Below are positions 1-64,000 of a DNA stretch of 64,000 nt, one piece after another; positions within the stretch are counted from its first letter, which is position 1; the number at the start of each line of letters is the position of its first letter. The notes under the pieces are model-generated. The model ran no database searches. It saw only the letters and a program-made list of their open reading frames with translations, and was not told where the DNA came from. Origin of the DNA: Leucoraja erinacea (taxonomy: Eukaryota); assembly GCF_028641065.1 (NCBI RefSeq), contig NC_073380.1, positions 23,312,001 through 23,376,000 on the forward strand. The letters are read 5' to 3'. Made by a program: the position numbers and the translations under genes.

Positions 1-1100
1 AATTTTATCTTTTTGAGATTAAAGGAGGTAAACAATTATACACATTGGATGAAAGTGGTTTTGGTAGCATGGACAGAAATGGACTGGACTGGAATGGAAT
101 TAATTCTGTCCATTCAGGGAATGGACAGACAACGTTTTGGGATCCTGATCCAAAACATCGTCTGTCCATTCTCCTCCACAGATGCTTCTGACGTATTGAT
201 TTGCTCCAGCACTTTGTTTATAGCACAGTACTGCAGCGTCGGCAGTGCCTTGTGCCTCTGAGATAAATAATTACACTGTTTTGGAGGAATATTAACAAAA
301 GCATCACAAAAGCTTGAGTGTCTGTAACATTGAAACAAAAAACAAAGAACACTGGAAATAATTAGAATTCCAGTAACATCACTGGAGAGAATAGAAGAGT
401 TAACATTTGAGAGATAAATCTTTGGCAATTTGTGGGAGATATTACAGATGAACTGTTTTAAAAACAAGTAAATACTTCAAGAGAATTCAAAGTGACTTCA
501 ATTATTTCAAGTGAATGGAATGGACTTTAAGAAGCTGAATAGCACAGCCATAGGCTGCATTAGCATACGTATGTGGCCAAGGGCAGATTTCCCCATCTAA
601 TGGCTTTAATGAAAATCTGGAGAGCCACATAATATAGTTGAATCGATATTGCTCACGACAATTTCAGCCAAAGTCTAAACCACTGCCAATCCCTTTTTTA
701 ACTTCAGTTTAGCCAGAATAAAATATTTGTAAAGTAAAAGTGGGTGGCAAGAATGATTATGTTCATAGTAATGATATCTGGAGCTCTTGTTTATGGAATA
801 AATCTTTTTTTTTGTTTCTTCCCTAAGATGCTCACTTCCATCCAAGAATTTTTTCATCTGAAAGCACAAGAAAATCATTGTAAATGTTAATTCTGGCCAA
901 ATTGGAGATGCCGGGACATTCAAAACGAGTAAAGGCTTCTGGGCTGCTAGGCCATTTGGTAAATCTAAATTGGCCTTCTGCAGAAATTAGACAAGCTGCA
1001 GAATGGTGCCAGCGTGTCTAGAGCCTAGATAAGAGTTGCAGGGAAAGAATCTGCAGATTCTTGCAATTAGGCGTAAATTGTAGGAAATGGATTGGGTGAA

Positions 1101-1573
1101 TGCAAACCAGACATGCACATTGTAAATATTGTACAAAGCTTTACTTTGCTAGATGTTGATTGGGTTAAGTGATGAGCCTTGTCTGGGTTTCTTGAATATT
1201 TGGGCAAATGTAGCTGTTTGCTTCCTTCCAGAAGTTTCTTTCAAATACAATGTATTTAAGATTATATTATTGTGTCAGGGAAATGTCAATTATGTACAGT
1301 TAGAATTAATATGTGTGATTGGTTTGTAGGGGTTGCCACCCCCAAGTAATGTCACACCCTTAGTTTGGAGGGGTATAAGGGTGTGTGTAATTCTTTGGGT
1401 GTGTCAGTTGAATGTGACTTCTGTTCTGTTGCACAAGATATTGTTGTCTTGCGTGGATGGATGAGCAACCATCTCTGCAGTTTGTTCTTCAATAAAGTAA
1501 GGTTTGGGAACGAGAATTTGACAGTGTTTGACTAAACCAGACTAATGGGGTAAGTCTAGAACCAAAATTTACA
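1101..1573 (+). mobile_element. Possible LTR-like element
   Basis: Inverted termini TGTAAAT...ATTTACA, TATA-like GGGTATAAGG (~1371), AATAAA (~1491), followed by TAAACTGG (PBS-like). No target-site duplication seen. Confidence 0.35.
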
Positions 1574-2094
1574 TAAACTGGTCTGATAAACGAGGCAAAA
1601 CCTTTCAAATTTGCCAACGGTACACATGCTTAGTGAAGTGCAGATGGAAATGCAGCGATACTGTATCAGATACTTCACATTTACTTTTTGCAGATTATCC
1701 CTGAAATAAAATATTCCAGAGTATGATTACATGCACATGATAAAGTGAATGGATTTGGTTTACATAGAACATGAAATGCCACGAAGGGTCATTAAAATGA
1801 GATGACACCACTATTTTATTTCCCGGTGACATGACACATCTCAGCACACAGCTGTCATTTCTATCTCTGATGTGAGAGCAGGTCTGCCAAAGAAATGTTA
1901 CACCCTGGATAATTGCTGTGCTGCGGTCTTTATCACATCACCAGAATCAAATGCTACTGTCATATCATTTTGTAAAAATTTATTTTTGCCGAATCCAGAT
2001 GTCAGAAGAAGCGAAAGTACCCGATGTAATGCATCAGTCATTTGTACAAACTGTACCTCCAACCACTTCCTAACTTTGAACTGACAATATTAAA

Positions 2095-2400
2095 AACATA
2101 GGGACACAGGAGATGCTGGAACGTTTAACACAATAAAAAAATATACAAGAGCCGGAAGAAATGAATGGGTCAGGCAGCATCTATGGATGGAAATGGAAAA
2201 ATTATCTTTCGTGTCAGGACTCTTCTTCAGACTAATTGAAGAGGGGAGAAAGCAGGTGAAGAAAAATGGGAACAGGGCAAAAAGGGTGGGGTTTTTTTCA
2301 CACAAAGGGTGGCAGGGGTGAATGGAAGGGGAAGAGGAAAGGAACAGTGACAGGGTCGTGGGAGAAATGGTGCACACTTTGACAGCCAGCTAAGCCATGC
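2095..2400 (-). mobile_element. Degenerate Penelope-like pLTR/3' end
   Basis: Reverse complement resembles the pLTR repeated through the window (CTGAAGAAGAG...GAAA core, CAGCATCT motifs). Confidence 0.6.
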
Positions 2401-2494
2401 CCTGAGATTTTTGTCTGTCCAGCTTTCAAAACATTACTATTTCTATGGTGTTTAGCAACATTAATAACCAATTAAGTACTTTAAAATTAGATTA

Positions 2495-2765
2495 GTCATA
2501 GAATCATACACCATAGAAACAGGCCTTTTGGCACAAAACATCCATGCCGTCCTATTTTCCCATGTTTGACACAAATATCTCTAAAATCCTCCTATTCATG
2601 TGCATTTCCTGTTTCTTTTAAATACTGTTATAATACCTGCCTCAACTACCTCCCTGGAAGTTTGTTCCATATACCCACCACCTTCTGAGTGAAAAACAGA
2701 AACCTTTGGTTCCTATTAAATCGTTCTCATCTTACCAAAAACCTATGTCATCTAAATCTTGATCC
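2495..2765 (-). mobile_element. CR1 LINE 3' fragment
   Basis: GTCATAGAATCATAC tail and GAAACAGGCC 3'-end motif, matching other CR1 ends in the window. Confidence 0.75.
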
Positions 2766-2806
2766 AAAATTAGAGATACTAAGGTCAACCGCACAATTAA
2801 AAGATA

Positions 2807-3030
2807 CTAGACCAAGTGGGACCCGTTGGGTCCCGTCCACTCAATTTGCGGTTGCGGGGGAGGGGGGGGAGTGGCCTGCTGCGTCACGCACACCCACACA
2901 AATCACCCTCCCCTCCACACACACACACTACCCATCCCCTTGATGTGATATTAATATTATTCATTCGCTCCTTTTACCCCATCCCCCACCCTACCCACTC
3001 ACTCATAGCCACCAACTCGCAGGTACAGCT
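2807..3030 (-). mobile_element. Helitron-type 3' terminus (non-autonomous); 5' end not located
   Basis: Minus strand reads GGGACCC-AAC-GGGTCCC hairpin (2818-2834), then ACTTGGT-CTAG followed by host T, the canonical Helitron 3' end. A near-identical terminus occurs at 30976. Confidence 0.7.
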
Positions 3031-3455
3031 AGAGAGGGAGGGGGTAGAGAGAGAGAGGGCAGTGGCACAGAGGGGGCAGAGGCACAGAGAGGGCAGAGGC
3101 AGAGAGAGGGCATAGGCAGAGAGAGGGCATAGGCAGAGAGAGGGCAGAGGCAGATAAAAGTCTATTGGAATATGTAAAATAGAGGGGGGAGGGGTTGAGA
3201 GAGTACAGTGTAGAGAGGAGGGGGGTGAGAGAATGGGGGAAGAGGGGGAGATAGGTGGGAGAGAGGAGGGGGGAGGAGGAGGAGGAGGAGGAGGGGGGGG
3301 GGGTAAGAGGGGGGAAGCAGGGGGGAAGAGGGGTAGGGGGGAAGAGGGGGGAGGAGGGGGGGGAATCTCTGGGGGAAATAGGGGGAGGAGGGGGGAGGGG
3401 GCAATGGGGGGATGGAGGAATGGGGTTAGGGGGTGGAAGAGAGGGGAAGAGAAGG
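3030..3455 (+). repeat. Purine-rich / G-rich low-complexity tract
   Basis: GGCAGAGAGAGGGCATA-type repeats, (GGA)n and many G-runs. Confidence 0.9.
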
Positions 3456-4070
3456 AGGTCCTACTGCAGTTGGACAGGGCCTTGGTGAGATCGCACCTGG
3501 AGTATTGTGTGCAATTTTGGTCTCCTAATTTTGAGGAAGGACATTATTGCTATTCAGAGAGTGCAGCATTGGTTCATCAAGTGAATTCCTGGGATGGCCA
3601 GACTGATATATGATGAAAGAATAGGTCGACTAGGCATGTATTCATGGGAATTTAGAAAGAAGAGTGGGATCTTATTGAAACACATAAAATTCTTAAAGGA
3701 TAGGACAGGCTAGATGCAGAAAAAATGTTCCTGATTTTGGGGGAGTCCAGAACCAGGGGTCACACTTTAAGAATAAGGGGTAGGCCATTTAGGACTGAGA
3801 TAAGGAAAAACTTCTTCACCCAGAGAATTGTGAATCTGTGGAATTCTCTGCCAATGAAGGCAGTGGAGGCCAATTCACTGGATGTGTTCAAGAGTGAGTT
3901 AGATTTAGCTCTTAGGGTTAAGGGAATCAAAGGATATGGGGAAAAAGCAGGAACGTGGTACTGATTTTAGATGATCAGCCATGATAATATTGAATGGTGA
4001 TGCTGGCTCAAAGGACTGAATGGCCTACCCCTACACTATTTGTCTATATTGTCCATGTTTCTATGTTTCT
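3455..4070 (+). mobile_element. CR1 LINE 3' portion (RT C-terminus plus 3' UTR)
   Basis: Encodes LVRSHLEYCVQFWSP and TRGHTLRIRGRPFRTEIRKNFFTQRIVNLWNSLP; ends in a (CTATGTTT)n-type tail. Confidence 0.9.
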
Positions 4071-4071
4071 A

Positions 4072-4315
4072 ATCAGAAGGTGGCGAATCTGTGGAATTAT
4101 TTGCCACAGAAAGCTGTGGAGGCCAAGTCAATTGATATTATTAAGGTGGAAATAGATAAATTCTTAATTAGTACGGGTGTCGGAGGTTATGGGAGAAGGC
4201 AGGAGAATGGCATTAGGAGGGAGAGATTGATCAGCCAAGATTGAATGGCGGAGAAGACTTGATGGGCCGAATGGCCTAATTCTGCTCCTATCACTTACCT
4301 TATGACCTTATGATC
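4072..4315 (+). mobile_element. Second CR1 3' fragment
   Basis: QKVANLWNYLPQKAVEA, followed by the GGGCCGAATGGCCT 3' motif. Confidence 0.85.
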
Positions 4316-4869
4316 CTTGTACTGTGGTTTTAAATATTTCACAAGATCAGAAACTTTTAAAATAAATAATTCCGAATGGGTAAACTTCAGAACATTTGCA
4401 TCAAAATGCATTAACACTGAGTTGGCATATTTTTAAATTGGCAAAACATCCTAAATTTAGCAACAAAAACAATCCAATTGCATTTTTGTCATGGTCAAAT
4501 GACTAAATTCACTTCGGATCACAGAATGCTAACTATTTTCAAACAATTTTTGTGATCGAGATAATAACCTGGAGCTCACTAACTTTATCAAGTTTTCCTT
4601 TCATATGATTACAATGGAAGACCTCTGAAATTTGAATGATAGCAACAAAATTTCAAGAGTATGTTTATTAATTGTCATCAGGTATCATGGGAATTTGTGT
4701 TCAATTACCAGCAGTCCTCTCAGCAAAATAAATCCATGAAAATTTTGACCAGTGGTATGAAAATTCAGATTTGGGTTCTGGACCTCACATATTGTTGGAG
4801 CAAAAATGGGGCAAAGTTTCTTCTTCCAGTCTTAATCCAATTTCTGGTTAGTTTCATATAGTGATTTCA

Positions 4870-5230
4870 GCTTGGAAACAGAGCTCTTTGGTCCAACTCA
4901 TCCATGCTGCCTAACATGTCCATCTGAGCTAGTCCCATATTTCTGCATTTGCCCATTTCCCTCGAAACTATTTATGTCCGCCTACCTGGCCAAATCTCTT
5001 ATAATTGTACGTGCCTCTACAGCTGTGAAAACATTCCTTCAAAATAGTTCTCCTCACACCTTAAATCTATGCCCTCTGGTTTTCAGACTCACCCCCCTAG
5101 CAAAAAAATCATCCATTCATCTAATCTACACCCTTCATGATTTTATGTAGTTCTATAAATCCCTTCTCAATCTCCCACACTCCAGGTAAATGATTCCCAA
5201 CCTATCCAGTCTCTCTTCATAATTGAAGCT
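4870..5230 (-). mobile_element. CR1 3' fragment, host of the Rex1 insertion (resumes ~7571-7586)
   Basis: CR1 3' motifs on the minus strand; the sequence AGCT|CCCCAGTCCTGG is split by the Rex1 element. Confidence 0.7.
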
Positions 5231-7572
5231 CAATTCAATTCAATTCAATTTCAATTCAACTTTAATGTCATTGTACAAATACGAGTATGGGTACAACGAA
5301 ATGCAGTTTAGCGTCAGTCCGTAGTATAGTGCAATATAGAAATAAAAATAAAAATACAGAATAATCAAACAATAATCGAACAATGTGGACGGAGAGACTG
5401 GAGAAGTCTATTGGCGGGACTCCGAGTTCAGCAATGTGATGGTATTATTGTAGAAGCTGTTCCTCATCCTACTGGTACGAGACCTGAGGCTCCTGTACTG
5501 CCTCCCTGATGGGAGGAGGGCAAACAGTCCATGGTTGGGGTGGGAGGGGTCTTTAATGATCTTCCCGGCCCGTCTCAGACACCGTTTTCGGTGGAGGGCA
5601 TCCATGGCAGGGAGCGGGGCACCGATGATGTACTGCGCGGTTTTCACCACCCGTGCATTGTAGTGCATTCCTGTCCGCTACGGTGCAACTGCTGTACCAT
5701 ACCATGAAGCAGGTGGTCAGGATGCTTTCGATGGTACAGCAGTAAAAGTTGGTCAGGTTCTGGGGGGACAGGTGAGCTTTCTTGAGCCTCCTCAGGAAGT
5801 AAAGGCGCTGCTGCGCCTTTTTGATCAGCTTGGAGGTGTTGAGGGAGCAGGACAGATCCTCCGAGATGTGTACCCCAAGGAATTTGTAGTTGGAGACGCG
5901 CTCCACCTCAGTCCCGTTTATATGGATGGGGGTATGTCTGCCCCCTCTGATCTTCCTGAAGTCAAGAATAATTTCCTTCATCTTCTTGGAGTTGAGGACA
6001 AGGTTATTGTTGGCACACCAGGTTGTCAGGTGCTGGACCTCCTCCCTGTAGGCTGACTCGTCGTTGTCACTGATCAGTCCTACCACAGTGGTGTCGTCGG
6101 CAAACTTAATGATGGCGTTGGAGCCATTCTTAGGGATGCAGTCATGGGTGAAGAGGGAGTAGAGGAGAGGGCTGAGCACACAGCCCTGAGGCACGCCGGT
6201 GTTCAGTGTTATAGTGGAGGAGGTGAGGTTGTTGACCCTAACAGACTGCGGTCTGTTGGTGAGGAAATCCAGTGTCCAGTTGCAGAGGGAGGTGGAGATG
6301 CCAAGTCCGCTGAGTTTGGTGATCAAGCTGGCGGGGATGACAGTGTTAAAGGCGGAGCTGAAATCAATGAACAGCATCCTGATGTAGGTGTTATTGATGT
6401 CCAGGTGGGTCAGGGCAGAGTGTAGGGCCGCCGATATGGCGTCCTCTGTAGACCTGTTGGTCCGGTAGGCAAACTGATGGGGGTCCAGTGTGGGGGGGGG
6501 GGAGGCTTGCTTTGAGGTGAGCCAAGATCAGCCGCTCAAAGAACTTAGCAATGACAGGGGTGAGTGCCACTGGGCGGAAATCGTTGAGACTCCCTGTGGC
6601 TGATTGTTTGGGTACTGGCACGATGGTTGATGTCTTGAGGCAAGTGGGGACAACATCCTGGGCTAGTGACAGATTGAAAATGTCAGTGAGGACTAGGGAT
6701 AGTTGTCCAGCACATGTCCTAAGCATCCAGCCAGGGATGCCATCGGGGCCGGCAGCTTTGTGCTCATTCACCTTGCTCAGTGCATCTTGTACAGCAGAGG
6801 TGGAGAGACTGAGGGGTTGTTCATTTGGGGGTGGAGCAACTTTGGTGGCTGGAGTTTTGTTGTCATGCTCAAAGCGAGCATAGAAATCGTCTGGAAGGGA
6901 GGGTTTGTGGGGGGGGGTGTTAACTTTCTGGTAATCAGCAATGGATTTGATTCCTTGCCACATGCGTCTGGGGTCGGAGTTGTTTTGGAAATGCTCCTCA
7001 ATCCACCGTTTGTGATTGAGTTTGGCATTCCTAATTCCCATTTTCAGATTGGCCCTGGATGAGCTGTATCCCTCAGCATTGCCAGATCTGAAAGCAGCAT
7101 TGCGAGCCTTCAGCAGGAGTCTGACCTCCCTGCTCATCCACGGCTTCTGGTTAGGGAAGGTCTTTATCTCTTTGTGGGTAGTGACGTTGTCAGTGCAGAA
7201 TTTTATATAGTCCAAGACTGTTGAGGTGTATGAGTTGATGTCCACTTGGGAGTTAAAGGTGGACTGGGTAACAAACAGACTCCAGTCTGTTTGCTGAAAC
7301 TGCTCCTGTAAAACAGAGACAGCTCCCTCAGGCCAAACCTTCACTGTCCTCACGGTAGGTTTCACACGTCTGATCAGAGGTGTGTATTTGGGGAGCAGGA
7401 ACAAAGAGAGGTGATCAGACTGACCAAGGTGGGGGAGGGGGAGGGCTTTGTAGGCTTCAGTAATGTTAGTGTATACTAAGTCCAGAATATTGTTTCCTCT
7501 GGTTGGGCAGGAAACATGCTGATGGAACCTGGGGAGTACAGTTTTAAGGTTGGAGTGGTTGAAATCACCAGC
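5231..7572 (-). mobile_element. Rex1/Babar-clade LINE, 5'-truncated, young
   Basis: APE C-terminus HLGQSDH, AAGPDGIPG, DFRPVALT, RT motifs [29 protein letters not shown]-terminal [14 protein letters not shown]; (TTGAA)n tail at 5231-5260. Confidence 0.92.
5408..7572 (-). pseudogene. Rex1 endonuclease-reverse transcriptase ORF, frameshifted (ORF pieces 6391-7599, 5553-6377, 5408-5668)
   Basis: Three consecutive ORF-track pieces form one APE-RT protein; one frameshift lies at the G-run near 6491-6502. Confidence 0.88.
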
Positions 7573-8859
7573 TCCCCAGTCCTGGTTCAAATTTACCAAA
7601 CAATTTCCTTGCTTCGAGAGAGTTTTATGATTTCAGCATTACAAAATCAAAACAAGCTTTGGGCACTCTCAACAATATTCCACTGTTGAGATTAAGATCA
7701 TAAGTGGAATATTGGAATATTAAGTCAATTGATTATTTCATCCAGCTATCCATTCAGTTTTCACCTAGCAAGTAGAGTTGCAAAGGTACTATAATTTGAT
7801 GATAGAACTATCATGTTGAAGAAATGTATTGTTTTTTTCCTTAGGAAATGACACGTTGTACTGGTGGCCTGGACAGGGGAATAATTAAATTGTCTTAATC
7901 TGGAAAGAACATGAAGATGAGAAAGCGCAAAACCTTTCTTTTGCAGCAATGTTTTCCTTCCGCATTAAATGCATCATAAACTGTCAGTATAAATATATAA
8001 CCTGACTCAATTTAAAAGAGATTCTCCTTATACTTTAATTCTTTTGAACAGTTTTCAATTGTCACATTTTTTTTACAAAGGAGATGCAAATAAGAAGCAA
8101 CAGAATTCAGATATGTTAAAAATGCCGATAGCAAGATAATGCGTAAGACAGTTAAATCTGTTTTAAGTGTCAGAGAAATGTTCAGTAGATGGAGCTACAC
8201 ACCAAGGTAAAGTTTATAGAATGTAATTTTCACCACAAAGACAAATCATCAACCTGGTCATAATGACCAGTGTTCACAGTTCAGTAAGAGTTAATCTTTT
8301 ATTTGAGTATTAAATCTAAAAGGAAAGTATGTACCAGAGTTAGCATGAACAGTTTTGAAATGTCAGGACCAAACACACTATTAATATTATTCCTGCTAAT
8401 ATTATTAAATTTTATGTAAATCAAAAGGAATGGTTCAATAGTTCAACGGTTCTTCATTGTCACATATGCACAGCACAATGGAATCCATTTGCACAGCCAT
8501 AAAATGCACAGTTGCCACAATTTTAGAACCGTTTAAAAAAAAGGGAAAAAAACAGCAAAAAACAGCAAACAGTCCAAAGTGCAAAGTCCAGTCCATGTGT
8601 TGGCAGTCTTGCAGCACCCCCGATCCAGGTAAGCCTAGCTAAGCCCGACCCAACATGCCTCTCCTCTGCCGACTGTTTGTGTTCCACCTCTGTGTTACTA
8701 AAATATTAAATATTTTTGAAATTCAACTGCAATTGGCTGTTGTTTGACCCAGTGGAGTTTAAAGCAAATTGTTTGACTTGTCACACTTGCAAACTTGCAA
8801 TGATTGAAAGCAGTACAATTGCAGGACACCCAGAGTGAAATTCCAGAGTCTGATAGTTA

Positions 8860-10080
8860 CAGGTATAGAATGGTCTAACACAGAAATGAATCCTTCAGCC
8901 CACCACGACAGTGCAGATCATTTTATTACCCACATTAATCTAATTTGTTCATAATAAATCAGTATCCTTCTATGCCGTCTATTAAAAAGTATGTCTAAAT
9001 GCCTCTTAAACATGGTGATTGTACTTCACCTCTTCACTTCACTTCAAGAAAAACAACCACAGCTTTTCCCAATTCTCAGAATTAAAGTCTTCCAATTCAT
9101 GAAATATCCTTGTTAATTTCCTCTGCACCTGTTCCAGTGCAGCCATGACTTTCTTATAGTCTAGCGAACAAAAGAGCAGAACATTTATATTCTAACTTCC
9201 GGGCCTCTGAAGGCAATAGTATCTTCTTCAACATCCTATCTACCGGTGTGACCACTTTCTGGAAACTATGGCTTGAACTGTAATGTCCCACTGTTCATCA
9301 CCATTTCTTAGTACCCTAGCATTTATTGCAAAATGTCCTGCTGCTATCTGACATGACAAAAGGCATCATCCCACATTAGATAGACATAAAAAGCTGGAGT
9401 TTCTCAGCGGGTCAGACAGCATCTCTGGAGATCTTTTGGGTCGAGAGCCTTCTTCATCTCACATTGTTTGGTTTAAATTTAATCTGCCAATGCTCTGCTC
9501 AACTTTCTATCTTATCAACATCCTGTTGCAGCCTTAGGCATCCTTCCTCATTATCCACAATGCCTCTAAATTCCATATCATCCACAAATTTAATTATCGT
9601 ACATCCTATATTCACACCCAAGACATTAATATAGATCACAAACATAAACGCTTGGGTAGCTTACACCCCAGCAGTATGACCATTGACTTCCCTAACTTCA
9701 AGTAGCCCCTGCTTTCCCTCTTTCTCCATCCCCTCCCCCTTTCCAGTTCTCCGACCAGCCTTACTGTCTCTGACTAAGTTTTATCTCTGTACTGCCCACT
9801 TCCCTGCCATCAGTCTGAAGAAGGGTCTCAACCCGAAATGTCACCTATTCTTTCTCTTCAGAGATGTGGCCTGTCCCGTTGAGTTACTCCAGCATTTTGT
9901 CTCTCCCAAAGATTCCAGACCTGATTCCTATGATACACATCTGACATAGGCTTCCAATCAGAAAAGCATCCTTCCACCATTATCTTCAGTCTCTCATCAA
10001 GTTAATTGTGTATCCAATTAGCTAGCTTGTCTTGGATCCCATGTGCCTTAACACTAAGTCTACCTAAATACTCGGTGGCC
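8860..10080 (-). mobile_element. Old degenerate CR1 with nested Penelope pieces
   Basis: CR1 RT-like nucleotide motifs on the minus strand (ATCATCCACAAAT, CTTGGATCCCATG), interrupted at ~9380-9458 and ~9648-9905. Confidence 0.65.
9648..9905 (+). mobile_element. Penelope-like 3' end with pLTR
   Basis: GIY-YIG C-terminal coding remnant (RLGSLHPSSMTIDF), then the pLTR with CTGAAGAAGGGTCTCAACCCGAAATGTC at 9815-9842. Confidence 0.85.
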
Positions 10081-10639
10081 AATGTTACAGTATAACCTAA
10101 CAAAGTGAGTGCACTTCTGTTCCTAAATTCATCCCAGATGGCTTAATTACATGATTGCTCTGGGATAGCTTTTCTAAATGCTGTTGTGATATTCTCCCTA
10201 CTCAGTAGTGCAATTGCCCCATATCTTTGGCAAATCCCCCTCCCCCCATAATATCTAAAATTCCGAATCCCCGGAACATTAAGATGTCAATCCCGCACAT
10301 CCTTTGACCATATTTCTAGCAATTACAATCATATCATAATTCATTGTACAGATCCATGCTCTAAATTCATCTGACTTATCTGTGAATCTCTTTGCATTGA
10401 AGTAAATGCAGATGAATCTGCCAGCCCTCCCATGTTCTCTAACTTGCTCTACAGGTTGGACTGCCTCACCCGCTGCCTCGCCCGCTGAGTTTCTCCAGCT
10501 TTTTTGTCTACCTACAGATTGGACTTGCTTGATTTATCCTCTACATTTGAGTCAAGTTACGTTGTTAATCTAGTCTCCACTGTTTCATTTAAACCTGGAC
10601 ACAAACACTCAATCACATCTAGAAGGAAAGCAAAAGGAA

Positions 10640-11000
10640 AGAAAGGCATATTTGCAATATAAATGCATGTCACCTTTCACAATTGAAGTATATGCCAAAG
10701 TCCTTTACAACCAATTAGGTATTTTGAATGAACAGTGTATACTTCTAATATTGGAAAAATGGCAACCAATTTGTGCAAGGTAAAATTAATTACCAGCAAT
10801 GAGATAAAGATTAAATAATTTGCTTTGCCAATCTTGATTCAGGGATAATTATCATCAAAGGTAATTGATAGAACTTTACTGTTATATCTTGTATTGGTTC
10901 TGTAATTTTTTTTAAATCCACTGAGATTTAGTTGAACACTTCATCTGGAAACCAGCACCTCTCTCTGATGATATAGCGATCCCTGAAAGCTTCAGGCTAT
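10640..11000 (-). mobile_element. Ancient Deu-domain SINE (SacSINE1/AmnSINE1-like)
   Basis: Degenerate match, from memory, to the Deu-domain antisense (TCATCTGGAAACCAGCACCTC...GCGATCCCTGA) and to the SINE 3' tail. Confidence 0.55.
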
Positions 11001-11244
11001 GTCATGTGTTAAAATACCTTGCATCATGTGTGAAGCCGCCTCCGTCTGAATGTAATGCAATACTCATTCACCCACACCATAGTCAGTGTCATGGATGAAA
11101 GGATTCCAAGAAATGTATCTTATTGAAAAGTGTAGGCCTCAGTCCTCAAAACAGTTTATTACATCTAATTGTATTTACATTCTAATTGGTAATTTGATGA
11201 ATCATTTGCAACATTGCCTCACTTCTGCGTTTTGGTTGATAATT

Positions 11245-11500
11245 TACACTGACATTCTAGTGAAATACTGAGGGACTGCTGTACTGCTGAAGATATATTT
11301 CCCTAATAATATATTAAAACATCTGTCAGCTTTGATTTGTCACATTACCATTAATAATTTTATGGTTTTGTGAAAAATAGAGCAAAAAGTTATACTTATG
11401 ACCTGACAGGCATACTGTACGCCACTTTTATGAAAAGGAATTCCATTTAAACCAGACAAATCCATTGTTCCTTTCATTGCCATTTGCAAGATCATAAGAA
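11245..11500 (+). mobile_element. Ancient Deu-domain SINE fragment
   Basis: CTGACATTCTAGTGAAATACTGAGGGACTGCTGTACTG resembles the Deu-domain core CAGTACTGAGGGAGTGCTGCACTG. Confidence 0.55.
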
Positions 11501-12162
11501 TTAAATTGGATCACCTCGAAAAACAGGTGTGGGGATGGCTGTGTGAAATTAACCCAAGCCATGCTGGCAGTAAACCAATTTCATGCCGCATACTCATTGA
11601 AATTAGTTCTGCATCCAGCTAGTGATACTGTTCAGTGGCTTCAGCCAGGAATCAATATCATGAGTGTATAACTTAAATTAAAGCAAATCTGCACCCATCA
11701 CCACTTTTAAAGAGGAGATTGGAGCGGGGGCAAGCAGGTATTTTTGAGTGAATTTAACTTGAGAAATGGTGAAGAATAGCACAACCTGGAAAGAAAACCA
11801 AGGTACTTGGACACTGTGCTGAATGTCTGAATTGACAAAGTGGAAAGAATCCAGTGGCTACATATTGTTGTCATATCAGAGGGCAAGGAAACAGTCAAGC
11901 TCTCCTGCAAAGGGCACTAATAAGGAACAGAGGTGCTTAGATGAAGTTATAGGTAAAGAAACATGGTGCATTGTGGGTGGATCATAAGAAGCTTCCTGTG
12001 CTAGGAAAGAAAGGCAAAAGTGAAAAGATATTTGAAATTGCACCAGCTCCTTGCAAAGCATATATTTGCACATTCCCATATCCATGCCTATACACGTCAC
12101 CTTGGAAGTATGGAATGCACTGGAGATCAGCTAGTATCACATCTGACTTCCTACCTTAATAT

Positions 12163-12349
12163 TTAAGAAAGAACTGCAGATGCTGGAAAAATCGAAGGAG
12201 GCCAAAAATGCTGGAGAAACACAGCGGGTGAGGTAGCATCTATCGAGCGAAGGAATAGGTGATGTTTCGGGTCCAGACCATTCTTCAGTCTAGTCCTTCA
12301 TTCCATAGATGATGCCTCACCCGCTGAGCTTCTCCAGCATCTTTGTCTA
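12163..12349 (-). mobile_element. Short palindromic Penelope-pLTR insertion with 13-bp TSD
   Basis: TSD CCTACCTTAATAT at 12150-12162 and 12350-12362; inverted pLTR arms; hammerhead-like core on the minus strand at ~12258-12291. Confidence 0.85.
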
Positions 12350-12424
12350 CCTACCTTAATATCACGATTTAGCCCAGCACAATTAACTGATGTACTGAAC
12401 TGATAAGCTTATACTCTTTGACTT

Positions 12425-12690
12425 TGTGTTTAAGTTTAAGTTTAGTTTATTGTCACATGTACCGAGATACAGTGAAAAGCTTTTGTTGGAAGCTAACCAT
12501 TCAGCAGAAAGATAATACATGATTACAATCGAGCCATCCACAGTGTACAAATACATGATAAAGGGAATAACGTGAATAACATTTAGTGCAAGATAAATCC
12601 AGTAAAGTCTGATCAAAGATAGTCCGAGGGTCTCCAATGAGGTAGGTAGTAGCTCAGGACTGTTGTCTAGTTGTTGGTAGGTTGAGTCAA
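12425..12690 (-). mobile_element. Rex1-type LINE 3' tail
   Basis: (TTTAAG)n tail, then TTTATTGTCACATGTACCGAG...CAGTGAAAAGC; a related tail occurs at ~16950-17200. Confidence 0.6.
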
Positions 12691-14779
12691 ACAGTCTGCT
12701 GACATGCTCTGTCAGGGTGTCACAAATGCAGATTATGCCGCTGGAGAAAACCGAAGGAGAAAGAGGATTGCACATATTCGTCAATGTGAGCTCAGGAAAA
12801 GTAGGGCGGAAAAGAATGAAAAATTGAGAAATAAAATTAGGATGTAGCTGAACTGATAGGCTTATACTCTTTGCAACAGTAAGTTTTTTGGTTCTGAACA
12901 CGGCCTTGCATAGTCTCCTGGGACTTGCACGTTGGCATTTCCCTTTTGCTATTATCCTCCTCCTCAGTTTGTTTTAGCATTCCCACATGCAAGCATTGCT
13001 TTCCTATTATTGTCAATTTTGAACCAATAATCACTATTTGTGTTAAATATGCCAACACAAACACACCCCTCTATCATTTTCTTGTCACCTCAGAATAATC
13101 ACTTCATTGAAGGATATGAAAAGGTGGGTTTCATTATATAATAGGAGTTGATGTAACTATTCATTCTGGATATTATTATAGGTATTAGTACAATTGGAGT
13201 AATTGCTTCAAAATCTATTGAAAAAATAATGCATTCAAAATGTTTAGAAAAACACACCAATAAAGCCACATACAAGGTTCGCATAAATGTGATTCTCTCA
13301 TTATTTTTTGTTGTCTTCCTTATGTATTCACTGCCAGTCTCAATGTCTTTTGCTTTTCAGTCTCCTGCAGTTAAAGAAATCAGCTGCGAGAATTCACTAA
13401 ATCAGTACTGAAACCATGCTTTAGTCAGATTGCTGTTAGCAGTCATCACCCAAAAATAGACAATTTCTCTCCGGTAGCTTTTACTGCAAAGTGGTTTATC
13501 GACAATGTCTCTGTGGGGAAACCCAAAGATGGACCTCTTGTTGTCACTCCTTGATCATTATTCTGTTTGCACCTGCTGAGGGTGGTAACTGCAGAGATAA
13601 TGGATGTTTCTCCACTGTGATGATCTAGCTGTAATCACAACATGAGCCTCCACTAACTTAATGGTGTCACCGACATTTTCTACTCCCTTCCAACCTTTTT
13701 GTTCATTCATTTAAGTGATTGCAGCAATAGCCATGCAAATAGAAGTGCTCAAATGTTGTGGATGAGAGGGGAATATTTGATTTTAAAGACAAGCAAGAGA
13801 AATAATTTTAAACCGATTCACATTTGGAGAGCATGAAGATATGTATGAAATAAAACTACCCAAGCACCTTACTTATTTTTTATTCTTTCGGTTCTGGAGT
13901 ACTGATAGTTATTAGAACTATCTAACCTGCTCACTCAGCAGTATAGTGGAGAAGGCATTTATAGGGATGGAGAACATACAATGTGTTCTAATGTAGGTGG
14001 GAAGGGTCCGAGCAAAGGACACTCACTTGATACCCAGGTATGAGGAGATTAGTTTGGTGGGGAACAGCAAACAGAAACAATAGTCCTTCCGAGGTTAATC
14101 CATATGATGGATTTGGGTAGGAGATATCTTAAAGTGGTGGAGAGCATGCAAGGTTCATTCCTCAATGCATCAAAGCAGATTGCAGTCCTTGCATTCCCAA
14201 TATCTTAAAATCTACAATTCCGGTTATTTATGTGCACAATTAGCTTAATTTGTAAAAAGATTGAGGGGCAATCTTTCTTAACTAATTTAATATTGGAATT
14301 GTAGATTTGAACTGGTATTGAGAATGCCTTGATCCATTGAAGGATGAGCCTCTCTTCAAAAGCCACATAAAATGGACCCCTCTGTAGCTCTTAAGAATGA
14401 CACAAATGCCAATAAGCAGGAGTATCAAATGATCAGAGGACATTGGGGTTGGGAATGCTGGGTTGGCTTTAATGGCTGAATAACTAGCAATGAGCATGAT
14501 ATTCATGAAATGGTCCTGCAGTGTGGCAAATGGGAAAATAAACAATGATTGGAGTGTGTCTCAAGAATAGCAATAAGAGATCAAAGCCAAAGTTGTATGC
14601 TGCTTAGTAAAATACTTCTGCCAAGCTATGCACCCTGACTAGTATATCACTGATGTACAATGGAGTCGGCCATAAGCACATAAGACATAGATTAGATCAT
14701 CTCGCACCTGCTCCACCATTAAATAAATTCACATATTTTTTGTTTTCCTGCATTAATACTGCATCTCTTGATTTCCTTA

Positions 14780-15663
14780 AGAAGCTGTCCCACTGCGGTG
14801 ACCTAATCTGCGAGTTCAGAAGACAGTCTTCAACCTTTAAGCTCAAGGGAACACACCTGGAAAACCTCGAGCTGGATCGACTGTCAGCGATGAAACTGCG
14901 AGCTGGATTGACTGACTTCACACACACAAACACAATGCAAATGCGGGGCGCCAGGGAAAGCGGGGGAGCGCTGTCTGAAATTCACACCCGCGATGAAGAG
15001 AAATTTAAAAGATGGCTGCACAGTGTATGGTAAGCCCTATAGAGAGCACGGGAGAGGGGGNNNNNNNNNNNNNNNNNNNNNNNNNNNNNNNNNNNNNNNN
15101 NNNNNNNNNNNNNNNNNNNNNNNNNNNNNNNNNNNNNNNNNNNNNNNNNNNNNNNNNNNNNNNNNNNNNNNNNNNNNNNNNNNNNNNNNNNNNNNNNNNN
15201 NNNNNNNNNNNNNNNNNNNNNNNNNNNNNNNNNNNNNNNNNNNNNTGGAGACACTTTTAAGAAGTCAGACAACGTTTAATAAAGTTTAGCAGGCATTTAA
15301 CCTACCGGTTGGTTTTCCTTGCTCCTGAAAACTCCAATGAGCCAATTAAAATGCCCGGTCAGCGAAGGAGATTGCCTACGGCTGCCACTGACTGCCTGTA
15401 ACTACATAGCGACCCCACTCCACTGCACTACAAGTTAAAAATAACCATGCCAACCAATTTTTACTCGTGGAAAATTTTTCAACATGCCGAAAAATTTCCC
15501 ATGACCTAGCTGAGTCCGCGAGTATGCGGGAACTTACCTCGAGCATGAAGGAAAGCTCCAGTGACCTCATTGGACCTCCTGGGACCATGTGTCGACCATG
15601 CTGTGAGTCGAGGGCAAACTCTTCTAAACTCACAGATTAGGTCGCTGCAGTGGGACAGCCCCT
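14780..15663. mobile_element. PIF/Harbinger-type MITE (contains an assembly gap)
   Basis: TIRs AGAAGCTGTCCCACTGCGGTGACCTAATCTG / CAGATTAGGTCGCTGCAGTGGGACAGCCCCT; TTA target duplication at both ends. Confidence 0.85.
15061..15244. other. Assembly gap
   Basis: Run of N. Confidence 1.
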
Positions 15664-16314
15664 TTAATAAGTGAAAATATAATCTATCACCTTCAAATCT
15701 ATTCCAGTCAGCATCTCTCACCAGAGGAGATAACAAAACTATCTCTTTTCCAGCTGCAAAAAAAAAAAGTCTATTGTTTTTGCACCATTAAACAGCATTC
15801 TATTTAATAACCACTGGTTAGACTATCCAGGCCCATTATAAGTAATTTGCAAGTATACTTAGTATAAGTGCCTGTGGAGCCCAGTCTGCCTACTTGTTCC
15901 AAGATATTTGCATCAGATTTTTACAGCCAATGTCAAGAAAGTATTTGTACACAATCAGCAATAAGCTGCTTTGCCATTTAAAGAACCCCTCTAAAATAAC
16001 ATCCGTCAAGGCTGAGCATGTGGGTGACTCTCAATAAGGATTTTTAAAGTGTGGGTTGTATGCTTTTAGAAACATAGAAACATAGAAATTAGGTGCAGGA
16101 GTAGGCCATTTGGCCTTTCGAGCCTGCACCGCCACTCAATATGATCATGTTTTCATATGAAAATTAAAAAGATAGTCTGACTATTTATCTCATTCAAATT
16201 TTAAACCAGAAGTATAATTTTTAAAGTAGACAGCAAATGCTGTTGGAGTTATACATTTCAATAATGTTCTTACTTTTTCATCATGATTCACAGACATAAG
16301 TGGAAACACATCTA

Positions 16315-16810
16315 GATAAGGAGGTCAAGAAAGCACATTTGGCACATTTGGTTTTGTCAATCTGAGCATTGAGTTCAGAAGCTGGGATGTCACAACTGTA
16401 CAAGGCATTGGTGAGACCACACTTGGAGTATGTATCCAGTTCTGATCACCTTGCTATTGGAAGGATATTATTAAGCTGGAAATGGTGCAGTAAAGATTCA
16501 CAATTATATTATAGGGACTGGGGGGCATTTTATTAGGAGAGATTATAAAGGCTGGGGCTTTTCTGTAAACTAGAGGACATAGATTTAAGTTGAGAGTTGA
16601 GCGATTTAAAGGGAACCTAAGGGGCAAAGAGAGTGGTGGGTGTGTGGAAAGAGCTACCAGAGGAAGTGGTGGAGGTGTTTAAAATACATTTGGAGAGGTA
16701 TATGGAAAGAAAAGGTTTAGAGGTCAAACACAGGCAAATGGGACGAGCTCAGGAGACAAATTGGTCAGCATAAACTAATTGGACTAAAGGGCCTCTTTCC
16801 AGCTGTATGT
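16315..16810 (+). mobile_element. Degenerate CR1 3' portion
   Basis: GGTGAGACCACACTTGGAGTA (VRPHLEY) and the 3' AAGGGCCT motif. Confidence 0.8.
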
Positions 16811-18096
16811 TTAAAACTCCAGGATGTCCTTTTATTCCATTACTGTAAAAGATATTTGACCTGAAATAGTGTCATGGAGAGTTACTGCACAGATGTATCT
16901 CTTCTTCAGCCCTCCCAGTACATATTAACCATCATGCACCCTCTTGGATAAAGGGTAAAACGTTTAGTGCAGGATAATGTCTAATTAAAGATAGTTGAAA
17001 GGTCTCCAAATAGGTAGATGGGATGTCAGGACCATACTCGAGCTGGCAAGAGGATGGTTTAGTTGCCTGATAACCAATGGGCAAAAATTGTCTCTGAACT
17101 TGGAGGTATGCGTTTTCAAACTACTCTACCACTTGCCTGAGAGGGGAGAAGGGGAGAAGAGGAGAGAGGGGAGAAGAAGGAGTGACCATGATAAGAATGC
17201 CAATGACTGAGTGTGGGGTGTTTAAATGGGAATTAACTGAATTGTATTTATACTCTTATTGATGAACTGAACACACCTGGGCTATTTTTCAGGTTTGTAC
17301 AGTAGTTGGCACTGGTGTAACTGTACTTGAGCAACTTGCCAATTAACTCTGGAATGCAAGTATTCGAGGGTGCAACCAGGATAATTGCTGTGGAACGAGA
17401 AGTGACTTGCCTTCTTAACCATTGTCATCCTTCAGCTAAAGTTACTTCCTTAATATTATGGAGTACCCGAGGCCAAAGCTTCTAGGATTTTGATTCAGCA
17501 ATGATAAAGGAAATCCAATGTATTTCCTAATTATGATATTGTACAATGTTGGAGTGATGTTCCCATGTGCCTCTGGAGTTTTCCTTTTCAGGGGTTAAGA
17601 TTGTGGACTTGGGAGGTTCTACCAGTATGTCCTGGCAAACAATTATAATCCATTGTGTAGATGTAGTACATTACAGCCACTATGAATCAGCGATGAAGGA
17701 AAACACATTGATGGTGATAAATGACAAACCATTTGGCATACTAACATATGGGCTGCTTTATCTTGAACTGGACTTTAGTGTGCACTCAACTCATGAGTAA
17801 ATGGCACTTGAAAGTTTTTATAATAACACCTTCCATCACTATATTAATGGTTGAAAATATTATTTTTTGAGTTGTTATTAAGAGGGTTAGATTTGTCTAG
17901 CTCTTTGCGAGTGGGAGCATACCTGGCCAATTTTCCACAATGTCAGATAGACCCCAATGTCGTAACCGTACCAGATCAATTTGATTCTGTGTTCAGTTTG
18001 TTCTATGACACAAGCCTTCAGAATGACGGTCAGGGTGTTGTCTGGTCCAATTTCCTTTGCTCAGTCTGGAGAGACAGAGAGCATAAAATCAATGCT

Positions 18097-18296
18097 TAAG
18101 AAGGAACTGCAGATGCTGGAGAATCGAAGGTACACAAAAAAGCTGGAGAAACTCAGCAGGTGCAGCAGCATCTATGGAGCGAAGGAAATAGGCAACGTTT
18201 CGGGTCTGAAGAAGGGTTTCGGCCCGAAACGTTGCCTATTTCCTTCGCTCCATAGATGCTGCTGCACCCGCTGAGTTTCTCCAGCTTTTTTGTGTA
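18097..18296. mobile_element. Short palindromic Penelope-pLTR insertion with 15-bp TSD
   Basis: TSD CATAAAATCAATGCT at 18082-18096 and 18297-18311; near-perfect inverted arms ~18131-18204 and ~18223-18296; central CTGAAGA...GAAACGTT core. Confidence 0.9.
18202..18237 (+). ncRNA. Minimal hammerhead-ribozyme-like motif (Penelope pLTR)
   Basis: CUGAAGA core, helix II GGGU-UUCG-GCCC, GAAA, palindromic AACGUU helix III and a GUU cleavage-type triplet. Activity is not demonstrated. Confidence 0.65.
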
Positions 18297-20444
18297 CATA
18301 AAATCAATGCTGTCAGGGCATCCTTGCTGATGGTCATTGAAGCCTCACATTAATAATTTATTCCCTGCCCGTGTTACTTTCAGTGATTCTTTCAAGAGTT
18401 GCTCAACACAGCGGAGCTGGTTTATCAGTTGATGGAGAACGATAGGAGTATTTATTTTCCATGTCCGACCTGGTTTCAGGTAAAAGATTGGAAAATGTAT
18501 ATCATGGGAATCAATCCCCATGGTATATTAAAAAAAAATGTGATTGAAGGATTGCCTATTACAAATATTACAATCAATATAGCTGTAAACAACAACATCT
18601 GATGTAGAAAGAAAGCCTTAAAAAAACAATTTGTACTAAAATAACTGAGGAGAGGTTAAGAGCTTTAATTAACGTATGTGGTTATGGAATTTAGAATTTA
18701 AAATAGAGCTACAATTATGTTATGTTTCTTTCCTTAAATCAAAACAGGAGTTTTGCAGCTTTTTTGCAATTTGGTTATTTTTTTTGTCAACCACTTGAGG
18801 TCCCTCCATGCCTAGAAGATATCTTAGCTGAGTGGGCGGCAATACTGTGGCAACGCATACTAAAAACGCCCACTTAAATGTTAGAGTTGGACACTGATGA
18901 CGCATCTCACAGTTTTCTTTCTTTCAGTGCCCACATATAACACCTCTTTCTGAATTCCATGCACTGCCACTAAGCAAGCAACATCTTTTCTGAATAATTA
19001 TAAAATTTATACATATGTTGCAGCATTTTCCTGTATTTCAAACATTGACATTTCTTCATCAGTTTTTATTGTCCAAATGTCATTGTTAATAGCAGATTTT
19101 TTTTAAAATAGTTTGTTCATGAGATATGAGCATTATTAGCTATATCAGAAATTTATTTGAGGCCCTGGCAGCATGAATTAATACTCCAGTGGCAGTTACA
19201 TATCTAAGTGGCAGAGATGTGTTTGAATTGGAACTGCGGACAAAATGGCTGTCCAAACTACACAGTTTCTGCAAATAAAGAAACATGACACAGAGTTCAA
19301 GGAAGCAGTTCGTCACCACTTGCAAGATGAGCAATATCTTATACAATCTTTTGGAATGAGCAATGAATTTTCAAACTTCAAGTACAGTCCATTCTCATTG
19401 TTTCCCATGCTCCTTTCTCATTCTTTTTCTTTAAAATGCCTTGCTAACAGCCAGTACTCATGCTCCTTATCATCTGATCTGTCAATTATGAAATTTTCTC
19501 TTGCACCCCACTACTCCCCACAACTCTGCATTAAAAACTGACTTCCCTCAACATGTTTCCTCATTTCCGTGGAAGGGTCCCTGTCCTGAAACATTAACTG
19601 ATATCATTCCACAGAAGCTGCTTGACTGGCTGAGATTTTTCACCATTTCTGTTTTTAATGTCGGATGCAGCATCTTAATTTTGATGTATAGAAGAAACTG
19701 CAGATGCTAGTTTACACCAAAGATAGTCACAAAAGGCTGCAGTAACTCAGTGGGTCTGGCAGCAGTTTAATCTGCTTTCCCCGTTCAAGAAGAAAGCTTA
19801 ATTCTTAACTTTTCCACTCGTGCAAAATAAATGCTTGCTTTGGCAAGCTGACCCATGTCTCCAAGAATGAACAAATAGATAAAGTACAGCTATGCTGATG
19901 TAGTCCTGGCTGACCTGCAACCTTCATTATTGTTCTCTCATTTTGCATTGCTCATTGGGTCAGTGATACCTCCCAAAGGAAGACAGGGTTGCCTCCTTGA
20001 TTCAGCTACACGATGATCCTGTCATTACAGATACAGTATGACACGACCACTGCACACAATAAAAACCATTAGGAATCACAGGGATATTAAGGTGGAACTC
20101 TTCGTAACTTTGTTTACAACTGATATACCAAGGACTTTGGTTAAGCACGAAACGTAACATGACCCCCATAAAAGCTGTTGTTTATAAATAATATATCTTT
20201 ATTTTAGGTTTACTTGATTGTTGGAATTAAATACATATATCGCTATGATGGGATCAAGACGTGTCTCTGAACCAGTTGCCCCGGCTAATGAATATTAACT
20301 TGATTATAATACAATTGAGCCTTTTATCAGGAATGTTTTCCTGCTATTTTGCCTCCTTCCAAATACTCTTTCTCACTCCTTGTTTGTTCCATTTTCCTTA
20401 TAACATTGACTGCTTGTCACTACAATGAGGTTTTTGAGCTGGTA

Positions 20445-20853
20445 GACAAAAGCACATCAATAATCAAAACTTCAAGTAACTCTTGTGCTGCCTCTCTCTC
20501 TCTCTCTGTCCTCCCCCAACCTAGTTGTTGTACTAGTTCCACTGTTGTCCTGCTGAGTTTGTATTGCTCGTTATCACCTTTCCCACTGCCAACTATGGAC
20601 CATTGTGGGCTGCACCTTTCCTTGATCATCATTGCAGGCTTTTATTTATTCTTTTCATACATTTCAATCATTTGTTCTTTGTACCTTTTCAATTCTCTCA
20701 GTTCCCTCTCCCCTGTCTTTCAGTTTGAAGAAGGGTCTCGACCTGAAACGTAATCTATTCCTTTTCTCCAGAGATGCTGCAAGACCCACTGAGTTACTGC
20801 AGCCTTTTGTGACTATCTTTGGTGTAAACTAGCATCTGCAGTTTCTTCTATAC
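20445..20853 (+). mobile_element. Penelope-like 3' UTR and pLTR
   Basis: pLTR with TTGAAGAAGGGTCTCGACCTGAAACGTA (20725-20752) and the GCATCTGCAGTT end motif. Confidence 0.8.
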
Positions 20854-21049
20854 TTCAAAATTGAGCTGTTGTGTTGCAGAAAATAACACTAACATAAAAG
20901 GTCCAGTGGTTAACTAGCAGCCTAGGAAATATAGATTTGATGTGCTCTTTAAATAGCAATCCTTCAAATCTCCATTTGAGTTTAATGTGTCTGAAAAAAT
21001 TATCATACAGCAAGGCTGACCAATTTTAAAGATTTAAAGATTTTGTCAG

Positions 21050-24000
21050 GTTGATGTCCAGGACATCTACAAAGAAGTTCAATATAATCAAACCAATCGA
21101 CAAGGGAGTGGCCATTGTAGTCTGGTGTGCAGAGGCCAGGCGACAACTCTCAGACACATCCTCCTACTTATCATTGGACCATGATCCCACAGAGAAGCAC
21201 CAGGCCTTAATCTCACACACCATTTCTCATCACTTTTGGCTGTCTTGCACAGCCTCTAAGCCTATCGTTTCCCAGCCCCGCACATCCCGGTTTTACCTTC
21301 TCCCCAAAATCCATAAACACAACTGCCTTGGCAGACTCATTGTTTCTGCCTGCTCCTGATTTCCACATGGTACAAAAAAATGCTGGAGAAACTCAGCGGG
21401 TGCAGCAGCATCTATGGAGCGAAGGAAATAGGCAACGTTTCGGGCCGAAACCCTTCTTCAGACTGATGGGGGTGGCGGGGAGAAGAAAGGGAGGAGGAGG
21501 AGCCCGAGGGCTGAGGGATGGGAGGAGACAGCCCGATGGCTGAGGAAGGCGAGGAGACAGCAAGGGCTAACAAATTTGGGAGAATTCAATGTTCATGCCC
21601 GCAGAATGCAGACTCCCCAAGCGGAATATCAGGTGCTGTTTCTCCAATTTCCGGTGTTGGTCACTGGCCATGGAGGAGACCCAGGACAGAGAGGTCGGAT
21701 GGGGAATTGGAGGGGGAGTTGAAGTGCTGAGCCACCGGGAGGTCAGGTTGGACCGAGCGGAGGTGTTCGGCGAAACGATCGCCCAGCCTCCGCTTCGTCT
21801 CACTGATGTAGATCAGCTGACATCTAGAGCAGCGGATGCAATAGATGAGGTTGGAGGAGATGCAGGTGAACCTCTGTCGCACCTGGAACGACTGCTTGGG
21901 TCCTTGAATGGAGTCGAGGGGAGAGGTAAAGGGACAGGTGTAGCATCTCTTGCTGTTACAACGGAAAGTGCAAGTACAACGGTGGTACGTTAGGGAAGGG
22001 AAGAATTGACAAGGGAGTTACGGAGGGAACGGTCTTTGCGGAAGGCAGACATGGGGGGAGATGGGAAGATGTGGCGAGTGGTGGGGTCACGTTGTAGGTG
22101 GCGAAACTGACGGAGGATTACTTGTTATATGTGATGGCTGGTGGGGTGAAAGGTGAGGACTAGGGGGACTCTGCCCTTGTTGCGAGTGGGGGGGATGGGG
22201 AGAGAGAGCAGTGTTGTGGGGTATGGAAGAGACCCTGGTGCGAGCCTCATCTATAGTGGAGGAGGGGAACCCCCGTTCCCTGAAGAATGAGGACATTTCA
22301 GATGCCCTGGTATGGAACGTCTCATCCTGGGAGCAGATGCGGCGTAGACGGAGGAATTGGGAGTGGGGGATGGAGTCCTTACAGGAAGCTGGGTGGGACG
22401 AAGTGTAGTCCTGATAGCCATGGGAGTCAGTAGGTTTATAATGGATGTCGGTCAGAAGTCTATCACCTGTGATGGAGATAGTGACGTCAAGGAATGGTAG
22501 GGATGTGTCGGAAATAGTCCGGGTGTATTTCAGTGAATGATTTCCACATACCTTGACGCCATCTTATCCCCCCTGGTCCAATCTCTCCCGGCCTATGTCC
22601 AAGATACCTCACATGCCCTTTGTCTCTTTAATGACTTCTGCTTTCCGAGCCCCCACTCCCTCATCTTTACTATGGACGTTCTGTTACTCTACTCCTCCAA
22701 CCCCAACAGGAAGGCCTTAAAGCACTCCATTTCTTCCTCGATCGCAGAACCATCCAATTTCCCTCTATTAACACTATACTCCACCCAGTGGAGCTGGTCC
22801 TCACCCTTAATAACGTCCCCTTCGCTCCTCCCACTTCCTCCAAGTCCAAGTGCTCTATGAGCACCCGCATGGGCCCCAACTGTGCCTGCCTCTTTGTAGG
22901 GTAATTTGAACAATTCCTGTTCTGAGCGTACATTGTCCCTATCCCCGAACGCCATCTCTATTATATTGACGATTGCATCGGTGCTACCTCCTGCACCCAA
23001 ACAGAACTCATGGACTTCATCAACTTCTCCACCAATTTCCATCTTGCACTCAAATTTACTGGGACCATCTCCGACACCTACCTCCCTTTTCTCGATCTCA
23101 CAGTCTCCATCACAGGAAATAGATTATCGACTGATGTCTATTACAGAACCACTCAACTACACTTCTTCCCACCCTGCAAAGACTCCATCCGCTACTCCTA
23201 ATTCCTCCGTCTATGCCACATCTGCGCCCCAGTTGAGGTGTTCCATATCAGGACTTCCGAGATGTCTTCATGCTTTAGGGAACAGGGTTTCCCTCTCCAA
23301 ACATAGATGAGGCCCTCACTCATATCTTCTCAGTACCTCACAGCTCCGTCCTTGCGCCCCCTCCCCTTAATAGCAAAGGAGACAGAGCCCCCCTAGTCCT
23401 TACCTTCCATCCCATCAGCCGTCACTTACAACACATAATCCTCCAAAATTTCTCCCACCTCCAACGAGATCCCACCACTTGCCACATTTTCCTATCTCCA
23501 CCCCTTTCTGTGTCCGCAAAGACAGTTCACTCTGCAACTCCCTGGTTAACTCATCCTTTCCCACTCAAGTTCAAGTTCACATTTATTGTCACATGCACCA
23601 ATTAAGGCACAGTGATATTTGAGTTACTATACAAGTAAAAATAACACAATACACAATAGAGTTTAACATAAACATCCATCACAGTGGAATCAACATTCCT
23701 CACTGTGATGGAAGGTGATAAACTTCAGTCAATCTTCCTCCAATTGTTCACCCGTGGTCGAGGCCTTGAACCCTCCGCAGTCGACCACCCCCTCCCCTGC
23801 AACCGCAGAAGAAGCAACACCTATCCCCATATCTCCTCCCTCAACTCTGTCCAGGGAACCCAACAGTTATTTTAGGTTACACAGTTGTTCATTTGCACTG
23901 CCTCCAACCTCATCTACTGTATCCATTGTTCAAGATGTGGACTCTTATATATCGGCGAGACCATACGTAGACTGGCTGATCGTTTCGCTGAACACTTTTG

Positions 24001-24300
24001 TTCAGCCCGCCTGAACCTACCTGATCTCCCGATTGCTAAACACTTTAATTCTCCTTCCCGTTCACACAGACCTTTCTGTCCTTGGTCTCCTCCATTGTCA
24101 GAGTGAGGCTAAACGCAAATTGGAGGAACAGCATCTCATATTTCACTAGGGCAGCTTGGAGCTCAGTGGTATGAATTTCGATTTTTCTAACTTCAGGTAG
24201 CCCTGGCATTCTCTCTCTCTCTATCCCTCCCCCACCCAAGTCACACCAGCTTCTCGTTTTCACCTAACAAACAGTTAACAATGGCCTGTTTCCTTTATCA
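21050..24300 (+). mobile_element. Penelope-like element (RT plus GIY-YIG), degenerate, with nested insertions
   Basis: IIKPIDKG, FYLLPKIHK, ISTYLDAIL, PFLDLTV (RT) and FICTASNLIYCIHCSRCGLLYIGET (GIY-YIG); interrupted at 21369-22537 and ~23566-23775. Confidence 0.9.
21369..22537 (-). mobile_element. Younger Penelope-like element inserted antisense into the older Penelope
   Basis: 12-bp TSD TGATTTCCACAT (21357-21368, 22538-22549); GIY-YIG QRFTCISSNLIYCIRCSRCQLIYISET; pLTR with intact hammerhead-like core at 21431-21467 (-). Confidence 0.9.
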
Positions 24301-24589
24301 TAGTCAAATTTTATGCAGAAAATTGCCCGCACTAATTTTCTTGTCTTTTAAACTTTAAGCCACTATCTTATGCAGGGAGGTTAAGGCATTCCTAGAACCA
24401 AGAACAGATCAAAACACAGGCCTTTTAGACTTAAGTCCTCGCTGAGCAATTCATAAGAACATGACAAAATAGGGGCTGGATTAAGACAAAATAGGGGCTG
24501 GCCTCACAACCCTGCATCACCATTCAGTAGAAACATGGCTGATCTACAACCCCTGGAAAAGATACTTAGCGATTTCATGTATTTGGAAA

Positions 24590-25200
24590 AGTGTGGATTT
24601 ATTAGGGATAGTCAACGTGACTTTGTGCAGATGAGGACCAATGTGACAAATTGAAATAGAGTTTTCAGGAAATGGCAAAAGGACAGGGTAGGGCAGTGGA
24701 TGTAGTCCACATGGATTATAGTAAAGAATTTGAAAAGGTCTTTCATGGTAGGCTGCTCCAGAAAATTAACTGACATGAGATCCATGGTAAATTTGCTAAA
24801 TTATCTTGGTCAAAAACGAAACAGGATAGTGTTGGTGTTGGTGTGTGGGGTGGATAGTGGGGGTGTTACTGGCGGGTGGTCCGTAACCTATGGTGTCTGC
24901 AAGGATCAGTGGTGGGTCCTCTGTTGTTTGTGATATATATTAATTATATGGAGGAAAATGTAGGCAGTCTGAAAAGTAAGTTTGCAGAAGGCACAAAATT
25001 AGATGGAGATGTAGACAGCGTGGAAGGTTGTCAAAGGCTACAGTCAGAATAGCTTTAGTAGATTGGATGTAGAATTGGCTTAATCCACACACGTGTCGGG
25101 TGTTGTACATTGGGAGATCAAATGCAAGAGGCAAGCATAGAGTAGGTTGCAGATCCTAGACTCATTGATCTGCAGAGGCGTCTTGAGATGCAATGTACAA
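24590..25200 (+). mobile_element. Degenerate CR1 RT internal fragment
   Basis: Remnants of IRDSQ, VDVVHMD, GVCKDQW and KFA.GTKL motifs. Confidence 0.7.
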
Positions 25201-25204
25201 GTTG

Positions 25205-25992
25205 GAAGAGGTGCACGTGAACCTTGGTCTCTAGGCAGAGTCTATTGCATTTGGTGCTCCCGATATAGCCTCTTTATATCAACGGTACCAAGCGTTGAAG
25301 AGACGACTGCTTCAACAAACATTTGCAATCTGTCTGTCAAGGTCTGCAGGAACTCCAGGCTGTTGAATCTTTTAATTTCCTTTCCCTTTCCTATTCCCGT
25401 TCCACATACCAATTTTCCTTCCTTAACCAGCCATTGCCAGAATGAGGCCACACACAATCTGGAAGAACAGCACCTCATATTCTCCTTGGATATCTTTCAA
25501 CCCAACAGTATGAACATTGAATTCTCCAATTTCAAGTAATGTCCCCCTAACCACCCCCCTCCCTTCACCCTGCCTTCACCCGCATCCCAGTACGCAGTCA
25601 TTTTCCCACCATCTCCCACTACCCAAATCACCCCGCTCCTTTCCCCTCCTCCGAATGCTCATCTCCAATCTCCGAGTCCCATATTTCTCTTTTACTCCCC
25701 TCTTTCCCCTGTCCCCAGTCCCCTTCTTCCCATATTCCTCCTTCCGGCTGTAGATCTCAATCCTCCTCTTCTATCCTTATCTGACACCCCTTTGTCTGCT
25801 TTTCACTTATTTGCCACTTACTCCACCCATTTGCCAATCACCCCACCTCACCTATATCCACCAATCACCTGGCAGGTTTTGCCACACTACCACCTCTCTT
25901 TTTCAAAACTTCCCCCCACTACTTCATCAGTCATAAGAAGAGGGTCAATGTAAAATGTTTTCTGTCCATTTCCCATGACACATGCAGCCTAA
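25205..25992 (+). mobile_element. Degenerate Penelope 3' end, split by a MITE (resumes ~26905-26940)
   Basis: LEEQHLIFSL..QPNSMNIEFSNFK stop, a pyrimidine-rich UTR and a decayed pLTR. Confidence 0.75.
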
Positions 25993-26904
25993 TGCCCCTG
26001 TCCCACTTAGGAAACCTGAATGGAAACCTCTGGTGACGTTGCCCGTGACTTAAGGTTTCCATCAGGTTGAGCGTGAGCTGCATCTACCGACCAAAGATCC
26101 TATAAGGATCTTTGCTACCGACCGCACACACACACACATCACGCAGGTGGGGGCCATGGAGAGCAGAGGAGCGCTGTCTGCGTGATAAAGAGGAAAGTAA
26201 ACGGCTGCCACAGAGCACGGTAAGTCCTTTAGAGAGCGTGGGGGGGGGGGGGGGGGGGGGAGAAGGGAGGGAGAAGGGGAGAGAGAGAAGTGGAGAGAAG
26301 GGAAGAGAGAAGGGGAGAGAAGGAGGGAGAAGGGGAGAGAGAAGTGGAGAGAAGGGAAGAGAGAAGGGGAGAGAAGGAGGGAGAAGGGGAGAGAGAGAGA
26401 GAGGAGAGAGAAGGGGAGAGAAGTGGAGAGAAGGGGAGAGAGAAGGGGGGGAGAAGGGGGGAGAAGTGGGGAGGAGAAAGAGAAGTAGGGAGAAGGGGAG
26501 GAGAAGGGCGGGGGAGAAGGGGGGGGGAGAAGGAGTGGAGACAGTTTTAAGATGTTTAATAAAGTTAGTGGGCATTTTACCTACCGGTGGGTTTTCTAGG
26601 TCTTTAAAACTCCAATGAGCAATCAAAATGGCCAGTCAGCGAAGGAGATGGCCTTCGACTGCCTGTAAGTAAATAGTGACCCCACTCCACTGGCTTCGAC
26701 CAAATGGCAACCTATTTTTAGTCGAGGCCAGTTTTGATTTTGTTGAAACAATCGAAGCAACATAGATGAAGGCTCGACCATGCGGAAGCCACCTTCGACC
26801 ATTAGGGAGAGTGACCAAAATCTCAGGCGAACTCATGGAAACTTTGGGTCGCGTGCAAGGTCACCAGAGGTTTCCGTTCAGGTTTCCTAAGTGGGACAGG
26901 GGCA
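25993..26904. mobile_element. PIF/Harbinger-type MITE
   Basis: 50-bp TIRs starting TGCCCCTGTCCCACTTAGGAAACC (2 mismatches); TAA/CTA flanks; internal GA-rich tandem repeat at 26240-26535; core shared with the MITE at 14780. Confidence 0.88.
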
Positions 26905-27287
26905 CTATCCATTGATTTCCTCAACCTTTTGTGTTTTGTCCATGTAAAAATCTAAGTACCTTCACTTCAATCTCATTGTTGCTGTTAATAGCTTATTAAG
27001 ACCAATTTACCTGTCCCCTTTCTATTTAATTCCAGAATAATTCTCCAATTCTTTACGATTAGATTGTGTTATCCTGCACTGACCTAATCCAGAAGTGATA
27101 ACTAGGCAAGGTAAAATACATCGCTACATTATTTTAGGTAATTTATAAAATGGTAAATATTAATTGCAGGACGGCTTTGTTCTTGACTCAAAAAGAACAT
27201 CCGTATAGTAACAACATCTAAATTGTTTACAGAAACTTCCCAACAATGAGAATATAATTGTTATCACTTACATTATTATCACTGACA

Positions 27288-27612
27288 TGGCAGTACAGTG
27301 GCGCGGAATAGAGTTGCTGCCTCATAGCGCCAGAGATTCAGGTTCAATCCTAACATTTTGGGTTGCAGCCTATGTGGAGTTTGTACCTACTCCCTGTGAC
27401 CCCTTGGGTTTTCTCCGGGTGCTCCGGTTTTTCCCACATTTCAACGATGTGCAGGTTTGTAGGTTATTTGGTTTCTGTAAATTGCCCCTAGAGTGTAGGA
27501 AGTGAAAGTGGGATAACATAGAACTAGCGTATTAGGTGATTGATGGTTGGCATGAACGTGGTGACCTAATGGGCCTGTTTTTTACACTGCATCTCTAACA
27601 TAAACATAAAAC
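27288..27612 (+). mobile_element. V-SINE (HE1-like, tRNA-derived)
   Basis: tRNA-like head with GGTTCAATCC B-box, V-domain GTGGAGTTTG...CTCCCTGTGACC...GGGTTTTCTCCGGGTGCTCCGGTTT, CR1-like tail ending in TAAACA repeats. Confidence 0.85.
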
Positions 27613-27809
27613 CATTAGGCTTTAATTATTGTATCAATGTACTTCTGATCCAGAAGCAGTGCTATAAAGGTGTTCTGGAGCACCTATTGTTACAGTGTAG
27701 GGAATTCCATATTCAGAACTAGGTCAATAATGATTAAACCTGCAAGAAAAAATGAATGTAAACGCTTCAAATCACTCTGATCTATTAAAATTGAATGTCA
27801 GAAGATTTG

Positions 27810-28295
27810 TGTAAAGATGAGTCAAAACACACTATGTCTTCACTACTGTTTTATTACTATTAACAATACTCAGATACATTACTGCCCTAGCTGTCCGTGG
27901 TCTGTCACCGGAGCTAGAGAGCGATCTAGAGGTGGGGAGGTTACAATTATACTGGTGATATGGGGAGTGGTTAGTAGTGGTGAGGTCACTATGTTAAAGG
28001 AACATGCACTAGTCTACATCCTTTCCCTTAGAAACAAAGCAGGACAGCAGTGACAGGGCGACCACGACTCATACGCTACAAGCAGTTAACCGCACACACA
28101 GGCAGGCAACAGTTAAACAAATTCCCCGTAACGTACGGGCGCTTGACCAACCGCCCGGAGCGAGTGCGCAACTCACCCTCCCCCTCCTCCGTAGGAACAA
28201 CAGGAACAGGAGTAGGAGCAGGAGCGGGAGCGGGAGTGGGAGAATGGGCCGGAGACCGGGGTTGAGAGGAAAGGAGTTGAGCCCGGGGAGGGGAA
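27810..28295 (-). mobile_element. Gypsy 3' remnant: integrase tail, PPT and 3' LTR (LTR 27810-28018)
   Basis: Minus strand encodes a Pro-rich tail ending LRTRSGRLVKRP, then PPT TAAGGGAAAGGA and an LTR TGTA...TACA with AATAAA. Confidence 0.75.
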
Positions 28296-29659
28296 ATTGA
28301 AGCAGTAATTATTGCATAGTCACTGTATTTATTCTTCTTCCAGACATAATGATTTACGTCAAAGCAGCAATTGGTAAAATTATTGATGGTCATTGTGAAT
28401 GGAAGAATAATGTTCCACAGACTTATAAATTCTTCTAAATTCCGTGCACTGCATCCCAAACTCTCACTTTGTTACATTGCTGTTTTCCAGGAACAGGCAC
28501 ATTTGTGTTCACATGCCAGTCGCTTTACATGCACGACATTTGCCCAGATTAACAGCTCAAATGGAAGAGATGACTGATTCATCTTAAGCAAGTATGACAA
28601 TCACACATGACCATGACCCATACCAATACCTCCTGTACTTTAAAAGTTACTATTTTATTTAAAATTTTAATCAGTAAGATCTAGGCTTGAACCTCAGGTT
28701 CACATTATATTACAGCATTTACTCATTGAGCTGAAAGCCTTGTCCAAGCCATTAATAATATTTTGAAACACATTGTTACACAGTACAAGGACAATGTGAA
28801 TTGTAATTTTCGTTTTTGGAAGTATCTTCACATACAATTATGGGCCTACTTTGAGTGTGACACTCCAAGCTTTTGTTCATGATAAGACATGAAAAGCCTG
28901 AAGCTCTTTGACAGTACGCAGTGGATTCAGCAATGTCAGACCTGTCGACCTGACTACCAAACCATTCAGTTCATGTCCTCAATCAGTTGACATTACACTG
29001 ACTATTCCTCGGTAGCTTTGGGGCAGCAAGTTTTGAATTTTCATTGAATGCATTGAATATCACTCTGACTAGTCACTGAATAATTTCAAATTGAATGAAA
29101 AAACATCACTTTCATGTATTCTTTATTTGAATATTACAACTGAATGAAGATGGCATTATGTGCATCAAGCCAACTAAAAAAAATACATTTATGACCTTGC
29201 AGAGGTGCACATCTGTTCAAACCACCTATGCCATATCAGAATATTGTCACTTTAGGTATAATTGGTTGAGGTAAAATGACAAGACCGTGACTATTATTTT
29301 TATGTAAATTGAATACAGTATGCAAGATTTTATTTTCAATTTAGATATGATTTACACATGATGGGGAATAAATTGGTGACAATATTAGTATATAATATAA
29401 TAATATTAATACCAAAACCACAATGTAAATTTCAACAATGTTGTTAACAGGTTCCAGCTATGTCATTGACAACAGTGCTACAGCTGAGCCAGAGTGGGCC
29501 CAGTTTTTGCACTCTCTCAGTACTGACCTGAAATACCAAAGAAGTATATGTGCTTTATTTTGATGATTAGCACCTGAGGGGGGGCACAGTTTTAGTTAAG
29601 ATCCTCAGTAGGTAGGTGAAGGTAATCAGAGTTCTACAAAAGTATAATCAATGACTGTG

Positions 29660-30215
29660 TGTTCAGTTCTGTGTGTTGTGTTCAGTTGTGGGCACCATGT
29701 TATAGAAAAGATGTTGTCAAGCTCGAAAGGGTACAGAGAAGATTCACAAGGATGTTGCCAGGGCTAGAAGGTCTGAGCTAATAGAAAAGGTTGAGTAGGC
29801 TGATACTCTATTCCTTGGAGTGCAGGGGGATGAGGGGTGATCTTATAGAGCTGTATAAAGTCATGAATGGAAAAGATCGATTAGATGCACAGTCTCTTGC
29901 CTAGAGTAGGTGAATCAAGGATCATGTTTAAGATGAAGGGGCCAAGATTTAATAGGAATCTGACGGGTAACTGTTTCACACAAAGAGTGATGGGTGTATG
30001 GAACAACCTGCCAGAGGAGGTAGTTGGGGCAGGGATTATCCCAACATTTAAGAAGCAGTTAGACAGGTACATGGATAGGACAGGGTTGGAGGGCTATGGA
30101 CAAAACACGGGCAATGGAGACTAGTGTAGCTGGGACATGCTGGCCGGTGTGGGCAAATTGGGCGAAGGGCCTGTTTCCACACTGTATCACCCTATGACTC
30201 TATGACACTATGATT
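29660..30215 (+). mobile_element. CR1 3' portion
   Basis: KLERVQRRFTRMLPGL, FTQRVMGVWNNLPEEVV and a (CTATGA)n-type tail. Confidence 0.88.
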
Positions 30216-30842
30216 CTTTGCATCATTATCATTGGAAAGAAGCTGGTCGATGTTGAAGGAGAAGGCCTATGATAGCATGTACTAAATGTAGCTTATTTTA
30301 GATCTGCTGTGACTTGTTGAGGAGACTTTAACAGCAATGACACACCTGCTGTCAGAGATAAAAGCCAGTTGTCTCCTAAAGAGATGGACTTCATCGACTA
30401 GAAGCTATTGCCGCCACCACTCCTCAACTTCATACAGCTCCACAGGAATGCTGGATAAGTTCCTTCTTATTGTTCATGGAGAAATCTGAAATAAAGCAGA
30501 TGATTAGAACATTTATGTCAAATAAAGCATGAAAAAAGATCAAAATAGACGGTAAAAAATGGGGAGTTCCAAAATATACAAATAAACCAAATCTGATACA
30601 TTGATTCAGCTGACAGCAACCACAAATGACATTATGTTACACTCCTGTAAAGTTCCTGCATCACTCTGAACTGGTATCATAATTTCTCTGAAGAAGGTCT
30701 GAAGAAGGTACCTGACCCAAAACGTCACCTACCATGTTCTCTAGTCCGGATCCAAAACTTTTTTTTGCTCATAATTCCACATGATATTCTCAAAGAATAC
30801 CTATGATGCACTTTACACTCAATTAAAATTATTATTCAGCTC

Positions 30843-30975
30843 AACTGTCTCGATTTAATTACTTTTTTGAAGAGGAGACCAAGAAAATTGATGAAGGCAG
30901 ACATGTCCACATGGATTTTAGCAAGGCCTTTAACATGTCCCACGCATTGGGCTGGTTAAGAATCTTTAGATCATA
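30843..30975 (+). mobile_element. Old CR1 RT fragment hosting a Helitron (resumes 33484-33530)
   Basis: FFEEETKKIDEG..VHMDFSKAF coding remnant; continues after the Helitron as GAGCTAG..TACAAAATTGGCTTGA..AGGAGTCAGAGG. Confidence 0.75.
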
Positions 30976-31164
30976 CTGACTAAGTGGGACCCGTTGTGAC
31001 CCAGCTTCACATGGGAGGGTTGGTCTCCCAATGCAACATTCCACCTCTCCACCAATTCCAATATTGCTGGCCAGTGGGGTGGGGGGCTTTCTGCTGTTGT
31101 GGGACGAGGGACTGGTTTCCAGAGGGCTAGTATGGACATTGTGGGACAAATAGATTCTTGGGCT

Positions 31165-31310
31165 NNNNNNNNNNNNNNNNNNNNNNNNNNNNNNNNNNNN
31201 NNNNNNNNNNNNNNNNNNNNNNNNNNNNNNNNNNNNNNNNNNNNNNNNNNNNNNNNNNNNNNNNNNNNNNNNNNNNNNNNNNNNNNNNNNNNNNNNNNNN
31301 NNNNNNNNNN
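31165..31310. other. Assembly gap
   Basis: Run of N next to a CA-rich microsatellite. Confidence 1.
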
Positions 31311-31377
31311 CACTCACAAACACATACACTCACAAACACATACACACACACTCACTAACACACACACCATATATATA

Positions 31378-32816
31378 TAACCATATAACCATATAACCAT
31401 ATAACAATTACAGCACGGAAACAGGCCATCTCGAACCTTCTAGTCCGTGCTGAACACATAATCTCCTCTAGTCCCATATACCTGCGCTCAGACCATAACC
31501 CTCCATTCCCTTCCCATCCATATAACTATCCAATTTATTTTTTTAATGATAAAAATGAACCTGCCTCCACCACCTTCACTGGAAGCTCATTCCACACAGC
31601 TACCACTCTCTGAGTAAAGACGTTCCCCCTCATGTTACCCCTAAACTTCAGTCCCTTAATTCTCATGTCGTGTCCCCTTGTTTGAATCTTCCCTACTCTC
31701 AGTGGGAAAAGCTTTTCCACGTCAACTCTGTCTATCCCTCTCATCATTTTAAAAAACCTCTATCAAGTCCCCCCTTAACCTTCTGCGATCCAAAGAATAA
31801 AGCCCTAACTTGTTCAACCTTTCTCTGTAACTTAGTTGCTGAAACCCAGGCAACATTCTAGTAAATCTCCTCTGTACTCTCTCTATTTTGTTGACATCCT
31901 TCCTATAATTAGGCGACCAAAATTGTACACCATACTCCAGAATTGGCCTCATCAATGCCTTGTACAATTTTAACATTACATCCCAACTTCTATACTCAAT
32001 GCTCTGATGTATAAAGGCCAGCACACCAAAAGCTTTCTTTACCACCCTATCTACATGAGATTCCACTTTCAGGGAACTGTGCACAGTTATTCCCAGATCC
32101 CTCTGTTCACCTACATTCTTCAATTCCCTACCATTTACCATGTACGTCCTATTTTGATTTGTCCTGCCAAGATGTAGCACCTCACACTTATCAGCATTAA
32201 ACTCCATCTGCCATCTTTCAGCCCACTCTTCCAACTGGCATAAATCTCTCTGTAGACTTTGAAACTCTACTTCATTACCCGCAACCCCACCTATCTTAGT
32301 ATCATCTGCATACTTACTAATCCAATTTACCACACCATCATCCAGATCATTGATGTACATGACAAACAACAGTGGACCCAACACAGATCCCTGTGGCACC
32401 CCACTCGTCACTGGCCTCCAACCTGACAAACAACCATCCACCATTACTCTCTGGCATCTCCCATTCAGCCACTGTTGAATCCATCTTGCTACTCCACCAT
32501 TAATACCCAACCATTGAACCTTCTTAACCAACCTTCCATGAGGAACCTTGTCAAAGGCCTTACTGAAGTCCATATACACAACATCCACTGCGTTACCCTC
32601 ATCAATTTCCCGTGTAACATCTTCAAAAAACTCAAGAAGATTAGTTAAACAAGACCTTCCAGGCACAAATCCATGTTGACTGTTCCTAATCAGACCCTGT
32701 TTATCCAGATGCTTATATATATTATCTCTAAGTATTCTTTCCATTAATTTGCCCACCACTGACGTCAAACTAACAGGTCTATAATTGCTAGGTTTACTCT
32801 TAGACCCCTTTTTAAA
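31378..32816 (-). mobile_element. Young 5'-truncated CR1 LINE
   Basis: (ATGGTTAT)n tail at 31378-31405 and an uninterrupted RT region. Confidence 0.93.
31749..32816 (-). CDS. CR1 ORF2 reverse transcriptase domain (5'-truncated, frameshift near 31750)
   Basis: NYRPVSLTS, QHGFVPGRSC, YMDFSKAFD, GVPQGSVLGP, KYADD, LEYGVQFWSP. Confidence 0.85.
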   Translation of the reverse strand, partial: FKKGSKSKPSNYRPVSLTSVVGKLMERILRDNIYKHLDKQGLIRNSQHGFVPGRSCLTNLLEFFEDVTREIDEGNAVDVVYMDFSKAFDKVPHGRLVKKVQWLGINGGVARWIQQWLNGRCQRVMVDGCLSGWRPVTSGVPQGSVLGPLLFVMYINDLDDGVVNWISKYADDTKIGGVAGNEVEFQSLQRDLCQLEEWAERWQMEFNADKCEVLHLGRTNQNRTYMVNGRELKNVGEQRDLGITVHSSLKVESHVDRVVKKAFGVLAFIHQSIEYRSWDVMLKLYKALMRPILEYGVQFWSPNYRKDVNKIERVQRRFTRMLPGFQQLSYRERLNKLGLYSLDRRRLRGDLIEVF

Positions 32817-34529
32817 CTTAAAATTAATATATGGCAGTAAACTTCTTGAATACTCGCACGGCTGAACGCGGCCTTTCCACTTTGGACCTTGCACAGTTAG
32901 CGGCACTTCCGCAATCGGCGTGACCGTGACTGCACTCACCAATAATTACGCAATCAGCGCCACCTCTGCACTCACCAGAAATTCCACAATCAGCGCAACC
33001 TGTCCACGAAGCGGAAGTCACGAAATGAGCGGGACATTTGAACTAAACACAGTCGGACCTCACAGGCAGGTCAGCAGGCCAAACAAGTCATGGCATTGTC
33101 ATTAAGGGCTAACAAATCATGTATTGTACATTGCAGACTCACAGTTCAGTTGATTCACAGCTTAGAATGAGAGTTGTGGCCTCTCAATCGAGATCTTGCA
33201 GAGTGACTGAGTCATGTCTAGGCATCCAGGGTTTTATAGTCCTGCCCCACCTCCCGGAAGGGACGTTACCTTCATCATGGTATTGCCATGCCAGAGGATC
33301 TCAAGTTTTTTTAAACACACATAACTTTTTTATTTTTAATCGATGGGAAAAATCCTCAGAGCCTGCTCAGCGGAGGAGGACTGTGAGTAAGATGGCCAAA
33401 ACTCATAGTGCTATATGGTAGCATTTTTTCTAAAATCAATATCAGATAGGAAGTGGTCAAGATGACACTTTTAATTATATAGATAGTGTGAGCTAGGGTA
33501 CAAAATTGGCTTGATGATAGGAGTCAGAGGATCATAGTGAAGAGTTGTCAGATGAGAGATCAGTGATCCCCCACCACCATCAGTGCTGGGTCCACTAGGG
33601 GGGGGTAGGTGAGCAGGTGAACTGCAGCTGCAAACAACCCCACTCTCCTGCTCACCTAACCCACCCATCCCCCTCCCCCCCCCCCCCCCCCACCTTTCAT
33701 GCCCAACTCCAGTCCCGTCCCGACCCCCTGGGAAACTGAAGGGAGCGACTGCCCCGGTGCGACTGTCACTGACCTGCTGGCATCGTCGACGTGAAGACAG
33801 TGCAAAGCCCCCACGCCGGTGCAATGGGCGGGGAGCTGGAGAGGGGAGGGAAGGGGTCACACACATGGTCGAGAAGCAGAGGGGTGTAGGTGGGGGTGGT
33901 GACAGACAGGGCCAACAATGAGTGGAGAAAGACAGAAACACCAACGTGCAAAGGAGACCTACAACAGTGCATGATCTCTCTCGCGTAATGGCAGGTGATT
34001 GTCGCCTGCCCGCTGTTTTTGATGCTAAAGCCTTGGGATCGTTGCCCTTCATGTTGGCGTGGAGGGGGAGGGGGGTATTGTGCTGTTTGTTCGCCCCCTA
34101 CTATCCCAGGGACAGGGAGACACAGCGGCTTTTGAGACTGGTGGGCTATCACTTCCAAAGTTCTGCCCACACAGTCAGTACACCTCTCCTACACTTGTCT
34201 CCCGCACTAAGATCACACCGCAGAGAATGATCCCAGCCTAACCCAAGAGCCATGTCACCCCAGACAGATTAATGACGCCCCCCCCCCCCCCTCCAACCTC
34301 TCTCCACCTCAACTCACGCCTGGGCACCGAAGCAACTCAGGAGGCGAACCCTGAGCTCCGTCTCACAACAATCTGGTGTGCACATCCGTCCACATGCAAA
34401 GATTTAATCTCCCGTCTCCCCGCAGTGTGTAGACATGGCAGTGAATTCAATTAAAACATATCAAACCTGTGTGTTTCAAACAAATCATAAGTATAACTGC
34501 TCTGGCACTGGATGATGCGCATTTTCCCT

Positions 34530-34795
34530 TTAGAAACATATAAAATAGGTGCAGGAGTAGGCCATTCGGCCCTTCGAGCCTGCACCGCCATTCAATATGA
34601 TCATGGCTGATCATCCAACTCAGTATCCCGTACCTGCCTTCTCTCCATACCCCCTGACCCCCTTAGCCACAAGGGCCACATCTAACTCCCTCTTAAATAT
34701 AGCCAATGAACTGGCCTCAACTACCCTCTGTGGCAGGAGTTCCAGAGATTCACCACTCTCTGTGTGAGAAAAGTTCTTCTCATCTCGGTTTTAAG
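34530..34795 (-). mobile_element. CR1 3' end
   Basis: TAGAAACATA tail and GTAGGCCATTCGGCCC motif; same subfamily as the short piece at ~16068-16150. Confidence 0.85.
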
Positions 34796-35139
34796 GTGAC
34801 CTTTGTAGGTCACAGCAATAGATGCGGCCGCGCTGAATTATATCTTTAAAACAAAGCCACAGAATGGAGAGGTCTTCTTTAATGCTGTTGCTTATTAAAA
34901 CAAACCTTCAACCAGGATTGGCTCAAGAGTAACTCGGGAGCCGAACTCGGAACATCGCAGAAATGACAAGTAAACGGCAAACTTGTCATACCCGTGGGAA
35001 CTCGGTTAAACTCTTGATCATACACTTGCAATCTCATACACAACCATGAGTCTTTCACTCGGGGTACCTCTTGTCTCAAATCGCAATGTGAGAACCAACC
35101 TTAAGTTAAACCAGAGCAGGACTCGTATAGTAAATGGCA

Positions 35140-35490
35140 TGTCCCTGGAGAGTGTTGCAGTACAGAGTGATTTAGGGGTACAAATACATAGATAGACTGT
35201 AGGTAGACAGGGTGGTGAAGAAAGCATTTGGCACACTTGCCTTCATCTGTCGGGGCATGATGAAGAAAAGGTGAGATGTCATGTCGCAACTGTACAATTC
35301 ATTGTTGAGACTATCTTTGGAGTATTGGTTGCCTAGCTACAGAAAAGTTGTCATTATGCTGAAAAGGAAACAGAAAAGATTCACAGGGTGTGTCCGGGAC
35401 TGGAAAGCATGAACTATAAAGAGAGACTGGCTGACATTACAGAGGTATGTGAAATCATGACCGGCAGAGATGAGGTCTGATGGGCATAGA
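35140..35490 (+). mobile_element. Degenerate CR1 fragment
   Basis: QSDLGVQIH and VDRVVKKAFGTLAFI remnants. Confidence 0.7.
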
Positions 35491-35949
35491 TAAGATAACC
35501 TGATGAACTACAGCATCATATGTATGAGGGATTGTTCCATTAAAACTGTTTATTGTGAGAATATTTAGGCTGTAGTTTTATTAGCACAGTACCTATACGA
35601 TAGATTGCAATTATACCAATGGAAACAATATGTATAAAGAAATGACTGGACCAGAACATATTTATGAATTCCAATTGTTCTTTTATACTAGTCTTAAGAA
35701 AGTTGTTTGCAAGACTATTTACAATCCAATATATGATTGTTGGGATAACAGGGGACCAGTATTGTTTCTTAATAAATAAGTCGTTTCTTACAAATCAAAT
35801 TGCACTTTTTGAGGGATTTACAAAGTTGGTACATGAAGTGTATCCGTGAATGTGAATACAGTTGAATCCGTGAATGTGAATGCAACGTGAATGGAAATAA
35901 CGCAAAGGTAATGGACAATAATGGAGCCGTATTGTAAAGGCTCAGCATT

Positions 35950-36627
35950 GATGCAATAGATGAGGTTGGAGGAGGTGCAGGTGAACCTCTGTCGTACCTG
36001 GAACGACTGCTTGGGTCCTTGAATGGAGTCGAGGGGGGAGGTAAAGCGACAAGTGTAGCATCTCTTGTGGTTGGAAGATATCGACAGAGGTTCACCTGCA
36101 CCTCCTCCAAACTCATCTATTGCATCTGCTGCTCTAGATGTCAGCTGATCTATATCGGTGAGACAAAGCGTAGGCTTGGTGATCGTTTCGCCGAACACCT
36201 CCGCTCGGTCCATATTAACCAACCTGACCACCTGGTGGCTCAGCACTTCAACTCCCCCTCCCATTCCGTATCCGACCTCTCTGTCCTGGGCCTCCTCCAC
36301 TGCCAGAGTGAGCAACACCGGAAATTGGAGGAACAGCACCTCATATTCCGCTTGGGGAGTCTGCATCCTGCTGGCATGAACATTGAATTCTCACAATTCT
36401 GTTAGCCCTTGCTGTCTCCTCCCTTTCCGACCTCCCTCAGCCCTTGGGCTCCTTCTCCTCCTTATTCCTTTCTTCACCCCACCTCCCCCCACCCCCCATC
36501 AGTCTGAAGGAGGGTTTTGGCCCAAAACGTTGCATATTTCCTTTGCTCCATATATGCTGCTGCACCCGCTGAGTTTCTCCAGCATTTTTGTGTACCTTCG
36601 ATTTTCCAGCATCTGCAGTTCCTTCTA
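35950..36627 (+). mobile_element. Penelope-like 3' fragment with inverted 5' segment
   Basis: GIY-YIG ORF 36082-36405 (QRFTCTSSKLIYCICCSRCQLIYIGET...FSQFC); 35950-36066 is antisense Penelope sequence; pLTR at ~36498-36627. Confidence 0.9.
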
Positions 36628-36639
36628 AAATGCTGGTTT

Positions 36640-39600
36640 AACCCTCGCTGCCCCATCTACATTCTTGGAAACTCCAGAAGAGCCTGCTGTACCATGGATA
36701 CGCTGGTATGAAAGATTCAAGACTTACCTGATTGCAAATGGCCTGGACGGCGCGGCCATTTCGGACATTCGATGCCGAGCGATTCTGCTGCATTGCCTCG
36801 GAACGGAGGGACAGCGAATCTTCGCGCAGCTCGACAGTGCTGCATCGAGTGAGTACAGTACTGCTATTAATGCACTGGGCAAATATTTTGGCCCAGAGAC
36901 AAGTGTGCTGGTAGAAAGATATCGGTTTTGTCAATGGTCACAGGGACATGGCGAACCAGTGAAGCAATTTGCTTCTGCATTGATAGAACTGGCTGCAAAG
37001 TGCAATTTTGGAGCACTGACTGATGAGCTGGTGAGAGACCAGCTGATCGAAAAGACTTCTGTCCCATGGATTAGAGAGCACCTTCTCAAAGAGGATGATG
37101 CACTCACACTCGAAAAGGCACAAGCGTTAGCTGTGCAAATTGAAAGTGCGATACATAATGCCGAGGTGCTCAAACAGCAACCGATGGCAGGCTCCGAGGG
37201 AGCGTTTAGTCATACATCTCATCAGATGAACACAGCACCAGTGCGGGCATTCAGAGGCAATCAAAACACAATCGCTCAAACAAGCAGTATCCGAATTGTG
37301 GCCGGCCACATGCTCCCGGGGAATGCCTAGCCAATGGTAAATGATGCAACACGTGTTCAAAGCTGAATCACTACGAGAAAGTATGCCGGTCATCAAGGAG
37401 AAGGCGTCATCTGTCCGCCATGTAGACAATGAATCTCCGGGTGGACACAACGTATATACTATAAAGGACAGGGCTGACCAGGATGTTCGGTCAACAGCGA
37501 CTTTCAAAGACTGCATGGTCGAGATCGCTGGGACCTCAGTATCGCTTCTCATATGGTTGGGAGTGAAGGTTTCTATTTTGAGCATCGACCTCTACAAAAG
37601 GTATTTTTACGGAATACCCACTTGCTCCCCCGAGGGACACTGTTCACGCTTATGATGGTTCAACCATACCCACGAGAGGGCTAGTGACCGTTCCTGTCTG
37701 CTACAAAGGAGTTAAGCTCGATAGCTTCACATTCTACATCGCAGAAGGATAGAATCTGATGGGAGTCAATTTGTTTGATTAACTAGGGTTCAAGCTTCAG
37801 GACTCAATTGGCATGAACATAGCGACGCGGACTATGGGCATGAGTACCCCTCCCTTTTCTTGGGTTTTGGGATAGTTAAAGGGTACTGCCACACACCTCG
37901 TGTAGGCACATCAGTCCGATCTGTTTCACAACGCTTACGGCGTCTACCATTTTCAGTTCGTGTGGAAGTCTCAATGGAACTGAAACAACTCGAAAAGGAT
38001 GGTATCATTGAATGCATCGATTCATCCCCTTGGATATCGAATTTGGTCATCACGCGACGCAAGAACGGTGAACTCAGGCTGTGCATCGTTCTCAAATCAG
38101 TCAACAAAGCCATCATTACAGCCAAATACCCTCTGCCAAATATACAAGAGCTAGCTGCGTCGTTCCACGGTTCAACGGTGTTCACAAAACTGGACATGCG
38201 CCAAAGCTACCTTCAGGTACCCCTAGCAGAACGCAGTCGGCAGTTGTCAGCATTCATCACATATAAAGGAGTATTTCAATACCGTAGGGTGGCGTATGGA
38301 CTGTGCTCAGCGCCCAGCGCATTTCAAAAAATCGTGGCGTCGGTTCTGGCAGACATGGATGAAACACTCAATCTCCTCGATGATGTTGTGGTCCATGGCA
38401 GGGACAAGGACGAACACGATCGACGACTGCATGCTGTGTTAGCTCCGCTCGTGCAACAAAACTTGACGCACAAAACCGGAAAAATGCATATTTACAGCAT
38501 CCGAGATTGACTTTATCGAGTACAAAGTGACAGTGACTGGAGTTGAACCCACTCAGGACAATGTCCAAGACATCAATGCACTCCCCGCCCCAACTAACGT
38601 AAAAGAGCTAGCATCATTTCTGGGCATCACCAACTTCTACCACACGTTTGTGCCACGGTACGCGCAGATCGCATAACCGCTACAGAAGCCGCTACGGAAA
38701 GACAAACAGTGGGGATGGACGGATGAGCAGGACTTCACGTTCAACTCGCTGAAAGACAAAATAGCATCTCCGCCTGTTCTCGCACACTTCGACCCAAATG
38801 CGGAAACGTACGTCACAACAGACGCTTCCGGTATAGCGATCGGAACAGTGTTCTTGCAGGGTATCGATGGAAGCGAACGACCGATCGCATTCGCATCCCA
38901 TCCCTTGACTGCATTCGAATGCAAGTACTCCACCGGAGAAGGCAAAGCATTAAAGTGCATATACGCTTGTGACCACTGGCACGTATACCTATACGGGAGA
39001 CCGTTCACTCTCCGTACAGATCACCAAGTGCTAACTACGTTGCTGGACACGTCAGGCTCAGGACATCGTCTGCTCAGGATCTACAAATTGTCCGATCGCC
39101 ATCATCAGTACAACTTCACAGTAGAATACCTCGCAGGTTCACGCAATCGCATCACAGACGTGCTCAATCGCGCCCTAACGGTGGCACCCGCAAGCACACA
39201 CGATAGCGATGCTTCAAGCGCCATCGACAAATACATTCTCGCGGTAATTCCGCGCACAATGGCGAATCTAGTGACGCGGGGACAGCTGAAAGCAGAGTCG
39301 ACAGCTGACGGCACACTGCAAATTGTCTGCCAGTATCTCAGGACAGACTTGCCCAAGGAGATAGCAGATGACTTGGTTCCGTACCACCGGGTACGCCACA
39401 TACCGGCAGTGTTTGATGATACATGTGTCATGCGCGGAACTCAAGTGGTTACACCCAAATCACTGCAACACCGCATGTTACAACTGGCACACGAAGGACA
39501 CCCGGGCATTGTTAAGATGAAACAACGGTGTCGCAAGGCAGTGTGGCGATCAGCAATAGATCGTCGCTTAGAAGATTTCGTAAAAAATTGTGAAGTATGC

Positions 39601-40200
39601 GCAATTAGTGAGAAAGCAACAAAACCACGTCCTGGCCCTCTTCAGCCAATCCCATGGCCGGACAAACCATAGAGGCATCTCGACATCTTCGGAGAGGTGC
39701 AAGCTGCACAAGGAAGCCAGCAGTTTCTACTTGTAGTACATGATCTCCACAGCAAGTGGCCTGAGATCGCAACTACTTTCTCAGTCACACCAAGCTCGAT
39801 CATCGCGATTCTCTAAAAGCTGTTCACTAAGTGGGGACTGCTGGAGGTCATAATGACTGCCAACGGCCCTCAGTTCATATCTGAACAGTTCTCCACTTTC
39901 CTCGCGAGTTATGACATTCAACATCAGCGGACGTTGCGACACCACCCCCAATCAAACGGCGGGGTTGAACGATTCAATCGTGTGATCAAGGAAAGCATAA
40001 AAGCGAGCATGTCGGAGGGGAAAATGTTCGAACAGTCATTCCATATCCTCCTCCGATCCTACAGATCCATACCACACACGTTGACTGGGAAAACATCAGC
40101 AGAGTTGATGATAGGGCGAAACCTGCAAACAAAACTGAATGCTCTTCAACCATCATCCCACCCAAACCCAGAAACAAAAGCAGGGTGGAAATGATAGCGC
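36640..40200 (+). pseudogene. Gypsy gag-pol with stops and frameshifts
   Basis: ORF pieces 36665-37330, 37341-37655, 37860-38510, 38848-39672 and 39853-40194. Confidence 0.88.
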
Positions 40201-40666
40201 ACAGACAAGCAAAAGGGAAAGCGTACTGTGACGCCAAATGCAGAGTACGAGCGCCGCGGTTCAAGGTCGGCGACTGGGTATGAATCAGCCGCCCAAACAG
40301 ACAGCATAAGCTCACAAGCACACTCTCCAAGCTGATACAGATTAAACAGAGATTCGGCGAGAATGCTTACCTCCTCCAAGATGACACCTGATGGAACGTG
40401 AGGCGTCTAATTGCAAGTAGACAGGGACAGGAAGAAGACAAATTGGACACTTTTCCTTTCCCAATATCCAGTCAAGACAGTGATTGTGGTCAGCATACAG
40501 CAGAGCAGTTTATTCCTGTTCACCGCTCCCAGCGACAGAAGAGGAGACCTCAGTATCTGCCGTGAAGTCATAAACGTTATGTTCATCAAGCTGTTGTTTT
40601 GGACTGATTGCATATGGGGTTGGATAACTGGACATATGATAACCTTCATTTACAAGGATGGAAAAG

Positions 40667-40842
40667 TGTTGTGTCCTGTAGTCACCATTAGAGGGCTCTG
40701 TCTCGAAATGAATGTTTCCTCAGGGAGGGCCCCTTGGGGATCTGCAGGGCTTGAGGGCAGCCATGTTTGGCTTGTAATAAATAAACTTCGGGTTCTGGAC
40801 ACCAAGTATAGTTTGTGAATTATTTAGCCCTCGAACACAACA
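40667..40842 (+). repeat. LTR (176 bp)
   Basis: Perfect inverted termini TGTTGTGT...ACACAACA, internal AATAAA, preceded by purine-rich AAGGATGGAAAAG. Confidence 0.8.
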
Positions 40843-40859
40843 AAAGTAATCAAAGATCA

Positions 40860-41205
40860 CAACATGCCAGTTATTCTCTCTTCTCCCTTCCCTCTTCAGG
40901 CAGAAGATACTGTACCAAAGATTGTAAGCACGGTCCACCTGATTGAAGATCATCTTCTTTCTTGCTGTTACTAGACTATTGAATGGACCTCTCCTACGAT
41001 AGAGATGAGTTTCCTGATTTTCTAATCCATCTCGTGGTGGCCCTTGTATTTTTTTATCTGCACTCTCCATGAAGCCTTAATAGGACATTCTGCATTCTGT
41101 TTCTTTCTCACTCTTGCACCACTTTGACATTCTTATGTATTGATAACCCATACACAACGTTTTTCACTGACTTCCTGTATACATGACAATAGTAATGAAC
41201 CAATA
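40860..41205 (+). mobile_element. Degenerate Rex1-type 3' end
   Basis: Remnant of the H..SLF.LPSGRRY C-terminus and a TGACAATA-type tail. Confidence 0.6.
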
Positions 41206-41579
41206 TCAAATAAATCAGAATGGATATTTCCCTTTGTTGTGAGGAGATGGTAGCCTGAGATTCTTGGCATCAGTGATAGGAAATAGATCACTGGTGCTTG
41301 AAATGTTTCTGATTCCTATGTTCTTTTTCAATCACTCATCTGCACTAACATCGATTGTGGTAAAAGAAGGGAGATAGATGTAGTTTAGAGTTTTCCAAGG
41401 TTGTTCAACGGTGCACAGAAACACAATAACACAATACCGCCTACACCTAAAAGCAGGAATACCTTGTGTGTGAATGATGAATTCAGAACCAGTGACATCT
41501 ATGAAACTGTGCAAATCAATCACTGTGAGTTGCCACAGAGTCCATTGTAGTCTGAACTGGAATAAGCAATGTGAAGGCA

Positions 41580-42080
41580 GTTGTAATTTTCGCCACCTCC
41601 AATGGGATCCTACCACTGGCCACACCTTCCCATATCCTCCACTTTCAGCTTTCCGCTGAGACCGCTCCCTCCATAACTCCCTGGTCAATTTCTCCCTTCC
41701 CACACAAATCACCCCCTCTCCTGGCACTTTCCCTTGCAACCGCAGGGGATGCTACACTTGTCGCTTTACCTCCTCCCTTGACTCTATTCAAGGACCCAAG
41801 CAGTCTTTCCAGGTGCAGCAGAGGTTCACCTGCACCTCCTCCAACCTCATCTATTGCATCCACTGTTCTAGGTGTCAGCTGCTCTACATCAGTGAGATCA
41901 AGTGTAGGCTTGGTCTCTTCAGGCCGAGGAAGGGTCTCGACCCGAAACATCACCCATTCCTTCTCTCAAGAAATGCTGCCTGTCCCACTGAGTTATTCTA
42001 GCTTTTTGTGTCCGTCTTTGTGTGTCCGTCTTTTTGTGTCCGTCCGTTTAAACCAGCATCTGCAGTTCCTTCTTACACAG
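41580..42080 (+). mobile_element. Penelope-like fragment with internal deletion
   Basis: QRFTCTSSNLIYCIHCSRCQLLYISE joined directly (~41912) to the pLTR GAGGAAGGGTCTCGACCCGAAACATC. Confidence 0.85.
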
Positions 42081-42736
42081 GTTGTGAGATGAAATACATG
42101 CAGAAAAAGTTATTCATATCAGGCAAAAATACAATAGATTATATTTAATCATGTCAGTTATTAAATAACACAGTAAAGTGTTTGTTTAAATCTAATTAAG
42201 GAACACAAGTAACAGCTGTGGTTCCATACAATGCTACCTAATGCCCAAAAGCTTTCAGTTGATACATTAACATTTTTGTTGAATAAAATGTATTTATTAG
42301 CTTTCAAGTTGCTATTAACCCCCAAAAATATCTTTACCTTATAACGTTCAAATAGGGCTACAATCCCTTGAGGTGAAAATGCTTTACTTTATTGACCAAG
42401 AATGGTCATGAGTTCATATGTGACAGGAGCAGACTTAGGCCATTCAGCCCATCAAGTTAACTCCACTATTCAATCATGGCTGATCCATCTCTCCCTCCAT
42501 ACCCAATTCTCCTGCCCTCACCCCATAACCCCTGACACCTGTACTAATCAAGAATCTATAGTGTGATGATTAGAATTGCACACAATATCCCAGTTATGGA
42601 TTAATCAATGTTTTATAAAGCTGTACCATAATCTCACTGCTCTGAAATTGTATGCTTTGGCTAATTAAGGCAAATATAGTGCTGTGAGGCAGCGGCACAA
42701 CCAGGTATCCTGTCGAAAATGCACACTGCAATCTTA

Positions 42737-42981
42737 AGGGCCTGTCCCACTTTCACGACCTAATTCACGACCTTTTTTACTCGTGGACATTTTTCATCAT
42801 GATAGAAAAACGCCCCGACCTACTTGATGCCACGAGTACCTATGACTAGCATCACGGCCCGCTACGACTTACCTACGACCTCCTACGACCTCCTACGACC
42901 TTGTGACGACCATGCTGCGAGTATGACTCAAAGGCAAACTCGGCAGAGGTCGTGAATCTTCGTGAAAGTGGGACAGGCCCT
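42737..42981. mobile_element. PIF/Harbinger-type MITE (245 bp)
   Basis: TIR AGGGCCTGTCCCACTTTCACGA; TTA TSD at 42734-42736 and 42982-42984; internal CTACGAC repeats. Confidence 0.9.
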
Positions 42982-43439
42982 TTAGTGGAAGGGAGCTGGC
43001 TGATAGGCTTCTGGACTGTCACTACAGTCTTCCATCAAGCTTACACCTTAAAATTTGGGGGCAGTTTATGGGAGTCAGGAAAAATGTCACTTGCTGAAGG
43101 AAAGATAACCCATTAGTATTTATGCAGCCAGTTATATTGAGATTCTGGTCAATGCTGATCTCTGGGATGTTGGTGAAGGACATGGCAATCTATCATCTAG
43201 CTTGTATTCATTCCAGATTGCAAACCACTGCTGATTCTTGCTGTCCTTTAAATGGTGCAGGATATTAGAGTAATATTCTGGTGCCAAGATCGATCCATGG
43301 ATCGGCTGTTTCATGGATGGATGGGTGAATAAACTTGAGGAATGGAGTATAAGGGCCAGTCTTATGCTGAACCAAAAGTTGTCGATTTTTTTAAACCTAT
43401 TTTATTTCTCACTTTTATTAATCCCTTATTTTAATTAAT

Positions 43440-43772
43440 TACAGTAGATGCACAGAGTTGCTTGGCCAGAGGAGGTGAATGGAGGACCAGAGGACATAGG
43501 CTTAGGTGAAGGGGTAAAGATTTAATAGGAATCTGAGGGGTAACCTTTTCACATAAAGGGTGGTAGGTGTATGGAACATGCTGCCAGAGCAGGTAGTGGA
43601 GGCTGGGACTATCCCAACATTTAAGAAGCAGTTAGACAGGTACATGGATATGACAGGTTTGGAGGGACATGGACCAAATGTAGGCAGATGGGACTACTAT
43701 AGCTGGGACATGTTGGCCGATGCGGACAATTTGGTCCGAAGGGCCTGTTTCCACAATGCATCGCTCTATGAC
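43440..43772 (+). mobile_element. CR1 3' end
   Basis: VGVWNMLPEQVVEAGTIPTFKKQLDRYMD; same subfamily as 29885-30215. Confidence 0.88.
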
Positions 43773-43799
43773 TTTAATTTTACTTCACAGTCACGTGGA

Positions 43800-44395
43800 A
43801 GTATGCAGCCGCGAGCGACCAGTGCCCGTGCGCATGGGGGTCGGTTTGAGCGGCTGCAGGAGATACTAAACAGCCGCGAGCGACCAGTGCCCGTGAGCAC
43901 TGGGGTCAGTTTTAGCGGCTGCAGCATGACGAGCAGCCGTGAGCGGCCAGTGCCCGTGAGCACATGTGCAGCATGCAGGATAACGAGCAGTGCCCGAGAG
44001 CATTGGAGCCGGTTGGACCGGCTGCAGGAGCAGTTCCCCTTGTGGGGCTACAGAGTGAAAATACTCCAAAGTGGCAAAGCCACAGTGGGCAACTAATAAG
44101 CCCCATAGCAGTTCCCCTTGTGGGGCTGCACAGAGTTTCTCACTCATCAGAGGGGAACACCGAGAGTCAATCCTGGGCTGGCTGCAGGAGCTGGAACAGG
44201 AGCAGCTGCAGGAGCAGCCGTGACGGCCAGTGCCCGTGAGCATTGGAGTCGGATGGAGTGGCTGCAGAAACTGGAGCAGGAGCAGCCTCAGGAGTAATGG
44301 CTTCAGGAGCAGCCGCGATGGCCAGTGACCATGTGCATTGGAGCCGGTTGAGTGCCCGAGAGCATCGGGACCAGCTGGAGCGGCTGTTGGAGCAG
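43800..44395 (+). repeat. GC-rich degenerate tandem repeat in the DIRS 5' region
   Basis: Repeated CAGCCGCGAGCGACCAGTGCCCGTGAGCA-like units. Confidence 0.85.
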
Positions 44396-44397
44396 GT

Positions 44398-44605
44398 ATA
44401 ATAATAATAATCTTATTTATATAGCACATTTTTAGTCAACTTGCATTGACCCCAAAGTGCTTCACATAATTACATTACATTTACACACAGGCAAAGGTGG
44501 GTGAAGTGTCTTGCCCCAAGGGCACAACGACAGTATGCACTCCAAGCGGGATTCGAACCGGCTACCTTCCGGTCGCCAGCTGAACAATTAGCCCATTGCG
44601 CCGTC
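44398..44605 (-). mobile_element. tRNA-derived CORE-type SINE with L2-like tail
   Basis: A-box GGCGCAATGG (44593-44602), B-box GGTTCGAATCC (44549-44559), CORE-like GTGCCCTTGGGGCAAGACACTT, tail GTGAAGCACTTTG...GTGCTATATAAAT plus (ATT)n. Confidence 0.85.
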
Positions 44606-46227
44606 GGTAAGTGGCAGCTCCATGAGATGGAGACTAGTCACAGAGGGGCAGCTAGTAAGTCCTACAGCAGTACCTCTTGTAGGGCTGCACAGTGTTCTCC
44701 CTCATCAAAGGGGAGTATAGGGGGTCAATTTTGGGTTGCACTGGAACAGGGGAGCAGAACATACCCCTAGTACACTTAAGGTGCAGAAAACCTATTGGAA
44801 AACACTTACCATCAGGGAACTGCAAAACCTGAATGTTCCCAGTATCAATCAAAACATGGTAGAGCAGGGAATTGAAACAAAAGAAAGTTCTAAGTCCTAA
44901 CAGCGGGACAGGATCGGTCGCACTATAAACAGAGACATGACACTAGATCACCAGGATGCACTGGCCTTATATGCTAACCTGGAACCTCCCAACCTCCAAT
45001 ATTAAAATTTGGAGGCATCTTATCTTAACAGGGAAAGAACTTCACATAGAGGGAACTCTGGGGCACATTAAGGAACATCTTAAAAACTACTTCCTGGGAA
45101 ATGCGCTACCCTCATCAGACACCGGCACCTCAACGACCACGGAGGATGCCGAAATAGTAACAAACCTACTAATAGTAACCAGGGAGGTTGGTGGGAGATA
45201 ACAGATCTATCTGTATGCATAGAATTATTTCTACCGACACTTAAATTTCAGAAGTATAGGGGTATACCTTAGAATTATTCATTCCATTATCCTCCAGTTC
45301 AGCATGTACCGAACTGAATGTTCATGCTTAATGGGTAAGAATCAACCAAAGCGCATGCTGAACTACAGTGCCTATATATTATAGGAGTTATGGAGGACAT
45401 CCAACACGTATCACAGGAATTTGTGTCCTAAATATCCTTATCATAATTTAGAGGTGGATGCCACTTCATCTTAGATTGACTAATTTGAATACTTCGTACT
45501 TTATATTCATTACAGATGGGAACCTTTGGTGCAACTAAGGTATTGATCCTAGGGTACTACATGGCAAGCATGGTATTAAAATATGCTTGCTATATAGTAC
45601 TCATTGGAGGTGCCCACATATGTATTTAACACAACAGATCGTCTGCGGTCCACCGTTAACACAGTTCACATGGCAGTGACTTTGCCGTAAGAAAGGGTAC
45701 AGCCTTTATGGGGGCTTGCAGGGAACAAAACCATCCATCAGACTGGTAGTAGAATAATTGGCATTAGCCACATGTGTGACAGCCACATGATATCAGACCT
45801 TTACATAATCAAAGTACTGAGCGTAACATGCGTCACTCAATAAATTATGGGGGGGTCATTCTGACAGACTAATGAAGCAACCAAAGAGGCCACTATGGTA
45901 CAAAAATGGTGGAACATACATTAGGCATTGTTCCTAACCAAACACAGTTACCTGTCTATGGAACCACATACTGATGGGCCTTGGATTGGGATGCTACAAA
46001 TTCCATCTCCAGCTGTGGGGGAGATGGAATGCTCAGGAGGCATCACTACTAATGTTGGGCATATATACCTGGGGAAGTGAGTGCTAGTCATGGCTTTAAG
46101 ATATTGTTTTGGGTTACATCACCAGTATGTTAGTCTACAAATTGACAACACCACCGGAGTAGCATATGTTAACCATATGGGTAGAAACATATCGACACCA
46201 TGTAACTATCTGGCCAACACTATTTGT

Positions 46228-46415
46228 GAATTGAATTGAATTGAATTGAATCCTTTATTGTCATTCAGACCTTTCGGTCTGAACGAAATGTTGTTGCCTG
46301 CAGCCATACACGTAATAATAACAACACACAATAAACACAAACTAACATCCACCACAGTGACTTCACCAAACACCTCCTCACTGTGATGTAGGCAATAGTC
46401 TTAGAGTTACTGTCT
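46228..46415 (-). mobile_element. LINE 3' tail nested in the DIRS
   Basis: (GAATT)n followed by TTTATTGTCA; similar to the tail at ~23566-23775. Confidence 0.6.
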
Positions 46416-46919
46416 CTATTAATCTGGATTAATAGCGTATCCAGTTAGAGATTTGGATATCAGCTTCCAACTACCAGGGAAACTGAATTTAGTGGCAGAC
46501 AACAGGTCATGCTAAGTCTAAAAACACTGTATGGATGTTGGATAAAATATGTATTGCTGGAACAGCCGGTATGGAACACCAGATAATTACCTATTCACAT
46601 CCATGCTCTTACCAGTTATCAAATTATGTTCTTGGGAGCCAGAACCTGGGGAAGTGGTTCAGATGTATCTTCGCTGATTGGGGGATCATTTATGCATCCT
46701 TCCCTTTGCCTCATCAGTCGGGTATTTAGGAAGAAACTATAGACACCACGTCTCGAATTTTGATAATACCTGATTGCCCTACGCAACCATGGGCCCTGGT
46801 GATATCAACATGGGTCAGAACCATACATCACCATCTATCATAGACCTAACTTATTGGGTCTTCCCACAACAAGGGGAGTTACCCATGTCGCTATTATATA
46901 TTAACCTATTTATTTAGAG

Positions 46920-47881
46920 TTGAAATCATCTATTTTACACCTAGGACTGACGGACCGAATGCGGAATTATTTCAGCGGGCCACAGACAGTCCACGCAAAC
47001 ATCAGTACTTGGTATCATCTAGTAATGGGAAGTACTGTCACAACAATAATCATCACCCACAGATTTATGAACATCCCGTCTGTTCTGGAATTCCTGGCAA
47101 GCCTCCATTACGATGAGAGGCTCAGTCATAGTGCCATCAACTGCGCCAGAAGTGCTCTGTCAACATACCTGTCGAAGGTAAAGAGCGGCATTCTGTTGGG
47201 ACACACCCTGGTAACCAAACTCATGAGGGGCATTTTTAAAATTAATCCCCAAGAACCAGGTACTCCCAAATATAGGATGTGAGCATTGTACTGACCATGT
47301 TAAGAAACTGGTCTCCAGCTACAGCTCTGTTGCTATGGAAACTGACAATGAAAACAGTCATGCTGATGGTCCTGGTCATAGCACAAAGGATCCAGTCACC
47401 ACAGAAAATAAGGTTGGACAACATGATTAATTCATCTGGAATTTTAGGTTTACATCAGTGTAATAGTCATACAGAACAGGCAGGGTTCAACACGCCTAAA
47501 AACCAGAAATCAGAGCCTACCCTACAGATGGTCGTCTCTGTATTATAACTCACTTACTATCATACATGACGTAGACTAAGATCATCAGAGGGAAGAAATG
47601 TCACTTTAATCAGCTACTAATAGTCATTCAAAACAGTGACAGTCCAGACCATCTCTAGATGGCTAAAACAAGTCCTAAATAGGCTGGAGTGGACACTAGC
47701 ATTTCAAATCTCACTCCACCAGGGCTGCAGCTACATTGGCAGCTATGAAGTTGGACGTACCAATGGACCAAATCCTCAAGACAGCAGGATGGCCAACAGA
47801 GGAACTTTCCAACGACTTTATAACAAACCAGTCATTGAACCTGGAACATTTGCAGAAACAAATTTAAGTTCTGTAATATAA
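46920..47881 (+). pseudogene. DIRS tyrosine recombinase, frameshifted
   Basis: VLEFLASL..SHSAINCARSALS, LMRGIF, LTMKTVMLMVL..AQR, TISRWLKQVL, HSTR-coding CACTCCACCAGG, TFQRLYNKPV. Confidence 0.85.
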
Positions 47882-49789
47882 TTTACCCCATATATAGGGG
47901 CAATAATTGGTGTTAATATTTTTACTGTTGGGTTTCAATATCGTATTGATGTCTAATGATGTTAACTCTATTCTCCCCAAAAATCAAGGCAGATGTGATG
48001 CATGGACTCGTTCCACGGCATGAAATCACAGAGCTTTAAAATCTTCACATAGTCACTCACGTGATCCGAAGTAAAATAGTAAGATTAAACGAGAACTTAC
48101 CAGTTTGAAGTTTGATCTTTATTTTGTGAGGAGGAACGTTGAGGGAATACGTGCCCTCCGCTCCCACCCTTGATCATATCCTGAACTGGTATCTCTTCTC
48201 TAATCTTACTATGTTTAGTCATTACAGTTATCTGTGATTTCACACCGCTGCTTTGAAGAATGACACGCATGCATCCTGGCGGGGTTCTTCACGTATTCCC
48301 TCAACGTTACTCCTCATAAAATAAAGATCAAACTTCAAACTGGTAAGTTCTCGTTTAATCTTACTATTAATTTTAATTGAGACTTTGCAATTTATGTTAA
48401 TCAAGTTTGGTTACGTTTTATAGAAAACGATCAAAACATGACCCTTATTGTTCCAACTTTTGAGCCTTTACTTTTACCTGCATTGCATTTTCAGCCATGT
48501 TTAGTTATAAATATAATAAAGCTCGATCTTTTCAAGAACATTCAGGACTCACCCATAAAATGAGAATTATTTGAATTCTTGTCCATCATTAAGATAATAT
48601 TCAAATACTAGAGGGCAGAGCTTTAGAGTGAGATGGGAAAAGATTAAAGAAGATATGCAGGCAAGTTATGTACCAGGAACACACTGTTATGGTTGGAGGT
48701 TGAAGTACATAAGATAAGGGCACTTAAAATAGTTTTGGATGGGCATGTTTTGTACAGACATTGTGTGCCGAAGGGCTGTACTGTTCTACATTCAAGGATA
48801 AAATATATAGTTGAGACAACAAAGAAAGGGTACTGCAATGGAGTTAGTTTTATTAAAGTACTATTTTATTATCTTATTATTAAATTGTACACGTAACTAT
48901 TCAAGAAAGGTTGAATAATTGTGTTTAACTCAATACAAACATGTATAAATGTATTGACTTCATATGAAAGTTTATTCATGCCACACTGTCCAAACCTATG
49001 TGAAAAACCAAAATAACCTAAAGTAAGAAAAGAACAAGGTATCATTAAAGCTGTTGAGAGTGATGATATAGACTTATGTTTAACACGATAAGATAACCAT
49101 TAGATCATACAAATCAGAGATTTCTAACTTCTGTTAGTGCTGAATCAGATGATTGTTCTGTAACATCAATAGTGCCCATTGAATAAATTAGCACTTTTAA
49201 TTTTAACCATTGACTGCATTCAATTGATGAGACCAGATGAGAATAGAATGCTTCCCCTATGGAGAAAAACTTGCAAACAAATTTAAAAAAATAACAATAG
49301 TGTTTGCCTTGGAGTAGCAAGATTGGAGGGGAGATGGTACTGTTTTATTGAGATATGTTAGTATTCTAATAGACATTATACTTCAGGCAATATTTCTAAA
49401 ATAGGTTAATTACTATTTGCTTACTTCTTTGCTCTGTGAATGTTAGATGTAGCTAGAAAGATGTACATTGTGTGGATGTGCCTACATCATGTCATTCCTT
49501 GGCTACCATGTTTGTTAAATACCTGTGTCCACAAATTGGAATTTATTCATTTTTGACATGCAAATTGGGTTGGCAAGTGGGTTGGCAATTAGCACCACTG
49601 CCCAGACATTTGATTAATGAAAGTAAATCAGGAAAGTGGTTCAAAACTATGCTAAAACATCCAAGAAACAGCTGTAATGTTTTGGGCAATATTTGGATAT
49701 TAGCAATGCTTGAATGGTACAAGTGGCTTTGGTGCTAGTTCAAAGAGAGTTGTCAAGGCCAGCAGATGGTGTTTAGAGAGAGCAAATAA

Positions 49790-50062
49790 TCGGACCCTTT
49801 GGCCCACTGAGTATACGTTGATCATTAATCATCTGTTCCCATTAATTCTATATTATACCAAATCCTCACCCACTCCCTGGTCATTAGGGACAAATTACAG
49901 TTGCCAATTAACCTACAAACTTGTATGTCTTTGGGCCATGGGATGAAACCAAATCATCCAATGGAGACACACATGGTCACAGAGACAACGTGCAAACTCC
50001 ACACAGACAGCAAACAGATTCCAGATCAAACCTGGGTTTCTGGCACTGTGAGGCAGCTCCAC
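49790..50062 (-). mobile_element. V-SINE (HE1-like), degenerate
   Basis: Antisense V-domain GGTCACAGAGACAACGTGCAAACTCCACACAGACAG. Confidence 0.8.
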
Positions 50063-50512
50063 CAGATGGTACATTTGGACAGGTTCAAATAAGAGAATAT
50101 GCATGAAATCTGAAATTATCAGAAAATAAATATAGAAAATTAATGTCCTTTATATGAGAAATCCTTCCAGTATCTCCGACAGATTTTTTGATTTAATATA
50201 AACAAAAAGTTCCCATCTGATGGTTCTTTTATTTTCATGTTCCGTCATATCATTTCTTCTTCCCACAACCTGTGATAAAATAAATACTAACATTGTGGCC
50301 TACGGTAAATCATTCTTCTGCAGCACTCCATGAGATTTGTTCAACTCTTCCATTTGTCTGTTTATTTTAGATTCTGCCGGCTTTTAAAACCGTTTCCTGG
50401 AACATCGTTGTTCCATTCATTTTTCTCTCTCTTACACTTATGTAAGAGACCACTGCACCGTGAGACTTGAATTTTCACTTGAGTTCGTCAGGAAATTCAA
50501 GCATACAAATTA

Positions 50513-51925
50513 AGCCCCTGTCCCACTTAGGCAATTATTTTGGCGACTACAGGCGACTAAGCTGTCGCCACATGGTCACGGGGTGATGCCTGAATGGTTA
50601 TGAGTAGTCTCCTAGAATCACTAAAGAGCCGTAATGTTTTTCTGGTCTAATGTATATTAGACTAATGTCTAATTAGTATAATGTCTATTAGAATACTAAT
50701 ATATCTCACTGTCTTTCTTTAAGAGCACAGTAAATACCCAAATAGCAGCCTAGTTTACTGTGCCATCAATAAAACAGTACCATCTCCCCTCCAATCTTGC
50801 TACTCCAAGGCAAACACTATTGTTATTTTTTTTTAATTTGCAAGCTGGATTTTGAAATGTTCAAAACTTTTCGGCGACTGTGGGCTTTTTAATTTTTAAT
50901 TTTATTTTTTATTTAACCTTTATTTTATTTAACCAGGAGAAGTCACATTGAGATTAAAAATCTCTTTTACAAGAGAATCCTGGCCAAGACAGGCAGCAGC
51001 ACAGTTCCACAGTTACAGACAATAATTTAAAAACAACAGAGAACATATAAATTCATTGGTTGCCCTCTCCCCTCCCTGATGGATATCTACACCTCCCGCT
51101 GCCTTAGCAGGGCAAAGAATATCATCAAAGACAGCTCCCATCCTGCGTTTGGACTGTTCGACCTGCTGCCCTCTGGAAGGCGCTATAGGTGCATCAAATC
51201 CAGGACAAATAGACTCAGAAATAGTTGCTTTCCGAAAATTATAACTACTCTTAATTCAAATTCACACATGCACTGACTTCACAGCCCAACACCCGGACTT
51301 CCATCTGTATATATGTTTATAGCGCCGCAGAATTGTGCAAATATCCCCCCCCCCCTTCTACCTTCTGTTTTTTGTTTTTCTGTTTCTTGTTTTTTGTACT
51401 AAATTATATGTATGCACTGAGTACGAGTAGCTTTCAATTTCACTGTACATGTATAGTGACAATAAATGGCATATCTATCTATCTATATCTATATCGAAAT
51501 AGTCACAGTCAAAACATCATCAAACAAAGCATGTACAGACAGAAGCTTGACATTGCTCATCTTCTCCTGTCATAGGTGCTGACGTAGGTTGTCGCCAGGA
51601 TGACATAGGTTGTCACCAGGTTACATTGCTTGTCACTGGGTGCTGACTTTGGTGAATTCCATTGGCGACTACCTACGTCAACCTACGTCAACAGGCGACA
51701 GGTACCGGCAACTGAATTTACTTCAGTTGTCTTCAGTTGTCGCCGCCTAGGTCGTTGCTTGTTGTAGCATGTCGCGGGTGGACATAGGTTGACTTTGGTT
51801 GTCGTAGGTTGTCGCCTGTCTGGTCATAGGTTGTCGTAGGTGTGGTCATAGGTGGAGGTCCTAAAGGAGCGCCGGTTGTCGGCAGCTTGACGTCGACTAG
51901 GTGGTAGGTTATTGTCTGTGGTCTC
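50513..51925. mobile_element. Harbinger-type MITE, disrupted; left TIR only
   Basis: TTA|AGCCCCTGTCCCACTT left end; internal GGTTGTCG/GTAGGT repeats at 51575-51925; nested LINE pieces. Confidence 0.65.
51052..51495 (+). mobile_element. Rex1 3' fragment
   Basis: IIKDSSHPAFGLFDLLPSGRRYR; ends with AATAAA and (TATCTA)n. Confidence 0.85.
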
Positions 51926-52729
51926 CTCATGCCTCTTCATAAGTAAAATAATGGTGTCCTCTCTGTTGATGAAAACATTTGTTCAAGAAAACACAAAGTG
52001 CTGGAGTAACTCAACAGTTGGGACTCTTCTTCAGTTTGGGAAAATGGTGAACAAAGACTAGAGACAAAAAAGAAGAAAAAAAGGGGTAATGTAAGGAGGG
52101 TTGCTCATTCATTTTCTTTTTATCTGTTCTCAGAATTTGGATAGTGTAGACAAAGTCATATTTATTTCTTCTTTTTTTTCTGAGTAGGTAATGCACATAT
52201 ATTATCACATGGGTAAGTCATTGGTTGAGATTACTGTGCAGGTCTATGGGGCTATGTTATCCTGAATCTGTTCCAAATATATAATGTGATAAATTACTAA
52301 TTATTGGTAAGTGTGGAAGATTATTACTGCTAATGACAATTTTGGCAATAGAAACTGCTAAAGCTAACACAATTGAACAAGGGCAATCCAATTATCATTC
52401 AGTTAAGGATTTTTAAAATATTTTCTAACTTTACATTTTAAAACTGCTGCCAGTGCTTCACTTAACCTATATCTGATCCATATGCCATACATATAAGCCT
52501 ATCATTTTATTATCATATTATCCTTTAATTCCAGCATTTTCTCTTAAACAATTGTCCCACAACACCCTCAGAATTAATCATTGATTTGTACGAAAAAGTG
52601 CTGAAACTGCCTCTTATCAACTTGCACAAATGACATTCTTTAAATTATTGATCTCCAACCACACTTAATGAATGGAATATTTTTACACAGCCACCTGTTC
52701 ATTTTCTTTCAGTCTCTCCATGAACCTTA

Positions 52730-53473
52730 TGGGCCTGTTCCACTTACGTGACTTTTTAGGCGACTGCAGGACTCTATGCGGTCACCACATGGTCGCCACA
52801 TGTTCGCGGGTGGTTGCCGGGCAATCGCATTCATGGTTGTGAGAAGTTCCCGCATTCTGGGAACTTGTCGCGGCCTCATTATGGTCACCGCAAATTTTTC
52901 AACATGTTGAAAAATTAACGGCGACCAGAATAAAGCCGCCATGGAGAGTAGCGAGAATTCTTGTGCCGTAGTTGGGTCGCCAGGAGGTCCTTGTGGGTTG
53001 CCAGGAGGTCGAAGGTTCTCGCAGGTTCTCGTAGGTTGTAGCCGGTGCTGACCGGTGAATTTCATTGGCTCATTGGGAAAAAAAAACCCAATGAGCCAAT
53101 GAAATTGCTTACTGCTTACATTGGGGGGAAAAAACCCAATGTAAGCAGTAGTTTTCAGAACCAAGGATAACAGACTGGTAATGTTAAATGTCCGCTGAGC
53201 TTCACAGCCGTGTATCTCTGGCTTCTTAAAAGTAGTCTCCATTCCTTTTCCCTCCTTCTTCCCCCTTCTGCCTCTTGTCCCCCCCCCCCTCTTTTAAAGT
53301 ACTTACTATACACTAGCCGTCTTAATTACAGCACCAACCTTCTTGTTCATCACAAGCTGATACAACCTTCTTGTCTGTATCACCTTGGCTTTGCACTATG
53401 TGAATTTCACTCAGACAGTGCTCCTCCTGCTTGCCCTATACCCTACCCGCATAACGGGCTGGTGAAGAAAGCG

Positions 53474-53516
<43 letters not shown>

Positions 53517-53579
53517 TGTGTGTGTGTGTGCGTGTTCCACTCTGACAGTCGCCGTTCCAGTTGCCGATTTTCAGGCCCA
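52730..53579. mobile_element. Harbinger-type MITE with shortened right TIR
   Basis: TTA|TGGGCCTGTTCCACTT ... CAGGCCCA|TTA; reverse-complement copy of the core seen in the MITEs at 14780 and 25993; (TG)n at 53475-53530. Confidence 0.75.
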
Positions 53580-53774
53580 TTAGTCTTTTGATATATGTTT
53601 TCAGCCACACTAGCACCACACTAAGGAGAGTGTATCCTTGTGCATCTCTGACAAGAGCTGAAAGCAATACTCAGAATGTGATCAAACCAATGCAAAATTC
53701 AGCACTAACACCACTGCCTTTAATGTTGCTAACATGAGATGATGACTTGTTTCTCTTTCAATAGAAGCTGCTTG

Positions 53775-54096
53775 AGTTTAGTTTAGTGATACAGCATTGA
53801 AACAGGCCCTTTGGCCCAACAAGTCCATGCCGACCATTGATCATCCATTCACGCTAGTTCTGTTATTCCACTTTTGCATCCACTCCCTACAGACGAGGGA
53901 TAATTTTACTGAGGCCAATTAATCTACAAACCCTCACGTCTTCAGGATGTGGGAGGAAACCGGAGCACCCAGAGGAAATCCAAGTGGTCACAGGGACAAT
54001 GTGCAAACTCCTCACATACAGCATCCAGGGTCAGGAACAAATCCGGGTCTCTGGCGCGGTGAGGCAGCAGCTCTACCAGCTGCAAATGTGCCACCC
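53775..54096 (-). mobile_element. V-SINE (HE1-like)
   Basis: GGAAACCGGAGCACCCAGAGGAAA and GTGAGGCAGCAGCTCTACC antisense motifs. Confidence 0.85.
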
Positions 54097-54571
54097 ACAG
54101 CAAAATTCTTCCATCATTTCTGTTTTTGTCTCCTGTACTAATTTTGATCTTAATTTGTATTTATTTGCTGTCTATGCCTTATTGTTCCGGAGCTAATCTC
54201 TTCAACAGTCTCTTTAACAAATTAGATGCATGATATAACAAACCAGTTTATATGATTGTGTCAAAATAATATTCCCAGCCAATTGCATTCAAGTTTCCAT
54301 CCACAGAAAACTAAGAATGGTTTCAAGGTATTTCATTTTAACAGATATTTTGTTATGTTTACTGTTATGTAGGTTTTACTGCTTTGGACTTTTTCTTTTG
54401 TAAATGGTGCCAAAATATGGCGATGTGCATGTGTGAGCTGTGTAGTGCATATGTGATAAATTAAAGAACCATTGATTGATGGATTGCTGTCAAAGCTAGG
54501 CATTGTTGAATCCAGTAAGAATGCATTTGTCTAGGAATGATGGGGATACATGAAGGTGGAAATATTATTTG

Positions 54572-54659
54572 ACAGATTGGAAGCATATGGAATCCTGAGG
54601 TTCCTAAAGTAAAGCCAATCACTTTAGGAACCCCAGGATGCCATATGCTTCCAATCTGT
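54572..54659. repeat. 88-nt inverted repeat (39-bp arms, 10-nt loop) within a degenerate CR1
   Basis: 54572-54610 pairs with 54621-54659 with 2 mismatches. Confidence 0.95.
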
Positions 54660-55188
54660 AGCAAGGAGGTTCTGCAGAACCTTTACAAAACTCTAGTTAA
54701 GTTAGTAATGGAAGATTACAGAAAGATGTGGTGGTTGTGTTGTATAAATTTGCTTAAATAGTTGTCAGAATGAGGGATTTCCATTGTAAAGTTAGACTAG
54801 AGAAGGCGCTGTTGTTCTTCCTGGTGCAAAATTGGTTGCGAGGGGATTGATAACTGTGTACAGAATCATCACTAGTTTAAATAAGATAGACAAAGGAAAG
54901 CAATTCTTATTAGCAAATCATTTAAGCCCGTGGGAAGGCAGATTTAAAATATTGCCTAAAAAATTCAAAGAAAGAGGCAAGGACAAGAAACAAGGAAGTT
55001 GAAAATAAATTCCCCACCTGAAAAGACCTGAAATAAAATCAATTGATGTGTTCAAAAAAGGATTGTACAGACTTCCGAGAAAGAATCATTTGTATAGTCA
55101 TAGAGTCATACAGTGTGGAAACAGGCCCTTCAGTCCAATTTGTCCACACCAACCAGCATGCCCCACCTATACCAGTTCCACCTGCCCA

Positions 55189-55634
55189 TGTAGTAGCCAT
55201 TTAGCTTAACTCAGTATATTATAATTATAACCAGTTACCTTTCATTTTATCTGCCTGTAAATATGTGGGTGGGATTTATACGTTGTCTGGGGCTTGGTTC
55301 GTGGCTAGGATTCTGGCACAGACTCCCAAGTAGTTAGTTTAGTTCGATGAAGATTGTGGGAGAGACATAGTTTACAACCATGCACGAGCATGACCACGAG
55401 TATGATTGAAATGTACTTATACAAGAAGAAGCTTTTATAACTACAATGCTTTTTACTACTAACATAAAGAAACTATTAATCAAGAGCCTATTTTTGGAAG
55501 ATTCATCTTTCGACGGCATTGAATATCTCATGGAGGGCTCGTGGGTGCGTAAGATTACCTTCTGACCGATACTCAGCAAATTAGTGACTATCGAGGACTA
55601 AATCCTTGAGACGTCATAGAAGACTGTCACTACA
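55189..55634 (-). mobile_element. Solo LTR inserted in a CR1 3' end
   Basis: TGTAGT...ACTACA termini with GCCCA flanking both sides (55184-55188, 55635-55639); orientation tentative. Confidence 0.7.
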
Positions 55635-56498
55635 GCCCATATCCCTCTAAACCTACCCAATCCATGTAATTGTCTAAATGTTTCTTAAACGTTGTGAATG
55701 GGATTCATCTACTAGGGACTACCATCAACTCAATAGGCTGAACAGTTTCTTTCTGTACTATTATAATTTAGGGATTCAACGATATGGGACAAGCCTTTGA
55801 TTATGTAGGATGGTTTTCTGAAGCAGCGTAATGTACATCACTAACTTAATGCACAGCGTCAATTGCGTGCAAATCACTAAGAGACACCTTGTCCAAAAGC
55901 TTGTGCGTGACAAGATAGGCAGAAACATATATAGCTGACTTTTAGCAAAAGCTAGCAAGGCCACTTTGTAAATTGCAATTAACTTTAGCTAATAGGGTAA
56001 ACCTAATCTGTAATTTGCTGATCAGAAATGTCGGCAGTTAACAAAAAAAAAGACAAACTTTTGTTTGCTGCAAAAAATTAACGCATCAGAGACAGATTGA
56101 AAGTCACAACTTTGACCATTGCAACAATAACATCACGGGAACAAAGAAAAAGTAAAAGATGCTAACCATATCAAAATAATGACTGGTATAAAAATTGAAA
56201 ATAAATTGTGTTATCCGCAGGAGAGAATAAATTTGGGGGGGGGGGGGAACAATCGAAAACGTCCCAGTGTAAATTGTTTATTTATCTGTGATATGAGCCA
56301 TATTTGACTGTGTTGAATGTTATTTAAAGAAGACAATTGAGTGCTAATTAATTTTGATGCCAGATTTTGAACGTTAGTTTGTTCATGGTTAAATAAAATA
56401 GTCATAGAGTCATACAGCATGAATACATAACAATAAACTCTCTTGAATCTTGAATCGTGAATCTCTTGAATCTTGAATCTTCTGCCCAACTTGTCCAC

Positions 56499-57074
56499 TG
56501 TTATGCGCTCCCTCTGCTGGTGTTAATTTTGTACTAACCTGTTTCTCTAATTTCCACTAGTACCTCTTGCTGCCTGGTTGCTCCTGTACCTGATTGGAGA
56601 CTCCTGGCCCAAGCTGCATCACATGAACCTGATGACAAGCCTCAGCTTTAAGAGAGCTGTGCACTGGCAGTCTCTCAAAGATCCCTCTCTCTCGTCCCCC
56701 TCAGACTGGTGGCAGCAGTCTGGTGTTGTTTTGGGTTGTTTGATTCATTGCATAGTTTTCTTCATGTAATTCTTCATTCTGTATTAACTTAGTTTGCTTA
56801 GGAAGGATGGGACTGGCATTATTGTTTTTGTGGTTTTGTTTCAGGTTTATTTTCACACTGAGGCAGGTTTAGAGTCTCTGGTCCGACAGTCCATTGAGTG
56901 ATTGGCCAGAGCACCATTTATCTTTTGTTTGCCAGCCCATCCGACCCCTCTTTGTTTGTTTGATTCAGGTTTAGTTCTTTTTTTGTTAGTGAAAAATAAA
57001 TAACTTTTGCATTTGAACCTGGTTTTGTATTATGTTATTGGCCTTTGAGGTATTTGATTTTGGTGGCCATAACA
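56499..57074 (+). mobile_element. Solo LTR (576 bp) inserted in a CR1 3' end
   Basis: TGTTATG...CATAACA termini, 5-bp TSD TCCAC (56494-56498, 57075-57079), AATAAA near 56995. Confidence 0.85.
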
Positions 57075-58892
57075 TCCACACCGACCAACATATCCCATCT
57101 AATAATAGGGGAAATTCTGATCATTTAAGAAATGATAACAATTATATTCAATTAAACTGAATGGATTGCAAATAATTTGTTGATATTCAGAAGAATTCAA
57201 TTAAAGTAGGCATTTGCATAACAAATGGAATCACTAATGTGTTTTAATTCAGAGCAGGAGAGTGGAATAAGCAATCAAAGGAATACAATATGGTTCAATG
57301 GTTCAATAATTTCTTTATTATCACATGTACCACTGAAATATATTTTTTGCATACAGCTCAGCAAGACCATCCCACCACATAAGCACCATCACCCTAGTTA
57401 GTACAGCCCATGGAGTCCATATGCAAGAGGTACCATTTTGGTGCCATTTTACATTCCCATCTGCAGTTGGTCACAAAGCCTGTTGCAACTGTTACCTTCA
57501 TTCCGGACGTTCTGTGATCCAATGTTCCTCTCAACACCTAACCCTCTTCCGCCCTTGTTCTCCGAGGGGGCACCTCCTGCCTCGAGGGTATGGAAGGCTA
57601 GGTAAGACCTCCTGGTTCCTCTCACCGAGCCCTTTGTCCAGAATCCACCGCCATCTCACTTCACTTCCTCTCTGATTCCCGATTCACGGGGTGAGCAGGA
57701 GCCGGGCTTGGCGGCCTATCCTCTCAGAGCAAGCCGGGCCTGTCATTGGGATACAACCATATCTTGCCGGGCTGCTGGGCCAAGCCCTAGGTTGCTGCAG
57801 GGCGTTCACCACCTTCCAGGCCCTACACTGCTTACCACCGCCGGTCCACTTATCGGCCTTCGGTCGACTACCTTTTCTCTGGTCCACGGAGTGAGCAGAG
57901 GCCATGCTCAGCAGCAACCTCTCCAGGCTGGTTCTTGTTGCTATGGCGGTGAGCCAGGCCTAAACCGCAGCCCGTCGGAAAGCGGCCTTCTGCTCATGGC
58001 CCTTCGGGAAGCGACTTCAGGAGAAGCATCTTGATCTTATAATGGAATCAGAGTTAATGGGAGTAAATAATTCAGGCAATGGAGCAAAGATGAGAGATTA
58101 TACAGAGGGCGGCTAGCCCAGCATGATGGATTGTGCACAGACTGTGATGTCTTGGTTTAGGTGATAGTTTGTCACAGCAGATCACTCACCTGTAATAAAT
58201 CAGGTCTAATTTACATGAATGTAAAAATATTCTCTAATGGATTAATTATGGCAAATTATTGACAAGGTGATGTAGCCAAAAATCTGCTTGGTGATCTCAT
58301 GCGTAAAAAGCTTCAGGTAAATATACAAATTGAGTTAACTTACACAATACATAGTGAAAAGGAGATGTTAATGAAAGTCAGGAACAGGTCACCTAGGGAA
58401 TAAGCTAAAGTCAAAACTACAGATAGAACTATTTTAGTCAAAACTACAAATAGAACTGGATGAAAGGTTGCAAAGAGAAAATGTTTGAATGATAATTTTA
58501 TAGTTTTATCACCAGTCTGATGAAATAAAAAATACTAATTTGGTCTTGTAAAATATGTTTCTACCACATGATCAAAGTGCCACTCTGGGAAAGGCAGAAT
58601 TACATAAAAGATTAGAGATTTTCTAATTTAAAAGCCAGCTTTTCTATGTTGGTAATAATTAGGAGATGCATTAGTAAGGAGTGATGTGGATTAGTTAGAC
58701 AGAGAGAGAGCTGCCAGATAGTGGATATATATGTTAATCCATGATATTAGACCAGTTCAGGCTGCTCTCATTTGGTTTACATGAAAGAAGCACTCGTGTG
58801 TCCTGTAATGGCTTATCCTTGCACATCTGTTTAAAGGGAAGGGACATTCAGATATATGTTACATGCTTCTATTCCCTGCTCCCATCCGGAAG

Positions 58893-59147
58893 AAGGTTTG
58901 GTTTAATTTAGTGGAAACAGGCCCTACTACCCACCAAGTCTACGCCGACCAATGATCACCTGTATACTAGTTTTATCCTACACACTAGGGACAATTTACA
59001 GAGATCAATTAGCCTACAAACCTCCATGTCTTTGGAATCTGGAAGGAAATTGGAGCACCCGGAGAAACCAACGTGGTCATAGTGAGAGCGTACAAGCTCT
59101 GTACATGCATCGCTATAGTCAGGATCAAACCCAGGTCTCTGGTGCTC
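58893..59147 (-). mobile_element. V-SINE (HE1-like), truncated by a MITE
   Basis: Antisense V-domain GGAGCACCCGGAGAAACC. Confidence 0.8.
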
Positions 59148-59150
59148 TTA

Positions 59151-59427
59151 TGACCCTGTCCCACTTAGGAAGCCTGAGCGGAAACCTCTGGAGACTTTGC
59201 GCCCGACCCAAGGTTTCCATGCGGTTCCCGGGGGTTTTTGTCAGTCTCCCTAATGGTCGAAAGTGGTTTCCGCTTCTTCTATGTTCCGGCGATTATTTCA
59301 AAAAAATCAAAACCATGCCGCGACATAAAATAGGTTGCCGTTTTAAAAATCGGTAATTTTTTAGTCGAAGCCGGTTGCGATGCTAGTTGAAGGTGGTTGC
59401 CGGAGGTTGCAGGTAGTGGAAGGTCTT
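59151..59427. mobile_element. Harbinger-type MITE, one end only
   Basis: TTA|TGACCCTGTCCCACTTAGGAAGCCTGAGCGGAAACCTCTGG, the same TIR type as 25993-26904. Confidence 0.75.
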
Positions 59428-59802
59428 AATAAGGAATAAGGCAGCAAATACAAAAAACAAAATGCTGGAGGATTTCAGCAGCACAAGCATTAGATGCGGA
59501 GGCCAAAGGATGATGATGTTTCAGGTTGAGGCCCTGAGTCAGGACTCTGAATCACAACTTCCTGTTGTAGGCTCTTGACACAAAACGTTAAGCATCCCAT
59601 TGCCTTCACACAGATAATGCCCGCCCTGCTGAGTTCCTCCAGCAATTTGCATTTTGCTCCAGATCCCAGAATCTGTAGTCTCCTGAGTCTCCTGTTTATT
59701 GTGATGATGTTGTGTGCAAGGAGGTAGTCAAGTTCCCAGAATAAAATGGGAACAGTACATAATTATTTGTGATTTTCTTTGGCTTACTGAGGTCATAAAA
59801 TG

Positions 59803-60074
59803 CATTATGTACACAAATCCAATTCATGCTCACCATTGATTTAGAGCACACTATCTTTTTAATGCACACCACTGGTTTAATGCATAGACCCAGTTTAATG
59901 TAAACCACCAATTTAATGCACACCATCAATTGACTGCATGTCATCAATTTAATGCACACAAACTGCCTTAGTACACACTGCCAATTATTGAATAGTACTG
60001 CTGATTTTATGCACTCCAGCAACTTAATTCACACTGTTGATTTAACAACACTCCCAATTTAATGCACCTTACCA
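59803..60074. repeat. Degenerate 18-bp tandem array (~15 units)
   Basis: Consensus ATTTAATGCACACCAYCA, counted by eye. Confidence 0.85.
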
Positions 60075-60179
60075 GAGGTTAATGAATTTAAGCTAACATG
60101 TTTGCATTCTTCAGATGGGAGATACATTTCCTCATTATAGAGAAAAATGTAGAAGTAAAGTTAAGACCTGAATATATAT

Positions 60180-60490
60180 TGTATCTGTGAGGATTTAAAA
60201 ACACCTCACATTCCCACATAATGAATGAATGATTCTGAATTGTCGTCTTCCTCACACAGTGGCAAATTTTAACATAGCAAAATGTTACAAGGAAGTGGTG
60301 AGCATTGATCATTTCAGTGGTGTTGCTTGAGCAATATACATTGAACCATTCATCAAGAAAACTCCCTTGTATTTCTCTGCTGCTGGCCTGAGACTTTTTA
60401 ATTCCACCTGCAACAGACTGGGTTCACACCTCATTCAATAGACAGCACTCTCAATAGCATAATACTCTCTCATTGCAACATTGAGGTGAG
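60180..60490 (-). mobile_element. Ancient Deu-domain SINE relic
   Basis: CTCATTCAATAGACAGCACTCTCAATAGCATAATACTCTCTCA resembles the antisense Deu core. Confidence 0.45.
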
Positions 60491-62023
60491 TTGAGCCAAG
60501 TAGATGAGAGCCAAGTAAATGTCCATTCTGTCTGTATGCTTCCAATAGCACAAAAATGTCACTTCAATGCCCATTCTTAAAAGCACTTGATGAGTATAAC
60601 TAACACTAACACTCAATAGACTGGGCTTTCTGCAGAACACGAGATACATACTGACAAATTTGCAATGTCAATGACCAATATTTTATCCATTGAAAAAAGA
60701 TGTGTGCATTCCAATAGCTGCTTTATTTCCCAAGGGAATGACTGTGGTCAGTGATTTATTCAATTGAATTAAGCAGATTAAGAAATCTTACAATAAAATG
60801 AATAATTTAAATATGGATCCATTAAAATCAATCTCTATAGGCAAATGTCAAGAGAGGAATGCATTACTGGGAATAGTGAAGTCCACTGAGGGCTTCTTTT
60901 GTCAGTTGCCATAATCCTTTAGGCCTTTGCACGTCTGTGGGGCTCACCCTGTCCTTCTGATGGATGAGGCAACAATGGAGCTTCATGTTTCACAATATTG
61001 AACCATTTATCTTATTCTGTGGGACAATATCCAAAATCGACAAGCAGCTCTGATGTTAAAATGCCATTACCACCCATACTTTCCTAAAAAAATACTTTCC
61101 ATGTTTACTGGAGTCTTTGGTTGGAGTATGAGAAATGAAACAAATTAACTGAGATTTTTACCTAGTGATGGCAACAATTTCTAGGTACCCTACTGCCCTA
61201 CATGTTTAATTCTATAACTCTTAATGTGTGACTTTTATCAAATGAACACCATATGTCAATATAGATAAAAAAACCTAAAATAGAATATGGTACAGAATGC
61301 AGCTTTTTAAACCATGCTACATATTGTTAAAATAATTATCCACCACCTCAGCCATCAATGACACACAAGCTTTGACCCAGCTTTTCTGCAAATCGTTCTT
61401 TTTCAGTATACAGAAAATCTAATTGCTTTTGTAAACATCAGTGACGATTCTGCTCCCTCCTACATTCTGCTCCCTCCTATATTCCCGCAAAGAGTCTTTG
61501 ATGTCCAGCAATGTAAAGGTGACAATACCATCTTACCATCTATGTTCTCTTGCATGAAAAACCATTTCAACTTATTTTGCTAAGATTTCCAACTATCTCC
61601 CCAGTGCCTTCTTCAGACTAACCGTCATGTCTTAGCATACAGATTGTGCATTGGCATGCTAAATTCATCTATCTGTGATTTCAAAGTATAATGCTAGATC
61701 ACACATTATCGACATGACATTTGGCCCACTAAATTGATGCCGACCATCAATCACTCTTTTACACTAATCCTACATTAATCCTATTATTTTTATTCAGGCA
61801 CTTACTCATCAACTCTCCCCCAGCTTCTACCACTCACATACATGCACAGGGCAATTAACAGCATCCAATTAACCTACTACCTCAGATGTCTTGGAGATAA
61901 GGGAGGAAACTGTAGAGAGTAGATTCCATACGAATAACACTGTAGATAAAGATATGTTCTCTTGCACTGCGGGGCAGAGGCTTTACTGGGAGCACCACAC
62001 ACAAATCACCATGCCTGCACTTA

Positions 62024-62221
62024 ATAGCCTGTCCCACTGTATGAGGTAATTCAAGTGTTTTCCTGAGTTCTCCCCTGACTCGAGCTCGTGTAATGTACGT
62101 AGCAGGTACATAGGGGCTCGTACGAGTAAAAGGTAAAATAATTTTTCATCACGAGTATTTTTTTATTCGTGGATATTTTTCAATGTTGAAAAAACGTCAC
62201 GAGTTTACCGGATTTACCGGA
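62024..62221. mobile_element. Harbinger-type MITE left part, interrupted by the HERO element
   Basis: TTA|ATAGCCTGTCCCACT and the shared motif TTTTTATTCGTGGATATTTTTCA (compare 42775-42797). Confidence 0.7.
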
Positions 62222-64000
62222 CTATTACAACCAGTTCAGCATGAGAGTCTCATCAGGGTCAGTAACATCAGAGTGGCACAGACTGGAGGTTGGGATCATC
62301 ACAGGCTGTACCATCTCTGTGATCCTTGTTGCCTTGGCGATGAACATGATTGTCATGTCTGCTGAGCCAGAGTGCCGGGACCCTCGGACCAAGTCAGGAA
62401 TGCGCCAACCACCAATCAGAGCCTTCATGGACGACCTGACTGTCACCATTGAGTCAGTGCCAGGAGGCAGGTGGATCCTGCAGGGGTTGGAGAAGCTGAT
62501 TGGATGGGCAAGGATGAGGTTTAAGCCAGGAAAATCAAGGTCACTGGTGCTGAAGAAGGGCAAAGTCATGGACAGGTTCCGCTTCAGCATCGAAGGGACA
62601 CCAATCTCAACTGTCTCCGAAAGGCCAGTGAAGAGTCTTGGCAAGGTGTTTAACAGCAGCCTGAAGGATACAGCATCTGTCCAGGCAACCTGTCAGGAGA
62701 TGGAGAGCTGGTTGAGAGCGGTGTCCGGCAAGTTCAAGGCATGGATTTACCAGCATGGTATCCTGCCAAGGAGACTCTGGCCACTGCTTGTCTACGAAGT
62801 CCCAATATCCATCGTAGAGAGATTGGAGAAAGTCAGCAGCTTTCTCAGAAGGTGGCTGGGACTGCCCAGGAGCCTTAGCAGCATCGCCCTTTACGGAAAT
62901 AACACCAAGCTCCAGCTGCCCCTGAAGTCCCTGGAGGAGGAGTTTAAGGTGACTCGGGCCAGAGAGATGATGCTGTACAGGGACTCCAGCGACCCCAAGG
63001 TGGCTCAAGCAGGGGTGGAGGTGAAAACTGGGAGGAAGTGGAGGGCCGGTGAAGCCATGCTGCAAGCAGAGTCCCGGATACGCCACAGAGTCCTGGTGGG
63101 AGCAGTTACTCGGGGAAGAGCAGGCCTGGGAATCTTCCCATCTCCCCAGTTTGACAAGGCCAAGGGGAAGGAGAGGTGCAGGCTGGTCCAGGAGGAAGTA
63201 AGGGCAGTGGTGGAGGAGGAGAGGTGTACCAGAGCAGTTGGATTGAGGCAGCAGGGAGCCTGGACAAGGTGGGAGCAGGCCATGGACCGAAAAGTCACAT
63301 GGACTGAGCTCTGGCAGGCTGAACCACAGCGCATCCTGGTCCAGGCAGTGTATGATGTCCTGCCCAGCCCATTGAACCTCTTCATCTGGGGCAAAGCGGA
63401 ATCTCCAGATTGCCCGCAATGCTCAGGCAAGGGGACTTTGGAACACACCCTGAGCTGTTGCCCAAAGGCTCTTGGGCAGGGCCGGTACACATGGCGTCAC
63501 GACCTGGTTCTCAAACCCATTGCAGAAGCATCAGCATGGGAATCAGCAGCTGCAGACGTGCACGCCCCACCACCCAGATCATCACCTTCGTGAAGGCCGG
63601 AGTGCAGCTGCCAAGAACCACAGCAGCCAGGAATCAGTCAGGAATCCTGGTGACTGCGCAGGACTGGCAGCTTTCCGTAGACCTGGTGAAACAGCTGAAG
63701 TTCCCACAGCACATTGCCACGACCACCCTGAGGCCAGATATCCTCCTGGTCTCAGAGGCGACTAAAAACATCGTCTTGTTGGAACTGACAGTGCTGTGGG
63801 AGGACCGTCTGGAGGAGGCCCGCGAGAGGAAGATGGCCAAATATGAAGAACTGGTCATAGACTGCCACAAGCAGGGCTGGAAGGCAAGGTGTATGCCCAT
63901 CGAGGTTGGCTGCAGACGTTTTGCAGGGCAATCGCTCTACAAAGCCTTGAGTGCACTGGGCATCAACGGAGTGGCAAGGAGAAGGGCCATCAAGAACACC
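62222..64000 (+). mobile_element. HERO-clade (R2-group, restriction-like endonuclease) non-LTR retrotransposon; 5'-truncated, runs off the window
   Basis: RT GIITGCTIS and AFMDD; zinc knuckle CPQC..TLEHTLSCC; RHDLVL; after a frameshift near 63530, RLE motifs LRPDILL..LELTV, KMAKY, PIEVG. Confidence 0.9.
62241..64000 (+). pseudogene. HERO RT/CCHC/RLE ORF with one frameshift
   Basis: 450-aa ORF 62241-63593, continued in another frame to the window end without a stop. Confidence 0.85.

Follow-up and report, generated by a model that had tools for sequence, protein, structure and literature searches.

Endonuclease-bearing (EN+) Penelope-like elements (PLEs) often insert with inverted pLTRs. In the available text on Adineta Pen2a, an adjacent inverted pLTR is accompanied by a 31-bp tail on one side only and a 9-bp TSD (PMC3846280). 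Figure 2 of Craig et al. 2021 draws the combination of inverted pLTR, one-sided tail, and TSD as typical, with the gene in between; the portion of that paper covered here also describes a CX2-5CxxC linker between RT and EN as a Neptune feature that is shared with Nematis (PMC8557442). Biochemical insight comes from the Anolis Penelope protein, which in vitro nicks and extends both DNA strands, prefers AT-rich DNA, and initiates RT from two internal positions, one on either side of the tail; its hammerhead is protein-assisted, and hammerhead mutants leave in vitro insertion unchanged (PMC11167929, part of the text). For metazoan PLEs, the covered sections of Cervera and De la Pena report pairs of minimal hammerheads that lie on opposite strands with 100-700 bp between them, weak cleavage that occurs only as dimers, and, in D. 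virilis, an intron end that maps to helix I (PMC4209133). Animal non-LTR retrozymes, as far as the accessible text describes them, are head-to-tail tandem repeats with one hammerhead per unit, mostly free to fold, that are processed to circular RNA (PMC7229834; bioRxiv 10.64898/2026.07.22.740005).

The window analyzed here (the whole stretch of DNA, 64 kb) harbors a 200-bp insert at 18097-18296. With a probability of about 0.8, the insert consists of two head-to-head pLTR copies of an abundant EN-bearing PLE, flanked by a TSD, that likely arose in one insertion event from the RNA of an autonomous parent and is likely dead. Its parts are as follows.

18082..18096, plus strand: left TSD copy, 15 bp, 11 of 15 A/T, found only once at the empty site of organisms C and D
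18097..18129, minus strand: Penelope "tail", 33 nt, on one arm only, unpaired in the fold, aligning to the parent tail at 36596-36628
18130..18204, minus strand: inverted, 5′-truncated pLTR, terminating within the 3′ strand of helix II; the CUGAAGA core is absent
18202..18237, plus strand: minimal type I hammerhead motif with a putative cleavage site after 18233; the stem is predicted to bury it
18203..18205, no strand: head-to-head junction with a 1-nt microhomology (G 18204) in comparison with the parent start
18204..18297, plus strand: tailless forward pLTR running from the usual 5′ boundary as far as the internal 3′ end, its last base common to the TSD
18297..18311, plus strand: right TSD copy, a direct repeat of the left one

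The two TSD copies (18082-18096 and 18297-18311) are identical at 15 of 15 nt with a spacing of 215 nt, confirming the perfect 15-bp TSD of the initial annotation. Contigs assembled from four public runs (organisms A-D) were aligned to 17000-19500. One contig of organism D joins 18081 directly to 18297, while one contig of organism C skips 18097-18312, one base beyond expectation, and leaves a single repeat copy. For organisms A and B, contigs extend from each flank into the insert. These alignments prove an insertion with TSD. Because the flanks diverge by ~1% in organism B and by 2-3% in organisms C and D, the insertion is young, yet it predates the split of A and B or is shared between the two. 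The summed contig depth, which is not a copy number, reaches ~1e7 over the insert versus 21 in the flanks, and the pLTR family is therefore very abundant. The earlier proposal of a real retrotransposition with TSD, dependent on the enzymes of a parent, is supported, and the insert is without any of the parent's coding region. The accompanying claim that the insert has no ORF holds for the parent's coding region but not for mechanical stop-to-stop frames, which do cross the insert.

The insert reads as an inverted unit of tail and pLTR cut at helix II, followed by a forward pLTR without tail, with one arm extending to the tail end and its partner terminating at the internal site. The forward arm is identical at 92 of 94 positions to the repeat at 21370-21463 and at 87 of 94 to that at 36502-36595. 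The first of these belongs to an RT/GIY-YIG-bearing copy 3 kb away, upholding the Penelope pLTR origin that had been assigned. The inverted arm matches the forward arm at 74 of 75 positions and the parent at 21.4 kb at 72 of 75. The arms that pair, 18130-18204 and 18223-18297, are 75 nt each, lie 18 nt apart, and are mismatched only at 18158 (a CpG-type transition), in agreement with the estimate of ~74-bp arms and about one mismatch. The description as a palindromic insert of ~200 bp is accurate in length and in its arms; however, the palindrome is not complete, with 18097-18129 forming an unpaired tail. The plus strand has an MFE of −157.6 kcal/mol (z −20.2), and none of 200 shuffles folds as well. 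Two copies co-fold at −314.1 kcal/mol, versus −307.4 kcal/mol for two monomers; no conclusion is drawn from this difference. A transcript of the locus is predicted to form 75 bp of dsRNA, and the suggested source of long dsRNA thus stands as a predicted duplex, provided that the locus is transcribed.

Two copies of the parent family in the window retain coding sequence.

21371..22563, minus strand: broken, 5′-truncated copy with the C-terminal part of RT, a C-x4-C-xx-C linker, the GIY-YIG endonuclease, the 3′ UTR, and the pLTR to the internal site
36082..36628, plus strand: second copy with a GIY-YIG frame, the 3′ UTR, and the pLTR with tail

The GIY-YIG frame of the 36-kb copy matches PF01541 (E 8.6e-05, 23.2 bits versus a cut-off of 22.6), and a protein search returns 75 relatives of the parent endonuclease, none with an informative name. 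The C-terminal RT fragment at 21-22 kb has no Pfam match and has Atlas neighbors with PF26215, its RT label coming from its position; the RT-EN order of the family is taken from translation. The RT core is absent from the parent-family copies examined, as is a full-length parent from the 64-kb window. Judged by these sequences, the parent is an EN+ PLE. The C-x4-C-xx-C motif, found at 21960 (minus strand) and 41735 (plus strand), would make it Neptune-type by motif, CX2-5CxxC being a Nematis feature as well. Of note, the 36-kb copy (35943-36628) has a 5′ inversion within its endonuclease region (35950-36067 antisense), a second kind of inversion junction; no TSD is found for this copy.

A pLTR profile built from eight window copies yields 27 matches in the window, 20 of them at E <0.001, compared with two matches at E >3 on the reversed window. 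The 3′ ends of 13 aligned window copies fall into two discrete classes, with six at the internal site, six at the tail end, and one ambiguous. Among the eight other copies searched for a TSD, three are convincing: the copy at 12 kb (exact) and those at 9.4 and 10.5 kb (one mismatch each). The copies at 0.1, 36, 41, 52, and 59 kb show none or chance-level repeats. The 9.4- and 10.5-kb copies (9366-9465 and 10449-10525) are non-hairpin solo fragments of ~76 and ~49 bp with TSDs of 12 and 14 bp; long TSDs are a family trait.

A separate cluster at 19571-20871 comprises an old plus-strand pLTR (19571-19675), a tail-bearing inverted arm (19690-19766), and a tail-bearing forward pLTR (20721-20849). 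Over 97 nt, ~20 of which lie past the tail end, the latter two are 94.8% alike; tails on both arms are unusual.

A further feature of the family lies upstream of the hammerhead. In six copies that keep the parent upstream sequence, a pyrimidine tract (0.72-0.88 over 25 nt) and a YAG precede it in the manner of a splice acceptor.

Pyrimidine tract and YAG sites: 21464-21500 (minus strand), 36464-36503, 9775-9814, 20685-20724, 2231-2270 (minus strand), and 25892-25931

The pyrimidine content is reached by 1-7% of the 25-mers in the window, and we take the same bases to fit an initiator consensus as well. Either a splice acceptor or an initiator could set the 5′ hot spot of the pLTR. An RNA start is favored over splicing because loose contig ends often keep a few upstream bases. 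As the source of the 18-kb junction, splicing was rejected, the missing piece being 17 nt.

The preferred explanation of the insert, a single event templated by parent RNA, can be formulated as follows. The GIY-YIG endonuclease of the parent would nick both strands 15 nt apart, and each nick would prime reverse transcription of parent RNA. One start would be at the tail end and the second 33 nt further in. One of the cDNAs would reach the 5′ boundary of the pLTR, which is probably the 5′ end of the RNA. The 3′ ends of the two cDNAs may then be joined directly via the 1-nt microhomology after a stall in helix II; alternatively, a perfect palindrome may form first and lose 17 nt from its centre later. 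The two routes fit equally well, with about even odds between them. Long perfect palindromes tend to lose their centres. Both young hairpins (12 and 18 kb) combine an internal-end arm with a tail-end arm, and the two discrete 3′ sites of the window copies match the two RT start sites of Anolis Penelope, which supports priming on both strands. Against the preferred explanation stand the same or a near-same junction at other loci, a junction microhomology of 1 nt, and a window without a full-length parent. In addition, the priming model is carried over from a Poseidon-clade element, whereas the parent here would be Neptune-type by motif.

The window contains four head-to-head pairs (0.1, 12, 18, and 59 kb) with four different centres. 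At 0.1 kb, the minus arm is weak (E 0.5) and matches at 27 of 30 positions in direct alignment. The 12-kb pair offers the fullest comparison.

12150..12362, no strand: second head-to-head stub, of an older subfamily, with the same outer ends, a 13-bp TSD, and a different centre

The 18-kb junction corresponds to a perfect palindrome centre from which 17 nt are missing; in the 12-kb copy, ~30 nt are missing from the other side of such a centre. The 12-kb arms are alike at 47 of 59 positions. At five columns, a small number of diagnostic positions, both 18-kb arms agree with each other and differ from both 12-kb arms. At four of the five, the 18-kb state is that of both gene-bearing parent copies, suggesting that the hairpin arms follow the autonomous lineage.

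The contig alignments contain 738 joints. Among the 15 listed, 14 lead from the left arm across to the right one, and six land on 18204/18205 from six different left ends. Loose ends before 18204 occur in 482-564 contigs per run, a count that is partly forced by the reference differing from the parent at this point. In three runs, 107-143 contigs show a perfect fold-back centre (loose ends before 18206), and the start of the parent is nearly self-complementary. The forward arm thus begins at a hot spot, 18204/18205. Among the 32 pieces listed (with ~294,000 others), two span the 18-kb junction with at least 31 nt on both sides. They carry 7-8 substitutions and 1-2 gaps, and one has a depth of 42 versus ~8 for the flanks. 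Four more of the 32 span the junction with a short side of 23-28 nt and come from organisms C and D, which are without the 18-kb insertion. The recurring junctions may differ by 1-2 nt, as gap positions are not given in the alignment. The possibility raised in the initial annotation that every copy has its own inversion junction does not hold strictly, given junction-spanning contigs from diverged loci, but the junctions are very diverse, including four centres in the four window hairpins. Recurrence of a junction is expected even without a master copy because the right start is fixed, the left ends are limited, and the family is very abundant. An older pLTR variant would give a 3-nt microhomology at the 18-kb junction, compared with only 1 nt in the 18-kb subfamily.

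The centre of the insert had been interpreted as a hammerhead. The minimal core is indeed found, comprising CUGAAGA (18206-18212), helix II (18214-18225), and GAAA-C-GUU (18226-18233), although one unpaired A before helix II had been left out. On paper, GGGU (18202-18205) can pair with GCCU (18234-18237) to form a helix I of 4 bp. This exceeds, as had been proposed, the 2 bp of four of the five linear copies that keep the parent upstream sequence and a readable core. However, the helix is predicted not to form, and one of 4 bp is also found at an unrelated junction at 30.7 kb. The two extra G's of helix I lie in the arm that pairs with helix II, and the 3′ half of the core sits together with helix II inside the 75-bp stem. 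In constrained folding, forcing the hammerhead fold on the whole insert costs +31.9 kcal/mol. The predicted pair probability of helix I is ~1e-23 in the whole insert and <1e-3 in a 41-nt fragment, for which the hairpin is still predicted to be favored by 4.1 kcal/mol. Transcription yields the blocking arm first, and in prefix folds this arm is predicted to pair once its partner emerges. The plus strand has a single core, the minus strand has none, and the insert is a single head-to-head unit without a head-to-tail repeat. Rfam yields no match at gathering scores across the 64-kb window. Below threshold there are 18 matches around the element, none of which is to a hammerhead, and the best is to the miRNA hairpin model mir-559 (66.3 bits versus 95). 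The hammerhead motif is predicted to be a passenger that cannot fold in the hairpin transcript.

In the same region (18204-18246), other copies show several well-supported joints that go back by 32-34 nt, e.g., 18245 to 18212 and 18236/18237 to 18204, suggesting short tandem duplications of the hammerhead region. Copies with joints that return to 18204 would be head-to-tail minimal hammerheads and, as such, better retrozyme candidates than the 18-kb hairpin.

Recurrence of the junction could also reflect descent. In a non-autonomous subfamily of this kind, one or a few master copies with the 18-kb junction would be transcribed, the Penelope protein would recognize the 33-nt single-stranded tail, and whole hairpins would be copied in a SINE-like fashion, the ribozyme having no role. 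Consistent with this scheme, each of the four runs has junction-spanning contigs from other loci (two of the 32 pieces listed pass the 31-nt rule and four fall short of it), and a minus-strand transcript is predicted to keep a free 3′ tail. Trans mobilization by pLTRs alone is reported in the covered text on Adineta (PMC3846280), and non-autonomous Chlamys elements exist (PMC8557442, in part). However, the other junction-spanning pieces are ~7-11% different, whereas the 18-kb copy shares 98% identity with the gene-bearing lineage. Since the junctions vary widely and the forward start is fixed, chance repeats are expected among very many copies, and the 3-nt microhomology of the older variant would be available at the same junction. 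The RT would also need to unwind the 75-bp stem. It is thus unlikely, on balance, that the stubs are themselves templates and form a Penelope-dependent, SINE-like family across several related fish species, with an RNA of a 75-bp duplex and a free tail that could supply dsRNA for small-RNA silencing of the parent. If same-junction copies did derive from a master copy, they would constitute a duplex-RNA SINE of a Penelope element.

The retrozyme-like element with an improved ribozyme that the initial annotation put forward is very improbable. By that proposal, the junction improves helix I, and the RNA self-cleaves as a dimer, circularizes, and reinserts. The core residues are intact, a 4-bp helix I can be drawn, and minimal Penelope hammerheads do cleave weakly as dimers (PMC4209133) or, in Anolis, with protein assistance (PMC11167929), according to the covered parts of both sources. 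Against these points stand the predicted helix I probabilities and cost of the fold, a blocking arm that is made first and is paired in the predicted prefix folds, the single core with none on the minus strand, the lack of a head-to-tail repeat in the insert, and a helix I of equal length at 30.7 kb; in the Anolis text covered, hammerhead mutants did not alter insertion in vitro (PMC11167929). The short, fold-back, TSD-flanked form of the insert and the sub-threshold Rfam matches to miRNA hairpin models would suit a MITE, another DNA-transposon derivative, or a microRNA precursor. However, none of these matches reaches its gathering score, and the stem accounts for them; with a one-sided tail, the inverted repeat is not terminal; and TSDs of 12-15 bp also flank the non-hairpin copies at 9.4 and 10.5 kb. 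The empty site is clean in organism D and differs by one base in organism C. Both arms are Penelope pLTR, and their homology to RT/EN-bearing copies effectively refutes the DNA-transposon reading, leaving this group of explanations with next to no probability. The insert is most likely an ordinary dead stub rather than a new self-cutting parasite.

The single 18-kb locus matters little, while the stubs as a class provide a read-out of Penelope insertion mechanics. The class is useful in that it is very abundant, has a clean empty site, pairs a tail-end arm with an internal-end arm, and has a fixed 5′ boundary. Crocodilian "Chompy" repeats may, we presume, be similar stubs. Genome-wide, stubs could test in vivo how Penelope primes both strands and makes inverted pLTRs, a step described as unvalidated in the covered text of PMC11167929.

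Three fold-backs in the window (48075-48368, 52870-52939, and 54572-54659) lie outside the pLTR profile matches. The first, whose 79-nt inverted arms are 97% identical and separated by ~136 nt, resembles a MITE or DIRS-type element. Broken frames of other retroelements occur at 5553-7632, 31749-32945, 36629-40194, and 62190-63593, with translations judged by eye. We take these to be L2/Rex-like and CR1-like LINE RTs, a Gypsy-like gag-pol that immediately follows the 36-kb Penelope tail, and an R2/NeSL-like RT. A literature search returned no paper on hairpins of this Penelope family in cartilaginous fish; subscription literature, Repbase, Dfam, and supplements were largely outside its scope, so this is no sign of novelty. 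Pattern scans of metagenome, prokaryotic genome, and viral contigs gave 0 matches, an uninformative result given that such collections are unlikely to contain DNA of this host.

Comparison with the known systems places the insert among Penelope insertions. With animal non-LTR retrozymes, as the covered text presents them (PMC7229834; bioRxiv 10.64898/2026.07.22.740005), it shares a non-coding, pLTR-related sequence, a type I hammerhead, and longer TSDs. Unlike those elements, it is one head-to-head unit with a core that is predicted to be blocked; head-to-tail tandem units are absent, and a freely folding hammerhead is not predicted (+31.9 kcal/mol). The minimal hammerheads of metazoan PLEs, in the portion of PMC4209133 considered, have the same CUGANGA, an unpaired base before helix II, a palindromic minimal helix III, and a short helix I; in contrast, one arm alone keeps the whole core here and is paired with its own complement. 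PAc, a Poseidon element of Anolis, has the same two 3′ termini separated by the tail and an AT-rich target, and both-strand priming as in PAc would explain the 18-kb layout. The parent differs from PAc in its C-x4-C-xx-C linker, and gene-less hairpins are not described for PAc in the text covered (PMC11167929).

The closest match is to EN+ Penelope-like insertions, exemplified in the covered portions by Adineta Pen2a_Av/Pen2 (PMC3846280) and Craig et al. 2021 (PMC8557442). These have the same head-to-head inverted pLTR, TSD, and pLTR hammerhead motif, and, like the 18-kb insert, a 30-40-nt tail at one end only. The insert differs from them in being without an ORF and a second direct pLTR, hence its 200-bp unit, and in a TSD of 15 bp as opposed to 8-10 bp in the Adineta examples (PMC3846280). 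Homology to a family with RT plus a GIY-YIG at the C terminus, an inverted 5′-truncated copy, a one-sided tail, and a TSD with an empty site are all found at this locus. The insert is the published layout of inverted pLTR, one-sided tail, and TSD with the gene missing: a young, gene-less insertion of a known kind.
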